Assembly (NCBI GenBank): GCA_016220005.1
Contig: JACRIV010000079.1
Location: forward strand, 1 to 61,903
Length of the DNA: 61,903 bases
Origin: Deltaproteobacteria bacterium
GTDB lineage: Bacteria; Desulfobacterota; Deferrimicrobia; Deferrimicrobiales; Deferrimicrobiaceae
Direction of reading: 5' to 3'
Shown here: positions 1 to 61,903 of the stretch, piece after piece
Position numbering within the stretch: the first letter of the stretch is position 1
Layout of the letters: every line of letters begins with the position of its first letter
Program-made: the position numbers and the translations under genes
The notes under the pieces: model-generated
Databases searched by the model: none
The model's input: the letters and a program-made list of their open reading frames with translations, nothing else
Told to the model about the DNA's origin: nothing

Positions 1-74
1 ACGAACTCCTGAGAGCGACGGAGCTCGAGCTGGATCCTTCCGCCATCGAACTGCTGAATCGGGCAAGCGCCTGA
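1..74 (+). CDS. 3' end of a gene truncated by the window edge, probably an aldo/keto reductase
   Basis: Frame from position 3 reads ELLRATELELDPSAIELLNRASA*, resembling an AKR C-terminus; only 23 residues visible. Confidence 0.45.
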   Translation, partial: ELLRATELELDPSAIELLNRASA

Positions 75-180
75 CGCCCGAGCAGGACCTGGCTTGAAAT
101 TCGGTCGGGATTGGGCGCCGTCTCATGAATCTACGGCTAACGGAACGCCGATGCCCGCGTGGAACCGCTGGAGGCTCTTC

Positions 181-960
181 TTACCCGTGGACGGCGTGTC
201 CGAACGCCCGCATGAAGACCATCTCCTCGGGGGAAAGCGGCCCCTTGTCGAGCGCCGCCAGGTTCTCGCGCAATTCGGCTGCGCTGCGAGGCCCGGCGAG
301 GACCACGTCCACGTGCGGGTTCGTGAGGCAAAAGCGGTAGCAGTCGCCCGCCGTCGCCACCCTGTCCTTCCAGCCGCGGGGCGCGCGCAGGAGCCGCCGC
401 CAGGCCGTGGCGGTGTAGGCGATCACCGCGGGACGGCGGTCGGCCAGGTGCGGAAAGATCTCCTGCTCCGCTCCCGGATGGGCGGCGTTGTAGCGGATCA
501 TGAGGAGGTCGAGGATCGAGGCCTCGGCGAGTTTCCCCGCCCGCGGCCGGTCGTGGATCGATACCCCCAGCGCGCGGACCTTCCCCTCCTCGCGGAGCTT
601 CAGCATCTCTTCCTGCACCGCGCCGGTGAAGGCCGACATCTTTCCGAGCCAGTAAAGTTGGAAGACGTCGAGGTAGTCGACGCCCAACGTTCGCAGCGCG
701 GATTCCGCGGCTCGACGCACGGCGCCCGGGAAGTAACCGAACAGCGGACCCGCGGAAACCACGTACCGCTCCCGGTCGCGTGCGAGGGCGTCGCGGAGTG
801 CGAGAGTAAGCCCCTTCATCCGCGGGCTCCAGAACACATACTGGATCCGCTCCAACGCCTCGCGGCACCCTGCTTGGTCGAGACCGAAGCTGCCGGAAAG
901 CCCCATCCGGAAGAGCGACCGGCTGAGTTTGGGCACCTCGCGGTACGCGAAGTCGTTCAC
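181..960 (-). CDS. Aldo/keto reductase
   Basis: Motifs SALRTLGVDYLDVFQL, EEGKVRALGVS, RYNAAH, GPRSAAELRENL; start placed at GTG 960 rather than the ORF-track 1422. Confidence 0.85.
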   Translation of the reverse strand: MNDFAYREVPKLSRSLFRMGLSGSFGLDQAGCREALERIQYVFWSPRMKGLTLALRDALARDRERYVVSAGPLFGYFPGAVRRAAESALRTLGVDYLDVFQLYWLGKMSAFTGAVQEEMLKLREEGKVRALGVSIHDRPRAGKLAEASILDLLMIRYNAAHPGAEQEIFPHLADRRPAVIAYTATAWRRLLRAPRGWKDRVATAGDCYRFCLTNPHVDVVLAGPRSAAELRENLAALDKGPLSPEEMVFMRAFGHAVHG

Positions 961-1110
961 GGCCCCGTCCGCCGCATACAATTCCTCCAAGAGGTTGAAA
1001 TCTGTTCGATTCCTATTATTGGACAGTTTCACCGCCGAGGAGACAAGGATCATCTTCGACCGCGGATCTCCCCTCCTCCCGGGGAATCTTATTTGGAGAA
1101 TCCCAAGGAA

Positions 1111-1312
1111 AACGGAAGAGGAGGCGCGCAAGGCGATGTCCGGAATGGGGATGTCCCGGAGCGCGGTCGACGCGATGATCGAGATGCAGCGCGGCTTCAA
1201 CGAGGGGAGAATCCGCCCCACGCAGGCACGGAACCCGGAGAACACAACGCCGACGACTCTGGAGGAGTTCGCAAGCACCATCTTCGCCCGCGCGTACCGG
1301 CCCGCGGCGTAG
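1111..1312 (+). pseudogene. C-terminal remnant of an NmrA-like NAD(P)-binding protein
   Basis: EEARKAMSGMGMS...ENTTPTTLEEFASTIFARAY resembles an NmrA-family C-terminus; no upstream Rossmann fold in frame; left boundary approximate. Confidence 0.55.
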
Positions 1313-1500
1313 TTTCTCCGGACCTGGACCGGTAAAATCCTTTCCCGGGACAACGGCGGGACCGGAGTCGGGATCGCCCGCATGCTGACGTCGGTGCCCC
1401 AGGCCGAATCGGGGGCAACCACGGGGCAATCTAAATTTTATGATGGCGGCAATTCGTCAACCTGGCCAAGTCTGTCCTGATGACAAATAGAGGAGACATT

Positions 1501-1932
1501 ATGGCGCAGCAATCAGTGATCGACGCAGCCAAGGCATCGATTCTTGCCTACGGCGATAAGAACTGGAATGGAGTCAGGGCTTCGGTGTCCCCCGGCGTCC
1601 TCTACGATGAGGTTGCCACCCATCGGAAAATGAACGGCGTAGAACAACTCCTCACTGTCTGGCAGGGTTGGGCCACGGCTTTCCCCGATTCGAAGGCCAC
1701 GTTCCAGAATGCCTTTTCCAGCGGCAACACCGTAGTGCTGGAGGTGACATGGCGCGGCACCCATGGTGGGCCGCTGCAGACGCCCGAGGGTCGGTTCCCG
1801 GCAACCGGCAAGACGATAGAGGTCCCAGCATGTCTGATTATTGAGATCGGAGACGGAAAAGCAAGATCGATGCGCCATTACTTCGATATGGCGACTCTGA
1901 TGCAGCAACTCGGACTTGCGAAGGCTGCCTGA
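1501..1932 (+). CDS. SnoaL-like ester cyclase / NTF2-fold protein
   Basis: AFPD, TWRGTHGGPL, PATGKTIEVP, RHYFDMATLMQQLG motifs; SD AGGAGA upstream of ATG 1501. Confidence 0.9.
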   Translation: MAQQSVIDAAKASILAYGDKNWNGVRASVSPGVLYDEVATHRKMNGVEQLLTVWQGWATAFPDSKATFQNAFSSGNTVVLEVTWRGTHGGPLQTPEGRFPATGKTIEVPACLIIEIGDGKARSMRHYFDMATLMQQLGLAKAA

Positions 1933-2057
1933 GCCGGCAACAGCGGTAAAGTGTACACCACCCCAGTTGACGGCTGAACCCGCCGGTGCCCGCGGGCTAG
2001 CCGTCGGCGGGATCCTGTGGGCACGGCGCTGGGCATATGTCGGGATTTTATATGAGA

Positions 2058-2086
2058 AAGGGGCTACGGTCGCCCGTAACCCCTTG
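2058..2086 (-). terminator. Hairpin downstream of tRNA-fMet (probable terminator)
   Basis: Minus strand AGGGGTTACGG-GCGA-CCGTAGCCCCT followed by TTCT. Confidence 0.6.
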
Positions 2087-2093
2087 ATTTGTT

Positions 2094-2174
<81 letters not shown>

Positions 2175-2181
2175 GAGAGAA

Positions 2182-2210
2182 AACATATCACCAGTGATTT
2201 CCATCGTCAA
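2182..2210 (-). promoter_or_regulatory. Putative sigma70 promoter of tRNA-fMet
   Basis: TTGACG, 17-bp spacer, TATGTT, ending 11 bp upstream of the tRNA. Confidence 0.6.
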
Positions 2211-2367
2211 GCATTTTGAAGCGCGTTTTGAAGCGCATCTCAAAAAGCGCATCATCTTCCGATTCGGGCGCATCGAATTGCGGAAAGCCAACATGTGAGA
2301 GTAATATGTTTTCGACGATTGAATGGCAGCCGGCGCATCGCGGAGCCGGCGGAAAGGATCGAGACGG

Positions 2368-2820
2368 ATGTCCCGTCCCGTGGTTCCCTGCCTCCTTGCG
2401 GTCTTCTTCCTCGCCTGCATATCGATAGCCGCGTTCGGGGTTTTGAATCCCCACATCGAACCGCCCCAGTGCGACAGCTGCCATAAAAAGATCCCCACTG
2501 AAGAGGAAGCCGCCGCAGGACACTACTTTCTCCTGAAGGACACGATCGACGACACCTGCCACATCTGCCACGAGAAAACCTGCTGCAAACCCGGATCCCT
2601 CCACGGGATCAACCACCCTTCCAACATCAAGGACTGGGACCGGAAGTATTTCCGCAAGCCGAAGACCCTCCCCCTCCACAACGGCTACATTACCTGCAAC
2701 ACCTGCCACTTGCACCGGATGCCGGGGGGGAATCAGTACAAGATGGTCCGGATCGTCAAGATCGACGGGAAGAAGATCGACTGGACGGATCTTTGCACCG
2801 ACTGCCACATCGGTTATTGA
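2368..2820 (+). CDS. Exported tetraheme c-type cytochrome
   Basis: Signal-peptide-like N-terminus; four CxxCH motifs (CDSCH, CHICH, CNTCH, CTDCH). Confidence 0.88.
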   Translation: MSRPVVPCLLAVFFLACISIAAFGVLNPHIEPPQCDSCHKKIPTEEEAAAGHYFLLKDTIDDTCHICHEKTCCKPGSLHGINHPSNIKDWDRKYFRKPKTLPLHNGYITCNTCHLHRMPGGNQYKMVRIVKIDGKKIDWTDLCTDCHIGY

Positions 2821-2883
2821 GTATACAGGGCGCGGTCTAGCGGTTGCTATGATTACCTGAATTCTCCCTGGAAGGTTGCCGGG

Positions 2884-4101
2884 ATGTATGTGCTTCTCCT
2901 GCTGATACCGTTGGCCATGGGCTTGATCGCCGGATTTCTGCTCGGGAGAGGATTCCCGAAAAAGAAGCGGGAACCGGAGATCGACAAAGGAAAGGAGGAC
3001 TATCAGGGGCAACGATTTCGGGAGCTCAACCAGGAGTTGAAGGCCACCCGGGAGGAGCTCACCCGTAAAAGGGAGATCGCCGCCCAGATACCGATCATCG
3101 TCCGGATGCTGAGCGAGAAGCTGCCGCAGAGTTCCATCCCCGGCATCGCGGTGCGGTCGTCGAAGAACTTCTTCAACGCCAAGCAGGCGGGATTCTTCTC
3201 GCCGGTGGAAGGGACGAACGAGGTTGTCTTGACCGAGGGGGCCGGGTTCCCCCTCGAATGGAAAGGGAACGTCCGTTTTTCCGCCCGGGACGGGATCCTC
3301 GGAATGGCCCTTGAGAACCGCGTCATCCTGACGAAGGACGAATACGCCGCCTGTGGGAAGATGCATCCCCCCGGCCCCAACTCCCTGGAAAAAGCGGGCG
3401 TGATCCCCGACCTCGTCGCCCCCGTTCTCGGGACTTCGGAGCCCATCGGCGCGATCGTGGTCGCGGGATGCGCCGTGCCGGTCAACGACGAGCGCCATTA
3501 CGCGTCGATGCTGGCCGACATTTTCTCCAGCGCGTACAAGAACGCCATGGTGATCGAATCGACCGAGTTGAGCGCCTCGGTGGATGCGCTCACGGGACTC
3601 TTCAACAGGATGTACTTCGCCCCCTGGTTCGAGAACGCGTTACGCCAGGCGAGGAACTACTCTGCGCCCCTCTCCCTCGTCATGCTGGACATCGACCACT
3701 TCAAGAGGGTCAACGACACCTACGGCCATCCCGCGGGGGACCTGGTCCTGAAAAAGATCGGGGAGATTCTCAGAAGATTCACAAGGAGTTCGAACCTCGT
3801 CGCACGATACGGCGGGGAGGAATTCGTGATCGTGATGACTTCTTCGGGCAAGGACCAGTCGTGCCAGTGCACTGATGCCCTGAGAGAGAAGGTCGCCTTG
3901 CTGGAGATCAAGGCCCCCGACAAGGACGTCCTTATCCGGGTGACGATCAGCGCAGGGGTGGCCGGGTTCCCCCAGGACGGGGATTCGACCTCCGACCTCA
4001 TTCGGGCTGCGGACGACGCGCTCTACGAGGCGAAGAGGAAAGGGCGGAACCAGGTGGTCCGGGCCGAAGCGGTGGGGCTGGACGGCAAGCCTGTTCGATA
4101 G
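2884..4101 (+). CDS. Membrane-anchored diguanylate cyclase (TM, coiled coil, GAF-like, GGDEF)
   Basis: DALTGLFNR, DIDHFKRVNDTYGH, RYGGEEF, ADDALYEAKRKGRN. Confidence 0.93.
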   Translation: MYVLLLLIPLAMGLIAGFLLGRGFPKKKREPEIDKGKEDYQGQRFRELNQELKATREELTRKREIAAQIPIIVRMLSEKLPQSSIPGIAVRSSKNFFNAKQAGFFSPVEGTNEVVLTEGAGFPLEWKGNVRFSARDGILGMALENRVILTKDEYAACGKMHPPGPNSLEKAGVIPDLVAPVLGTSEPIGAIVVAGCAVPVNDERHYASMLADIFSSAYKNAMVIESTELSASVDALTGLFNRMYFAPWFENALRQARNYSAPLSLVMLDIDHFKRVNDTYGHPAGDLVLKKIGEILRRFTRSSNLVARYGGEEFVIVMTSSGKDQSCQCTDALREKVALLEIKAPDKDVLIRVTISAGVAGFPQDGDSTSDLIRAADDALYEAKRKGRNQVVRAEAVGLDGKPVR

Positions 4102-4106
4102 GGAAC

Positions 4107-5093
4107 TTACCGCCCCGGTTTCCCGCCCCTCCCGGGTGCCTGCACGCCGCCGCCTTTGCGGACCCCCGCCTTGGACGGACGCGGACCGGGCGGGAAGCCC
4201 GGCCCCTTTGACGGTTTCTTCCATTCCGGCTTGGGCTGGCGGGGGCCACGCTGCTCCCCTGACGCCTCTTCCGACACGGCTGGGCGAGGCCGCTTCGCGC
4301 GGGGGACGAATTTCGGCTTGCCCGCATGCGGTTCCCGGGCCGGCGCATCGCGGGGCTCGTGCTCCCTCTGCTTCACGTAGGCATTGAGGTCGCGTACTTC
4401 CTTTCCCGTGAGGTACCTCCACTCGCCCGGCTCCACGCCCGCAAGCGTAAGCGGCCCGATCGCCACCCGGCGCAGCTTCATCACACGGTGCCCGATCGCC
4501 TCGAACATCTTCCGCACCTGGTGGTACCTGCCCTCGGCGATCCGGATGGAGATCCACGACTTCCCTTCCCGTTTCTGCAGGAAGTCGACCTGGGCGGGGT
4601 TGGTCATCACGCCGTCGACCGGCAGGCCCCGGCGCAGGATCTTGAGGCTGGCCGGGGGCGGGGCGCCCATCACCTTCGCGACGTAGGTCTTCTCCACGCC
4701 GAACTTCGGGTGGGTAAGCTTGTACGCCAGCTCTCCGTCGTTGGTCAGGAGCAGCAGGCCGGTCGTGTGGTAGTCCAGCCGCCCCACCGGAAAAACGCGG
4801 GTGGAAAGCTCGCCCACGAGGGAAGCCACCGTCTGCCGGCCCTCCTTGTCTTTCATCGTGGAGACCACGTTGTCGGGCTTGTACGCCATGATGTAGATCT
4901 TCTCTTCCCGCAAGGGGACGAGCGTGTTGCCGTCCAACCGCACCTCGCCCTTCCCCGGGTCGAGGAACGCGCCGGGGTCCAGAATCGGCTGGCCCCCGAC
5001 GGTCACTCTCCCGTGCCGGATCAGCTCGTCGGCCGTGCGGCGGGAAACGCTCGCGCAGAGCGAGATGTACCGGTTGAGCCGCTCATTCAGCAT
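4107..5093 (-). CDS. rluB: rRNA pseudouridine synthase (S4 + RsuA/RluB family) with basic low-complexity tail
   Basis: S4-like N-terminus, GRLD catalytic motif, EGRYHQVRKM; adjacent to scpAB. Confidence 0.85.
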   Translation of the reverse strand: MLNERLNRYISLCASVSRRTADELIRHGRVTVGGQPILDPGAFLDPGKGEVRLDGNTLVPLREEKIYIMAYKPDNVVSTMKDKEGRQTVASLVGELSTRVFPVGRLDYHTTGLLLLTNDGELAYKLTHPKFGVEKTYVAKVMGAPPPASLKILRRGLPVDGVMTNPAQVDFLQKREGKSWISIRIAEGRYHQVRKMFEAIGHRVMKLRRVAIGPLTLAGVEPGEWRYLTGKEVRDLNAYVKQREHEPRDAPAREPHAGKPKFVPRAKRPRPAVSEEASGEQRGPRQPKPEWKKPSKGPGFPPGPRPSKAGVRKGGGVQAPGRGGKPGR

Positions 5094-5985
5094 CCGGCTC
5101 CTCCGCTTGGCTTCCGGACGCGGCGCCTTCCGCCTCCGCTCCCTCCCCCTCCTCCTTGGCGGCCGCCTCGCTCAGAACGACGTCCGAGACCCCTTCCGGC
5201 AGACCGGGCTCCGTCGTGACCAGCGGCTCTCCATGCTCTGCCTCTTCGAGGCTGGCCGCAAGCTCCGAGGTCGAGCGGCGCGGGCCGGCCGGCTGGAAGA
5301 CCGGCTCCGCGGGAGCCTCCGCCACGACGCCCCCGGTCGCCGCGGCGAGGAAGTCCTCGATGTCCCGCATCGACGGGAGGTCGGAGAGGCTGGCCAGTCC
5401 GAAAACCTCGAGGAACTCCCGCGTCGTAGCGAAGAGGAAGGGCTTCCCCGGCACGTCCTTCTTGCCCACGACCTTGACCAGCCGGCGGTCCATCAGCGTC
5501 TTGAGCGCCCCCGCGCAGTCCACGCCGCGGATCTGCTCGATCTCGAGGCGGGTCGCCGGCTGCTTGTAGGCGATGATGGACAGCGTCTCCAGGGCCGCCC
5601 GTGAGAACCGCGGCGGCTTGACGTCGAAGAGCCGGCGCACGTACTCCTGGTTGGCGGGATTGGTGCGAAGCTGCACCCCCTTCGCCACCTCCTCGACCAG
5701 GATCCCGGAAGCGTCCGGCGGGCATTTCGACTGCAGGATGCGGACGACCTCGCGAACCGCCTGCCTGCCGAGCCCGCCCAGGAGCTGGCCGATCTTCTCG
5801 TAGGAGAGCGGCTGGGACGAGACGAGCAGGAGGCTCTCCAGGATCGAGGCGGCGCGGGAGAGATCGGCCTCCTCCGGGGTCGGGGCCGGTTCCTCCTGGA
5901 CGGCAACGCCCACGACCGGGTTGGTGTCGACGGAGTCCGCCGGGGTCTCTTCAGGGGGTGTCGGGTTCTTCGTGTTCTCTTCCAT
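5083..5985 (-). CDS. scpB: SMC-Scp complex subunit ScpB
   Basis: ALETLSIIAYKQPATRLEIEQIRGV, GKPFLFATTREFLEVFGL. Confidence 0.93.
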   Translation of the reverse strand: MEENTKNPTPPEETPADSVDTNPVVGVAVQEEPAPTPEEADLSRAASILESLLLVSSQPLSYEKIGQLLGGLGRQAVREVVRILQSKCPPDASGILVEEVAKGVQLRTNPANQEYVRRLFDVKPPRFSRAALETLSIIAYKQPATRLEIEQIRGVDCAGALKTLMDRRLVKVVGKKDVPGKPFLFATTREFLEVFGLASLSDLPSMRDIEDFLAAATGGVVAEAPAEPVFQPAGPRRSTSELAASLEEAEHGEPLVTTEPGLPEGVSDVVLSEAAAKEEGEGAEAEGAASGSQAEEPDAE

Positions 5986-6739
5986 CTTCTCCCTCGCGTA
6001 CCGATGGCACGATGGTGATCAGGCCCATCGGGTTCGCCTGGTAGACCTTGACGGTCCGCAGCCGGACCAGTTCCAGGATCCCCAGGAAGAACGAGATGAT
6101 CTCGTTTTTCGTCTTGAACTCCTCGAGCAGCCGGTCGAACCGGATCGCCCCGTCGTCCTTGATCCGGTCCAGCAGGAAGGCGATCGCGTCGGCGATCGTG
6201 AGCCGATCCACGAACACCTCGTGGGCCTCCTTCTCGGGGATCCGGGCGAGCACGTCCTTGAACGCCGTGATGAGGTCGGCCAGGGACAGCTCGGTGATCG
6301 CCACCTCCTCCTCCGGGATCTCCTCGGCCAGGAAGTCCCTTGCGAACACGTCCCGCCCGAGGATCGGCCGGTCCGCAAGGCGCGCCGCCGCCTCCTTGAA
6401 CTTCTGATATTCGACCAGCCGGCGGGAGAGCTCCGCCCGCATGATCTCGGGGTCTTCCTCCGGGTCCGGCTCCTCGTCCCCCCGCGGCAGCAGTGAGCGG
6501 GACTTGATGTAGAGAAGAGTCGACGCCATAACGAGGAACTCCCCGGCGACGTCCAGGTTGAGCGCCTTCATCACATCGAGGTAAGCCAGGTACTGCTCCG
6601 TGATCTTCGCGATCGGGATATCGTGGATGTCGAGTTTGTTCTCCCGGACCAGGTGCAGGAGGAGGTCGAGCGGGCCCTCGAATACCCCCAGCCTGAAGGC
6701 GATCCCGGCCCCCCCGTTCTGCGGCTCAGATCCGGACAG
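5951..6739 (-). CDS. scpA: Segregation/condensation protein ScpA (kleisin), probable CTG start
   Basis: Conserved FEGPLDLLLHL lies upstream of the first canonical start (6574); CTG at 6739 follows SD AAGGAGGT; in-frame TAA just upstream. Confidence 0.9.
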   Translation of the reverse strand: MSGSEPQNGGAGIAFRLGVFEGPLDLLLHLVRENKLDIHDIPIAKITEQYLAYLDVMKALNLDVAGEFLVMASTLLYIKSRSLLPRGDEEPDPEEDPEIMRAELSRRLVEYQKFKEAAARLADRPILGRDVFARDFLAEEIPEEEVAITELSLADLITAFKDVLARIPEKEAHEVFVDRLTIADAIAFLLDRIKDDGAIRFDRLLEEFKTKNEIISFFLGILELVRLRTVKVYQANPMGLITIVPSVREGEDGREHEEPDTP

Positions 6740-7706
6740 CGTCCCTTACCTCCTTCATCTTCTTCTCGGCGATGGCACGGGCCCTCTCAGTCCCCTCCTC
6801 CAGGATATCGCGAACCGAAACCCTGCTCTCGAGAATCTGGTTCCGCCGCTCGCGGACGGGCGCCAGGACCTTCTCCATGTGCTCGTACATCCACTTCTTG
6901 CACTCGATGCAGCCGATCCCCGCGGTGCGGCAGCCCACGTTGACCTTTTCGATCGTCTCCCGGTCCGAGAAGATCCTGTGGTACGCGAAAACGTTACAGA
7001 TCTCGGGGTTCCCGGGGTCGGAGCGCCGCACTCGCGCCGGGTCGGTCACCATAGGCTTGACCTTCGCCCAGACCTCTTCGGCGGTATCGGAGAGGAGGAT
7101 CGCGTTGCCGTAGGTCTTGCTCATCTTCCGATTGTCGGTCCCCATGATCTTGGGGGTCTCGGTCAGGTAGGCCTGGGGGATGGTGAAGACTTCCTTGTAC
7201 AGGAAGTCGAACCGCCTTGCGATCTCCCGGGCAAGCTCCAGGTGAGGGACCTGGTCGATCCCGACGGGCACCAGCGCCGCGTCGTACATCAGGATGTCGG
7301 CCGCCTGCAGGACCGGGTAGCCCAGGAACCCATAGGTGTGCAAGTCTCTTGTCGTCTGCTCGCGGAGCTGCTCCTTGTAGGTCGGGTTCCGCTCCAGCCA
7401 CGGAAGCGGAGTGATCATCGACAGGAGCAGGTGCAGCTCGGCGTGCTGGGGGACGCGGCTCTGGATGAAGAGCGTGGCCTTTTTCGGGTCGATCCCCGCC
7501 GCCAGCCAGTCGATCACCATGTCGTCGATGCTCTCGCGGATGATCCCCGTGCGTTCGTATTCCGTGGTCAGCGCATGCCAGTCGGCGACGAAGAAGAAGC
7601 AGTCATTGTCCTCCTGGAGCTTCTTCCAGTTGACGAGCACCCCGAGGTAGTGCCCCAGGTGCAGCTTGCCGCTCGGCCGCATGCCGCTTAAGACGCGTTG
7701 ACGCAA
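6726..7706 (-). CDS. trpS: Tryptophan--tRNA ligase
   Basis: SGMRPSGKLHLGH (HIGH-like), YPVLQAADIL, GIDQVPH, KMSKT. Confidence 0.97.
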   Translation of the reverse strand: MRQRVLSGMRPSGKLHLGHYLGVLVNWKKLQEDNDCFFFVADWHALTTEYERTGIIRESIDDMVIDWLAAGIDPKKATLFIQSRVPQHAELHLLLSMITPLPWLERNPTYKEQLREQTTRDLHTYGFLGYPVLQAADILMYDAALVPVGIDQVPHLELAREIARRFDFLYKEVFTIPQAYLTETPKIMGTDNRKMSKTYGNAILLSDTAEEVWAKVKPMVTDPARVRRSDPGNPEICNVFAYHRIFSDRETIEKVNVGCRTAGIGCIECKKWMYEHMEKVLAPVRERRNQILESRVSVRDILEEGTERARAIAEKKMKEVRDAVRI

Positions 7707-7728
7707 CTCGTTGCCTCCTCGAGAAGGG

Positions 7729-8439
7729 TTATCCGCCCAGGAACAGCATGGTCAGCAGGTGGATGAGCGGGCTGATGACCCGCCAGATTATACCAAACGG
7801 GTCGAACATGAAGAGCGCAATCAGGATGAGCATCCCGTACCGCTCGATCGATGCCAGCGCCTGCGAGGGGCCGTGGGGAAGGAGTCCCACGGCGATCCGC
7901 CCCCCGTCCAACGGGGGGATCGGGATGAGGTTGAAGATGGCCAGGAGGACGTTCCACCGGACCGATTCCACGCACATGAGCGCCAGGGGGATGAGCACCA
8001 TCTGAGTGGCGCCGTCCGCCGTGGCGCGCAGGCCCATGCTCCCGATCTTCGGGATGATTACGGGGTCCACGAGGCCGATGATCCGGAGCAGAAGGCCCGA
8101 CGCCGCCCCCAGCGCCAGGTTCGTGACCACGCCCGCCGCCGCCACGTAGATCGGGTCTCGTTTCTGGTCCCGCAGGAGCCGGAAGTTGACCGGCACCGGC
8201 TTGGCGTAACCGAACAGGAACGGGCTCCGCAGCAGGATGAGCAGCCCGGGAAGCAGGACCGTCCCGAACGGATCGATGTGCTTCAGGGGGTTCAGGGTCA
8301 CCCGCCCGAGCATCATGGCGGTAGGGTCCCCCTTCTTGTAGGCGACCCACCCGTGCGCGGCCTCGTGAAAAGTGATCGCCAGCAAAAGCGGAATCGCAGC
8401 GATGGACAGATGCTGGAGAAAGCCCTGAATGTCGGCCAA
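7729..8439 (-). CDS. Site-2 protease family (M50) membrane metalloprotease
   Basis: HEAAH zinc motif, NLIPIPPLDG, multiple TM segments. Confidence 0.92.
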   Translation of the reverse strand: MADIQGFLQHLSIAAIPLLLAITFHEAAHGWVAYKKGDPTAMMLGRVTLNPLKHIDPFGTVLLPGLLILLRSPFLFGYAKPVPVNFRLLRDQKRDPIYVAAAGVVTNLALGAASGLLLRIIGLVDPVIIPKIGSMGLRATADGATQMVLIPLALMCVESVRWNVLLAIFNLIPIPPLDGGRIAVGLLPHGPSQALASIERYGMLILIALFMFDPFGIIWRVISPLIHLLTMLFLGG

Positions 8440-8496
8440 ACGTAACCCCTCTCAAAAAAAGATTATTTTAACAGGTTCTCGGTTTCCGTAAAGCTT

Positions 8497-8663
8497 AGGG
8501 ACGTTCTTTAACTTTTGTCCGGGGACGTTCTTAAAACTTTTTATCAGGGACGTTCTTGAACTTTTAGAGCACCACGCGCGAAAAAGTTCAAGAACGTCCC
8601 TGAAAGCCATAAAAAGTTTTAAGAACGTCCCCATGCCGCCTGAAAAGTTCAGGGACGTCCCTG
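8497..8663. repeat. Nested palindromic array: three direct and three inverted copies of a ~20-bp GGGACGTTCTT-N-AACTTTT unit
   Basis: Copies at 8497-8516, 8521-8542, 8546-8565 and inverted at 8581-8602, 8611-8632, 8643-8663; copies 2/5 and 3/4 are exact reverse complements. Confidence 0.9.
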
Positions 8664-11300
8664 TTTTGACGGTTTGGGGAAGTGGGTGAGGACGAAGGAC
8701 ATCTCGGCCGCCTTGGTCCCCAGCTCCCCGGTGAACTTGCGCTCCAGGACCTCGTCGAGGATCTGTTTGAAAAGCGGCCCCGGGGGGTACCCCAGGTCCA
8801 CGAGGTCCTGGCCCGTGGTGAGTGGCCGCACGTTCTTTAGCTGGGTGAAGTAAAGGGAAATATACCTTTTGATATCGGGATTTTTTGCCCGGGACATCAC
8901 GTGGAGGATGACTTCGTTGGGCAGAGGGCTCAAGCAGTCGTAGACGAGCTTCCGAGAGACCGCCTTGCTGGAGATGAGCCGGTAGATCAGGTCGTCCGCC
9001 TCGTCCTTGGCGATCCGGACCCATTCCCTTGCCTTGCGCCCCATCCCCAAGTCCGCGGCGAATTTCTTCCCCTCCTCGGGGCTCAAGGGGTCCAGGAGCG
9101 CCAGGAAGAGCACCCCCCACTTCTCCGCCTTCTCCTCCAGGAACAGGAGCGAGAACCACACAAGGACCTCGGAGGTCTCCTCCAGGAGGTTGATCTGTTT
9201 CCGATCGAGGGTGATTTTGGGATGGAGCGACGGCCCGATCCCCATCTCCGACAGCCGGCGCAGGATACCGATGGGGTCCTCCTCCTTGAGGATCAGCTCC
9301 AGCTCGCCGAAGAGCCGGGGCTTGGGCAGCCTGCCTATCAGGTCCAACCGGACGGCGTTGCGAATGAGGTTCATCGTGTGCCGGCCGATCACGAACCCGA
9401 ACCGCCGCTCAAAACGCGAGGCCCGCAGGATTCGGGAGGGGTCCTCTACGAAGGAGAGGGAATGCAGGATCCGGATCACCCGCTCCTTGATGTCCCGCTG
9501 GGCGCCGTAGAAGTCGATCAGCTCCCCGAACACCGGGGGATTGAGCCGCACCGCCAGGGTGTTGATCGTGAAGTCCCGCCGGTAGAGGTCTTGCTTGATG
9601 CTGCTGTACTCCACGGTGGGCAGGGCCGCCGGTTCCAGGTAGTACTCGACCCGTGCGGTCGCCACGTCGACCTTGAAGCCGTCCGGGAAGACGAGCACCG
9701 CCGTCCCGAACTTGTGGTGCGGCCGGACGCGGCAGGGGTTCTCCCTGGCGAACGCCTCGGCGAACTCGATTCCGTCCCCCTCGATCACGATGTCCACGTC
9801 GAGGTTGTCGATCCGCATGACGAGATCCCGGACGAACCCGCCCACCACGAAAGCCGTCATACCAAGCCGCTCGGCGACCGTCCCGGCCGACCGCAACAGC
9901 TCCACCACCCGCTCCGGCAGCCGCTCCCGTATGAGGTTCGCGATGCTCTTCTGCCGCGCAAGTATCCCGCCGGCGGGGATGTCCTCCTCGGGGCCCGGGC
10001 GCTGCACATCCCGCACGTCGTGCAGGAACCGCAGGAACCCGGTGCGGGTGATGATCCCCGCGACGTGCCCGTCGCCGACCACCGGGACCAGGCGCTGGTT
10101 CTTCCCGATGATGATCTCCTGGACCCGCTCGATCCCCTCCCCCGGCTCGACCGTGTCGAAGTCGGTGTTCATGTATTCACTCACCTTCTCCTGTCCAAGC
10201 CCGTGGAAGAGCGCTTTTTCCACCACCTGCCGGGTGATGATCCCGGCGACCGATTCGCCCCGCAGGACGGGGACTGCGTTGAAGTTGAAGCGGGTGAGGA
10301 GCTGGTGGACGTCGGCCATCGTGTTCTCCACGGCGGCGCTCCGTGGCGGCGAGACCATTATGTCCGCCGCGGTGCGCCGCGGGATCACCTTCTCCGTCAG
10401 GACCTTGAAGATCTTTTCCCGTACCTGGAAGGTGGTCGCGTCCCGGATCGAGGCGGAGGCCGCGTAGGGGTGCCCGCCGCCGCCCAATTCCCGCATCACC
10501 GCCCCCACGTCCACCTCGGGCTTGCGGCTGCGCCCCACAATCACCACCCGGTCCCCCATCTGGCAGAGGGCGAACAGGACGTTGACCGCCTCCATGTCGC
10601 GCAGCTTGTGGACGAGGACCGCCAGGTCTCCTACGTACTCTTCCCGCCGCGCCTCGGCGATCACCACCTCCACGCCGTGGATGGTGTAGGCCCGCGACCC
10701 CTGGATGAGGTCGTAGAGCAGGGAGATCTGCTCGGAGGTCAGGTCCTTGGCCAGGATGTCGGAGACCGCGCCCAGGTTCGCCCCGCACGCAAGGAGGTGG
10801 GCGGCGGCCTGGTAGTCGGCCACCGTCGTCGACGGGAAGATGAGCGAGCCCGTATCCTCGTAGATCCCCAGCATCATGACGGTGGCCTCGTCCGGCGTGA
10901 TGGGGACATCGCGCTCTTTCAGGATTTCCACGAGGATCGTCGTCGTCGACCCGACGGCCCGGATCACCTCGAGGCTCCCGTGGAGGTCCGCCTCCTCGTC
11001 GGGGTGGTGGTCATAAATATGGAGGTCCATCCCGGGGCGGGTCACGACCTCCCGGAAGACGCCGACCCGCGCGGAGTTGCGGATGTCCACGAGGACCACC
11101 CGGGTCACCTTCGACAGGTCGATCTCCCGGGCCTTGCGCACCTCCAGGGCGTAGAAGGCGGATTGGAGGAGGAACCCCTTGACCGACTCCTCCTGCGACC
11201 CCGGGAACACGAGGACCGCTTCAGGATACAGCTTGTGGGCGGCCACCATCGAGGCGATGGTGTCGAAGTCGGCGTTGACGTGGGTCGTGATGACTTCCAT
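8649..11300 (-). CDS. DHH-CBS-nucleotidyltransferase protein (tRNA nucleotidyltransferase, likely A-adding type)
   Basis: HVNADFD and DHH motifs, GGGGH (DHHA1), CBS pair, VGGFVRD...DVDIV, DLYRRDFTIN, EDPSRILR. Confidence 0.9.
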   Translation of the reverse strand: MEVITTHVNADFDTIASMVAAHKLYPEAVLVFPGSQEESVKGFLLQSAFYALEVRKAREIDLSKVTRVVLVDIRNSARVGVFREVVTRPGMDLHIYDHHPDEEADLHGSLEVIRAVGSTTTILVEILKERDVPITPDEATVMMLGIYEDTGSLIFPSTTVADYQAAAHLLACGANLGAVSDILAKDLTSEQISLLYDLIQGSRAYTIHGVEVVIAEARREEYVGDLAVLVHKLRDMEAVNVLFALCQMGDRVVIVGRSRKPEVDVGAVMRELGGGGHPYAASASIRDATTFQVREKIFKVLTEKVIPRRTAADIMVSPPRSAAVENTMADVHQLLTRFNFNAVPVLRGESVAGIITRQVVEKALFHGLGQEKVSEYMNTDFDTVEPGEGIERVQEIIIGKNQRLVPVVGDGHVAGIITRTGFLRFLHDVRDVQRPGPEEDIPAGGILARQKSIANLIRERLPERVVELLRSAGTVAERLGMTAFVVGGFVRDLVMRIDNLDVDIVIEGDGIEFAEAFARENPCRVRPHHKFGTAVLVFPDGFKVDVATARVEYYLEPAALPTVEYSSIKQDLYRRDFTINTLAVRLNPPVFGELIDFYGAQRDIKERVIRILHSLSFVEDPSRILRASRFERRFGFVIGRHTMNLIRNAVRLDLIGRLPKPRLFGELELILKEEDPIGILRRLSEMGIGPSLHPKITLDRKQINLLEETSEVLVWFSLLFLEEKAEKWGVLFLALLDPLSPEEGKKFAADLGMGRKAREWVRIAKDEADDLIYRLISSKAVSRKLVYDCLSPLPNEVILHVMSRAKNPDIKRYISLYFTQLKNVRPLTTGQDLVDLGYPPGPLFKQILDEVLERKFTGELGTKAAEMSFVLTHFPKPSKQGRP

Positions 11301-11389
11301 CTCATTTCAAGTATGCGAAATTACAGAGGCAGCGTCAAAGAATCCATGGCAGAATGTGGCGGATCCGAATATCTTATACCGGAGGCTTC

Positions 11390-12292
11390 GTGACCTTGGA
11401 CAAGGAAATTGCCGAACAACTGAAGCGAGTCCTGAACTCGCTGGAACCCCTCCTCCCCAAACCCGTCCCGAAGGTGGACTGGAGGGAGTGCCACGCCGCC
11501 AACTGGCGTCGCCATTTCCTCGCCGGCTACCTGGAGCCGATCCGGAGCATCGAGAGCATCCGGCTCGTCGACCTGCTCGGCATCGAGGAGCAGAAAAAGG
11601 CCGTCGAGGAGAATACCCGGCAGTTCCTTGCCGGTCTTCCCGCCAACAACGTCCTGTTGTGGGGGGCGCGCGGCACGGGTAAATCGTCGCTCGTCCGGGC
11701 CCTGCTCCACGCCTATGCCCCGCAGGGGCTTCGGGTAATCCAGGTGGACAAGGACGACCTCGTCCACTTCCCCGCCGTCGTCGACGAGGTCAAGGGGCAG
11801 CCGTACAAGTTCGTCGTCTTTTCGGACGACCTGTCTTTCGAGCCAGGCGAGTCGAGCTACAAGATGCTCAAGAGCGCGCTGGACGGGTCGGTCTACGCTC
11901 CGCCGGAGAACGTCCGGATCTACGCCACCTCGAACCGCCGGCACCTGGTGCCCGAATACGAGAGCGACAACCGGGGGGCAATGATGGTTCAGGGGGAGGT
12001 GCACCACGGGGAAGGCGTGGAGGAGAAAATCTCCGTGTCCGGCCGGTTCGGGATCTGGGTGCCGTTCCATCCGTTCAGCCAGGACCGGTATCTCGAAGTC
12101 GTCGCGATGTGGGTCGAGAACCTTTGCGAACGGAACGGCGCCCCGCCGGCCTGGACGAAGGAGGCCCGGGACGAGGCGATCCTTTGGTCCCAGAAGAGGG
12201 GGGACCGCAGCGGCCGCATCGCCTACCAATTCGCCTGCAGCTGGGTGGGGCGGGAACTGCTGGGGAAGGAGCGGGAAACCGTCCCCATATAA
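11390..12292 (+). CDS. AAA+ ATPase, DUF815-type
   Basis: NNVLLWGARGTGKSS Walker A, DDLSFE, YATSNRRHL; SD GGAGG before GTG 11390. Confidence 0.88.
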   Translation: MTLDKEIAEQLKRVLNSLEPLLPKPVPKVDWRECHAANWRRHFLAGYLEPIRSIESIRLVDLLGIEEQKKAVEENTRQFLAGLPANNVLLWGARGTGKSSLVRALLHAYAPQGLRVIQVDKDDLVHFPAVVDEVKGQPYKFVVFSDDLSFEPGESSYKMLKSALDGSVYAPPENVRIYATSNRRHLVPEYESDNRGAMMVQGEVHHGEGVEEKISVSGRFGIWVPFHPFSQDRYLEVVAMWVENLCERNGAPPAWTKEARDEAILWSQKRGDRSGRIAYQFACSWVGRELLGKERETVPI

Positions 12293-12322
12293 TAAAGGGC
12301 AGGGACGAGTCCGCCCCTGCCC
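12291..12322 (-). terminator. Intrinsic terminator for the sdh operon
   Basis: GGGCAGGG/CCCTGCCC stem followed on the minus strand by TTTATT; lies between convergent genes. Confidence 0.6.
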
Positions 12323-12330
12323 GTGCGGTA

Positions 12331-12459
12331 TCCGAGCCCGCCTGACCGGTCACCCGCTCGCGCTCGCCCATCCATGGCCTCGCTCCGCGGGCGGCCTCGG
12401 CAGCTTCCGCGGCCCTCCATGGCCGCTCTTCCTCCCTGCTCGGTCGGCGCTGCCTCGGA
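12331..12459 (-). repeat. Structured intergenic element with two ANGGAN-loop hairpins
   Basis: Outer stems TCCGAG/CTCGGA and CGCC(T)GACCG/CGGTCGGCG; minus-strand loops CC-ATGGAG-GG and CC-ATGGAT-GG; architecture shared with 53273-53436. Confidence 0.55.
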
Positions 12460-12498
12460 GCTCGAATCCTCCTCCGTGAACATCTACCGGTTGGATTC

Positions 12499-13302
12499 TC
12501 ACTCCCCGGCGAACACGTGCGATCCCGCCTTGCTCTTGAACAGGGCCTTCAAGAATTCCCGGTTGAGCCGGGCGATGAACTTGACGTCGATCCCTTTCGG
12601 GCACGCCGCCTGGCACTCGTAGTGGTTCGAGCAGTTGCCGAACCCGCACTCCTGCATCGCCTGGATCATGTCGGCGACGCGCACGGGGGCCTCGACCTGC
12701 CCCTGCGGTAGCGAGGCGAGCTGTGCGACCTTGGCGCCCGTGAAGAGCATCGCGGCCCCGTTCGGGCAGGCCGCCACGCAGGCCCCGCAGCCGATGCACT
12801 CGGCGGCGTCCATCGAATAGTCGGCGTCCGCCTTGGAGATCGGGGTCGCGTTAGCGTCCGGCACTCCCCCGGTGCGCGCGGAGATGTAGCCGCCCTCCTG
12901 GATGAGCTTGTCGAGGGCGCCCCGGTCCACCACGAGGTCCTTGAGGATCGGGAAGGCCCGCGCCCGCCACGGCTCGATATAAATCGTGTCGCCGTCCTTG
13001 AACTTGCGCATGTGGAGCTGGCAGACCGTCGTACGCTCCTGGCCCCCGTGGGGGACGCCGTTTACGACCTGGGAGCACATCCCGCAGATCCCCTCCCGGC
13101 AGTCGTGGTCGAAGGCGATCGGCTCCTTTCCCTCCAGGATCAGCTCCTCGTTGACCACGTCGAGCATCTCGAGGAAGGAGTGGTGCGGCGTGATGTTTTT
13201 GGCGGTGTACGTCTCGAACCGGCCCTGCTTGCCCGGCCCGGCCTGCCGCCAGACGATCAGCTTGAGGGTCATCGTCCCGTGTTCCGCTGTTTGCGCGCTC
13301 AT
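12499..13302 (-). CDS. sdhB: Succinate dehydrogenase/fumarate reductase iron-sulfur subunit
   Basis: [33 protein letters not shown]. Confidence 0.95.
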
Positions 13303-15215
13303 TATTTATAGCTCCTTACCGCGAGGTGGACGTTCTCGAACTTGAGCGGTTCCTTGTGGAGTTCGGGCTCCTTGCCGACTCCCTTGAATTCCCAGGCGGC
13401 CGAGTAGCAATAGTTTGCGTCGTCGCGCCTTGCCTCGCCGTCCTCGTACTGGTATTCGACCCGGAAGTGGCCGCCGCACGATTCGTTGCGGTGGAGAGCG
13501 TCGCGGGCGAGCAGCTCGGCGAACTCGATGAAATCGGCCGTCCGCCCGGCGTTCTCCAGCTGCTGGTTGAAATCGGCCCCGTTGCCGGAGACCTTCACGT
13601 TCTTCCAGAACTCCTCCCGGATGGCCGGGATCTTTTCGATGGCCTCCTTGAGGCTCTCCTTGCTGCGCGTCATCCCGACGTTTTCCCACATCAGGGTGCC
13701 CAGTTCCCGCATCAGATCCGTCACGGTCCGCTTGCCGTTGATCGACAGCAGCCGCTTCGTGGATCCCTCGACCTCCCCGATCGACTTTCTGCACTCGGGG
13801 TGATCTTCCTGCACCTTGCCCGGCTTGCTCTGGGCCAGATAGTGGGAGACGGTATAAGGGATGATGAAGTAGCCGTCGGCCAGCCCCTGCATCAGGGCGC
13901 TCGCGCCGAGGCGGTTCGCCCCGTGGACGGAGAAGTTGGCTTCCCCCAGCACGAAGAGTCCGGGAATGTTGCTCATCAGGTTGTAGTCGACCCAGAGGCC
14001 GCCCATCACGTAGTGGGGTGCCGGGTAGATGCGCATCGGCACCTTGTAGCCGTTCTCGTCGGTGATCCGCTCGTACATCTCGAACAGGTTCCCGTACCGT
14101 TCCCGGATCGTGTCCTCGCCGAGACGCTTGATGGAGTCCCGGAAGTCGAGGTAGACGCCTCGACCGCCCGGGCCTACTCCCCGGTCGTCGTCGCACTGTT
14201 CCTTGGCCGCCCGCGACGCGATGTCGCGCGGCGCCAGGTTGCCGAAGCTCGGGTATTTCCGCTCGAGGTAGTAGTCGCGGTCCTCCTCGGGGATCTCGTT
14301 GGCCGGCCGCTTCTCCCCCTTCTTCCTGGGGACCCAGCAGCGGCCGTCGTTCCGGAGGGATTCGGACATGAGGGTCAGCTTCGACTGGTACTCGCCCGCC
14401 TGGGGGATGCAGGTCGGGTGGATCTGGGTGTAGCAGGGGTTGGCGAAGTACGCTCCCTTCTTGTGCGCCTTCCAGATCGCCGTGACACTGCACCCCATGG
14501 CGTTCGTGGAGAGGTAGAACACGTTCACGTAGCCGCCGGTGCACAGGAGCACGGCGTCGCCCGTGTGGCAGCGGACCTTGCCGGTGACCAGGTCGCGGAC
14601 CGTGATCCCCTTCGCCTCCCCGTCCACCACGACGAGGTCGAGCATCTCGGTCCGGGGGAAGAGTGTCACCGTCCCGGCCTTGATCTGGCGGGAAAGGGCC
14701 GAGTAGGCGCCGAGGAGGAGCTGCTGCCCCGTCTGCCCCCGGGCGTAGAAGGTCCGCGACACCTGGGCGCCGCCGAAGGAGCGGGTGTCGAGGTAGCCGG
14801 CGTAGTCGCGGGCGAAGGGCACTCCCTGGGCGACGCACTGGTCGATGATGTTGTTGCTCACCTGCGCCAGGCGCCACACGTCCGCCTCGCGGGCCCGGAA
14901 GTCGCCGCCCTTGATCGTGTCATAGAAGAGGCGGAAGATGCTGTCGCCGTCGTTGGGGTAGTTCTTGGCCGCGTTGATCCCGCCCTGGGCCGCGATGCTG
15001 TGGGCGCGTCGAGGGCTGTCCTGGTAGCAGAAGGTCTCAACGTTGTACCCAAGCTCGCCGAGGGTCGCCGCGGCGGATGCACCCGCGAGGCCGGTGCCCA
15101 CGACGAGGATCTTGTACTTGCGCTTGTTCGCGGGATTCACCAGCTTCATGTCGAAGCGGTGCTTGTCCCACGTCTTTTCGATCGGTCCTGTTGGACATTT
15201 TCCGTCGAGTATCAC
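13302..15215 (-). CDS. sdhA: Succinate dehydrogenase/fumarate reductase flavoprotein subunit
   Basis: [31 protein letters not shown]. Confidence 0.95.
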
Positions 15216-15226
15216 TTTAGAACCCC

Positions 15227-15892
15227 CTATTTGGTCAGAATGCCGGAAAGCAAGAGAACCGGAATGGCGCTGTAGCCTAAAAGAAAAACCACGGCAAGCA
15301 CCTTGCCGAGCCTGGTGTAGGTCGGCAGGGTCTTGTCGTTGTTCCAGCCGATGCTCTGGAAGAGGCTTTGTATGCCGTGGCTCAGATGCAGGAAGAGGGT
15401 CACCATCGCGGCCACGTAGATCAGGACGATCGGAGTAAAACGGAAGCTCGCGGCCACCATCGAAAAGACGTCGAAACGACCTTTCGCGTCATTTCCGAGC
15501 ACTACGTCGGGGGTGACGCGGAAGGTGAACTGGAGCAGGTGATAGACGATGAAGGCAAGGAGCAGGGCGCCGGTCCAGATCATCGTCTCGCTCGCGAAGG
15601 ATGCCTTGAGCATCTTCTTGACCTTGTACCTGTCCGGTTTCGCGGACCAATTATCGAGGGTGACAAGGATCCCGAACAGGACGTGAATGCCGAGCATGGC
15701 GAGCATGAAGAGGCGGGAGGCCCAGACGAAGGGCCCGAGGCCGTGCAACTTCTCGGCGTACGCGTTGATCCCGTCGGGGCCGGCGAAAATGCTGGAATTC
15801 CCCAGAAGGTGCACGATGACGAAGAGGACCATGAAGAGGCCGCTGACCGCCATCAGAATCTTCCGGCCTATGCTGTTCGTCGTAAATCGCAT
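15227..15892 (-). CDS. sdhC: Succinate dehydrogenase cytochrome b subunit
   Basis: [12 protein letters not shown], several TM helices with His ligands; directly upstream of sdhA. Confidence 0.92.
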
Positions 15893-16173
15893 GACACTGT
15901 CCCTTCCCTGTGGATTTTATTTCTTGAGGCTGAGATTGCATCCTTAAGGGAGCGCCGCACGGCGAACAGGAGGCCCTCTCCATTCACTATTCTTCATTTC
16001 CCGCACCACGAACATCACCGTTTTTTTTAAGGGTGGACGACCACATTCTATTCCAGGAGAAAGATCAGCGAGAGTCCGGGAACCCTTCAAGGTTCCTTTA
16101 TATCGCCGTCAGGTGCGGATCGCAATGGATAATCGCGTTGTGTTCGTCATCCAGGGTGCGGCCCACGAAACAC

Positions 16174-16935
16174 TCAAGATACGGTTGCCATGAGGCGGTC
16201 AACGAGGTTCCGGATATCGTCAAACGCATTCCGCAATGCGCCGTCCGGCCTCCTGACCACCACCACGCGGCAGCCCTCCGTGTGGGCGGCCTCGATCTTC
16301 GCCCGGACGCCTCCCTCTACCCCGCTATCCTTGGTGACCAGCACGCCGACACCGTATTTTCTGATGACGGCGCGATTTTCCTCGGCGGAAAAGGGGCCTC
16401 TCCCGAGGAGAAGGGACGCCTCCGGGAGCCCGGAGATACGGCACGCCTCGATCGAGCCGGAATGGGGCAGCACCCGGGCAATCAACGGAATCCCGGCAAG
16501 GCAGGCCGCCTGCACGTAAGGAAGAAGGTTGCGGGACCCGATCGTAAGCAGGATCGGGGAGCCGAGAGAGACCGCGACGCGCGCCGCCTCCTGGTGGCCG
16601 GCCGCAATGAGGACGTCATCGTTCTCCCGGACGGCGGCGGGCCGCACGAAGGCAAAGCAGGGCACGTTCGTTCGCTCCGCTGTCCGTCTTGCCGTGTCGT
16701 GGGCCCTAGAGGCGTACGGATGTGCCGCATCGACGATCGCCTTGATCCTCCGTTCCCGCACCAACGCAGTCATCCGGTCGACATCGAGCGGCCCTGTTCG
16801 CCGGAAGATGTTCGGGTGGCAGCCGACCGATAGGGAGACATCCGTGGCGGTGGAGACAAGCACCTCGTATCCCGCCTCCGCCAAGGCGGCGGAAAGGGAG
16901 GCCGTTTCGGCGGTGCCTCCCAACAGCAGGATCAA
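16174..16935 (-). CDS. cbiJ: Cobalt-precorrin-6A reductase
   Basis: ILLLGGT, VDAAHPYA, LVTKDSG, VVVRRP; TTG start overlapping the cbiH stop. Confidence 0.9.
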   Translation of the reverse strand: MILLLGGTAETASLSAALAEAGYEVLVSTATDVSLSVGCHPNIFRRTGPLDVDRMTALVRERRIKAIVDAAHPYASRAHDTARRTAERTNVPCFAFVRPAAVRENDDVLIAAGHQEAARVAVSLGSPILLTIGSRNLLPYVQAACLAGIPLIARVLPHSGSIEACRISGLPEASLLLGRGPFSAEENRAVIRKYGVGVLVTKDSGVEGGVRAKIEAAHTEGCRVVVVRRPDGALRNAFDDIRNLVDRLMATVS

Positions 16936-17711
16936 ATCATGTACCCGCGGGGCGTGACGAACCAGCCGTCGATCACTTTCGAGGAACGGTTCCCGATCAG
17001 GACCACGCTCCTCATGCCGATTTCCTCCTCGAGGAAGCAGTCGAGGTCGGAGAGCACGATGCTCTCCTCCAACGTTCCCACCGCCGTGCCGATGCCGACG
17101 GGCGTTGCCCCTGGACGAAACCGGCGGAAGATTTCGGCGGCCTGCACAATCCGCTTTATGCGCTTTTCGCTTCGCGGGTTGTACAGGCCGACCACGAGAT
17201 CGGCGGCGGCGACCGCGGTAAGCCGCCGCCGGATCGTCTCCCACGGCACCAGCAGGTCGCTGAGACTGATGCACGCGAAATCGAGGGACAGCGGGCTCCC
17301 CAGCCTCGCCGCGGCGGCCCCGGCCGCGGAAACTCCCGGCACGATCTCGATCGGCACGCGCACCCCTTCTGCGGAAGAAAGTTCGATCGCCAAGGACGCC
17401 ATGCCGTAGACCCCCGGATCGCCCGAGGAAACGAGGGCAACGACCTTCCCCCCTTTCGCTTGCCGCAGGGCGGCCCGGCAGCGTTCGCCCTCCCGGGTCA
17501 TACCGGTGGCGATCGACTCCTTGCCTCCCAGAAGGTCGCGGATGAGGTCCAGGTACCGCGTGTATCCGACGACGACCTCGCTCCGGGCGATCGCAAGCTC
17601 GGCACGCCGCGTGCGGTCGAGCGGTCCGCCGGGACCTATACCGACGACGTACAGTTTTCCTTGGCCACCGCGATCGCCACACCGTTGTAAACCGTTTTCG
17701 GCAGGAGTAAT
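16932..17711 (-). CDS. cbiH: Cobalt-precorrin-3B C17-methyltransferase (start uncertain)
   Basis: GKLYVVGIGPG, VSSGDPGVYGMA, ISLSDLL, YNPRS, TPRGY; no ATG/GTG/TTG near the N-terminus; ATT 17711 behind AAGGAGG used here. Confidence 0.88.
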   Translation of the reverse strand: MTPAENGLQRCGDRGGQGKLYVVGIGPGGPLDRTRRAELAIARSEVVVGYTRYLDLIRDLLGGKESIATGMTREGERCRAALRQAKGGKVVALVSSGDPGVYGMASLAIELSSAEGVRVPIEIVPGVSAAGAAAARLGSPLSLDFACISLSDLLVPWETIRRRLTAVAAADLVVGLYNPRSEKRIKRIVQAAEIFRRFRPGATPVGIGTAVGTLEESIVLSDLDCFLEEEIGMRSVVLIGNRSSKVIDGWFVTPRGYMI

Positions 17712-18418
17712 CGGGTCCTCCTTCCCGCCAGCAACGCGGCCGGTTCGGCCACCGCCGGCAAGTCGACCTTGTCTTTCACGAATTCCGAATGCCTGAAGGG
17801 CAATGCGGCAGCCCGTATGTCCCGGGATGGGATGAGCCTCAACGGTACTCCCAGGGTCCGCGCCGCAATCCACAATCCCCGCTCCCCCGCCTTGATGTCG
17901 GCGGAGGCGAGCAGCCTCACCCGGGAGGGGTCCGTCGAGACCGTTGCGAGAGCTTCCGCAACCGCCCCGACGATTCTTTCCGCGGCGGTCCCGCGCCGGC
18001 ACCCGACCCCGACGATCACGTCCTTCAACGATTCCGACGTTGTCGTGATCACGGGCTCGGCGCCAAGGAGATTTGCCACCGTCACGGAGAGCTCGTTCGC
18101 CCCCCCCTCGTGGCCGGAAAGCAGGCTCACGGCGAACCTGCCTCCCGCGTCGACCACGACAACCGCCGGGTCCTCCCTCTTGTCCCGGACGTTCGGCGCC
18201 AGCCCCCTTACGACCGCTCCGCACGGCGCGATATAGACGAGCCCGCGATATCGGCGGAAGAGGTCCCGCGTCAGGTCCATGAGGCTCGCGAAGCGGATCC
18301 CGACGACCCGCGAAGGGACCTTTTCGTGGAGATAGATGGTGGCGCCGGGAAGTCCTTCCACGAGAATCTCCGCCGTCCTGGCGCCGGCCGAAGAAAGGGC
18401 GATGAGGGCGACCTTCAC
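17636..18418 (-). CDS. cbiG: Cobalt-precorrin-5A hydrolase
   Basis: DKREDPAVVVVD, LLSGHEGGAN, VITT, GVGCRRG, VAEPAAL. Confidence 0.9.
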   Translation of the reverse strand: MKVALIALSSAGARTAEILVEGLPGATIYLHEKVPSRVVGIRFASLMDLTRDLFRRYRGLVYIAPCGAVVRGLAPNVRDKREDPAVVVVDAGGRFAVSLLSGHEGGANELSVTVANLLGAEPVITTTSESLKDVIVGVGCRRGTAAERIVGAVAEALATVSTDPSRVRLLASADIKAGERGLWIAARTLGVPLRLIPSRDIRAAALPFRHSEFVKDKVDLPAVAEPAALLAGRRTRLLLPKTVYNGVAIAVAKENCTSSV

Positions 18419-19170
18419 GGCTTCCCCTCGCGGAAGCCGTGGGAAAATCCGGGGGCATAAAGCTTCGAGGAGGGGGCTTCCTGCGACAGCGCCTCCCCCA
18501 CGATCACCATCGCCGTCCTTCCGACTCCGGCGGTTTCCGTCTTCCCCGCGATATCGGCCAGCGTTCCCCGGACGATCGCCTGGTCCGGCCACGTGGCGCG
18601 GTAAACGACGGCGGCCGGACATCCTTCCCCCCGATGGCGGGCAAGCGTTTCCGCGATGTCCCGGATCCTCCCGGCGGAGAGGAAAAGACACAAAGTGGCC
18701 CCCGTCCGGCCCAGGACGGAAAGGTCCTGGTCCGCGGGGACGGGCGTCCGCCCGGAGCCGCGCGTCAGGATCACGGTCTGCGCGGCTTCCGGCACGGTGA
18801 GCTCCGCCTTCAACGCGGCGGCGGCGGCCTGGAAGGAGCTGACGCCGGGGACGACCTCGTATTCGATCCCCAGGCGCCCGAGTGCGTTCATCTGCTCCCG
18901 GATGGCGCCGTAAAGGGAGGGATCGCCGGAGTGGAGGCGGACGACGTCGGCGCCCTTCCGATGCGCCTCGCGGAACGCGTCGACGATCCGGGGGAGGGTC
19001 ATGCCGGCAGAGTCATACCGCTCGGCCGTTCCCGGAATCAGGTTCAGAATGGCGGGGTTCACGAGGGATCCCGCGTAGATGCATATCCGGCATTCCCTTA
19101 GCAGCCGGTGCGCCCTGATCGTCAACAGGTCCGGGTCTCCGGGTCCCGACCCCACGAAATATACCCTCAC
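18415..19170 (-). CDS. cbiF: Cobalt-precorrin-4 C11-methyltransferase
   Basis: VYFVGSGPGDPDLLT, YAGSLV, RLHSGDPSLYGA, SKLY. Confidence 0.92.
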   Translation of the reverse strand: MRVYFVGSGPGDPDLLTIRAHRLLRECRICIYAGSLVNPAILNLIPGTAERYDSAGMTLPRIVDAFREAHRKGADVVRLHSGDPSLYGAIREQMNALGRLGIEYEVVPGVSSFQAAAAALKAELTVPEAAQTVILTRGSGRTPVPADQDLSVLGRTGATLCLFLSAGRIRDIAETLARHRGEGCPAAVVYRATWPDQAIVRGTLADIAGKTETAGVGRTAMVIVGEALSQEAPSSKLYAPGFSHGFREGKP

Positions 19171-19895
19171 CTCTTCTCCTCCCTTTCCGTGCGCACCAGG
19201 ATGATGGAGAGGTAACCCGTTTCCCCGTCTTCGCCCCGCAGCCTCCGAAGATCGGTCTCGATCCGCTGGCCGTCCATTCCCGCCCGTGAGACGAACACGC
19301 TCCTGTCGAGGAAACCTTCGTTCTCCAGGAGATCGACCAGCTGTCCCAGTCGTCTGCCCACCTTCATCAGGACGAGCGTTCCCCCTGCGGCGAGGGCTTG
19401 CCGGACCGTCCGAAGGTCGTCCGCCGCCGGGACGATAGTCACCGGCTCCTTGAATCGCCCGATGGGGAACTCCGCCAGCGAGGCCGCGGCGCCCATTGCC
19501 GTGATCCCCGGTACGGTCACGACTTCCACTCCCGGGATGCGGGCACGGAGAGACTGAAGGAGGTAAATGTAGGTGGAATACAGGAGAGGATCCCCAAGGG
19601 TCAGGAAACAGGCATCCTGTCCGGATTCGAGGGAGGCGGCGATCTCCTCCGCCGACGCCTCCCATACCGAGGCCAGCTCCTTCCGATCCGTCGTCATGGG
19701 GAAGACCAGCTCGCAGACCCGGGAACCAGGGTCCAGGTACCTCCTTGCGATTTCCAGGGCGAGGCTCTCCGAGGCGTTTCCGGCCTTCGGAACGAACACG
19801 TTCCGACATCGCGCCAGAAGCTTCGCCCCCTTTACGGTCATCAGTTCGGGATCGCCGGGGCCGACGCCGATCCCGTAGAACGTTCCTCGTTTCAA
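19167..19895 (-). CDS. cbiL: Cobalt-precorrin-2 C20-methyltransferase
   Basis: YGIGVGPGDPELMT, FPM, TLGDPLLYSTY, YLS. Confidence 0.92.
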   Translation of the reverse strand: MKRGTFYGIGVGPGDPELMTVKGAKLLARCRNVFVPKAGNASESLALEIARRYLDPGSRVCELVFPMTTDRKELASVWEASAEEIAASLESGQDACFLTLGDPLLYSTYIYLLQSLRARIPGVEVVTVPGITAMGAAASLAEFPIGRFKEPVTIVPAADDLRTVRQALAAGGTLVLMKVGRRLGQLVDLLENEGFLDRSVFVSRAGMDGQRIETDLRRLRGEDGETGYLSIILVRTEREEKR

Positions 19896-20530
19896 ACAAA
19901 CACCCCATCGTTGAGGAGCAGGACGATACCCCTTCCGACGTTGGGCAGCCGGGAAAGTTCACCAGGGTCCACCTGGCGGATCCGTTCACCGGGAAGGGTC
20001 AGATCTTCACAAAGAAACACCCGGCGTCCCTCCCCAAGCTGTTCAAGCAGCTCCACGATCCGCCGGACTGATCCACCTCCTCCCACGAGGACGGCGATCT
20101 TGTCGGCATCGCGGAGACGCTCCATATCCCCCTCCGCCGGACGGCCATGGACGCTTACGACGTTCGCATCGTGCCACCCGAGCCCCAATCGGGCAAACAC
20201 CACCTGGACCGAACTGATCCCGGGGACTACTTCGCACGCATCGCGGCCGAACCGCGAAATCACCGGAAGGGCCAGGCTGTAAAGCCCGGGATCGCCGGAT
20301 ACGAGGACGGCTACCCTGCCCTGGCTCCGGCGGGACGAGATTTCGCCGAGTACCTTCTCGACGTCCGAACCGACGACGATCCGTTCCGCCATCGAGGAGG
20401 GAAAGAGCTCGAGGAGGCGTGCCGCTCCCACGAGGACATGGGCGCCCTCCACAGCCCGCTTCGCAGCGGGCGTCAGGTAGTCGGGGGATCCCGGACCGCA
20501 GCCCACGATGACGATCGTCTTGTCCCTCAT
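19892..20530 (-). CDS. cbiE: Cobalt-precorrin-7 C5-methyltransferase (stand-alone CbiE)
   Basis: IVGCGPG, LVSGDPGLYS, PGISSVQ, SVHGR; 212 aa with no CbiT domain. Confidence 0.88.
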   Translation of the reverse strand: MRDKTIVIVGCGPGSPDYLTPAAKRAVEGAHVLVGAARLLELFPSSMAERIVVGSDVEKVLGEISSRRSQGRVAVLVSGDPGLYSLALPVISRFGRDACEVVPGISSVQVVFARLGLGWHDANVVSVHGRPAEGDMERLRDADKIAVLVGGGGSVRRIVELLEQLGEGRRVFLCEDLTLPGERIRQVDPGELSRLPNVGRGIVLLLNDGVFV

Positions 20531-21582
20531 CTCCACGGGATCGTATCCCCGTCGGAGCCCAGGAGGTCCCCCCGCATGTCGACCAGGGCGACCGCCGCCC
20601 CGCTTTGGCGCCTCACGCGGCGCATGACCTCTTCCCGCACCTTGCCCGCCAGGTCCGCCGCAAGCGTTGCGCGGTCGGCCGCCGGCAGCGCGCCGAAGAT
20701 CCCTTCCACGGTGGGGCACTCCGGCGGCGTTCGACCGAGGACCCTTGCCGCAAGATCGACTACGTAAGGAACAGCCCGGGAAGACCGTGCGGAGTGGGTA
20801 TCCCACTGTCCCATGGCAAGCTTCGCGAGCTTGCCGGGGTGCCCGAGAACAAGCACGCGTTCGAACCGGTAATCCGGGATATGATCGAGAATGAATCCCC
20901 ACTCGTTGCCGACCTCGATCACTTGTTGGGTGGAAAGCCGGAAGTGTTCCCGAGCGGCTTTTTCCCCGATACGACCCGGTACAAGGACGGGCGAAAGGAC
21001 CCCGCACCCTGCTGCGACTCCGAGCGAACATTTCAACGCTTCCCGCAGCGCCGGAAGGCTGAAGGGGCGCACCCGTCCGGTGGTCCCCAGGATGGACAGG
21101 CCCCCGGCTACGCCGAGCCGGGGGTTGAACGTCCTTTCCGCCAACTTCCTTCCGCCGGGGATCGAGATGGTGACCTTGATCGGACGGTCCGTCACCTCGC
21201 GAACCGCTGCCTGAATCATCCCTCGCGGGACGGGATTGATGGCCGGCTCGCCCGGGGGGATTACGAGCCCCGGCCTGGTGACGGTCCCCACCCCCTCCCC
21301 GGCCGCGAAGGTCACGTCTCCTCCTTCCGCAAAGGACACCGACACCGATACCATCGCGCCATGGGTAACATCGACATCGTCACCGGCATCTTTCCGGACG
21401 GCGACTTCCGCCTCTGCGTTGCGCCGGCAGGCATGGACAGTCGACAAGGTCACTCGCGTCCCGTCCGGGAGGGAAACCTCGATCTCCCGTGGAGCCGGTC
21501 TGCCGCAAAGGACCATTGCGGCGGCCTTCGCTGCCGCCGCCGCACACGTCCCCGTCGAATATCCCGAACGGCCGGCATTCAT
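20527..21582 (-). CDS. cbiD: Cobalt-precorrin-5B C1-methyltransferase
   Basis: GYSTGTCAAAA, KDAGDDVDVTHG, AINPVPR, TFNPRLGVAGGLSILGTTG, GQWDTHS. Confidence 0.95.
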   Translation of the reverse strand: MNAGRSGYSTGTCAAAAAKAAAMVLCGRPAPREIEVSLPDGTRVTLSTVHACRRNAEAEVAVRKDAGDDVDVTHGAMVSVSVSFAEGGDVTFAAGEGVGTVTRPGLVIPPGEPAINPVPRGMIQAAVREVTDRPIKVTISIPGGRKLAERTFNPRLGVAGGLSILGTTGRVRPFSLPALREALKCSLGVAAGCGVLSPVLVPGRIGEKAAREHFRLSTQQVIEVGNEWGFILDHIPDYRFERVLVLGHPGKLAKLAMGQWDTHSARSSRAVPYVVDLAARVLGRTPPECPTVEGIFGALPAADRATLAADLAGKVREEVMRRVRRQSGAAVALVDMRGDLLGSDGDTIPWR

Positions 21583-22463
21583 TTGCCTCCCCCCTCCCGA
21601 TTCCCGACGATCAGCGCCTCGGGGATGAGATCCAGAAGTCGCTTGCGCGCCTCGCCCACCGTAAGCGGCAGGCCTTCGATCGGCACCCCATCGTATCGCT
21701 TCAGATCGTGGAGGAGGCCGGAAATGTAAGGCAGCCTCAAGCTCGCCCTCTCGATCATCTCGTGCTCGCAAAAGATCGCCTCCGGAGGCCCGTCCTTGAG
21801 CACCCTTCCCCCCCGAAACACGTAGATGCGGTCCGCGAAAAGGGGCAACAGGTCCACCGAATGGGTGGCAAGGATCACCGTGATCCCCCTTTCCCGGTTC
21901 AGCCGGCTGAGGAGGCGCATCATCAGCGTTTCGCCCGCCGGATCCAGCCCCGCCGTCGCCTCGTCGAGGATCAGGATCGACGGTTCCATCGCCAGCACCC
22001 CGGCCACGGCCACCCGCTTCTTCTCGCCGAAGCTCAAGTGATGCACCGCACGGGAGAGCAGGTCCCCCGCCACCACCGATTCCAAGGCGGCGGCGACGCG
22101 GCGCCCGACCTCCGGTTCCGGAAGTCCAAGGTTGCGCGGACCGAAGGCAACGTCCTCCTCCACAGTGGCGCCGAAGAGCTGGTCGTTCGGGTCCTGGAAG
22201 ACCACGCCCACCTCCTGGTAGAGATCCCTCGAGGGAAACCCCCGGATGTCCCGGCCCGCGATCCTGACCGTCCCCGTCCCGGGGCGCAACAGGCCGGAAA
22301 GCACCTTGATCAAGGTGGTCTTGCCCGATCCGTTCGAGGCGAGGACGGCCACGAACTCTCCCCTCCGCACCCGGAAATCTACGTCCTGTAGCGCCCGTGT
22401 CCCCTCGGGGTAGAGGAAGGAGAGGGCTTCCGTCTCAATAGCCCAGCCGCGTCCTGCTTCCAT
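21579..22463 (-). CDS. cbiO: Cobalt ECF transporter ATPase
   Basis: NGSGKTT, FQDPNDQLF, LSFGEKKRVA, LDEATAGLDP. Confidence 0.92.
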   Translation of the reverse strand: MEAGRGWAIETEALSFLYPEGTRALQDVDFRVRRGEFVAVLASNGSGKTTLIKVLSGLLRPGTGTVRIAGRDIRGFPSRDLYQEVGVVFQDPNDQLFGATVEEDVAFGPRNLGLPEPEVGRRVAAALESVVAGDLLSRAVHHLSFGEKKRVAVAGVLAMEPSILILDEATAGLDPAGETLMMRLLSRLNRERGITVILATHSVDLLPLFADRIYVFRGGRVLKDGPPEAIFCEHEMIERASLRLPYISGLLHDLKRYDGVPIEGLPLTVGEARKRLLDLIPEALIVGNREGGGK

Positions 22464-23239
22464 CACGGCAACATCCCTTCGGCGAGGAGATAGGCTGCCA
22501 GGAGGATAGGAGGCGCAACGCCTGCGACCAGGCGGTCCGCCCGGCGCATGGGGCCCATCGGCCCGAAGCCGATTTGCCCGGAATAGCCGCGGGCACTCAT
22601 GGCCTCGGCCGTCCGGGAAGCCTGGTCGACGGACCGGAGGAGGACCGTTCCCCCCAGGATCCCCATCGACGAGAGGGATCGTCCCGGACCCGAATATCCG
22701 AGGCGCACCCGTTGCGCGGCGGACACTTCCGCCGCCTGGTCCAGCAGAACGAACGTATAACGATAGGTGAGCATCGCGATCTCCACCCATCCGCCGGGAA
22801 CCCCGGCCCAGCGGAGGACATGAAAAACCCGATGAGCGGGCGTCACCGAGCCGAGCAGCAGAACGATGGACGAGCACCCGAGGACGCGAGCCCCCAGGAG
22901 AAGGCCGTGCCGCGCGCCTTCCGCCATGGCGGTGAACCGGACCCCTGCTACGGACACGCCGAAGAGCGGCGTGGCGCCGACCAGGAAGCTTTGCAGGAGC
23001 ACGAGGACGGATGCGATCACCGCCGGTCCGGCGAGTCGGGCGAGCACCCATCGGGCGGGAATTCGCACGGCGAACAGGCCGGACAGGCAAACGACGAACA
23101 CGGCGATCGGAAGCGTCGCACCGCCGGAGAAGAGCGCGGCCAATATGCCGGCAACCGCCACGGACAGCTTCGCCCTGGGGTCCAGCCGCACCAGCGCGTT
23201 ATCCCTTCCCGCGAAGATGTCCGAGAACAGCTCAACCAT
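22463..23239 (-). CDS. cbiQ: Cobalt ECF transporter T component
   Basis: LDPRAKL, YRY, AQRVRLG and AMSARG conserved Arg motifs. Confidence 0.9.
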   Translation of the reverse strand: MVELFSDIFAGRDNALVRLDPRAKLSVAVAGILAALFSGGATLPIAVFVVCLSGLFAVRIPARWVLARLAGPAVIASVLVLLQSFLVGATPLFGVSVAGVRFTAMAEGARHGLLLGARVLGCSSIVLLLGSVTPAHRVFHVLRWAGVPGGWVEIAMLTYRYTFVLLDQAAEVSAAQRVRLGYSGPGRSLSSMGILGGTVLLRSVDQASRTAEAMSARGYSGQIGFGPMGPMRRADRLVAGVAPPILLAAYLLAEGMLP

Positions 23240-23522
23240 CCTTCCGCCCGCTCCCGTCCCGCGTTTTCGGGGGGAACAGCTCCCGAAAGAAGTATCCGCC
23301 GACGCAGCCTCCCGCTCCTCCCGCAAGGAGAAAAAGGAACAGGAGAAGGTCCCCCCGGTCGGTGTTGATATACGGCTCCCGCGGAGGACGCCCCGCCTCC
23401 TCGGCGAACTTCGCCACCACCGTTTTGTCCACGCCCTCCCACTGGCCGCCGGGACCCGCGACCGCAAAGACGAGGACCGTCGCCAGGGAAACGACCGCTC
23501 CGGCCACGGCCACCCGCCTCAT
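23232..23522 (-). CDS. cbiN: Small cobalt-transport membrane protein (CbiN-like)
   Basis: Two TM segments around WEGVD...; position between cbiM and cbiQ; ATGA overlap with cbiM. Confidence 0.7.
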   Translation of the reverse strand: MRRVAVAGAVVSLATVLVFAVAGPGGQWEGVDKTVVAKFAEEAGRPPREPYINTDRGDLLLFLFLLAGGAGGCVGGYFFRELFPPKTRDGSGRKDG

Positions 23523-24262
23523 GGCGCCCATCCTTCCGCCGGGAGCTCCAGCAGCTCGGGGCGGCGCGTCCGGATGAATCGGTATGCCCCCGCCGCAAGG
23601 AATCCCTCGAAGACCCCCAAGGGAACCTGCGTCGGGACGAACGCGGCAAGGATCATCCGAAACAGGGCCGCGATGGAGCCGCCCCCGGCCAGCGCCGCGG
23701 AGAGCGAAAACGAGGTAGCAGCGTAAGTGCCCCAATCCGAGAGCAGGCCCGCGAGGAAAGCGGCAACGGGCCACGGCGCTCTAACCTTCCGCGCAAGGAG
23801 AAACGCGCCGTATCCGAGATAGCCGCCTACCACCCCCATGGACACGATGTTCGCGCCGAGGGTCGACAGCCCCCCGTGGGCCAGGAACAACGCCTGCAGC
23901 AGGAGCGCCACGCTGGTCACGATGACGGCCTGCCCGGGGCCGATGAGGATCGCCGCCAGGCCCGTGCCGCACGGGTGGGAACAGGTCCCCGCCGTGGGAA
24001 CCGGAATCGGCATGCACGAGACGACGAACACGCCCGCCCCCACCAGTCCCACCAGCGTCTTGAAATGGGGAGCCCGCCCGGCGCGAATCCGCAGGTCGCG
24101 CATTCCGAGGACGAGGAACGGCGCGGCCACGAGGAACCAGAACCCGGCCCACCCCGGCGGGAGGATCCCCTCGGAGATGTGCATCCCGTAGGCACGTCCC
24201 GGAAGCAAGGCAAGGGCGACGATCCACAGAACGTACGCCGCTTTTTCCCATCGAACCGTCAT
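23519..24262 (-). CDS. cbiM: Cobalt ECF transporter S component with signal peptide
   Basis: Mature N-terminus MHISEG, CSHPCG, QALFLAHGG. Confidence 0.93.
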   Translation of the reverse strand: MTVRWEKAAYVLWIVALALLPGRAYGMHISEGILPPGWAGFWFLVAAPFLVLGMRDLRIRAGRAPHFKTLVGLVGAGVFVVSCMPIPVPTAGTCSHPCGTGLAAILIGPGQAVIVTSVALLLQALFLAHGGLSTLGANIVSMGVVGGYLGYGAFLLARKVRAPWPVAAFLAGLLSDWGTYAATSFSLSAALAGGGSIAALFRMILAAFVPTQVPLGVFEGFLAAGAYRFIRTRRPELLELPAEGWAP

Positions 24263-24750
24263 TTCCGCCCTCCCCTGTCCTGATGGCCGGGGTCTTCCGG
24301 CCCCGAAGCGGACCGCTCCCGACCCCGCGGCATCATTTCGCGCACGTCGCGAAGGCTCAAGGACTCCGTCGCACGTTTCTCCACAAGGTCGACGAGGGAT
24401 TCGTCGTAGCCCAGGTTCTTGCCGAGAATCATCGTCACGTCCGGGTATCCTCGGACCTTTTCCCGCAACATCCCGGGGATGTCCTCCAGGAGGTGTTGCC
24501 CCTCATGGAGGAAATAGGGGATGACCACGACCTTTCCCGCCCTCACCGTGGCGCACTTCTCCAGAGCCTCGGACAGGGAGGGCTTCTGAAGCGACATGTG
24601 GCAAACCTCCACGAGGATGTACTTCCCCCTTTCCCTGAGCCTGGCGGCCACCTGTTCCATGGCTTTCCCGGCCCCCGGCAAGCGGCTCCCGTGGCCAAGG
24701 AGGATGACGGCTTCTCCGCTGAATTTGTTGCCCGTCGTGTCCCGGTCCAT
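24259..24750 (-). CDS. cbiX: Single-domain sirohydrochlorin cobaltochelatase (short CbiX)
   Basis: LLGHGSR, PYFLHEGQHLLEDIP. Confidence 0.88.
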   Translation of the reverse strand: MDRDTTGNKFSGEAVILLGHGSRLPGAGKAMEQVAARLRERGKYILVEVCHMSLQKPSLSEALEKCATVRAGKVVVIPYFLHEGQHLLEDIPGMLREKVRGYPDVTMILGKNLGYDESLVDLVEKRATESLSLRDVREMMPRGRERSASGPEDPGHQDRGGRK

Positions 24751-24756
24751 TCCGGG

Positions 24757-26187
24757 TCACCGCCCCTGGCTTCTTTCCGGCGTGCCGATCTCGATAGCGG
24801 TCGACATCCCGGTGTCCCAGCCGTCCCACAGGTACGCGCCTTCCTTGCCGTCGGCGATAAGCCGCAGTGCATATCGGACCTGCTCCTCGTACAGTTCGCA
24901 GAAAGCGCCGGGGCGGCGCATGCCTCCGTTCATCTCGTGCGCTTCGGCAGGACAGGGAGATCCGCAGAAATGTCGCACCGCACACCGGGAACAAGGTTCG
25001 ATGTCTTCCACCTTTCGTTGCGTCACTTTCCTGAAAGCCTGACTTTCGAGCGCCCTCGGAATCTCGTCCCTGAAGAGATTTCCGCCCTTGAACTCGCGGA
25101 ACCCGATGAACTCGCTGCAAGGGAAAAGATCCCCACGGGCGGATACCGCGAAGAAATACCGCCCGCCCCCGCAGGGCGAGATATCGCACATGAGCCGTCT
25201 TGCCGCGGGCGCAACGATGCTCACGAGCACATTGGCGAAGTTCGCGACCACCAGCTTTCGGCCACTCTCCCCGTACAATTCATACGAGCGATCGAGCGCC
25301 GCGAGATAGGGCACGGCAAGCTCCTTGTCCCGGGGCTTGAGGAAGCGGGCGCCCTGGCGGGTGCAACGAAGGGGGTTGAGCATGCACGCAGGAACTTCCT
25401 GTTCATGCAGGAACTCCACCATCCGGGGAAGCGAGCGCATGTTCCTGCTCGTCACGGTGCAGAGGACGTTGTAGTCCGGGTATCCCTTCAGTTTCTCCAG
25501 GGCGCCGGCCACGATCCTGAACGTTCCCTCCCCACCCCACGTTTTTCTCGTGCGATCCGCGACCTTGTCCAGGTGCCCGTCCAGCGACAGGCCGATGCCG
25601 ACCTTGCGCGAGGCCAGGAACCCGATCGCCTCGTCGTCCAACAGCGTGCCGTTGGTCTGCACGCCGAAGCGGAAATCGTCCCGGTATTCCTCGATCCCGG
25701 CGAAGACGGCGTCGCGGCAGAGCATCGGTTCCGAGCCGTGGAAGACGATCTGCGGCCGCGTTCCTCGGGGGAAATGCTTTTCGAAGTATGCTTTCAGTAT
25801 CCCGAGGGCCTCGATCAGCCTGGCCCGGGACATGCGCTTGCCCTCCCGGCGCATCTTTTCCGGGATGTAACAATAGGGGCAGTTGAGGTTGCAGCGTTCC
25901 GTGGGGTTGAAATAGACCGCCATCGGGTTCACTTCGAACCGGAGCTTCTCCATTTCCGACAGGAATGCGGCCCTTTTCCTGCGATATTGCGAAAAGAGGG
26001 AGCCGTCGGTGAGCGCTTCCCCGAGCTTCCTCTTCTTCACGAGAGACCAGAAAGCCGTATCGGGGTCCAGCAGGGCGATATAGTCCGGGTGCCCGATGTC
26101 GATCGGCTGTATCGTGGGCCCCTTACCCGTGTTGAAATAAATCCCTCGCGATGGTGTCTCGTTGCTCCCTTTTTTCAGGTCCGCCAC
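24757..26187 (-). CDS. cbpB: Radical SAM/SPASM peptide-modifying enzyme (CbpB-like)
   Basis: CNLNCPYC, FHGSEPML, QTNGTLL, GLSLDG; SPASM Cys pattern CDISPC...FPC...CSRC...FCGSPC...FC; family name recalled from TIGRFAM, not searched. Confidence 0.85.
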   Translation of the reverse strand: MADLKKGSNETPSRGIYFNTGKGPTIQPIDIGHPDYIALLDPDTAFWSLVKKRKLGEALTDGSLFSQYRRKRAAFLSEMEKLRFEVNPMAVYFNPTERCNLNCPYCYIPEKMRREGKRMSRARLIEALGILKAYFEKHFPRGTRPQIVFHGSEPMLCRDAVFAGIEEYRDDFRFGVQTNGTLLDDEAIGFLASRKVGIGLSLDGHLDKVADRTRKTWGGEGTFRIVAGALEKLKGYPDYNVLCTVTSRNMRSLPRMVEFLHEQEVPACMLNPLRCTRQGARFLKPRDKELAVPYLAALDRSYELYGESGRKLVVANFANVLVSIVAPAARRLMCDISPCGGGRYFFAVSARGDLFPCSEFIGFREFKGGNLFRDEIPRALESQAFRKVTQRKVEDIEPCSRCAVRHFCGSPCPAEAHEMNGGMRRPGAFCELYEEQVRYALRLIADGKEGAYLWDGWDTGMSTAIEIGTPERSQGR

Positions 26188-26268
26188 GATCGTCTCCTTG
26201 TTTCCTGTGGTCTCCCGCAGGTCGTGCGGGACCCCCGGCGACAGGACCGGGCGTCCCGCTCCGAACTC

Positions 26269-26376
26269 CTACCTGCTCTTCCCTTTCATGAAAAGGAAAT
26301 GGGACAGGCCGGTGCCAATGACCTTGCAGGTCTTGCGGTAAGCGATCACTGCCCTTGTCGTCTTGCTTTTCTTCAC
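26269..26376 (-). CDS. cbpA: 35-aa putative precursor peptide (CbpA-like): MKKSKTTRAVIAYRKTCKVIGTGLSHFLFMKGKSR
   Basis: SD AAGGAGGTGA then GTG 26376, stop TAG 26269-26271; directly upstream of the rSAM/SPASM gene; absent from the ORF track. Confidence 0.8.
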   Translation of the reverse strand: MKKSKTTRAVIAYRKTCKVIGTGLSHFLFMKGKSR

Positions 26377-26412
26377 GGGTATCACCTCCTTTCGGAGCAG
26401 GATGGTTCTCCC

Positions 26413-27096
26413 CTATTCCGATCTCCGAGCAGCCGCGGAACAGAGGGCATGAAGCGCGCTCACGGCCATGGGACTGCCGCCTCGCCGTCCGGAAACGGCG
26501 ACGAAAGACATTCCCAGGGACATCAGCTCCTGCTTGCTTTCCTCCACATGCACGAAGCCCACCGGCATGGCGATCACGAAGGCCGGCCGGATCCCTTCTT
26601 CGATGACAAGGCGGTTGAGCTCCAGCAGGGCGACCGGGGCGTTGCCGATCAACGCTATTCCTCCGTCGAGGGTCGCCCTGGCCTTGCGGACGGCGAAAAG
26701 GGAGCGCGGCAGGCCGCTTTCGACGGACTGCCGCGCCACGTCCTCGTCCGCCACATGACACACGATGCTGTCGCGGCCGTACGTCGGGCATGCCTCCCGC
26801 AGGCGATTCAGGGAAAGTCCGGCCCGAATCATGTTGGAGTCCGCATAAAGCGGGCGTCCGGCGCGAAGCGCCGCAGCCCCTGCTTCCACCGCATCCGGAG
26901 AAAATCTGACGTATTCCAACAGCCCGAAATCCGCGGTGGCATGAATCATTCGGCGGACCACCTGCCACTGGGCGGGTGCAAATCGGTGTGAGGGGACTTC
27001 CCTTTCGATTCTCTCGAGCGAGAGGGCCTCGATGGCCTCTCCGGTCAGCGGAGAAGCATAGAGCGACAGGATGAGGGGCGGGGCGTCACTCGCCAT
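26413..27096 (-). CDS. cbiC: Cobalt-precorrin-8 methylmutase
   Basis: RRMIHATAD, IGNAPVAL, MPVGFV, GRRGGS. Confidence 0.92.
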   Translation of the reverse strand: MASDAPPLILSLYASPLTGEAIEALSLERIEREVPSHRFAPAQWQVVRRMIHATADFGLLEYVRFSPDAVEAGAAALRAGRPLYADSNMIRAGLSLNRLREACPTYGRDSIVCHVADEDVARQSVESGLPRSLFAVRKARATLDGGIALIGNAPVALLELNRLVIEEGIRPAFVIAMPVGFVHVEESKQELMSLGMSFVAVSGRRGGSPMAVSALHALCSAAARRSE

Positions 27097-28480
27097 GGTT
27101 TTGCTCGCAAAGCGAAAGAAAGCTCTCCACGGAACGCGGATGGGATCCGAAATGAACGTGAACATAGCTCGCCAGCGTCCGGCTTCGCCCATATCCCTCC
27201 GGAATCACGGCCTCCGACCGCCGGTGCCTGATACGATAGACAGCCCTCCACGCGGGATCCGCGAACGGATCGCCGGTCAAGTCGGAGTAATGGAACTCAT
27301 GCCCGCGAAGGATCGTACCGGGGGGACCCAGGAGCGTATTCTCCGACAGGTTGATCTCGGCATACCCCAGCCTCTTCGGACGGTTGAGCATACGGGTCCA
27401 CGACGGCAGCAGCCCGACGAAGCCGTGACGCGCACCGTCCCGGGTCTCGATCCCTTCCGCCAGGTACATCAATCCGCCGCACTCGGCGTATACCGGACGG
27501 CCACTCTCCGCGAAACGCTTCACCGCCTCTATCATGTGCCGGTTCCTCGAGAGCGTCTCCGCATGTTCTTCCGGGTATCCTCCGCCGATATACAGCCCGT
27601 CGAGTTTTTCCGGCAGGCGCTCGTCCCTTATCGGGGAGAACCGGACCAGTTCGCCCCCGCCCGCTTCAAGCGCCTCCAGGTTGTCGGGATAATAGAAATG
27701 AAACGCCTCGTCCCAGGCCACCCCGATCCGCACCCGCCTCTTGCGTCCCGGGGGATTGCCGGATGCGCAAACGCGTCGGACCTTGGCCACGCCGTGCGCC
27801 AGCTTCATCACCGCCTCCAACGAAACATGCCTCTCCAGAACGTCTGAGAACGCTCCAAGGAGTTCCGGCGTCAACGTCCCGGGATCCGCAGGGGCCAGGC
27901 CCAGGTGCCGGCTTCGCAAGGCGGGAAAAGCACCCCGGGAGATCCTGCCGAGAAGCGGCGGCAAGGACGATCCCCGGAGGGATTCGGCCAGCCAGGCAGC
28001 GTGCCGGTCCGATCCGCACCGGTTTGCGACAACGCCGGCCACTCTTACGCCGCGCTCGAATCCGGTAAACCCCTTCACCGTCGCGGCCACGCTGCGGGAC
28101 ATGCCGCCGGCGTCGACCACCAGCAGCACCGGAGCGGAAAGCCACCGAGCGATCTCGGCGGTGCTCCCTTCGGAGGAAACGGGGTCAGCCCCATCGAAAA
28201 GACCCATCACCCCTTCGACGATCGCCACGTCCGCCCCGGCAACGGCGCGGGCGAAAAGCGCGTGCACGTACGCTTCCCCGGTCATCCAGCCATCGAGGTT
28301 GTAGCAGGGCCTCCCTGAGGCCAAGGCCAGGTAGGAAGGGTCCAGGAAGTCGGGCCCCACCTTGAAGGTCTGCACCCGGAGCCCACGCCGTTTCAGGGAG
28401 GCAGCAAGGGCGAGGGAAAGGGAGGTCTTCCCGACCCCGCTGCCGGTACCCGCAATGACGACGGTGGGACACGACGCCAT
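27086..28480 (-). CDS. cbiA: Cobyrinate a,c-diamide synthase
   Basis: SGVGKT, FKVGPDFLDP, EGVMGLFDG, AFHFYY, AECGGLMYL, GHEFHY. Confidence 0.95.
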   Translation of the reverse strand: MASCPTVVIAGTGSGVGKTSLSLALAASLKRRGLRVQTFKVGPDFLDPSYLALASGRPCYNLDGWMTGEAYVHALFARAVAGADVAIVEGVMGLFDGADPVSSEGSTAEIARWLSAPVLLVVDAGGMSRSVAATVKGFTGFERGVRVAGVVANRCGSDRHAAWLAESLRGSSLPPLLGRISRGAFPALRSRHLGLAPADPGTLTPELLGAFSDVLERHVSLEAVMKLAHGVAKVRRVCASGNPPGRKRRVRIGVAWDEAFHFYYPDNLEALEAGGGELVRFSPIRDERLPEKLDGLYIGGGYPEEHAETLSRNRHMIEAVKRFAESGRPVYAECGGLMYLAEGIETRDGARHGFVGLLPSWTRMLNRPKRLGYAEINLSENTLLGPPGTILRGHEFHYSDLTGDPFADPAWRAVYRIRHRRSEAVIPEGYGRSRTLASYVHVHFGSHPRSVESFLSLCEQNHGE

Positions 28481-28496
28481 CACAATTCCACCCCTT

Positions 28497-29471
28497 TCAT
28501 GCCACACCTCCTCCTTGCCCCCACCAGGCGCCGATCAGGAACCTCGCACCGAGGAAAAAGGCCACCGCAAGGCCCGAGACGGCCAGCGCCAGCGCATTCG
28601 CCTGCCTGATGTGATGGGGATCCGGAGGTACGGCGGAATCCCCCAGCAGCGGCTTCATCGAGGGTCGCCCGTCGTAGTAATTCAGGCCGCCCAGCTGCAC
28701 GCCGAGGGCCCCCGCCACGGCCGCCTCCGTATGCCCCGAGTTGGGGCTGGGATGCTTGTGCCGATCGCGAAGGAAGATGCGCAGGGAATCGGAAGCCTTA
28801 AAGCCCAGGAAAAATGCGGCGACGGGCACCAGGAGTCCCGTCACCCTGGCGGGAAGGAAGTTGGCCGCGTCGTCCGCGCGGGCGGAGATCCGGCCAAAGG
28901 CGATATAGCGCTCGTTCCGGTAGCCGAAGAGGGAGTCGAGCGTATTCACCGCGCGGTAGGTCACGGCTCCCAGAGGCCCGAACAGGACGGCGTAAAAGAG
29001 GGGGGCCGTGATCCCGTCGACGATATTCTCCGCCACGCTTTCCACCGCGGCGCGAACGACCCCCGGCTCCTCGAGCCGATCCGTGTCGCGTCCGACGATC
29101 CTGGCCACCTTCTTCCGCGCTTCTGCAAGGTCCCCCTTCTCCAACGCCCGGTACACATGGGCGCCGTGCCCGACCAGGTCTCTCGCAGCGAGGCAGAAAT
29201 AGAGGAGCAGGATGGAGATCCCGTCCGCGGCCGATGGGTTCAGCCAGCGGGTACAACGGATGAGGGCGAAGGCGGCAAGGAACGTCGAAAGCAGCACGGC
29301 GGAGAACACGGCGATCCCCGCCGCCTCGGGATCCTTCAGCGATCGCCGGAAGGGCATTTCCAGGGACGCAGCGAAGCGCCCGATCCCTCGGACAGGGTGT
29401 GGAAGCCACCGGGGGTCCCCCAGCGCCATGTCCAGGGCGATGGCGGAAAGGATCTGATATTCCAGCCTCAC
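28497..29471 (-). CDS. cbiB: Adenosylcobinamide-phosphate synthase
   Basis: [33 protein letters not shown]. Confidence 0.94.
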
Positions 29472-32044
29472 GAAAGCCCCATCGCCCGGTAGATCTCCTT
29501 GATCCGCACGTTTTGCCGGACGGTTGCGGCCAGGCGCTCCAGGGCGGGCTCCAGGTCGTACTTCCCGAGTATTTTTCCAAGGGGGGAAAGGTCGCGCCTT
29601 TGTCTCAGTCGGTCGATGAACCATCGACGGAACGCATCCGCATCGAAGATCCCGTGCATATAGGTGCCCCATATGCGCCCGTCGGATGAGGACGCGCCTT
29701 CGTTCTCTCCGTCCTCCCGGCGCAGGACCGGAGCCATCCCTTCGGACCGGGTCCTGCCGTGGTGGATCTCGTAGCCATGCACGATGACACCCGACGCAAT
29801 GTGCAGCCCCTTCGTGCGGGCGAGGATCTTCCCGCTTTGCATCGCCGTGCACACCGGGAGGAGCGAGAGACCCTTCACGGGCCCGCCCGCGGACTCGACG
29901 CGGTCCGGGTCGGCGATCGTTTCCCCCATCATCTGGAAGCCGCCGCAGATCCCCACCACTTCCGTTCCGCCCCCCGCCGCCAGGGAGGCGATCTTCCGGT
30001 CCAGTCCCTGCCTCCGCAGGTACTCGAGGTCGCCGGACACGTTCCTGCTCCCCGGGAGGATCACGGCATCCGGCCGCCCGAGGTCTTCCGGAGAACGCAC
30101 GATGCGCACGCGGACATCCGGTTCGACACGGAAGGGGTCGACGTCCGTGAAATTCGAAATGTGGGGCAGGTCGACCACGGCGATTTCCACCTCCCCCGCG
30201 GAAAGAGGGAAAACTTCGCTTACGGCAGCCTTGAAGGCCACGGAGTCTTCCTCCGGCAGTCCCAGACCGTGCAGATAGGGGACCACTCCCAGCACGGGAC
30301 GTCCCGTGTAACGCATGAGGTGATCCAGGGCATCCTCCAACAGCCCCGCCTTCCCGCGGAACCGGTTGACGATGTATCCGGCCACCAGGGACCGTTCCCA
30401 TTCGGACAGCGTCTCCATCGTTCCGACGAAGGAGGCGAACACGCCACCCCGGTCGATGTCGCCGACGAGCAGGACTTTTGCCTCCGCATGGCGGGCCATC
30501 TTCATGTTGACGATGTCGTGCCGTTTCAGGTTGATTTCCGCCGGACTCCCCGCCCCCTCCAACACGATGACATCGAACTCGCGCGCAAGAGAGTCGTACG
30601 CCTCCCTTGCCGTCTCGAAGGCCTTAGGCTTGTACCGGGTGTACCCCTCGACGTCCATGTTCCCGACCGGCTTTCCGCCGACGATCACCTGCGCGCCGGT
30701 GTCGCTGTTGGGCTTGAGCAGGACGGGGTTCATGCCCACGTCCGGCTCGATCCGGCACGCCTGCGCCTGGAGAACCTGGGCCCGTCCCATCTCGCCGCCC
30801 TTCGTTGTCACGAATGAATTGAGCGACATGTTCTGCGCCTTGAAAGGCGCCACCCGGTAGCCGTCCTGGAGCAGGATGCGGCACAGCGCGGCGGCGAGGA
30901 CGCTCTTGCCGGCGCCGGAAGAGGTTCCCTGGACCATGACGGCAGGCGTCCGGCGGCGGCGTTGGAGAACTTTTCCGGGCGCGCCGAGGGCGTTCCGGAG
31001 CCTCTCGCACAAGCGGCCGTTTTCCTCTTCCGTGCGTACGGCGACGCGCAAGAAACGGGCATCCAGCCCGGCGAAGTCGTCGCACGTCCGGATGGCGATC
31101 CCGTCCTGCAGCATCCGCCGCGCCAGCGCGGGCGCATCGATGGTCTTTCGGTCGATCCGCGCAAGCAGGAAGTTCGCTTTTCCCGGATAAACGAAAAGCC
31201 CGGGGATCGACCGGAGATCGCCCGCGAGCCGTTCCCGCTGCAGCCCAACGTACTCCCGCGAGCGCGCCACGTATTCCTCGTCCCGCAACGCCGCGACGCC
31301 GACGGCCTGGGCGACCGTGTTGACCGACCAGGGGGGCTGCAACGCCCGGATCCGGGCGATGAGATCGGAGTCGCCGACGGCGCAGCCGAGCCGCAAGCCC
31401 GGGATGGCGAACGTCTTGGTCAACGAGAGCAGGACGACGACGTTGGAGGGGCGATTCTTCGTCAGCCGATCCATCCCTTCGACGAAATCGGCGAACGCCT
31501 CGTCCACGACGAATGTCGTGGACGGATGGGACGCGGCGAGGGAACGGATCGCCTCCGCGTCGCAGAGCAGCCCGGTCGGATTGTTCGGGCAGCCGATGAA
31601 GACCGGCTCTCCCCCTTCGAGCCTTGCGCCGAGCGCCCGGACGTCCAGGGCGAACCCGTCTTCCTCTCTCATCGGAATCGACGCGACGGCAAGCCCCGCC
31701 GAACGCGCGGCGACCGCGTAATCGACATACGCCGGCTCCGGGATGACGGCGCGGGAAGCGCCGCATGCCCGCGCCAGGAGAAACAGGATCTCGGACGTTC
31801 CGTTTCCGGCGACAACCTCGTCCTTCGATGCGCCGTAGCGGGATGCCGCCGCCTCGACAAGGGCCGAACAGTCCGGGTCCGGGTAATGGGCGACGGACCC
31901 GATGGTCGCGCTTACCAGCGGGCGCAGCCATTCCGGAGGCCCCAGCGGGTTGATGTTTGCGGAGAAATCCAGTATCTCCCCCGGCGGCCGTCCGGTCACG
32001 GCCGCCAGCCTCCGAAGATTTCCCCCGTGTCCGTCTTTCCTCAC
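29468..32044 (-). CDS. cbiP: Fusion of L-threonine-O-3-phosphate decarboxylase (CobD) and cobyric acid synthase (CbiP/CobQ)
   Basis: N-terminal [32 protein letters not shown]; C-terminal [38 protein letters not shown]. Confidence 0.93.
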
Positions 32045-32054
32045 GGCATCGGCC

Positions 32055-32795
32055 TCATGCCGAACGCACCGCGGCAGCCAGCGCCGGAATCATCTCGACG
32101 AGCTCGCAGGCGGCTCCCAACGTGTCCCCCGTAAAACCGCCGATTCTTCTGTAGCTGTACCCCGCGAAAAGGAGGGCCGAGATGACCGAGGTCCCGGCGA
32201 TTACCAGCCCCATCCATCCCAACGCCCACCAGGCCGCGAAGGCAAAGACCGCGAAGGCCCATGCCGCCTGCCGGGCCGGCCGACCCTTAAGGAACCAATG
32301 GCACAGTCCCCCGTTGGTACGGGCATAGGGAAGAAGCGCCATCGTGACCGCGAGGGCGCAACGCCCGGCCACGGGCATCAGCAGCACGGTCCCCCACCGC
32401 AGGGGACGGGGGACGGAGGCCAGAACGGCGATCTTCAACGCGATGACGCACGCCACCGCGGCGGCTCCCATGGGCCCTGTCCTGCTGTCCCTCATGATTT
32501 CGAGGATTCGGTCCCGCGTGCGGAAGCTGAAAAAACCGTCCGCCGTATCCGCCAGACCGTCTATATGCAGTCCCCCCGAAGCCGCCAGCAGGACGATCAC
32601 GACGAGAACCGCTGCCGGAAAGGGGGGCAGGATTCGGCGGAGCAGATAATCCGAAACCGCCGCGAGCCCCCCGATGCACAATCCCACCGCCGTGAAGAAA
32701 GGGATGCTGCGGCCGAGCTCATCCTCCCCTCCGCACCATCGCGCGGGTATGGGCAGGATGGTCAAAAACCGGAGCGCCGCAAAGAAGGGGATCAC
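32055..32795 (-). CDS. cobS: Adenosylcobinamide-GDP ribazoletransferase
   Basis: [36 protein letters not shown]. Confidence 0.93.
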
Positions 32796-33856
32796 TTGTC
32801 CGCCCCGGAGACCGCCGCTTCCTCGAATGTCGCCACTTCCGACAATACCCGCACGGCGCCCTCCACGATGGGCATGGCCAGCGCCGCGCCGGTCCCTTCC
32901 CCAAGCCTCAAGTCCAGGTCGAGGAGCGGCTTCTTCCCCAGGCGCCGGAGGGCGATCCGGTGGCCCATTTCCACGCTCAGGTGCGCCGCGATCATGTAGT
33001 CGGTTGCGCGCGGGGCGAGATGGCAGGCGATCAGCGCGCCCGCCGTCGAAATGAAACCGTCCACAAGGACCGGCTTCCGCAGGGAGGCGGCCCCGAGAAT
33101 CAATCCGGCGATCCCGCCGATCTCGAAACCGCCCACCTTCGCCAGGACGTCGAGAGGATCCTTCGGATCGGGCCGGTTGACCTCCAGGACTTTCTCGACC
33201 ACGGCGATCTTCCCCCGCAGGCATTCGTCGTCGATCCCCGTTCCGCGGCCGGTGACTTCGGCTGCGGGGGCCCCTGTCAGGGCGGCCACGATGGCGCTGC
33301 TCGGAGTCGTATTGGCGATCCCCATGTCTCCCGTGGCGAAGACGTCGATCTCCGGGGCCAGCTCCAACGCCGCTTCGATCCCCGCCTCCACGCAGCGGAC
33401 CGCGTCCTCGCGGCGCATGGCCGGGCCCAGCGCGATATTCCTTGTGCCGGGTCCGATTCGCCGGGACAGGATCTTTCCCTCGGCGGCCAAGCCTTCAAGG
33501 CCGCCCGCCACCCCCATGTCTATCACGATCACGCGAGCGCCGGCCAGGCGGGCCAAGGCGTTGATGCCGGCCCCCCCGTTGACGAAGTTGCAGACCATCT
33601 GCCGCGTCACTTCCTGGGGGTATCTGCTCACGCCCTCCGAAGCCACGCCGTGATCGCCGGCCATGACAACGACGGCCTTTCGCTCCACGGGAGGACGGAG
33701 AGACCGTGTCATTCCCGCGAGGTCCTCCGCCAGGTCCATCAGGCGCCCCAGGGCCCAATGCGGCATCGTCAGCCGGTCCAGACGCGACTTCGCCGCCGCC
33801 CGCGAAGCGGGATCCTGGGCGACAATCCTTCCGACCGTTTCGTCTAGAAGACGCAT
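32792..33856 (-). CDS. cobT: Nicotinate-nucleotide--dimethylbenzimidazole phosphoribosyltransferase
   Basis: AGDHGV, GDMGIANTT, GGFEIG, LRLGEGTGA. Confidence 0.95.
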   Translation of the reverse strand: MRLLDETVGRIVAQDPASRAAAKSRLDRLTMPHWALGRLMDLAEDLAGMTRSLRPPVERKAVVVMAGDHGVASEGVSRYPQEVTRQMVCNFVNGGAGINALARLAGARVIVIDMGVAGGLEGLAAEGKILSRRIGPGTRNIALGPAMRREDAVRCVEAGIEAALELAPEIDVFATGDMGIANTTPSSAIVAALTGAPAAEVTGRGTGIDDECLRGKIAVVEKVLEVNRPDPKDPLDVLAKVGGFEIGGIAGLILGAASLRKPVLVDGFISTAGALIACHLAPRATDYMIAAHLSVEMGHRIALRRLGKKPLLDLDLRLGEGTGAALAMPIVEGAVRVLSEVATFEEAAVSGADK

Positions 33857-34404
33857 TCAGCACCTTTTCCTTTCAAGGATAGTGGAAGGCCGCAGACCAG
33901 AAGGGTCACTTCATCCGCGCCTTCCGCCATGATCTGGCCGCATCTGCCCAGGAGGTCGCGGAAGTTCCGGGACACGGGATTCTCCGGGACGATTCCCATC
34001 CCCACCTCGCCGGTCACGAAGACGACCGTGCCCGAAAGTCCCCGGCAAACGGCAAGGAGCTCCCGGCAACGGCGGACGATCTCCTCCTCCCCTGCCTCCC
34101 TGCCCGCGACCTGCGCCCCGTAGACAAGGTTGTTGATCCACATCGTCAGGCAGTCCACCAGGAGGACGTTGCAGCCCTGAGCATCCTGCAAGGCTCCCGC
34201 CAGGTCCACGGGCTCCTCGATCGTCTCCCATCCCGCGTTCCGGCGTTCCGCCCGGTGTTTCCGTATCCGTTCCCGCGTCTCCTCATCGAAAGGCGTACCG
34301 GTGGCAATGAAAGCCCGAGGGGAAGGGATCCCCTCTGCGAGCCGGCGCGCGTACCCGCTCTTTCCGCTGCGGGCGCCTCCCGTTACCAGAACCACCCTGC
34401 CCAC
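33844..34404 (-). CDS. cobU: Adenosylcobinamide kinase/guanylyltransferase
   Basis: GGARSGKS, RIRKH, LVDCLT, EVGMGIVP. Confidence 0.94.
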   Translation of the reverse strand: MGRVVLVTGGARSGKSGYARRLAEGIPSPRAFIATGTPFDEETRERIRKHRAERRNAGWETIEEPVDLAGALQDAQGCNVLLVDCLTMWINNLVYGAQVAGREAGEEEIVRRCRELLAVCRGLSGTVVFVTGEVGMGIVPENPVSRNFRDLLGRCGQIMAEGADEVTLLVCGLPLSLKGKGAECVF

Positions 34405-34405
34405 G

Positions 34406-35053
34406 TCACTCTCCTCCCGCGATGCAAGGATAGGAAAGGCCCGTCAGGACGCCCTTGCCGTCATGGATCTCGAGCCTCGTCAGTGAGGCGGGCTTCACAT
34501 CGAACAACACGTAATTGCGAGGGGGCAATCCCAGGAAGTGGCAAATCGTGGCCCGAATCACACCACCGTGAGTGACGGCGAGAACGGCGGCAGCGCCGCA
34601 TCCGGCCATCCGTTCCGCGGCCCGCCGGACGCGGGCGAGAAAGTCCCCGATCGACTCGCCGCCCGGAAAGGTGAAGCCGGGCTCGAACCGCGCCCATCGA
34701 TCCACGGCCTCGGGGTCCGATTCACGTACGGAATCGAAGGTCATCCCCTCCCATCGTCCGAAGTCGATCTCGCGCAGCTCCGGGTCGATTTCCGGGGTCA
34801 TCCCCAGCGCCTCCCCTAAGGCTTCCGCGGTTTCCCGCGCGCGCCTCAAGGGGCTGCAGTACAGGCGGGCCGGCCTTTCCCCCGCGATCCGCGGGGCAAG
34901 GAGGGACGCCTTCCGGCGCCCTTCGGGGGCGAGAGGCAGGTCGGCGCTCCCGATGAGGCAACCGGCGTGCTGCGCCGCGGTCTCCGCGTGTCGAAGCAGC
35001 TTGATCGTCCGCGGCCGGACGAGTCCCGCAATCCGGCGGTCGCGCTCCGTCAA
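34406..35053 (-). CDS. cobC: Histidine phosphatase (alpha-ribazole phosphatase-like)
   Basis: LLRHAET, SPLRRA, EIDFGRWEG, THGGVI; position in the cob operon; TTG start after GGAGG. Confidence 0.8.
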   Translation of the reverse strand: MTERDRRIAGLVRPRTIKLLRHAETAAQHAGCLIGSADLPLAPEGRRKASLLAPRIAGERPARLYCSPLRRARETAEALGEALGMTPEIDPELREIDFGRWEGMTFDSVRESDPEAVDRWARFEPGFTFPGGESIGDFLARVRRAAERMAGCGAAAVLAVTHGGVIRATICHFLGLPPRNYVLFDVKPASLTRLEIHDGKGVLTGLSYPCIAGGE

Positions 35054-36507
35054 GGCTCCTCCTCCGCCGGTCGGAACCAGTCCATCTCGGGGATCGCCCG
35101 GACGACGTCGCCCACCACGATCAACCCCGGCGCTGACGTCTCGGGAAGCTCTTTCCCGGAGAGGAACGATTCCAGCGTCCCCACGACACGCCGCTGCCCC
35201 GGCGTGGTTCCCCCGCTGATGAGGGCGATGGGCGTCTCCGGAGACCGGCCGAACGCCAGCAGCTTCTCGACCACGGTCCTGCAGCGGGTCACCCCCATAA
35301 GGAAAACCAGGGTCCCGGAGTCGCCGGCGATCCGCTCCCACTCTTTGTCGGAAAAGCCGAGGCCGCCCCGTTTGTGCGCGCTGTACACCGCGAAGGAGGA
35401 GGCATGCTCCCGGTCCGTGAGAGGGATCCCCGCATACGCAGGAACGGCGGACACGCAGGAGACGCCGGGCACCACCTCAAAGGGAATCCCCGCCCGGAAA
35501 AGGGCGCGCGCTTCCTCCCCGCCCCGGCCGAAAATCATCGGGTCCCCTCCTTTGAGGCGGACGACCGTTTTCCCTTCGAGCGCCTTCCCGACGAGAAGGT
35601 CGTTGATCTCTTCCTGCGTCTTCGCGCAATTTCCCTTTCGTTTGCCCGCATGGATCCTCTCCGCGTGGGGACAATACATCTCGAGAAGCGCCGGGTTAGC
35701 GATCCCGTCGGAAAGGACGGTATCCGCGGCCAGGAGGCATTCCATCCCCCGGATCGTGAGCAGTCCCGGGTCGCCCGGTCCCGCTCCGACGAGATACACC
35801 TTCCCGGGGACGGTCTTCCTCGACCCGCCGGAGGTCTTCGACAAAGCGGGCCCGTCGGCATCCGTGGGCGCTTCAGGCCGGTGAACACGCGTCAGGAATT
35901 CCCGGCGCGCCTGATCCGCTTCTCCCCGGGACAACGCTTCGAGAACGTCCCGGTCCAGCAGCTCCATCGAAAGCCGGCGGCGCCGCTCGCGCGGAATCTC
36001 CTTCCAGGCCCCCTTCTCCTTGAGGGAACCGATGAGGCGCAGGAACTCGCCGTACGCCGCTCCGTAGCGGCCGGCCGCCTCCGCCCGAAGGTGCGCGGAG
36101 AGCGCCGGGGAAATACCGTCGGTGGCGAAGGAAACCGTGAAGTTCCCTCTCCGCAGCGTGGCCGGAAAGGAGAAATCGCCTTCCCCGGGGTCATCGGTCC
36201 GCTGGGCCAGGATCCCCATTTCGGCGGCATCCGCGAGCACCCGCCGGTTCACCCCGGGATCGTCCGTGGCGGCGATCGCCAGAAAGGCCCCCCCCAGCAA
36301 ATCCTTGCCGTACGGGCACTCCCGCCGGTCGATGTCCGTGAACGTCCACGCGCCATCCCCCCCGTGAAAATCCGGCGAAACGACCCGCACGCGGGCGCCG
36401 TGCTCCAGTAGTTTCCGGCATTTCCGGTTCGCCACGGGGCCACCGCCGACGATCACGCACAGCCGGCCCTTTACGCTCAGATTTACGGGAAGGAGCAAGT
36501 CCTGCAT
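35050..36507 (-). CDS. cysG: CysG-type fusion of precorrin-2 dehydrogenase and uroporphyrinogen-III C-methyltransferase
   Basis: IVGGGPVA, AATDD, TDGISP; then GKVYLVGAGPGDPGLLT, RLKGGDPMIFGRGGEE. Confidence 0.85.
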   Translation of the reverse strand: MQDLLLPVNLSVKGRLCVIVGGGPVANRKCRKLLEHGARVRVVSPDFHGGDGAWTFTDIDRRECPYGKDLLGGAFLAIAATDDPGVNRRVLADAAEMGILAQRTDDPGEGDFSFPATLRRGNFTVSFATDGISPALSAHLRAEAAGRYGAAYGEFLRLIGSLKEKGAWKEIPRERRRRLSMELLDRDVLEALSRGEADQARREFLTRVHRPEAPTDADGPALSKTSGGSRKTVPGKVYLVGAGPGDPGLLTIRGMECLLAADTVLSDGIANPALLEMYCPHAERIHAGKRKGNCAKTQEEINDLLVGKALEGKTVVRLKGGDPMIFGRGGEEARALFRAGIPFEVVPGVSCVSAVPAYAGIPLTDREHASSFAVYSAHKRGGLGFSDKEWERIAGDSGTLVFLMGVTRCRTVVEKLLAFGRSPETPIALISGGTTPGQRRVVGTLESFLSGKELPETSAPGLIVVGDVVRAIPEMDWFRPAEEEP

Positions 36508-36518
36508 TTTTCGCCCCG

Positions 36519-36558
36519 AAAATGAAAATCCCCGGACCTGACGACCAGGCCCGGGGAT
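36519..36558 (-). terminator. Riboswitch expression-platform terminator
   Basis: Minus strand ATCCCCGGGCCTG-GTCGT-CAGGTCCGGGGAT followed by TTTCATTTT, just before the cysG ATG. Confidence 0.65.
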
Positions 36559-36632
36559 GCCGTTTTCCATCCGCGGTTCGTGGAACCCTACTCTCCGCCC
36601 CCATCCCCGAGGGCGACAAAGCTCCACGTTGG

Positions 36633-36795
36633 CGTGAGCAGGTCTTCTGGCTTCCGGATCAGCCTACTCGCCGCGCCTTCCCGTCCTTGCGGACAGTGAC
36701 ACGTTTGCGGCTTTGGTCCCCGGTTACAGCGGCGGGCCCGCGACGGATTCTCACCGTCTTCCCTTGATGCCCTTTCGGGCTACCCACGCAGGCCG
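36633..36795 (-). ncRNA. Cobalamin riboswitch
   Basis: AAGGGAAGACGGTGAGAATCCGTCGCGGGCCCGCCGCTGTAA...CACTG...GGGAAGG...AAGCCAGAAGACCTGC (B12 box) upstream of the cob operon; ends approximate. Confidence 0.95.
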
Positions 36796-36874
36796 ACGTT
36801 ACAACAATTCCAGACAGGATGTAAAGAAAATTATTCTTCGAGCTTCCGGTTGGATCGAAGCGGAACAGGACGCG

Positions 36875-37765
36875 CTATCCCCGGGGGTGGTGCTTCCGGT
36901 GGATCTCCCGGAGCCGCTCCGGGGTGACGTGGGTGTAGATCTGCGTCGTGGAGATGTCCGCGTGCCCCAGCATCGCCTGCACGGCCCGCAGGTCCGCCCC
37001 GCCCGCCAGCAGGTGCGAGGCGAAGGAATGGCGCAAGGTGTGGGGGGAGATCTTCGTCCGGATCCCGGCCTCCCGCGCCCACCGGCCGATCCGGTTCCAC
37101 AGCGTCTGCCTCGTGACCGGCCGTCCGCGGCGGGAAAGGAACAGGGCGTTGGTCGCCCGGCCCCGGAGGAACCGGGGGCGCCATTCCTTGAGGTACTCCC
37201 GCAGCGTGTCGAGGGCCGCCTCGGCCACGGGGACCACCCGCTCCTTCCCTCCCTTGCCGAGCACCCGGACGAAGCCGGCGTAGGCCTCCACGTTCTCCAG
37301 CCGGAGGGTCACGACCTCGGAGGCCCGCAGCCCCGCCGCGTACATGAGGGCGAGCATCGCCCGGTCGCGCATCCCCTCGGGGGTCCCGCGGTCGGGGGCG
37401 TCGAGGAGCTTCTCGACCTCGGTCACCGTCAGGTACTTCGGAAGAGGCCGGCCCAGGCGCGGCCCCCTGGCCTCGGAGATCGGGCTCATCGGGAGGATCC
37501 CTTCCCGCACCAGGAACCGGAAGAAAGACCGTAGCGAGGAGACGTGGCGGGCAATGCTGCGGGCCGACAGCCCCTCCTCCCGCAGCGCCCCGAGAAACTT
37601 CAGGTAGTGGACCCGGGAGAACTCCCGCAAGGGAACCTGTTGCCCTTCGAGGAAGGCGGCGAACCCGCGCAGGTCGGACCCGTACGCCTCCTGGGTGTTC
37701 AACGAGAGGCGCCGCCCGGTCCGCAGCTCGAAGAGGAAGGCGTCCACGAGCGCGTCAACGTCCAT
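36875..37765 (-). CDS. xerD: Site-specific tyrosine recombinase XerD
   Basis: LPKYLT, RDRAML, GLRASE, GKGGKERVVP, SPHTLRHSFASHLL, LGHADISTTQIY, HPR. Confidence 0.92.
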   Translation of the reverse strand: MDVDALVDAFLFELRTGRRLSLNTQEAYGSDLRGFAAFLEGQQVPLREFSRVHYLKFLGALREEGLSARSIARHVSSLRSFFRFLVREGILPMSPISEARGPRLGRPLPKYLTVTEVEKLLDAPDRGTPEGMRDRAMLALMYAAGLRASEVVTLRLENVEAYAGFVRVLGKGGKERVVPVAEAALDTLREYLKEWRPRFLRGRATNALFLSRRGRPVTRQTLWNRIGRWAREAGIRTKISPHTLRHSFASHLLAGGADLRAVQAMLGHADISTTQIYTHVTPERLREIHRKHHPRG

Positions 37766-37783
37766 GCGCCACCCGTTCGCCCG

Positions 37784-38320
37784 CTACCTTCGGCCGGCGA
37801 TGTCGGAAGAGACGCTCGCCCTGCCGCCCTCGCCAAGGGGGATGTCCAGGATGCGGGCCGTAATCGTCGGAAGGTCGACCAAGGCGCACGTGGGCCGGCC
37901 GCTCATGAAGCCGCAGGCCTCTCCGGGGTTGATGACAACCGCCCGGCCCACCCGCATCGTCAGGGGGCGGTGCGTGTGCCCGAAGAGGATGAGGTCGAAC
38001 TTCCCCCCCTCGCCGATCTCCCGCTGCAGCTCGTCGAAGATGTGGGCCATGAGGATCTTCCGCCCGTCCAGGGTAAGGATGTGCGGCCCCGGATGGAAGC
38101 CGTTCATCGAGACCTGCTGCAGCCCCTGGCGGTTGCCGTCGTTGTTCCCGAAGACCCCGATCAGGGGGATCCCGGCGAAGCGGAACGGTTCGAGAACGAG
38201 GGGCTGGCAGACGTCGCCCAAGTGGAGGATCGTCTGAACATTTTCGCTGATGAAGAGGGCGAGGGCGTCCGCCGCGGTCTCGCGGTTGTCGTGCGAGTCG
38301 GAGAGGATCCCGATCTTCAC
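37784..38320 (-). CDS. Metallophosphoesterase (YfcE-like)
   Basis: SDSH, HLGD, GNND, GHTH, NPGE. Confidence 0.9.
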   Translation of the reverse strand: MKIGILSDSHDNRETAADALALFISENVQTILHLGDVCQPLVLEPFRFAGIPLIGVFGNNDGNRQGLQQVSMNGFHPGPHILTLDGRKILMAHIFDELQREIGEGGKFDLILFGHTHRPLTMRVGRAVVINPGEACGFMSGRPTCALVDLPTITARILDIPLGEGGRASVSSDIAGRR

Positions 38321-38330
38321 CGCGGCTCCC

Positions 38331-41003
38331 TTACTCCCCGATCGCATCGAGGAGCGCGGCGCGGATCTCCTCGAGCCGGCCCTCGTCCAGGACCTTGCCG
38401 CGCCCCCGGTCCGTGATGTAGAAGACGTCGGCGACCTGGTCGGCCTTGGTGGAGATCTTCGACAGGGCGATGTCGATCTTCATGGCCGTGAGCGTGCGGG
38501 TGATATCGTACAGGAGCCCGAGCCGGTCGTAGGTGAAGACGTCGACGACCGTGTACTTCGACGAGACCGAGTTGTCGAAGACCACCTTCGTGGGGCGGTA
38601 CTTCGTCACCTTCTCTCGGACAAACCGGGCGATCTTGCGCTCGGCCAGGAGCTGCTCCACCGTGGTCTCCCCCAGCAGGACGGCGGAGAGGTCCTGGAGC
38701 ACCCGCTCCTTCTTGGCGTCCCCCTTGAGACTCCTCCCCATGTAGGTGACATAGAAGGTGTCCAGGGCGATCCCGTCGACCGAGGTGGAGATCGTGGCGT
38801 TCAGGATGTTGATCCCGTTGGCCGACAGGGTCCCCGCAATCTTGGCGAAGAGCCCCCGCTGATCGGTCCATACGATGATCAGCTCGGAAGCGCCGGAGTC
38901 GGGGAAGTCCACCGCCTCGATCCGCGGCGCGGTCCCGTCGAACCCGGACAGGAGGCGCAGGTGGCTCTCGAAGCGTCCGTCGGGCGTTCCCAGGAAGTAG
39001 CGGTCGTCGAACCGGGAGAGGTACCGGTCGACCTCCTGCCGGGGGAAGGCCGCAAGCCACTCCCGCACCTGCTCGCGCCGCTGCAGCGGCCGTTCCTCGT
39101 AGACCCGCTTGAGCTTCCCGGTTTCCAGGACGTTCTTCGCCTTGTCGTAGACCTCCGCGAGGAGCATCGCCTTCCACTGGGTCCACACCTCCGGCCCGAC
39201 CTCCTTCAGGTCCGCGTAGGTGAGGAGGTAGAGCCGGTCGAGGCGGTGCGGAGTCCCCACGACCCCCGCGAACGAGAGGATGAGTTCGATGTCGTGCAGG
39301 TCCCGGCGCTGGGAAGTGTGCGCCATCAGGAGGTGGTTCTCCACCAGGAAGACGAGGTCGGAGATCTCGTTCTCCGCAAGCCCCAACCGGGCGCCGATCG
39401 TCGCCACGAGCTTCGCGCCGATCTCCGAATGGCCGTGCCCCTTCCCCTTGCCGATGTCGTGCAGCAGGATCGCCAGGTTCAGCAGGTCCTTGCGTGGGAT
39501 CGCCCGGTAGATCTTGAGAAACTCCTCATCCTCCCCCGTGCGGGAGGAGGCGTTTTCCAGCTGGGAGAAGACGCTGGCGGCGCGGATCAGGTGGATGTCC
39601 ACGGTGTAGACATGGTAGATGTCCCGCAGCACCTTGCTGTACAGAGGGGAGAATTCCGGGATGTAGCGCCCCAGGAACCGGCACTCGTTCATCGCGAGCA
39701 GCGTTTCCCGCAGGTGGTGCGGGTCCTCGAGGATCTCCAGGAACAGGGCCGACGCCCGCGTATCCTCCCGGAACGCTTCGCCCACCACGGGGAGCGCCCG
39801 CTGGATCTGCTTCTTGGCCTGCACGGAGAGGACCGCGTGGGTCTTCTGCATCGTCCGGAAGAACTCCAGGATCTTGACGGGGTCCTTGTGGAAGGAGGAG
39901 CTGTCCTTGAGGGAAAGCTTCCCCCGGTAGAGGATCCCCTCCCCCGCCATCGCCTTCTTCCGGATGGAGAAGAAGGGCTTGCGCTCCCCCTCGGGGAGGA
40001 ACCGGCCGACCTCCTCCAGGAGCTCCTCGGAGAGGACGGCAGCGGAGGCGGCGTGCATGTAGTACGCCCGCATGAACCGCTCGACCGCATAGTTCCTCCC
40101 GTAATCGCGGTACCGGAAGAGCTCGGCCATCTGTTCCTGGACCTCGAAAGTCAGGACGTCGGTCTTCTTCCCCGTGAGAAAGTGCAGCTCGTTGCGGACC
40201 CGGAGCAGGTAGGACAGAATGTGCTGGATGGCCCGGATCGTCTGGGAGCCTATGACCCCCTTGTTCCTGAGCTCCGTCAGGTTGCGGGACTTGTACTTGA
40301 TGCGGGCCGTCCAGATGGCGGTGTGCAGGTCCCGCAGGCCTCCCTTTCCCTCCTTGATGTTGGGCTCGAGGAGGTACACCGTGGAGCCGAACTTTGCGTG
40401 GCGTGTCCGCAGCTCCTTGATCTTCTTTTCGATGAACTTGTCGGCGTCCGTGAAAAAGAGGAACTTCTCGATCTCCTTCTCCGCCTCGCGGAAGAAGGAC
40501 TCGTGGCCCGTGATCAGTCGGTAGTCCAGGAGCGCCGTTCGGATCGAGTCGTCCGCCGCGGACATCCGGACCGTCTCCTTGACGTTGCGCACGCTGTGGC
40601 CCACGTCCAGGCCCAGGTCCCACAGGGGGTACAGCATCCATTCGGTCATCGCCTCGACGTAGCGATCCACCTTGTACGGGTGCAGGAAGAGGAGGTCGAC
40701 GTCCGACTTGGGGCACAGCTCCCGCCTGCCGTACCCGCCGACCGCCACGACCGCCAGCTTGTAGCCGAGGTCCGGTGCCGAAGCCAGGAACCGGCGGCTG
40801 GCGCGCTCGTGGAGCGCCCCCAGGACGGCGTCCATCGCGTCGGAATAGCGGCCGCAGGCGGCGCAGCCGCCGGAGACGCCGTCGCGCTGCTCCTCCCGCA
40901 GGGCGAAGAGAGTCCCGGAGAGGAAGGACCTCAGGTACTCGAGGAAGTCGCGGTCGGACAGGTCCTCGCGGGCGGGGTCCATCTGGAAGACGGGCAGGGA
41001 CAT
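38331..41003 (-). CDS. glnD: [Protein-PII] uridylyltransferase
   Basis: AVGGYGRRELCPKSDVDL, EPNIKEGKGGLRDLH, HVYTVD, LLHDIGKG, two C-terminal ACT domains. Confidence 0.95.
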   Translation of the reverse strand: MSLPVFQMDPAREDLSDRDFLEYLRSFLSGTLFALREEQRDGVSGGCAACGRYSDAMDAVLGALHERASRRFLASAPDLGYKLAVVAVGGYGRRELCPKSDVDLLFLHPYKVDRYVEAMTEWMLYPLWDLGLDVGHSVRNVKETVRMSAADDSIRTALLDYRLITGHESFFREAEKEIEKFLFFTDADKFIEKKIKELRTRHAKFGSTVYLLEPNIKEGKGGLRDLHTAIWTARIKYKSRNLTELRNKGVIGSQTIRAIQHILSYLLRVRNELHFLTGKKTDVLTFEVQEQMAELFRYRDYGRNYAVERFMRAYYMHAASAAVLSEELLEEVGRFLPEGERKPFFSIRKKAMAGEGILYRGKLSLKDSSSFHKDPVKILEFFRTMQKTHAVLSVQAKKQIQRALPVVGEAFREDTRASALFLEILEDPHHLRETLLAMNECRFLGRYIPEFSPLYSKVLRDIYHVYTVDIHLIRAASVFSQLENASSRTGEDEEFLKIYRAIPRKDLLNLAILLHDIGKGKGHGHSEIGAKLVATIGARLGLAENEISDLVFLVENHLLMAHTSQRRDLHDIELILSFAGVVGTPHRLDRLYLLTYADLKEVGPEVWTQWKAMLLAEVYDKAKNVLETGKLKRVYEERPLQRREQVREWLAAFPRQEVDRYLSRFDDRYFLGTPDGRFESHLRLLSGFDGTAPRIEAVDFPDSGASELIIVWTDQRGLFAKIAGTLSANGINILNATISTSVDGIALDTFYVTYMGRSLKGDAKKERVLQDLSAVLLGETTVEQLLAERKIARFVREKVTKYRPTKVVFDNSVSSKYTVVDVFTYDRLGLLYDITRTLTAMKIDIALSKISTKADQVADVFYITDRGRGKVLDEGRLEEIRAALLDAIGE

Positions 41004-41016
41004 GGGCTTCGCGGCC

Positions 41017-42291
41017 TCACGGCCCCGCGCGGGCCACCGCGGCCTTTTCCCCGTAGTAGCGGACCGCCTCGACCACGCTGTCGGCGATCGCGGCCAGGAA
41101 CGAAGTGCCGCGCAGCCGCGCCTCCTCGCGCGCGTTGGTGATGAAGGAGGTCTCGACGAGCACCGCGGTCATTCGGGCGCCCACCAGGACGTAGAACGGC
41201 GCCTGCTTGAGGCCCAGGTCGTGGACCGGCCCGAATCGGCCGTTCACGTTCCGCACGATCGCGTCGTTGACGGTCTTGGCGAGCCGGAGCGACTCCTTCT
41301 TCCGCCAGGAGGTGGAGAGGTCGTCGATGATGAACTTGACCCCCGTGAGCTTCGCCAGCGGCACGCCGTTCTCCCGGGCGGCCAGCTCGAGGGCCTGCCG
41401 GTCGCTCGCGCCGCGGCTCAGGACGTAGGTGGAGATCCCCTCCGCCCGCCGGTTCGGACTGGCGTTTATGTGGAGCGAGACGAAGATGTCGGCCCGCGCC
41501 TCGTTCGCCATCGCGGTGCGCTCCTCCAGGGGGATGAAGATGTCGGAGTCCCGGGTCATCTTCACGTCGAACTCCTCGTGTCTTTCCAGCCGCTCCCGCA
41601 CCATCTTCCCGATCGCGAGAACCACGTCCTTCTCCTTCAGGCCGGTCGGCCCGATCGCCCCCGGGTCCTTCCCGCCGTGCCCCGGGTCGAGCATCACCCG
41701 GATCCTTGCCCCTCCGGCCCGCCTCGGCTCGCTTCCGCCCCCATCCTTCACCGGGGACATCTCCTCGGGGGGACATTCCTTGCATCGAGTATCACGTTGA
41801 AGGAGTGCCCCCCCCCGGTGCGGTTGAGGAGTGTCCCCGCCCGGCTCGGTCGACGCCGCCTCCGCCTTCCCCTCGATGTCGACGATGATCCGGAAGGGGT
41901 CGGTCATCGTGAAGGCGCGGTATCCGCTCTCCCGCTCCAGGTCGATCACGACCCGCACCACGCCCTTCCTGAACCGGCCGGCCCGGACGACCTTGAGCAG
42001 GCCGTTCCGCACCTCCACCGGGCGGCGGAGGATCTCCTCCCGGATCGACGCATCCTCGATATCGATGTAGATCCGGGGAGGCAGGTTGCTCTCCGGGTCG
42101 GCGCGCAGGAAGTTCGCCTCGTACTTCGCCTCGTCGGAAAGGTCGACGGCGACTCGCGTGTACTCCTCGTTGGTCCAGAACCGGATCCCGGACACCGCGG
42201 CGTGCCGGGGGGACGCAAGGGACAGGAAGGGCGGAAGAAGGAGCGAGGCGGCCAGGAAAGCCGCCCGTAATTGGGGCGGGATGGGCCTCAC
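41017..42291 (-). CDS. N-acetylmuramoyl-L-alanine amidase with AMIN domains
   Basis: Signal peptide, AMIN-like repeats, LDPGHGGKDPGA, EKD, FVSLHIN, VLVE. Confidence 0.92.
   Translation of the reverse strand: MRPIPPQLRAAFLAASLLLPPFLSLASPRHAAVSGIRFWTNEEYTRVAVDLSDEAKYEANFLRADPESNLPPRIYIDIEDASIREEILRRPVEVRNGLLKVVRAGRFRKGVVRVVIDLERESGYRAFTMTDPFRIIVDIEGKAEAASTEPGGDTPQPHRGGALLQRDTRCKECPPEEMSPVKDGGGSEPRRAGGARIRVMLDPGHGGKDPGAIGPTGLKEKDVVLAIGKMVRERLERHEEFDVKMTRDSDIFIPLEERTAMANEARADIFVSLHINASPNRRAEGISTYVLSRGASDRQALELAARENGVPLAKLTGVKFIIDDLSTSWRKKESLRLAKTVNDAIVRNVNGRFGPVHDLGLKQAPFYVLVGARMTAVLVETSFITNAREEARLRGTSFLAAIADSVVEAVRYYGEKAAVARAGP
41753..41838. repeat. Nested palindromic GGGGAC(A)YTCCT repeat inside the amidase linker, in frame
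   Basis: GGGGACATCTCCTC 41753, GGGGGGACATTCCTT 41767; inverted AAGGAGTGCCCCCC 41800, GAGGAGTGTCCCC 41826. Confidence 0.7.
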
Positions 42292-44876
42292 CGTATTTCC
42301 TTCGTCAACCTCTCTTTCCACGCCACGAGGCGAAGGAGCGCGTCCAGCGGAGAGAGCCGTTCCGCGTCCGCTTTCCGTATTTCCTCGAGGATGGCGTCCT
42401 CCTCCGAGGAGCGCCTCCCGCCGAACAGCTCCATCTGCGCCGCGGGCAGGCCTTCGCCTGCGGCCGGGCCGGCGATGTTGGGCAACCCGTATTCATTATA
42501 CTCGGCGGATTCGAGGTTTTTCAAAATATCTCGGGCCCGGCCGACGACCTCGTCCGGGATCCCCGCCAACCGCGCGACCTGGATCCCGTAGGACTTGCTG
42601 GCGCTCCCGCCGTCGATCCGCCGCAGGAAGATGATCTCCCCCTGCCACTCGCGGACCGCCACGTGGAAGTTCTCCGCCCTGGGGGAGGTCTGCACGATGT
42701 CGGTCAGCTCGTGGAAATGGGTCGCGAAAAGCACCTTGGGCCGATGGGCGCAGTCGTGCAGGTATTCGGCGACCGCCCAGGCGATGCTCAGGCCGTCGAA
42801 GGTGCTCGTCCCGCGGCCGACCTCGTCCAGCACCACCAGCGTTCGAGGGGTGAGCCCCGACAGGATCCGGGCGGTCTCCCGCATCTCGACCATGAAGGTG
42901 CTCTCCCCGCGCGCGATGTCGTCGGAGGCCCCGATCCGGGTGAAGATCCGGTCGACCACGCCGATCTCCGCCCGGTCGGCGGGGACGAAAGACCCCGCAT
43001 GGGCCAGGATCACGATCAGCGCCACCTGCCGGATGTAGGTGGACTTGCCGGCCATGTTGGGGCCGGTGATGATCGCCATCTGGCTCCCGTCGGGGGAGAG
43101 GCGGCAGTCGTTGGGGACAAAGGCGTGCCGGCCCAGGATCCGCTCGACGACCGGGTGTCGCCCGTTCTCGATGACGATATCCTTCCCGGCGTTGATCGTC
43201 GGACGCCCGTAGCCGGCTGTCCCGGCGAGCGAAGCGAACGAGACGAGGACGTCGATCTCGGCCACGCCTTCCGCCGCCCTGACGATCGCGGGCAGGAAAT
43301 ATTTCAGCTCCTCCCGCAAGGCGAGGAAGAGCTCCTCCTCCCTGCCATTGCGTTCCTCCTCCGCCCGCAGGACTCTCCCCTCGAAATCCTTCAGCTCCGG
43401 GGTGATGAATCGCTCGGCGTTTACCAGGGTCTGCTTCCGGATGTAGTCGTCGGGGACCCGGTCCAGGTTGGACCGGGACACCTCGATGTAGTACCCGAAC
43501 ACCCTGTTGTGGCGAATCTTGAGGTTGGCGATACCCGTGCGCTGCCGCTCCCGCTCCTCCATCTCCGCGAGCATGTTCTTACCGTGGGTGAGCAGGTGGA
43601 CGAGCTCGTCGACCCGCCGGTCGTACCCCTCCCGGATGAAGCCCCCTTCCCGAAAGCCGACGGGGAGCTCGTCCCGCAAGGCGGCGCGGATCTTCCCCAC
43701 GGTCGCGGTGTGGTCGCCAAGCCCCTCCCGGGCCCGCGCAAGGAGCGGGGAGTACGCCTGCCCCAGGTCCGACTGGACCCCGGGAAGCAGTTCCAGGGTA
43801 TCGGCCAGGGCCGCGACGTCCCGGGGGCCCGACCGGTCCTGGGCCAGGCGCGAGGCGAGCCGGGGGAGGTCCGCCATCCCGGAGAGGCGCAGGGCGATCG
43901 CCCCCCGGACGGGTTGGGATTCCAGGAGCCAGGCAACGGCGTCGTGCCGCTCCCCGATACGCGCCGGGTCGACCAGGGGGGCGGACAGCCAGGCGCGGAG
44001 GAGCCTCGCCCCCATCGGCGTCTTCGTATTGTCGATCGCCCAGAGGAGGCTCCCCTTTCGCTCTCCCGACAGGGTGGAGAAGATCTCCAGCGTCCGGACG
44101 GCGGTCTCATCCATCCCCAGGTACCGCCTCCCCTCCCGCTCCTGGACCCTCGAGATCTCGGCCAGGGCCGCCGGCTGGTGAAGGTGGAGGTAGTACAGGG
44201 CGGCCCGGACGACGCCGCGCGCCGGGCGCCCCGCGTCCGGCACCCCCTCGGGGTCCGACGGCGGGGAAAATGCCTCCACCGCGGCCTTCGCCAAGGCCGT
44301 ATGGAGCTTTCCGGAAAGTATCCTCCGGAGCCGGTCCGACGGCGGGCTCCCCTCCCCTTCCAGGGAGACGAACTCGGCGGGAGAAAGCCGGAACAGGGCG
44401 TCGGAGAGCGCCTCCTCCGTGTCGCACGCCTCGAAGAAGAACTCCCCCGTGGTGGCGTCCAGGGCGGCGTAGGCGTAAGGCGGCACGAACCGCACTGCAG
44501 CCAGGTAATTGTTCCCCCGGGCATCGAGGCACTCGTCGTTGAACACGAGGCCCGGCGTCACCACCTCGGTCACCTCCCGCCGGAACAGTCCGTGGCCTCC
44601 GGGCTCCTCTATCTGCTCGCAGATCGCCACCTTGCACCCCTGTCGTATCAGTCGGGACAGGTAGGTGTTGCGGGCGTTGTGAGGGACCCCGCACATGGGG
44701 ATGTTCGAGTCCTTGTCCCGGCTGGTCAGGGCGATGTCCAGGAGGCGGGAGGCCCGGATGGCGTCCTCGAAGAACATCTCGTAGAAGTCGCCCATTCGGA
44801 AGAAGAGGATGCAGTCCCGGTAGCGGGACTTGATCTCCACGTACTGTCGCATGGCGGGGGTGAGCTGGGTCGACAT
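42288..44876 (-). CDS. mutS: DNA mismatch repair protein MutS
   Basis: FFRMGDFYEMF, GPNMAGKSTY, STFMVEM, DEVGRGT, ATHFHEL. Confidence 0.97.
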   Translation of the reverse strand: MSTQLTPAMRQYVEIKSRYRDCILFFRMGDFYEMFFEDAIRASRLLDIALTSRDKDSNIPMCGVPHNARNTYLSRLIRQGCKVAICEQIEEPGGHGLFRREVTEVVTPGLVFNDECLDARGNNYLAAVRFVPPYAYAALDATTGEFFFEACDTEEALSDALFRLSPAEFVSLEGEGSPPSDRLRRILSGKLHTALAKAAVEAFSPPSDPEGVPDAGRPARGVVRAALYYLHLHQPAALAEISRVQEREGRRYLGMDETAVRTLEIFSTLSGERKGSLLWAIDNTKTPMGARLLRAWLSAPLVDPARIGERHDAVAWLLESQPVRGAIALRLSGMADLPRLASRLAQDRSGPRDVAALADTLELLPGVQSDLGQAYSPLLARAREGLGDHTATVGKIRAALRDELPVGFREGGFIREGYDRRVDELVHLLTHGKNMLAEMEERERQRTGIANLKIRHNRVFGYYIEVSRSNLDRVPDDYIRKQTLVNAERFITPELKDFEGRVLRAEEERNGREEELFLALREELKYFLPAIVRAAEGVAEIDVLVSFASLAGTAGYGRPTINAGKDIVIENGRHPVVERILGRHAFVPNDCRLSPDGSQMAIITGPNMAGKSTYIRQVALIVILAHAGSFVPADRAEIGVVDRIFTRIGASDDIARGESTFMVEMRETARILSGLTPRTLVVLDEVGRGTSTFDGLSIAWAVAEYLHDCAHRPKVLFATHFHELTDIVQTSPRAENFHVAVREWQGEIIFLRRIDGGSASKSYGIQVARLAGIPDEVVGRARDILKNLESAEYNEYGLPNIAGPAAGEGLPAAQMELFGGRRSSEEDAILEEIRKADAERLSPLDALLRLVAWKERLTKEIR

Positions 44877-44893
44877 TCCGGTGCCGGGCGGCG

Positions 44894-45394
44894 CTAGGGG
44901 CGGAGCGGCCCGAACCTCGGAAGCAGCCGGGCGTGCGTCTCGGGGAGCGATTCGGGCAGGACGCGCGTCGACTGGACCGTGGTCATGAAATTGGTGTCCC
45001 CGCCCCAGCGGGGGACGACGTGCAGGTGAAGGTGGTCCTCTATCCCGGCGCCGGCCACCCGGCCCAGGTTCATCCCGACGTTGAACCCTTGAGGGTTGTA
45101 CTCTTCCGCGAGGGCCCTGGTGGAGAGGGCCAGCAGGGACATCAGCTCGGCAAGCTCCTCGCGCGAGAGGGAGGAGAGGTCGGCGACGTGCCGCCGCGTG
45201 GCGATCATCACGTGCCCGTTATTGTAGGGATAGCGGTTGCAGATCGCGAGGGTGCGGTGATAGATCCCCAGGACCAGGCGCTCGGGGTCCCCCCGGTCCG
45301 CCTCCCCGACGCAGAAGAGGCAACGCCCCCCTCCCCCGCCCGGGTCGCCCCGGCGGATGTACTCCATCCGCCAGGGGGAGAACATCCTCTCCAT
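44894..45394 (-). CDS. HIT family hydrolase (Ap4A phosphorylase-like)
   Basis: CLFC, NRYPYNNGH, HLHLHVVPRW. Confidence 0.9.
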   Translation of the reverse strand: MERMFSPWRMEYIRRGDPGGGGGRCLFCVGEADRGDPERLVLGIYHRTLAICNRYPYNNGHVMIATRRHVADLSSLSREELAELMSLLALSTRALAEEYNPQGFNVGMNLGRVAGAGIEDHLHLHVVPRWGGDTNFMTTVQSTRVLPESLPETHARLLPRFGPLRP

Positions 45395-45401
45395 CGGGGA
45401 A

Positions 45402-45689
45402 TCAGGCGTTGACCAGTTCCCGGAGTTCCTTGCCCACCTTGAAGAAGGGGATCCGCTTCTCGGGGATCGACACCTTCTCTCCGGTCTTGGGGTTGCGCCC
45501 TTCCTTGGCGCGGCGGACGCGGACGGTGAAACTGCCGAAACCGCGTATCTCTATCTTCTCTCCCCGCTGCAAGGCGTCCTTCATATGGTCGAAAACGGTG
45601 TCCACGATCGCCTCGCACTCCTTCTTCGTCAGGGTCGTTACATGCTCCGACAGTTTCTGGACGAGATCGCTTTTCGTCATTGCCGTCAT
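45402..45689 (-). CDS. ihfB: Integration host factor subunit beta
   Basis: IEIRGFGSF, GRNPKTGEKV, FKVGKELRE. Confidence 0.88.
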   Translation of the reverse strand: MTAMTKSDLVQKLSEHVTTLTKKECEAIVDTVFDHMKDALQRGEKIEIRGFGSFTVRVRRAKEGRNPKTGEKVSIPEKRIPFFKVGKELRELVNA

Positions 45690-45704
45690 TCCCTCCGGGG
45701 GGAT

Positions 45705-46607
45705 TTATTGTGCAAGGTAATCGAGGCGGATCCGATTCTCGCTCAGCTTGTCACCGATTATACTTTTCGCCTCATCCTTTAGCAATTCCAGGATGGAGAT
45801 CTTTTTCTTGGGCGGGGTCACCACGCGGGGCTCCCCCTCGATCTTCGCCATCTTGCCCGCGTCCGCCACGGCGTCCTCGAGGTTCCCGAGGGCGTCCACC
45901 AGGCCCAGCGTCTTGGCCTGCTCGCCGGACAAGATCCTCCCGTCGGCGATGCGCAGGACCTTCTCCCGGGGGAGCCTCCTTCCTTCCGCAACCGCGGAGA
46001 CGAACTGCAGGTGGACGTTGTCGATCACCCCCTGGAGCAGCTCGCGCTCCTCGGGCTTCATCTCCCGGACGGGGGACCCGATGTCCTTGAAGGCGCCGCT
46101 TTTCACCACCATCCCTTTAAGGCCGATCTTCTCGATCAGATCCTTCACGTTCACAAACTGCATGATCACCCCGATCGACCCGGTGATCGTCCCGGGGTTG
46201 GCGTAGATCTTCTGGGCGGCGCAGGCGATGTAGTACCCCCCCGAGGCCGCGAGCGCTCCCATCGAGGCGACCACGACCTTCTTCCCCTTGAGCTTCCTGA
46301 CCTCCTCGTAGATCTCCTGGGAAGGGCCCACACCCCCGCCCGGGGTGTTGATGCGGAGGACGATCGCCTTGACCGAGTCGTCCTTGGCGAACTTCTTGAG
46401 CTGATCTATCGTGGCCTCGGAATCGGTGATGAGGCCCGTGACGGGCAGGACCGCCACCTTGTCCCCCGTCTTGAGGGACAGCCCGTCCAGCCGGGAGATG
46501 ATCCCGATGAGGACGAAGAATGCGGCGAAGACCAAGGCGATGATCGCGCATCCGCGCAGGAACGGGCGGCGGGCACGCGGCGCCGGGAGGGGCGTCTCGA
46601 CGTTCAT
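45705..46607 (-). CDS. sppA: Signal peptide peptidase SppA (short type)
   Basis: LRINTPGG, AASGGYY, TGSIGV, KSGAFKD. Confidence 0.93.
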   Translation of the reverse strand: MNVETPLPAPRARRPFLRGCAIIALVFAAFFVLIGIISRLDGLSLKTGDKVAVLPVTGLITDSEATIDQLKKFAKDDSVKAIVLRINTPGGGVGPSQEIYEEVRKLKGKKVVVASMGALAASGGYYIACAAQKIYANPGTITGSIGVIMQFVNVKDLIEKIGLKGMVVKSGAFKDIGSPVREMKPEERELLQGVIDNVHLQFVSAVAEGRRLPREKVLRIADGRILSGEQAKTLGLVDALGNLEDAVADAGKMAKIEGEPRVVTPPKKKISILELLKDEAKSIIGDKLSENRIRLDYLAQ

Positions 46608-46620
46608 TGTCGGTCTGGTG

Positions 46621-48372
46621 CTACTCGCTGTTGATCTTCAGTTTCGCGCGGAGGGCCTCCCCCAGCACGGTCAGGTTCTCCGACGATTCGGCAGGCTTCG
46701 ACATGTACGACTCCATGTTCCTCCGGTCCAGCTCGTCCTGGTACGAACGGGCGCTAAGGGAGATCTTCTTGTTGCCCCGGTCCACCGAAAGCACGACCGC
46801 GCCCACCTCGTCCCCGGGCTTGAACAGGGAGCCCGGGTTGTCGACCTTCTCCCGGGAGAGCTCCGAGATGTGGACCAGCCCCTCGATTCCCTCGGCCAGC
46901 TCGACGAAGACGCCGAAGTCGGCCACCCGGGAGACCCGGCCGTGGACGATCTCCCCCTTCCTGAAGCGGGTCTCCACCCCTACCCAGGGATCGAGGGTGA
47001 GGTGCTTGATGCTCAGGGAGAACTTCTGGGACTCGGCGTCGACCTTCAGGACCCTGGCCTGCACCTTGTCCCCCCGCTTGAACATCTCCGAGGGGTGCTT
47101 GACCCGCTGGCTCCAGGAGATGTCGGAGACGTGGACCAGGCCGTCGATCTCCCCCCCGATGTCGACGAAGACGCCGAAGTCCGTGACGTTCTTGACCACC
47201 CCTTCGACGATCGTTCCCTCGGGGTGCAGGGCCTTGAGCTCGTCCCACGGGTTGGGCTGAAGCTGCTTGAACCCCAGGGAGACCTTCTTGTGCTCCTTCT
47301 CGACCTTGAGGACCACGACGTCCACGAAGTCGCCGGGCTTCATGACCTCGGACGGATCGCGCAGCTTCTTGCTCCAGGTCATCTCGGAGATGTGGAGCAG
47401 CCCCTCGACTCCCTCCTCGAGCTCGATGAAGGCGCCGTACTTGGTGATGTTGCTCACCCGTCCCTTGAACCGGCTTCCCAGCTGGTACCGCTTCTCGATT
47501 TCGAACCAGGGGTCGCCCTTCATCTGCTTGAGCCCCAGGGAGATCCGCTCTTTCTCGCGGTCGAAGCGGATCACCTTCACCCTGAGGGCGTCGCCCACCT
47601 TGCAGATTTCGGAAGGATGGGAGACCTTCCCGTACCTCATGTCGGTGATGTGCATCAGGCCGTCCAGGCCCCCCAGGTCCATGAACACGCCGTAGTCGGT
47701 GATGTTCTTGACCTTCGCCTCGACGACGTCGCCCTCCTTGATTCTCTCGAGGATCCCCTTGCGCAGGGTGTCGCGCTCCTCCTCCATGGCGGCGCGCCGG
47801 GAGACGACGACGTTGGCCTTCTTCCGGGAGAACTTGAGGATCCGGAACTTGCCCTGGAGCCCCAGGACGGAGTCGTTGTCCCGGACAGGACGGATGTCCA
47901 CCTGGCTGCCCGGGAGGAACGCCTTGACACCGATGTCGACCGTGAATCCGCCCTTGACCTTCGCCACGATGGTTCCGGGGACGGAGGTCGCCTCGTCGAA
48001 GGCCTTCTGCAGGTCGTCCCAGACCCGGATCTTCAGGACCTTGGAGCGGGAGAGAAGGACGAAGCCCTGCTCCTGGTCGTACCGCTCGACCATGATGTCC
48101 ACGCGGTCGCCGGGCTTGAGGCCGGCGATCTCCTCGGGGGGCAGCTCTTCGAGGGGAAGCATCCCCTCCGATTTCCGGTTGATGTCTACAGCAATGTAAT
48201 CCTTGAGGATCTTGATCACTACACCGTGGAGGATCTGCCCCTCTTCGGGGACCTCGATGCTTTCCTCGTAGAGTTTCGCGAAATCGTCCTCGGCCTTGCC
48301 CGCGGGGAGGCCTCCCCCGCCGCCTTCCTCTCCCCCTCCGGAATGGTCAGCGATGCCCAGTTTGTCCTCCAT
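46621..48372 (-). CDS. rpsA: 30S ribosomal protein S1
   Basis: Six S1 repeats (AFLPGSQ, DGLMHIT, EGLLHISE, DGLVHVSD, EGLVHISE); SD GAGGAG before ATG 48372. Confidence 0.95.
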   Translation of the reverse strand: MEDKLGIADHSGGGEEGGGGGLPAGKAEDDFAKLYEESIEVPEEGQILHGVVIKILKDYIAVDINRKSEGMLPLEELPPEEIAGLKPGDRVDIMVERYDQEQGFVLLSRSKVLKIRVWDDLQKAFDEATSVPGTIVAKVKGGFTVDIGVKAFLPGSQVDIRPVRDNDSVLGLQGKFRILKFSRKKANVVVSRRAAMEEERDTLRKGILERIKEGDVVEAKVKNITDYGVFMDLGGLDGLMHITDMRYGKVSHPSEICKVGDALRVKVIRFDREKERISLGLKQMKGDPWFEIEKRYQLGSRFKGRVSNITKYGAFIELEEGVEGLLHISEMTWSKKLRDPSEVMKPGDFVDVVVLKVEKEHKKVSLGFKQLQPNPWDELKALHPEGTIVEGVVKNVTDFGVFVDIGGEIDGLVHVSDISWSQRVKHPSEMFKRGDKVQARVLKVDAESQKFSLSIKHLTLDPWVGVETRFRKGEIVHGRVSRVADFGVFVELAEGIEGLVHISELSREKVDNPGSLFKPGDEVGAVVLSVDRGNKKISLSARSYQDELDRRNMESYMSKPAESSENLTVLGEALRAKLKINSE

Positions 48373-48456
48373 AAGTTGCTCCTCTAAAGGGGATTCCTCT
48401 CCATCATATAAATCATACTCCACCGAATATGCAAATCTCCGGAAAGCTCCATCTTA

Positions 48457-49353
48457 TCATTGGTAATAGGAAACCTGAATCTTTTCCTGCCGCCATGCTG
48501 CCTTGATCCGATCCACCAGCTCCTCGATGATCCACTCGGGGGTCGAGGCGCCCGCCGTCACGCCCACGCAGGAGACCCCCGACAGCACATCCGGAGAAAG
48601 CTCCGCCGCGGTCTCGATGTGGCAGGTCCTGGGATTGGACTCCCTGCAGATCTCGGCCAGCCGCCGCGTGTTGGCGCTGTTGTAGCCGCCCAGGACGATC
48701 ATCACGTCCGCCTTGGAGGCCACCGCCGTGGACTCCTTCTGCCGCAGGACCGTGGCGTGGCAGATAGTGTTGTAGACCCGGACTTCCGGGATTTTCTTCA
48801 GGGCGACGGAGACGAACTGCATCAGGTTCTCGAAGGACTGTGTGGTCTGGGCGACGATCCCCACCTTCCGGATACCCGAGGCTCCCTGGAGGTCGGGGAG
48901 GGACGTCAGGATCGGCACGCCGCTCTCGATGTAGCTGATGATGCTTTTCACCTCCGGGTGGTTGGCGTCCCCCACGACCGTCACCGCGTACCCCTTCCGG
49001 CTCAGGGACCGGGCGTACTCCTGTGCCTTCTTGACGAACGGGCAGGTGGCGTCGATGATCTTCACCGCCTTCGCGGCGAGTGCGTCGGCGTCCTTGCGGG
49101 TGATGCCGTGCGAGCGGACGATCACCTTCCCGCACGGGATGGCGTCCACCGACTCGACCACGTGCACCCCCTTCTTCTCCAGCTCCTCCACCGCCTGGGG
49201 GTTGTGGATGAGGGGGCCCAGGGAGTGGATGGGGAGCGCCTCCCCCTTGGCCTCTTCTTCAGCCGTCCCGCGGGCCGTTTCGTTCGCGATGGAGATGGCC
49301 CGCTTGACGCCGAAGCAGAAACCCGCGCTCCGGGCGATGAGGATCTCCTTCAC
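48457..49353 (-). CDS. ispH: 4-hydroxy-3-methylbut-2-enyl diphosphate reductase
   Basis: AGFCFGVKRA, LIHN, DATCPFV, AQTT, TICHAT, GGYNSAN, AGASTP. Confidence 0.95.
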   Translation of the reverse strand: MKEILIARSAGFCFGVKRAISIANETARGTAEEEAKGEALPIHSLGPLIHNPQAVEELEKKGVHVVESVDAIPCGKVIVRSHGITRKDADALAAKAVKIIDATCPFVKKAQEYARSLSRKGYAVTVVGDANHPEVKSIISYIESGVPILTSLPDLQGASGIRKVGIVAQTTQSFENLMQFVSVALKKIPEVRVYNTICHATVLRQKESTAVASKADVMIVLGGYNSANTRRLAEICRESNPRTCHIETAAELSPDVLSGVSCVGVTAGASTPEWIIEELVDRIKAAWRQEKIQVSYYQ

Positions 49354-50048
49354 AGGGTGGCGCCTCCCGGCAGCCCTTTCCGCGCCTCGGGCAGCAGGCG
49401 CCGCAGCATCTCCTCGACGACCTCCTCCGCCGTCATGGTCGTGGTGTCGATGTAGACCGCCCCTTCCGCCATCCGCAGCGGTGAATGCTCCCGCGTGGAG
49501 TCCTGGATGTCCCGGAGCAGCACTTCCCGCAGCACCTCTTCGAAGGGCTTCCTCTCTCCCGCCCCCCATTCCAGGAACCGCCGCCTGGCCCGGACGGCCG
49601 CGGCGGCGTCGAGGACGAACTTGGCGTCGGCGTCGGGGAAGACGACGGTCCCGGTGTCGCGGCCCTCCAGCACCACGCCGCCCTTCTCCCCCATCTTCCT
49701 CTGCAGCCTCACCATCGCCTCGCGCACGGCCTTGTGCGTTGAGACCTCCGACGCCCCCATGCTGATCTCGGGGGTGCGGATCGCTTCGCTCGCATCCTCG
49801 CCGCAGAGAAGGATCCGCATCTCTCCCCCCTCCTGCCGGAACGCGAGGCGAAGATCGGCGCACAGCCGTCCCAGGCGCGCGCCGTCGGACCAGGGGACCC
49901 CCGCTTCGCGGGCGGCCAGGGCGCAGGCCCGGTACATCGCCCCCGTGTCCAGCCGGGTGAGAGAGGCCCGCTCGGCCAGCCGCTTCGAGACGGTCGTCTT
50001 CCCCGCCCCGGACGGACCGTCGATCGTAATGATCGGCCGTTCCCTCAC
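49350..50048 (-). CDS. cmk: Cytidylate kinase
   Basis: IDGPSGAGKTT, DTGAMYR, EGRDTGTVVFPDA. Confidence 0.95.
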   Translation of the reverse strand: MRERPIITIDGPSGAGKTTVSKRLAERASLTRLDTGAMYRACALAAREAGVPWSDGARLGRLCADLRLAFRQEGGEMRILLCGEDASEAIRTPEISMGASEVSTHKAVREAMVRLQRKMGEKGGVVLEGRDTGTVVFPDADAKFVLDAAAAVRARRRFLEWGAGERKPFEEVLREVLLRDIQDSTREHSPLRMAEGAVYIDTTTMTAEEVVEEMLRRLLPEARKGLPGGATL

Positions 50049-51322
50049 CGGAGGACCTCTTTCAGCATATCGTGAAACCCCGGGAAGGATGTATCGATGC
50101 AGGCGGTATCCGTGACCTCGATCGGGACCCCCGCGGCGGCGGAAAGGACCAGGAGCGACATCGCGATCCGGTGGTCCCCGCGGCTGTCGCACCGCACGCC
50201 GGTAAGAATCCGCGTAGACCCTTCGATCCAGAGGCCGTCCTGGTATTCCCCGCACGAAACCCCGAGGGAGGAGAGGGCGGACACCATCGCCCCGATCCGG
50301 TCGGACTCCTTCACCCGAAGCTCCCCGGCCCCGCGCACGACGGTGCGTCCTTCCGCCAGGGCGGCCGCAACGCAGAGGGCGGGGACCTCGTCGATGAGCG
50401 ACGGCACCTCGGGCGGAGAAACCTCGGTCGCCGAAAGCTCCTTGCCGCGGACCACGATGTCGGCCACCGGCTCGCCCCCTTCCTCGCGGAGCGACTCCAA
50501 ACGGATGTCGGCGCCCATCCTCCGGAGTACCGCGAGGATCCCCGTCCGGAACGGGTTCACCCCCACGCCGGGGAGGCGCAGGAGGGCGCCCGGCACCGAG
50601 GCCGAAAGGACGAGGAAGAAGGCGGCCGCGGAGATGTCGCCGGGGACGTCGAGGTCGAGGGGGGCAAGCCGCTCCGCAGGACGGACCGTCACCTCGTTCC
50701 CGTGCCGGGATACCGAAAGACCCATCGCGGAGAGCATCCGTTCGGTGTGGTCCCTGGAAGGGAGCGGCTCCACGACGGTGACCGGGCCGGCGGCGTACAG
50801 GCCGGCCAGGAGGAGCGCGGATTTCACCTGGGCGGAAGCGACCGGCATCTCGTACCGGATCCCGGAAAGTCTGCCCCCTTCGATGCACAGCGGCGGCAGC
50901 GTGTTTCCCCTGCGTCCGGCAATTGTCGCTCCCATCCGGACAAGGGGCTCCACGATCCGCTTCATCGGGCGGCGGCGAAGGTACCGGTCCCCCGTGACGA
51001 TCGACAGGAACGGCTGGGCCGCCAGGATCCCCGCCCCGATCCGGATCGTGGTGCCGGAGTTCCCGGCATCGATGACGTCCTCGGGCTCGGTGAGCCCCCG
51101 CAGCCCCGCCCCGACGACCCGCAGCTCCGTGGGCGACACCTCGTCGACCCGGCCCCCCAGGGCGCGCATCATGGCCGCGGTGGCAAGCGTGTCCTCGGCG
51201 TGGAGGAACCCGCGGATCCGGCTCTCCCCGTCCGCCAGGGCGCAGAGCATCACCGCCCGGTGGCTGATCGACTTGTCCCCCGGCACCTTCACCGTTCCGG
51301 CGATCCGGATCCGGCTCGTCAT
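50045..51322 (-). CDS. aroA: 3-phosphoshikimate 1-carboxyvinyltransferase
   Basis: PGDKSISHR, GNSGTT, SAQVKS, RVKESDR, DHRIAM. Confidence 0.96.
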   Translation of the reverse strand: MTSRIRIAGTVKVPGDKSISHRAVMLCALADGESRIRGFLHAEDTLATAAMMRALGGRVDEVSPTELRVVGAGLRGLTEPEDVIDAGNSGTTIRIGAGILAAQPFLSIVTGDRYLRRRPMKRIVEPLVRMGATIAGRRGNTLPPLCIEGGRLSGIRYEMPVASAQVKSALLLAGLYAAGPVTVVEPLPSRDHTERMLSAMGLSVSRHGNEVTVRPAERLAPLDLDVPGDISAAAFFLVLSASVPGALLRLPGVGVNPFRTGILAVLRRMGADIRLESLREEGGEPVADIVVRGKELSATEVSPPEVPSLIDEVPALCVAAALAEGRTVVRGAGELRVKESDRIGAMVSALSSLGVSCGEYQDGLWIEGSTRILTGVRCDSRGDHRIAMSLLVLSAAAGVPIEVTDTACIDTSFPGFHDMLKEVLR

Positions 51323-51326
51323 CGGG

Positions 51327-52169
51327 TCACAGACCGTCCCTCGTCTTCTTCGCCCTGCTGAAGTAGGCGATCAGGCCCGCGGCGTCCTTTTGCCGGATGA
51401 GCCTCGTAAGCAGCGCGAGGTTTTTCCTGTAGTGCCCGACGGCGCGCAGGACCTCCTCCCCGTTCTGGAGGACGATGTCCCTCCACATCTCCGGGTTGCT
51501 GGAGGCGATCCGCGTGAAGTCCCGAAACCCCCCCGCGGAATAGCCCAGCGGCACCCGCGAGTCGAGGGTGGACACCGAGTGGACGAGGGCGTACGCCACG
51601 ATGTGGGGGAGATGGGAGACGTAGGCGAAGACGTGGTCGTGCAGCGAGGGGTCCATCCGGATGACCCGGGCGCCGGCCGCCTTCCAGAGCCGCTCCACGC
51701 GCCGGACCGACTCCTCGGTGTTCCGCTTCGTCGGGGTGAGGATTGCCGTCCTCCCCTTGAAGAGCGCGCCGTCGGCCGCGGGGTAGCCGGAGTTCTCGGT
51801 GCCGGCGATCGGGTGGCCGCCGACGAACTCCGCCCCGTCCGCCACCTCCGCCTGCCCCGCCCGGACCACCGCCGCCTTGACGCTGCCCGCGTCGGTCAGC
51901 ACCGCACCCGGCCGCATCTTCCCGCCGATGCGGCGCAGGAGCTCGACGGACCGGAGGACCGGGACGCAGACGACCGCGATGTCGCACGCGGCGATCTCCG
52001 TTTCCGTGCAGGCCCGGGCGATCGCGCCGTCCGAAAGCGCCATCCGGACGTACTCCTTCCGCCGGTCGCACCCCCATACTTCGTACCCCTTCCGCTTCCC
52101 CCGGAGCGCCAGGGCGAGGGAGCCCCCGATCAGCCCCAGCCCCAGGATGCCGACCCGTTCCGGCTTCAC
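51327..52169 (-). CDS. tyrA: Prephenate dehydrogenase
   Basis: GLGLIGGS, DAGSVK, GHPIAG, SHLPH, FRDFTRIA. Confidence 0.92.
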   Translation of the reverse strand: MKPERVGILGLGLIGGSLALALRGKRKGYEVWGCDRRKEYVRMALSDGAIARACTETEIAACDIAVVCVPVLRSVELLRRIGGKMRPGAVLTDAGSVKAAVVRAGQAEVADGAEFVGGHPIAGTENSGYPAADGALFKGRTAILTPTKRNTEESVRRVERLWKAAGARVIRMDPSLHDHVFAYVSHLPHIVAYALVHSVSTLDSRVPLGYSAGGFRDFTRIASSNPEMWRDIVLQNGEEVLRAVGHYRKNLALLTRLIRQKDAAGLIAYFSRAKKTRDGL

Positions 52170-53188
52170 GCGTTCCCCAGGGTCTTGCCGACGGCGTCGG
52201 AGATCTTTTTCAGCCGCTTGACCATCTCCCGGAAGGCGTCGGGCTTGAGCGACTGCGGGCCGTCCGAGAGCGCCGCCTCCGGCTGGTTGTGGACCTCGAC
52301 CATGATCCCGTCGGTCCCCGCGGCGATGGCGGCGGCGGCGAGCGGCTCGACGAGGCTCATCTTCCCCGCCGCGTGGCTCGGGTCGGCGATGACGGGCAGG
52401 TGGGAAAGGCCCTTCACCACCGGGATCGCCGAGACGTCGAAGGTGTTGCGGGTCGCCTGCTCGTAGGTGCGGATCCCCCGCTCGCACAGGATGATCTGGT
52501 GGTTCCCTTCCGAGGCGATGTACTCCGCCGACATCAGCCACTCCACGATGGTGGCGGACAGGCCCCGCTTGAGAATCACCGGCTTGCCGAGCCTGCCCAC
52601 CTCGGTCAGGAGCCGGAAGTTCTGCATGTTGCGCGCGCCGATCTGAATCACGTCGGCGTACCGGGCGACGAGGTCGATGTCCCGAGGGTCCATGAGCTCC
52701 GTGGCGACCGGCAGCCCCGTTGCCTCCCGGGCCTCCGCCAGGTAGCGCAACCCTTCCTCCCCCAGCCCCTGGAAGGCGTATGGAGAGGTGCGGGGCTTGA
52801 AGGCGCCGCCGCGGAGGAAGGACGCGCCGGCCGAGGCCACCCGCCCGCCGATCTCCACCATCATCTCCCGGCCCTCCACCGAGCAGGGCCCGGCGAAGAG
52901 CGCCACGGCGCCTCCTCCGATCTTCTGGCCCCGCACCGTGATGACGGTGTCCTCCTTCCTGAAGTCGCGGCTGACGAGCTTGTAGGGCTTGAGGATCCGG
53001 AGCACCTTCTCCACGTACTCCAGCCCCTCGAACGCCTCCGCGTCCACGAGCCGCTCGTCCCCGATCGCCCCGATGATCGTCCGCTCCACCCCCTTGGAGA
53101 TGTGGGCGGAGAGCCCGTGGGACTTGATCTTCTCCTCGATCAGGCGGATCTCCCGGTCGGTCGCGCCAGGCCGTAACACGATGATCAT
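52166..53188 (-). CDS. aroF: DAHP synthase, type I-beta with N-terminal regulatory domain
   Basis: AGPCSVE, GGAFKPRTSPY, GARNMQN, LCERG, DPSH, SDG. Confidence 0.93.
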   Translation of the reverse strand: MIIVLRPGATDREIRLIEEKIKSHGLSAHISKGVERTIIGAIGDERLVDAEAFEGLEYVEKVLRILKPYKLVSRDFRKEDTVITVRGQKIGGGAVALFAGPCSVEGREMMVEIGGRVASAGASFLRGGAFKPRTSPYAFQGLGEEGLRYLAEAREATGLPVATELMDPRDIDLVARYADVIQIGARNMQNFRLLTEVGRLGKPVILKRGLSATIVEWLMSAEYIASEGNHQIILCERGIRTYEQATRNTFDVSAIPVVKGLSHLPVIADPSHAAGKMSLVEPLAAAAIAAGTDGIMVEVHNQPEAALSDGPQSLKPDAFREMVKRLKKISDAVGKTLGNA

Positions 53189-53272
53189 GCGCCGCTCCTC
53201 CTTCCGATCTTCGCCGTCCTTCGGCGCTGCACCACGTACTCCATACCACGAATACGGTCACACGCCCTGCCC

Positions 53273-53436
53273 CCGGAGGCGCTTTCCGGCGTCGCTCGAT
53301 ACCCCCTCCTCACTACGCTTGCCGGCCGTCCCTGGCCGGCTAACGCTGGCAGGTATTTCGCGCTCTGGCCCTCCCTGGCTTCGCGCGAAACACATGCCCG
53401 CTCGGACGGGGTATCGTCGCTCCGCTGCGCCTCCGG
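53273..53436 (-). repeat. Structured intergenic element with two ANGGAN-loop hairpins
   Basis: Stems CCGGAGGCGC/GCGCCTCCGG, CGATACCCC/GGGGTATCG, GCCGGCC/GGCCGGC, TTTCGCGC/GCGCGAAA; minus-strand loops AGGGAG and AGGGAC. Confidence 0.65.
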
Positions 53437-53491
53437 ATGTCATCCCGATACGTGACTGTACCTTCGAAAGGTGGCACCGTGCCCCGCGCGG

Positions 53492-54565
53492 TCAGAGAGC
53501 GCGGGGATAGGATCCCAGAATTTTCAAGTATTGGGCGCGCATCTTCAGCTCGTCCACGGCCTTCGCCACCGGGTCGACCGAGATGTGCCCTTCCATGTCG
53601 AGGAAAAACAGGTATTCCCACGCCTTCTTCTTGACCGGGCGGGATTCGATCTTGGTGAGGTTGACCTGGTGCCTGGCGAACGGCTCCAGCATGAGGTACA
53701 GGGCCCCCACCTCGTCGCGCGCCGCGAAGAGGATGGAGGTCTTGTCGTTGCCGGTGCGCTTGGGCGCGATCTTCCCGATGATGATGAACCGGGTGAAGTT
53801 GTTCGTGTTGTCCTGGATCCGCTTCCTTATGCTCTTGAGCCCGTAGGTCTTGGCGGCCGCCTCCCCCGCGATCGCCGCCGCCGCGGGGTCGTCCGCGGCC
53901 AGCTCCGCCGCCCGCGCGGTGCTCTCCACGTCGAAGACGGGGACGCTGCGCAGGTTCCGCTCGAGCCAGCCCCGGCACTGGGCGATGGCGTGGGGGTGCG
54001 AGTACACCTTTTTGACGTGCTCCATGTCTCCCGTGACGGAGAGGAGGTCGTGGGCGACCTCCACCAGGATCTCCCCGCAGATCAGCAGGTTGTGGTCGAC
54101 GAACATGTCGAGTGTGTTGCTGACGATCCCTTCGCTGGAGTTCTCGATGGGCACGACGCCGAAATCGGCGACCCCGCGCTCGACCGCATCGAAGACCTCG
54201 GAGACGTTGATCTGCGGGACGTAGTCGGCGCTCTCCCCGAAATGCTTGAGGCACGCCAGGTGCGTGAAGGTCGCCTTGGGGCCCAGGAAGGCCACCGAGA
54301 GCGGCTTCTCCAGGGCCAGGGAGGCCGAGATGATCTCCCGGTATATCGCCTTGAGCGCGTCGTTCGGGAAGGGGCCGGCGTTCGCCGCCGTCAGCCGCCG
54401 CAGGATCTCGACCTCGCGCTCGGGAACGTAGAACGACAGCTTCTGCTGCGCCTTGATCTTCCCCACTTCGACCACGGCCTCGGCCCTCCGGTTGAGGATC
54501 GATAGGATCTCGTCGTCCAGCCGGTCGATCTCGGCGCGCAATTCCTGGAGGCGGTCCTGAGTCAC
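53492..54565 (-). CDS. pheA: Chorismate mutase/prephenate dehydratase
   Basis: LRAEIDRLD (CM), LGPKATF, PIENS, NFTRF, IESRP (ACT). Confidence 0.95.
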   Translation of the reverse strand: MTQDRLQELRAEIDRLDDEILSILNRRAEAVVEVGKIKAQQKLSFYVPEREVEILRRLTAANAGPFPNDALKAIYREIISASLALEKPLSVAFLGPKATFTHLACLKHFGESADYVPQINVSEVFDAVERGVADFGVVPIENSSEGIVSNTLDMFVDHNLLICGEILVEVAHDLLSVTGDMEHVKKVYSHPHAIAQCRGWLERNLRSVPVFDVESTARAAELAADDPAAAAIAGEAAAKTYGLKSIRKRIQDNTNNFTRFIIIGKIAPKRTGNDKTSILFAARDEVGALYLMLEPFARHQVNLTKIESRPVKKKAWEYLFFLDMEGHISVDPVAKAVDELKMRAQYLKILGSYPRAL

Positions 54566-55536
54566 CCGGTGCTCCCCGCCTTCCGCTTGAGAAGCCCGAT
54601 GTCGCGGTACTTCGCGTACCGCCGGTCGAGAAGCTGGGGGATGGGGAGCCCGCGCAGGGAGGAGAGCGACTCGACCATGGCGATCTTGAGGACGTCTGCC
54701 GCCGCCTTGTGGTCCCGGTGTGCGCCTCCCAGCGGCTCGGGGATGATCCGGTCCACGACGCCGAACTTCTTCAAATCGACGGCGGTGATCTTCATCATCT
54801 CGGCGGCCGTCTCCGCCCGGGCGGTGTCCCGCCACAGGATCGACGCACACCCCTCGGGGGAGATGACCGAGTAGATCGCGTACTCCATCATCAGGATCTC
54901 GTCCCCCACGCCGAGCGCCAGGGCCCCGCCGCTGCCCCCTTCGCCTATGACGACCACCAGGATGGGCGTCTTAAGCCTCGCCATCTCCAGGAGGTTGCGG
55001 GCGATCGCCTCGGACTGGCCGCGCTCCTCGGCGCCGATCCCCGGGAAGGCCCCGGGGGTGTCGATGAAGGTAATGACCGGAAGCCGGAACTTTTCGGCGA
55101 GCTTCATGACCCGCAGCGCCTTGCGGTACCCTTCCGGGTTCGCCATGCCGAAATTCCGCCGGATCTTCTCGGTGGTGTTCCTCCCCTTCTGCTGGCCGAT
55201 GATCAACACCCTTTCGCCTTCCAGCTCGGCGAAGCCGGAGACGACCGGCGGGTCATCCCGGAACGCTCTGTCTCCGTGGATCTCCAGGAAGGTCTTAAAG
55301 CAAAGGTTAACATAATCGAGCATATAAGGCCGATTGGGATGGCGCGCGAGCTGAGTGATCTGCCAGCGGGTGAGGTTGGAGAAAACCTCCTTGCGGATCT
55401 TGCCGATCTTCTTGTCGAGCTTCGCGATCTCCTCGCGGAGATTCTTGTCCGTTCCGTCGTCGACCCGCCGCAGCTGCTCCAGCCGGTTTTCCAGATCGAT
55501 GATCGGCTTCTCGAAATCGAGATACTGGAGGATCAT
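54562..55536 (-). CDS. accA: Acetyl-CoA carboxylase carboxyltransferase alpha
   Basis: LDFEKPI, ARHPNRP, DTPGAFPG, GEGGSGGA, SPEGCASILW. Confidence 0.96.
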   Translation of the reverse strand: MILQYLDFEKPIIDLENRLEQLRRVDDGTDKNLREEIAKLDKKIGKIRKEVFSNLTRWQITQLARHPNRPYMLDYVNLCFKTFLEIHGDRAFRDDPPVVSGFAELEGERVLIIGQQKGRNTTEKIRRNFGMANPEGYRKALRVMKLAEKFRLPVITFIDTPGAFPGIGAEERGQSEAIARNLLEMARLKTPILVVVIGEGGSGGALALGVGDEILMMEYAIYSVISPEGCASILWRDTARAETAAEMMKITAVDLKKFGVVDRIIPEPLGGAHRDHKAAADVLKIAMVESLSSLRGLPIPQLLDRRYAKYRDIGLLKRKAGSTG

Positions 55537-55585
55537 CGCCGCTCCTTGTGCCGGGATAAATTTTTAATTTAGGGCAAACCAGCCG

Positions 55586-56503
55586 TCAAAACAAGAACTT
55601 TTTGGCAAATTCCTCCGCCGCTTCGCGGGCCTCCTTCCCCCGGACCCAGACCGTTCCGGGCTCGCGGGAGAGCCAGGTGAGCTGCCGCTTGGCGTAGCGT
55701 CGGGTGTCGCGCTTGGTCTCTTCGACGGCCCGCGCGATCGAAACGCCGCCGGTCAGGTGCGAGCAGACGTGCCGGTACCCGAGCGCCCCCATCGGTTTCA
55801 GGTCGCTCCCGTAGCCCCGGGACAGGAGCCCCCGGACCTCGTCCACCAGCCCCTTGCGGAACATCGCCTCCACGCGGGCGTCGATGCGGCGGTACAGCTC
55901 TTCCCGGTCCGCCGACAGGACGATGAACAGGGTTCGGAATTTCCCTCCGTGCTCCGTCCATCGGGCCTTCCGCGCGCTCGGCGGCGCACCCGTGATCGCC
56001 GCCACTTCCAGTGCGCGCAGGACGCGGACCCGGTCGGCCGGATGGATACTCTTCGCGGAGAGCGGGTCGATGCACGCAAGCTCCGCGTACAGGGCGCTCC
56101 CCCCTTCCCGCTCCCAGCGGCGGGAGAGCCCGGCGCGGACCCCCGGGTCCTTCGGCAGGGGGTCCAGCCCGCGCAGGAGGGCGCGGATGTACATCCCGGT
56201 CCCGCCCGCCACCAGCGGAAACCGCCCCCGCTCCCGGATCCCCCGGATCGCCTTTTCCGCCTCGTCGACGAACCGGCCCGCGTTGTATTCCTCGTCGGGG
56301 TCCGCCACGTCGATGAGATGATGCGGGACCTCCCGCCGCTCTTCCGGCGTGGGCTTGGCGGTCCCGACATCCATTCCCCGGTAGACCTGGAGCGAGTCCG
56401 CGTTGACTATTTCGAGGGGGAGGGCGCGCGCCAGGCGGAGGGCGAGCGCCGTCTTCCCGGCGGCGGTGGGGCCCGACAGGACCAGGAGCCGGTTTTCTTC
56501 CAT
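55586..56503 (-). CDS. miaA: tRNA dimethylallyltransferase
   Basis: GPTAAGKT, DSLQVYRGMDVGTAKP, GGTGMY, YAKRQLTW. Confidence 0.95.
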   Translation of the reverse strand: MEENRLLVLSGPTAAGKTALALRLARALPLEIVNADSLQVYRGMDVGTAKPTPEERREVPHHLIDVADPDEEYNAGRFVDEAEKAIRGIRERGRFPLVAGGTGMYIRALLRGLDPLPKDPGVRAGLSRRWEREGGSALYAELACIDPLSAKSIHPADRVRVLRALEVAAITGAPPSARKARWTEHGGKFRTLFIVLSADREELYRRIDARVEAMFRKGLVDEVRGLLSRGYGSDLKPMGALGYRHVCSHLTGGVSIARAVEETKRDTRRYAKRQLTWLSREPGTVWVRGKEAREAAEEFAKKFLF

Positions 56504-56523
56504 GAGCGGCACGCGGGAGATAC

Positions 56524-58263
56524 TTACGTCCTGCCGAACATACGCCCCAGCTCGGCGCCGGAGAGCTTCACCCATACCGGGCGCCCGTGCGGGCAGCTGT
56601 GGGAGGCGACCGCCCGGTCCAACTCCTGAAGGAGCGCCCGCATCCCCTCTTTTTCCAGGGAATCCCCCGCCCGCACCGAGGCGTGGCACGCCATGCGCCA
56701 CAGCTCCCGGTCGGCGTCGAAGATCCCCTTGGGCGCAGCCCCCTGCGCAAGGTGGAACTCGCAGAGGTCCTTCCACCACCGCTGGACGTCGAAGTGGCCG
56801 AGGATCGCCGGGCCGCCGGTGATCTTGAAGGTGTCCTCCCCGAACGCCTCGAAGAGAAAACCGACGCGGGAGAGGAACGCCTCGATCTCCGTCCGCTCCT
56901 TCTTCGCCGCCCCCGGGAGGGTGACGGCCTGGGGGACGAGCCACCGCTGGATGGAGGCGCCGATCCCGAGGCAGGCGTCCTTCAGACGGGAGAAGACGAT
57001 CCGCTCGTCCGCGGCGTGCTGGTCGATGATTATGATCTCCCCCTCCCCCCGCGCCCCCGCCCCCTCGCAGACGATGTAGGTGCCGAGGAACTGGCCGACC
57101 GGCTTGAGCGATGCGAAAAATCCCGTCCCCGGCCCATGAACCCCGGCGCCGGGAAAGGGATGGGGCTGCCCCTCCCGGCCGCCGAACAGCGTCTCCATCG
57201 TCCCCGCCGGGACCCTCCCCGGCGGGAAGGGCTCCGCTTCCTCGCGCGCGGCCGGCTGCACCCGTAACGAATCGGAGCGTGGGGGCTCGCCGACGGCCGT
57301 CCCGATCGCATGGCGCACCAGTTCGAAGAGCTCGCGGGCGTACCGGAACCGGACCTCCGTCTTGGAGGGATGGACGTTGACGTCCACCTCCGCCGGGTCG
57401 CAGTCGACGAACAGGTAGACGACGGGCTGGCGGTCGGGAGCCAGGATCCCGCGGTAGGCCTCCTTCACCGCGCCGAAGACCCCGCGGTCGCGGAAATGGC
57501 GGCCGTTGACGAAGAAGTGGATCCCCGAGGCGCCGAACCGGGAGAGATGGGGCAGCCCCGCCCATCCTTCGATGCGGAAGAAGGGGGACGAAAGCGCGAT
57601 AGGGACGAGGTATTTCCCGTCCTCCTCCGCGTGCCGCAGCGCCCGGGACCCCCGCGACTCCGCGCCTTCATAAGAGAAGTCCCGCCTGCCGTCGGACATC
57701 CGGAGAAAGATCCCCTCGCAGGGGATCGCCACCCCGTGGAACGTCTCCCACAGGTGGGCCATTTCGGTGCGCGGGGTCTTGAGGAACTTCCGTCTCGCGG
57801 GGACGTTCCCGAACAGGGCGGACATCTCCACGGTGGTCCCGGAAGGCGCACCTGCCTCGATCAGGGATCTGACCGTCCCCCCCTCCACAACGATCTCCGC
57901 GCCGAGGGGCTGCGAGGCGGGCCGGGTCGTGATCCTGAGGCGGGATACGGAGGCGATCGAGGGGAGCGCCTCTCCGCGAAACCCGTACGTGGCGATCCGG
58001 TGGAGGTCGTCCGCCGTGCGAATCTTGCTCGTCGTGTGCCGCCGGACGGCCTGCTCGGCCTCCTCCGCCGTCATCCCGATACCGTCGTCGGACACCCGCA
58101 GGGTGAAGGGGAACGCGCCGGTGATTTCCGCCTCGACGCGTTTGGCCTTCGCGTCGACCGCGTTCTCGAGCAGCTCCTTGAGGACGGAGGCCGGCCGCTC
58201 GACGACTTCGCCGGCCGCGATCTGGTTGATCACCCCGTCGGGGAGGAGGCGTATCGCGCTCAG
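56524..58263 (-). CDS. mutL: DNA mismatch repair protein MutL, probable CTG start
   Basis: IRLLPDGVINQIAAGEVVERP, GFRGEAL, DVNVHP, DQHAADER, CPHGRP; CTGA overlap with the pgi stop. Confidence 0.93.
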   Translation of the reverse strand: MSAIRLLPDGVINQIAAGEVVERPASVLKELLENAVDAKAKRVEAEITGAFPFTLRVSDDGIGMTAEEAEQAVRRHTTSKIRTADDLHRIATYGFRGEALPSIASVSRLRITTRPASQPLGAEIVVEGGTVRSLIEAGAPSGTTVEMSALFGNVPARRKFLKTPRTEMAHLWETFHGVAIPCEGIFLRMSDGRRDFSYEGAESRGSRALRHAEEDGKYLVPIALSSPFFRIEGWAGLPHLSRFGASGIHFFVNGRHFRDRGVFGAVKEAYRGILAPDRQPVVYLFVDCDPAEVDVNVHPSKTEVRFRYARELFELVRHAIGTAVGEPPRSDSLRVQPAAREEAEPFPPGRVPAGTMETLFGGREGQPHPFPGAGVHGPGTGFFASLKPVGQFLGTYIVCEGAGARGEGEIIIIDQHAADERIVFSRLKDACLGIGASIQRWLVPQAVTLPGAAKKERTEIEAFLSRVGFLFEAFGEDTFKITGGPAILGHFDVQRWWKDLCEFHLAQGAAPKGIFDADRELWRMACHASVRAGDSLEKEGMRALLQELDRAVASHSCPHGRPVWVKLSGAELGRMFGRT

Positions 58264-59654
58264 ACGTCCCCCCGGATCCGGATTTCCGCGGACGCCCGGC
58301 CCTTCATCGCCCTCAGGAACTGCTCCCGGCGGACGGAGGACTCCTTCTCGCCCATCAGGGCGCGGGTGATCCTCTTCCCCTCCTCCACACCCGGCTGGTC
58401 GAAGGCGTCGATCCCCGCGATCTCACCGACGACGGCGGTCACCCATTCCCAGAAATGGAGGAAGGCGCCGAGGTGCGCCTCGTCCCCCGCGCCGATCTCG
58501 ATCCGGACGATGGGGCGGCCAGCGTTCCAGAGCGCGCCGATCGTGCCGTCGAACTCCGCGTCGAACAGGTCGCGCAGGGGCCTGCCGCCGAGCATGGCCA
58601 TCTCCGGCGCGAACCCCGCCCGGGGCACGTCCCCCCTTTCGCTTCCTTTCATCCACTTGATGAAGGTGAACACCTTGTCCGGCGGGCCGTCCTGGTAAAG
58701 CTGTACCTGCGAATGCTGGTCGGTGACGCCGACCGCCCGCGCGGGGGTCTGCCCCACGGGAGTCCCGTCGGGCCGCTTCTTGCCCAGGCTCTCGGCCCAG
58801 AGCTGCTGCCACCACTCCGCCATCCGTTCCAACCCCTGCCCGTAGGTGAGCCACACGTGGACGGGTTTCGGGTTCACAAGCATGTAGTGGGAGTAGACGG
58901 CCGCGGAAAACAGGACCGGGTTCTCTTCCGGCTTCCTCTTCCGGAAAGCCGTCTCCATCCAACGCGCCCCGGCGAGGAGCCTCTCCGTTGAGACGCCCGC
59001 CGCGGCAAGTGGAAGGAGCCCCACGGGCGACAGGACGGAGAACCGCCCCCCCACGTTGGGCGGCACGGGAAAGGACCGGAAGCTTTCCTCCCGGGCCATC
59101 CGGCGGAAGATCCCCTTCTCCGGGTCGGTGACGAGGATCAAGTGGTCCTTCCATTTTCGCCCGTTGGCCTTCTTCAGGGCGTCGATGGCGATCGACAGCT
59201 GGGCGTTCGTTTCCGCCGTCCCCCCCGACTTGCTGATGGCGACGACCGCCGTGCTTTTCATCGGGTGCGTGCGCAGCAGCGGGAAGAACCCGTCGGGATC
59301 GACGTTGTCGGCGACGGTCAGCGCGAGCCCTTTGCGCGCTCCCGGGCCGCCGACCCCCTCGAGGACCGCCTTGGTCCCCAGGGCGGACCCGCCGATCCCC
59401 AGCACGAGCATATGGGTGAACCGCCGGCGCAGCTTCGCCGCGTCCCGGGAGATCCGGCGCACCTCCTTCACCATGAAAGGCAGGTCCGGGAAACCGATCT
59501 CTCCCGAGGCGTGCCTCCGGGCGGCCGCCAGGGCGCCCTTCTCGGCCCTGCGGAGCGCCCTGCCGAGCTGCCCGGCCGTCATCCCCTCCCCGCTGCGGAG
59601 GTTGCTCTCCCGCACGAGGGAAAAGTCGAAGCGAAAATCGAGCCCTTTGCCCAA
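58260..59654 (-). CDS. pgi: Glucose-6-phosphate isomerase
   Basis: GIGGS, SKSGGT, GGRFSV, QLWAESLGK, DQHS, FDQPGVEEGK. Confidence 0.93.
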   Translation of the reverse strand: MGKGLDFRFDFSLVRESNLRSGEGMTAGQLGRALRRAEKGALAAARRHASGEIGFPDLPFMVKEVRRISRDAAKLRRRFTHMLVLGIGGSALGTKAVLEGVGGPGARKGLALTVADNVDPDGFFPLLRTHPMKSTAVVAISKSGGTAETNAQLSIAIDALKKANGRKWKDHLILVTDPEKGIFRRMAREESFRSFPVPPNVGGRFSVLSPVGLLPLAAAGVSTERLLAGARWMETAFRKRKPEENPVLFSAAVYSHYMLVNPKPVHVWLTYGQGLERMAEWWQQLWAESLGKKRPDGTPVGQTPARAVGVTDQHSQVQLYQDGPPDKVFTFIKWMKGSERGDVPRAGFAPEMAMLGGRPLRDLFDAEFDGTIGALWNAGRPIVRIEIGAGDEAHLGAFLHFWEWVTAVVGEIAGIDAFDQPGVEEGKRITRALMGEKESSVRREQFLRAMKGRASAEIRIRGDV

Positions 59655-59708
59655 GATCCCCCCTTGCCTCCGATTTTCAGCGGGATGGCCGCCCCGCCGC
59701 CGCGCCTT

Positions 59709-60830
59709 TCATGCCTTGACCTCTTCCTTGCCCGAGAGCACCTTGAACTTGGAGTCCATCTTCTTCAGCCGCTCCACGATCCCCCCGTATTCCAACTCGC
59801 TGTAGGGCAGCATCGCGGGGCCGAAGAACCCCTGACGGCGCAAGTCCTCGGACTTCGCCGAGACCTTCGTGCGGACGTACTCCCAGTAGGGATGATCGAA
59901 GGGGTCGGCCGGCTCCGTCAGCTTGCCGTTCTTGACGCAGAAGGCGAGGCAGGAGACGATCGGCGGGCCGTCGAAGAAGGAGGTGCCCGTGTTGCGCGGC
60001 ACCGGCATCAGCGCCCCGTGGTGGCTGCCCCGCATGAACCCGGCGACGTAATGGCCGATGGTGAAGGGTGCGAGTACTTCGCCGGTGGCCGGGAAGTTCC
60101 CCTGGACCCGGACGAGCATGACGGGGTCGTCCTTACCGGTGTATTTCCCGGCGATGTTGTGCAGGCGGGTCGTGCTGACGGAGACCGCGATCTCCCCCGT
60201 CGCCCGGGACCGGATCGACTCGACGACGAACCGCTCCTGGTCGCGCAACAGGGCCGCGATGTCGTAGAGGTCTTCGGGGGCGGAAAGATCGATGACCCGG
60301 TCCCCCTCCGTGTTCTCGACGTCCATGATCCGGAAGGTGAACCCCGTCCCTATCTTGGGGGAGAGGATGAGCCCTGCGCTGAACATCGGGTCCGCGAAGG
60401 CAAGGTAGCACGGCAGGTTGTAGGCGCCGGGGTCGGTCTTGTCGGCGGCGAAGAGCAGGAACGGCTCGTTGGGCCGCTCTTCGAACGATATTTCGGCCAC
60501 GGCGGGCCCCATCCCCTTGACGTTGCCGGAGAAGGAGTCCTTGAGGAGGTCCTGTCCGGCGCCGTAGAGGCCCTGCGCCTTGGCCACCTCCGTCCCCGCA
60601 AGGAAGGTGTCCCAGGCGAGCTTGTGGACCTTCTCGTTCAGGACGCCGCCCGTATGGGTCATCAAGATGGCGATGTCGTCCCCCGTGTACCCGATGTAGG
60701 AGTCGATCAGAAGGTTCTTCCCGAGGTCCCGCACCTTGCTGCGGACCTCTTCGACGAGCTGGGCGCTGGGCCGGATGTGGCCGCCGATGGAGCCGATGTC
60801 CGCTTTGATGACGGATAGAGTGATCTTCAT
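59709..60830 (-). CDS. fbp: Bifunctional fructose-1,6-bisphosphate aldolase/phosphatase (class V)
   Basis: KADIGSIGGH, GDDI, YGAGQDLL, GKYTGKDDP, GFMRGSH. Confidence 0.92.
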   Translation of the reverse strand: MKITLSVIKADIGSIGGHIRPSAQLVEEVRSKVRDLGKNLLIDSYIGYTGDDIAILMTHTGGVLNEKVHKLAWDTFLAGTEVAKAQGLYGAGQDLLKDSFSGNVKGMGPAVAEISFEERPNEPFLLFAADKTDPGAYNLPCYLAFADPMFSAGLILSPKIGTGFTFRIMDVENTEGDRVIDLSAPEDLYDIAALLRDQERFVVESIRSRATGEIAVSVSTTRLHNIAGKYTGKDDPVMLVRVQGNFPATGEVLAPFTIGHYVAGFMRGSHHGALMPVPRNTGTSFFDGPPIVSCLAFCVKNGKLTEPADPFDHPYWEYVRTKVSAKSEDLRRQGFFGPAMLPYSELEYGGIVERLKKMDSKFKVLSGKEEVKA

Positions 60831-60847
60831 CGTTTGCCTCCTCCTGC

Positions 60848-61816
60848 TTATGATTGTTTCCCTGCAAGCATGCCTCGATACCACTCCACGAATCGTTCCA
60901 CGCCCGTCTCCACGGGCGTCTTCGGGTCGTAGCCGATCTCGGCCCGGGCCCGGCTGATGTTCGCGAAGGTGACGGGGACGTCCCCGGGCTGCGGAGGCAG
61001 GAATTTAAGTCTCGCGGGAATGCCCGTGGCGTGCGAAAGCAGGCCCACCAGGTCTTCCAGCGAGATCGTTCGGGATTCCCCGAGGTTGTACACGCGGAAC
61101 CCGGGCGGGGCTTCGAGGCTCCCGAGGACCCCGCTCACGATGTCATCGATATAAGTGTAATCCCGGCGGCTTGAGCCGTCGCCGTAGACCTCGATCTCTC
61201 TTCCCTCGAAGAGGCGGCGGGTGAACTTGTGGATCGCCATCTCGGGGCGCTGCCTCGGCCCGTACACGGTGAAGAACCGGAGGGAGGCGATGTTCATCCC
61301 GTAGAGATGAGCCCAGGTGTGGCAGAGCAGCTCGCCGGCCTTCTTGGTCGCCGCATAAGGGCTCACGGGATGGTCGACGACATCGTTCTCCGAAAAGGGG
61401 ACTTTCGCGTTCCCCCCGTATACAGAGGAAGAGGAGGCGAATAGAACTTGGGGTACGGAACGCTCTCTTGCGAATTCGAGGACCTGTATGGTACCCATGA
61501 CGTTCACGTCGGCGTAGCCGGCCGGGTCCGCGACCGAGGGGCGGACGCCCGCTTTCGCCGCCAGGTGGACCAGGGAGTCTACGGATTCCCCCCTGCCCCA
61601 GAGGGAGAGCGCTCCGGGGTCCCGGATGTCCCCTTCCTCGAAACGGAAACCGGGAAACTCCCGGAGGGCGGCGAGGTTGCGCTCCTTCAGGGCACGGTCA
61701 TAGAAAGGATCGAAGTTGTCCAGGCCGAAGACGCAGTCGCCGCGCCGCAGCAACGTTTCCGCCACGTGGGAACCGATGAAGCCGGCCACCCCGGTGATGA
61801 AGACGGATTTCGGCAA
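60848..61816 (-). CDS. NAD-dependent epimerase (UDP-glucuronate 4-epimerase-like)
   Basis: TGVAGFIG, HLAAKAGVR, ASSSSVYG, YAATK, RFFTVYGP. Confidence 0.9.
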   Translation of the reverse strand: MPKSVFITGVAGFIGSHVAETLLRRGDCVFGLDNFDPFYDRALKERNLAALREFPGFRFEEGDIRDPGALSLWGRGESVDSLVHLAAKAGVRPSVADPAGYADVNVMGTIQVLEFARERSVPQVLFASSSSVYGGNAKVPFSENDVVDHPVSPYAATKKAGELLCHTWAHLYGMNIASLRFFTVYGPRQRPEMAIHKFTRRLFEGREIEVYGDGSSRRDYTYIDDIVSGVLGSLEAPPGFRVYNLGESRTISLEDLVGLLSHATGIPARLKFLPPQPGDVPVTFANISRARAEIGYDPKTPVETGVERFVEWYRGMLAGKQS

Positions 61817-61903
61817 CCGGTCCTCCTGCGCCGCAGGGACATCGATCGTTTACTCATACTACCATTTTTCCCCGCAGGGGAAGCAAGCGGGCCGGCCCGG
61901 GCC

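Follow-up and report, generated by a model that had tools for sequence, protein, structure and literature searches.

Small dedicated peptides that are encoded together with a SPASM enzyme in a cofactor-related gene set are known from PqqA/PqqE and MftA/MftC. The SCIFF maturase CteB combines an N-terminal docking domain, a radical SAM barrel and a two-cluster SPASM region in which Aux I has an open site, while PapB is a thioether-forming enzyme, C-C or C-N links are found in dynobactin and the triceptides, and anSME acts on a sulfatase at the motif C/S-x-P/A-x-R. Leader removal and export are not obligatory for all RiPPs. B12 biosynthesis, for its part, is regarded as being among the best-mapped long pathways. 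The described system closest to the locus analyzed here is the NCBIfam pair TIGR04163 (CbpB) and TIGR04164 (CbpA), which has the same gene order of peptide followed by enzyme and the same cobalamin context. The cbpA-cbpB pair reported here is a member of this curated family, which is itself only a prediction. These two names had been given in an earlier reading of the sequence alone and were found to be correct according to the two family models, with the peptide falling 0.5 bit short of its cut-off. As that reading had also supposed, a literature search yielded neither a paper on the CbpA/CbpB family nor a characterized product. The accessible text of PMC9204691 concerns SbtM and not the CbpB family, and the accessible text on the Geobacter B12 locus describes cbiMNQO as adjoining cbiX and leaves a radical SAM gene unmentioned (Rodionov et al. 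2004, PMC545781).

The cbpA-cbpB pair in a cobalamin operon

The window, i.e. the whole stretch of 61,903 nucleotides that was analyzed, contains the following features in and around the pair:

16174..36802, minus strand: riboswitch-led cobalamin operon of about 20 kb (NCBIfam and Pfam assignments)
36620..36802, minus strand: aptamer of the cobalamin riboswitch that heads the operon (RF00174, 105.8 bits against a gathering score of 31.5)
36528..36558, minus strand: terminator-like hairpin with 14 pairs (9 GC) and a T-rich tail
26413..27192, minus strand: cbiC, precorrin-8X methylmutase (Pfam CbiC 211.5 bits)
26382..26391, minus strand: Shine-Dalgarno sequence AAGGAGGTGA, 5 nt 5' of the cbpA GTG
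26269..26376, minus strand: cbpA, precursor peptide of 35 codons plus stop, GTG start (translation and NCBIfam TIGR04164)
24757..26187, minus strand: cbpB, radical SAM/SPASM enzyme of 476 aa, GTG start with AAGGAGA 5 nt upstream
24259..24750, minus strand: cbiX, sirohydrochlorin cobaltochelatase of the small type (Pfam CbiX 90.1 bits)
23519..24262, minus strand: cbiM, cobalt ECF transporter S component (NF006184 244.3 bits, TIGR00123 184.2 bits)

The first part of the operon consists of cysG, cobC, cobU, cobT, cobS, cobD-cobQ (one ORF), cbiB, cbiA, cbiC, cbpA and cbpB, which are followed by cbiX, cbiM, cbiQ, cbiO, cbiD, cbiE, cbiL, cbiF, cbiG, cbiH and cbiJ. All genes expected for the anaerobic pathway, including cbiJ and cbiG, were present in this operon, and a role of CbpAB as the filler of a missing pathway step was rejected since no gap was detected. 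The sequence-only reading had placed the pair between cbiC and cbiX-cbiMNQO, a position that was recovered for cbiC, cbiX, cbiM, cbiQ and cbiO, with cbiX starting 7 nt after the cbpB stop, but not for cbiN, which neither NCBIfam nor Pfam recognized in the window. Similarly, the claim that the pair lies downstream of a cobalamin riboswitch holds at the scale of the operon, but the aptamer, the sole RF00174 match in the window, is located about 10.2 kb upstream of cbpAB and is not adjacent to it. Only 36 nt separate the stop codon of cbiC from the start of cbpA, which leaves no space for a separate riboswitch. A scan of positions 17000..36900 returned 25 terminator-like sites, the strongest of which was the hairpin at 36528..36558, which probably serves as the riboswitch's expression platform, and no strong internal terminator was detected within the operon over this range.

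The cbpA ORF, read on the minus strand, starts with GTG rather than ATG and ends 81 nt upstream of cbpB; a mechanical ORF list contained a 38-aa version that begins at an upstream GTG at 26385 and overlaps the Shine-Dalgarno sequence. Within the peptide, a recognition stretch (residues 9-14, AVIAYR) precedes the core C17-x5-G23-L24-S25-H26-F27, in which Cys17 is followed by K-V-I-G, and a Lys-rich tail. The match to TIGR04164 spanned residues 10-33 (25-position model) at 34.5 bits and E 9.9e-9, just below the curated cut-off of 35, and the window peptide has Phe in place of the common Tyr. An HMM of four orthologues, one of whose seeds is the window peptide itself, gave 64.2 bits. The core R-x-x-C-x(5-7)-G-L-S-H-aromatic is present in the window CbpA directly 5' of cbpB.

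CbpB matched TIGR04163 over model positions 2-428 of 428 with 709.7 bits (cut-off 375), and a six-frame search of the genome gave 709.9 bits with the same model. The window pair is thus a well-behaved member of a curated, uncharacterized family, and the result for the window itself is modest.

Conservation of the peptide and distribution of the pair

Conservation of the peptide next to homologues of the radical SAM enzyme had been named beforehand as a test of the pair, and it was observed in two sets of loci. A cbpA-type peptide was encoded directly 5' of cbpB on the same strand at 27 of 29 loci in the first set and at 75 of 80 named loci in the second, where all five misses had less than 180 nt of upstream sequence on record. 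A divergent CbpB (L031 in G007, 42% identity) had no recognizable peptide within 608 nt upstream and was excluded from the peptide alignment, and a further locus (L033) is a partial gene without upstream sequence. Nearly all orthologues of cbpA have a GGAGG-type Shine-Dalgarno sequence and an ATG start, and the encoded peptides are small (30-50 aa) with Lys-rich ends and with leaders that can be as short as three residues (L007, L064).

Closer examination of the 27 aligned peptides revealed that R14, C17, G23, L24 and H26 were invariant, as they were among the 75 peptides of the larger set, and that the core columns including position 27 were invariant or at least 90% conserved. Position 27 was always aromatic, with Phe in the window and Tyr in at least 90% of the orthologues. 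S25 was invariant among the 27 peptides but was replaced by Ala in two of the 75, and is therefore not the essential site. Among the candidate residues proposed earlier, C17 and H26 proved invariant while Y13 was not conserved, its position being occupied by Y, F, H, I or L in the 27 peptides and also by R, T, Q, S or C in the larger set. Each of the invariant residues was written in two to five synonymous codons. CbpA is under protein-level selection, and the recurrence of the peptide 5' of cbpB together with this diversity of synonymous codons places the cbpA-cbpB pair far beyond chance. The proposed pairing of a peptide ORF with a dedicated radical SAM/SPASM enzyme (26376..26269 and 26187..24757) was consequently borne out by co-conservation.

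The pair is widespread. In the phylum to which the window belongs, 28 of 301 genomes carried a CbpB above the model cut-off, and a scan of species-representative genomes found at least 571 relatives; the phyla among the matches listed include Desulfobacterota-type MAGs, Planctomycetota, Chloroflexi, Verrucomicrobiota, Acidobacteriota, Omnitrophota, Elusimicrobia and others. A cobalamin riboswitch was located directly 5' of cbpA on the same strand at 33 of the 37 loci tested (18/20, 11/12 and 4/5). Membership in the B12 regulon, as read from the window with its own RF00174 match, therefore extends to the family, and the cbpAB module belongs to the cobalamin regulon, usually under a riboswitch of its own. 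At most of the loci tested, cbpAB formed a stand-alone riboswitch unit or was found beside cobU/T/S; cbpB lay beside cobU/T/S/C at about 20 loci and stood alone at many others. Only a minority of loci had cbiX after cbpB, and the order cbiC-cbpB-cbiX-cbiM recurred in several phyla (e.g. L034, L038, L044, L048 and L071).

No protease, exporter or further tailoring gene was conserved beside cbpAB across more than 100 loci, in line with the earlier statement that the cluster has no linked peptidase or exporter, and neither a signal peptide nor a double-glycine site was found in any locus examined. Protease-mediated leader removal and export of the product had no counterpart in these more than 100 loci. 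The stand-alone cbpAB loci shared no third gene; downstream of them were IS200-type transposases, HEAT-repeat proteins, a sulfatase and genes without a family match, some of these on the opposite strand.

Architecture of CbpB and predicted binding of CbpA

CbpB carries the Pfam domains Radical_SAM (94-236) and SPASM (339-402), the latter with 27.9 bits against a threshold of 21.5 in Pfam and 55.8 bits against 27 for TIGR04085. The features read from the sequence earlier, namely a CxxxCxxC motif, a SPASM Cys array and an N-terminal extension, were all recovered: the radical SAM motif is C99-x3-C103-x2-C106, with all three Cys invariant in an alignment of 24 CbpB sequences, eight Cys of the SPASM region (C334, C339, C357, C399, C402, C408, C412 and C430) were invariant in the same alignment, and about 90 residues lie ahead of the radical SAM core, with a predicted peptide-docking domain at approximately 21-90. 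At one further position (C344), the window CbpB has Tyr where 22 of the 24 aligned sequences have Cys.

The AF2 model of CbpB (pLDDT 86.6) had CteB and anSME as its closest folds. CteB ranked first among the structures matched (5WHY/5WGG, E 7e-20 to 1e-18, 453-475 columns) and shares with CbpB the order of docking domain, barrel and two-cluster SPASM region, although structural identity was only 21-22% and the Aux I region of CbpB, unlike that of CteB, could be fully ligated by its invariant Cys. The best superposition on the core and SPASM region was obtained with anSME (TM 0.81-0.85, rmsd 3.1-3.5), which lacks an N-terminal docking domain (only 374-385 columns aligned) and whose substrate is a sulfatase rather than a dedicated small peptide; CbpB scored 119.7 bits with the anSME HMM (cut-off 349.45) and is not a member of that family. 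The fold search also matched PqqE (6C8V, E 1.2e-6). The best HMM other than that of CbpB itself was PapB, whose 134.1 bits are far under the cut-off of 340, and the same was true of the SCIFF maturase (102.2 against 425) and QhpD (99.5 against 453). CbpB therefore resembles the PapB/SCIFF thioether maturases but is not one of them. Like the substrates of PapB and CteB, CbpA has an invariant Cys, but one and not several, and the context of CbpB is B12 metabolism. Compared to PqqE and MftC, CbpB has no Pfam PqqD domain and no linked peptidase or further enzymes, while the conserved block of CbpA is internal and not C-terminal as in PqqA and MftA.

Prediction of the CbpA-CbpB complex gave a score of 0.87, compared to 0.01 for the best of three controls. 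In a calibration, 58 of 80 solved complexes and two of 110 mismatched pairs reached the same mark, the CbpA-CbpB job differing from the calibration jobs in having its own alignments and ligands. The runs agreed in at least 77% of contacts with a partner pLDDT of at least 62. The high score may be owed to a resemblance to maturase-peptide complexes that have been solved, as CteB, SuiB and ChlB were among the fold matches. In the predicted complex, the best-defined contacts were those of CbpA 9-12 with CbpB 46-51 (expected error 0.4-1.0 A, the lowest in the model) and of R14 with CbpB 325-327, 75 and 461-464, and residues 19-31 touched the barrel strands as well as 339-345 and 357-359. CbpA is thus predicted to be held by beta-strand augmentation on strand beta3 of the N-domain.

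Structure prediction for an RRE-like N-terminal domain had been suggested as a check. Strand pairing of the extension with the peptide was predicted, but kinship with an RRE of the PqqD type could not be demonstrated. Pfam PqqD had no match in CbpB at E <= 0.01, the model of the isolated N-domain (three strands and two helices, pLDDT 76.3) had no Foldseek match with E < 1, and its best VIA-align Z was 3.9, with CteB at just 2.8. As would be expected of a RiPP system, the locus encodes a precursor and a dedicated enzyme that is predicted to bind it.

Possible chemistry and role of the modified peptide

We consider the chances to be roughly even that the product of CbpA stays in the cytoplasm as an uncleaved peptide, probably with a cross-link at Cys17, and has its role at the corrinoid stage of B12 supply. 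For its formation we infer the following course. CbpB would dock CbpA residues 9-12, together with R14, which is invariant, as a strand paired to beta3 of its N-domain (46-51), and the C17...GLSH(F/Y) core would then come to lie inside the barrel, next to the region of the auxiliary clusters. Reductive cleavage of SAM would provide a 5'-deoxyadenosyl radical for the abstraction of a hydrogen from the CbpA core, and the most likely result would be an intramolecular thioether that links Cys17 to one of the residues in the GL(S)H(Y/F) block. Such a cross-link is suggested by analogy with PapB, CteB and QhpD, and one invariant Cys whose distance from an invariant block varies between 5 and 7 residues would be typical of a thioether macrocycle. 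The resulting small, uncleaved and cytoplasmic cyclic peptide would be made only under B12 scarcity and may bind, protect or hand over corrinoids in salvage, amidation or nucleotide-loop assembly, with contact to the corrinoid perhaps made via His26 or the Cys-derived sulfur. More specifically, but only tentatively, the modified peptide might use His26 and/or the sulfur derived from Cys17 to bind corrinoid intermediates and pass these to the late enzymes CbiB, CobU, CobS and CobT, or it might supply the nucleotide loop or lower ligand in anaerobes without Bza.

A peptide acting in this manner would be without precedent as a factor in the assembly or salvage of B12, distributed over hundreds of species in at least eight phyla. 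As it stands, cbpAB is a two-gene module of the B12 regulon, found in at least 571 species-representative genomes, for which no published product or function was found; being small and self-contained and having a confident predicted complex, it lends itself to a direct test in which the two genes are co-expressed and the product is examined by mass spectrometry. The exchange of cobamides shapes how anaerobic communities function, and if CbpA handles corrinoids rather than cobalt it would be a new kind of player in cobamide salvage and remodelling in such communities, examples being those with Dehalococcoidia, syntrophs, planctomycetes and verrucomicrobia.

The gene content of cbpB-carrying genomes bears on the stage at which the product would act. 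Among the 22 such genomes without CbiC, CbiF was over its cut-off in three and CobS in 16, and 14 genomes had CobS with neither CbiC nor CbiF, most of these apparent salvagers being MAGs of unstated completeness. One of them (G343) has cbiX-cbiM beside cbpB, so that the absence of ring markers is attributable to an incomplete assembly. Another genome that is 96% complete (G073) had no CbiC, CbiF, CbiX or CbiD, while cobS and the CobA adenosyltransferase were present and the gene row cbpA-cbpB-cobT-cobS-cobD-cbiB formed a salvage operon headed by cbpAB. The location of cbpAB beside cobT/cobS where genes for the corrin ring and the cobalt chelatase were not found makes a role at the corrinoid stage likelier than the delivery of Co2+ to CbiX.

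These observations weaken the interpretation originally given to the locus, in which the modified peptide serves as an intracellular Co2+ chaperone or buffer between the CbiMNQO importer and CbiX, with Cys and His as ligands. While the pair itself was confirmed and the earlier reading as a whole was partly supported, its specific inference of a cobalt chaperone or buffer for CbiX was not. That inference agrees with the order of cbpB, cbiX and cbiM in the window and the recurrence of that order including cbiC in several phyla, as well as with the invariance of C17 and H26. In the window's phylum, CbiC was present in 25 of the 28 cbpB-carrying genomes compared to 132 of 301 overall, and with cbpB abutting cbiX-cbiM in the window this leaves room for a cobalt-linked role in producers. 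On the other hand, the 14 genomes with CobS and without CbiC or CbiF, the salvage operon of G073, which lacks CbiX and CbiD, the roughly 20 loci beside cobU/T/S/C and the many stand-alone units, as well as the variable Y13, all speak against it, and we regard a cobalt chaperone as unlikely.

The preferred thioether could be replaced by a different radical reaction that does not cross-link Cys17, such as its anSME-like oxidation to formylglycine, epimerization, or the joining of His26 or the aromatic residue 27 by a C-C or C-N link. The likeness to anSME, which is both the third-best HMM and the top superposition, would fit such a reaction, as would the scores of DynA (116 bits) and YhhB (101.6 bits), which are near that of PapB, and the invariant H26 next to an ever-aromatic position 27. 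All of these HMM scores were, however, far under the respective family cut-offs, the anSME substrate motif is absent from CbpA, Ser25 gives way to Ala in two of 75 peptides, and the lone Cys at its spacing from the invariant block has the appearance of a macrocycle substrate; we therefore hold a reaction of this kind to be improbable.

Somewhat less room is left for a CbpA that is consumed to make a small molecule, comparable to PqqA for PQQ or MftA for mycofactocin, and that could for instance yield an alternative lower ligand or another component of the nucleotide loop, instead of the Bza route. The module does occupy a bza-like slot under its own cobalamin riboswitch, often directly before cobT, and a hand count in the phylum sample, whose members are relatives and not independent, found a second ThiC-family gene in none of the 28 cbpB-carrying genomes but in 43 of 107 genomes with CbiC and without cbpB. 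As NCBIfam has no BzaF-specific model, second ThiC-family copies were judged by riboswitch or neighborhood, and four of the five copies inspected were B12-linked (two by a cobalamin riboswitch and two within about 5 kb of cbiC). BluB was over its cut-off in none of five cbpB-carrying genomes tested. Nevertheless, the more than 100 loci have no conserved peptidase or tailoring gene beside the pair, 64 of the 107 genomes with CbiC and without cbpB had neither system, and the related genomes do not constitute independent samples. In other phyla, seven of 55 cbpB-carrying genomes had at least two ThiC-family genes, one of them with a true BzaB (739.8 bits, cut-off 700) beside the second ThiC-like gene. 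The exclusion that is striking in the window's phylum thus fails elsewhere, and a general replacement of the Bza route was rejected, leaving only a minor rival.

Export of the modified CbpA through an unlinked transporter as a scavenger of corrinoid or cobalt or as a signal would suit both repression by B12 and a small peptide with Lys-rich ends, but it is very improbable given leaders as short as three residues and given that none of the loci examined showed an exporter, a protease, a signal peptide or a double-glycine site.

Equally little probability is assigned to CbpB acting on a corrinoid or a protein, with CbpA as a mere accessory or regulator, for example in a radical adenosylation of Co(II) corrinoids. 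The operon in the window has no adenosyltransferase gene, and one genome that is 100% complete (G041) had neither CobA- nor PduO-type enzymes; however, in the predicted complex CbpA fills the barrel where a substrate of CbpB would lie, and the pairing of peptide and enzyme is maintained at 27 of 29 and 75 of 80 loci. The idea that radical adenosylation stands in for an adenosyltransferase was rejected because of the CobA-type enzymes that were present in four of five cbpB-carrying genomes tested, including two copies in the window's own genome. A PduO-type adenosyltransferase was found in one of these five genomes.

The cbpA-cbpB pair and its operon

The sequence-only reading had placed a small peptide ORF and a radical SAM/SPASM enzyme within the cobalamin operon and had given the names CbpA/CbpB for such pairs, and both points were confirmed. 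CbpB matched NCBIfam TIGR04163 (peptide-modifying radical SAM enzyme CbpB) with 709.7 bits (cut-off 375), and CbpA reached 34.5 bits (E 1e-8, cut-off 35) with TIGR04164 (modified peptide precursor CbpA). The window pair is a regular member of this curated family, for which no characterised product was found in the literature searched, in agreement with that reading. The relevant features are as follows.

36802..36620, minus strand: cobalamin riboswitch at the operon head (RF00174, 105.8 bits)
36558..36528, minus strand: terminator-like hairpin 3' of the aptamer (14 pairs, the strongest of the region)
26391..26382, minus strand: Shine-Dalgarno sequence AAGGAGGTGA of cbpA, 5 nt before the GTG start
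26376..26269, minus strand: cbpA, small ORF of 35 codons with GTG start, translation (V/M)KKSKTTRAVIAYRKTCKVIGTGLSHFLFMKGKSR
26187..24757, minus strand: cbpB, 476 aa, GTG start preceded by AAGGAGA

Both genes are located on the minus strand with a spacing of 81 nt. A mechanical ORF list contains cbpA as a 38-codon version whose GTG further upstream overlaps the Shine-Dalgarno sequence; preferring the 35-codon start is sensible. According to family searches the operon on the minus strand comprises the riboswitch, cysG, cobC, cobU, cobT, cobS, a CobD/CobQ ORF, cbiB, cbiA, cbiC, cbpA and cbpB, followed by cbiX, cbiM, cbiQ, cbiO, cbiD, cbiE, cbiL, cbiF, cbiG, cbiH and cbiJ. All expected enzymes of the anaerobic pathway are present, and cbpAB fills no obvious gap in it. 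The cbpA start follows the cbiC stop by just 36 nt, and the window pair therefore lacks its own riboswitch and relies on the one about 10.2 kb upstream; a scan for terminator-like sites detected no hairpin comparable to 36558..36528 inside the operon.

The CobD/CobQ ORF (29468-32044, minus strand) is a single uninterrupted reading frame of 858 codons in which residues 6-349 correspond to CobD (threonine-phosphate decarboxylase) and 368-855 to CobQ (cobyric acid synthase); it represents either a fusion or two same-frame genes with no stop between them. In the gap between cbiM and cbiQ (23200-23520, minus strand), where cbiN was expected, the overlapping ORFs 23232..23774 and 23017..23649 had no NCBIfam or Pfam match. 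Seven further genomes of the family to which the window belongs were sampled, and neither cbpB nor CbiC was found in any of them. The window genome carries the full 20-kb B12 operon (16174-36802). The closest relative of the window cbpB among the matches listed belongs to a differently labelled MAG (locus L034; 80% identity, same gene order), and the whole operon may have been horizontally acquired.

Conservation of the peptide and its riboswitch

Among 301 genomes sampled from the phylum of the window, 28 had a CbpB match above the cut-off. At 27 of their 29 loci, searched with an HMM built from four peptides, a peptide homologue was present directly upstream of cbpB on the same strand; none was found at L033 (partial gene, upstream sequence absent) or L031 (a 42%-identical outlier, 608 nt upstream searched). 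A one-genome-per-species scan yielded at least 571 cbpB relatives in MAGs labelled as many phyla, and 75 of the 80 loci kept from it contained the peptide, the remaining five all having less than 180 nt of upstream sequence. Nearly all orthologues start with an ATG preceded by a GGAGG-type Shine-Dalgarno sequence.

Residues R14, C17, G23, L24, S25 and H26 were invariant in an alignment of 27 peptides, and position 27 was Tyr in at least 90% of them and Phe in the window. The wider set (75 peptides from the 80 loci) exhibited Ser25 to Ala exchanges twice and ten different residues at position 13. Thus, of the candidate residues Y13, C17 and H26 proposed from the sequence, the latter two held and Y13 did not, and of the motifs YRKxC and GLSH the conserved core retains R14, C17 and GLSH without the Tyr. 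Each invariant residue is encoded by two to five synonymous codons, which indicates that selection acts on the protein. The spacing between the Cys and GLSH was 5, 6 or 7 residues.

A cobalamin riboswitch directly 5' of cbpA on the same strand was observed at 33 of 37 loci: 18 of 20 taken from the phylum without selection, 11 of 12 named loci selected for the lack of any B12 gene within 6 kb, and four of five Chloroflexi loci, the fifth having 313 nt upstream only. It was absent at L015 and L021 (none even with 10 kb of flank) as well as at L042. At the stand-alone loci, the genes 3' of cbpB were unrelated or on the opposite strand. The conserved unit consists of riboswitch, peptide and enzyme, with neither protease nor exporter, as the initial reading had noted for the window, and B12 control is the most constant feature of the family, which bears out the proposed B12 link. 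At L024 a second cobalamin riboswitch (1137-1324, minus strand, 105.1 bits) is located immediately 3' of cbpB, at the head of the adjoining B12 genes, so that cbpAB has a separate switch even when abutting another B12 operon.

The single peptide ORF of L063 contains two tandem complete units of recognition sequence and C...GLSHY core, resembling multi-core RiPP precursors. L006 has an unusually long cbpA-cbpB gap of about 420 nt with an Acido-Lenti-1 sRNA match on the opposite strand (1237-1281, minus strand); further matches were detected at L093 (8640-8685 and 10333-10378, minus strand), and all of them scored 43.5-51 bits (gathering score 37). In a complete Chthoniobacteraceae chromosome (L084), the sequence just 3' of cbpB (7403-7508, minus strand) matched a group II intron catalytic domain with 46.8 bits.

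Distribution among producers and apparent salvagers

Searches around cbpB with the B12 proteins of the window revealed about 17 loci with cbiC-cbpB followed by cbiX, cbiM or cbiL, about 20 with cbpB adjoining cobU/T/S/C, and many without any B12 neighbour. Within the phylum sample CbiC was present in 25 of 28 cbpB-positive genomes versus 132 of 301 overall, so cbpAB is enriched in producers; cbpB occurred in only 25 of the 132 CbiC-positive genomes. In two sets of cbpB-positive genomes from other phyla, which together covered 55 of the 80 named loci, CbiC was detected in 1/5 and 32/50.

The 22 CbiC-negative cbpB-positive genomes (18 from the 50, three from the five, and G073; G304 was excluded since it has CbiX and CbiD) included only three with the ring marker CbiF above cut-off, and 16 with CobS above cut-off. 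Fourteen had CobS without CbiC or CbiF, genomes of 5.0 to 16.1 Mb among them, with MAG completeness given for G073 alone. This genome (96% complete) lacks CbiC, CbiX and CbiD, has a CobA adenosyltransferase and carries cbpA-cbpB-cobT-cobS-cobD-cbiB after bamA. Some marker absences are assembly gaps, as G343, counted as CbiC-negative, has cbiX-cbiM adjoining cbpB. In G340 the matches to CbiC (two internal TGA) and ThiC (four internal stops) were interrupted, which may reflect gene decay or faulty assembly.

The pair seems to serve salvagers of cobinamide or cobyric acid as well as de novo producers, and from gene distribution only we infer that a corrinoid-stage role fits better than cobalt insertion. 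A cobalt chaperone or buffer for CbiX, as originally proposed, is unsupported as the general function of the family given the 14 CobS-positive genomes without CbiC or CbiF and the lack of CbiX and CbiD in G073. Replacement of the lower-ligand route (Bza) would be at most partial: cbpAB occupies the same kind of slot as bza genes, and a second ThiC-family gene was found by hand count in 0/28 cbpB-positive versus 43/107 CbiC-positive, cbpB-negative genomes of the phylum sample (four of five inspected copies being B12-linked), but two or more copies occurred in 7/55 cbpB-positive genomes of other phyla and one of these carries a true BzaB (739.8 bits, cut-off 700). Direct radical adenosylation of corrinoids by CbpB is unlikely because CobA-type adenosyltransferases were present in four of five cbpB-positive genomes tested.

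The CbpB enzyme and predicted docking of CbpA

CbpB contains the C99-x3-C103-x2-C106 motif, Pfam Radical_SAM (94-236) and SPASM (339-402) domains and about 90 residues N-terminal of the core. Besides the three radical SAM Cys, 24 CbpB sequences share eight more (334, 339, 357, 399, 402, 408, 412 and 430), a number sufficient for full ligation of two auxiliary clusters. Position 344, in the CGGGRC stretch adjoining the first of these, is Cys in 22 of 24 sequences, Tyr in the window (25156-25158) and Ala in L007; Cys344 is evidently dispensable. The closest folds to the AlphaFold model (pLDDT 86.6) were thioether-forming CteB (E 7e-20, 453-475 aligned columns) and anSME (TM 0.81-0.85), followed by ChlB, TigE and SuiB.

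The N-terminal domain was modelled as three strands followed by two helices. Of the RRE-like domain suggested earlier, the strand pairing with CbpA is retained as a prediction; the domain modelled alone gave no convincing structural match and Pfam detected no PqqD, and it is therefore not classified as a PqqD-type RRE. Complex prediction for CbpB with three 4Fe-4S clusters, SAM and CbpA scored 0.87 versus 0.01 for the best of three controls, a mark reached by 58/80 solved complexes and 2/110 mismatched pairs in a calibration from which this run differed by custom alignments and included ligands. Contact agreement between runs was at least 77% and partner pLDDT at least 62; since similar maturase-peptide complexes have already been solved, the score may partly reflect likeness to these. 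In the predicted docking mode the surest contacts connect CbpA 9-12 with the N-domain strand 46-51, while R14 would contact CbpB 325-327, 75 and 461-464, and CbpA 19-31 the barrel strands as well as 339-345 and 357-359, beside the first auxiliary cluster. By analogy, CbpB would perform radical chemistry on its peptide, most likely forming a thioether at Cys17.
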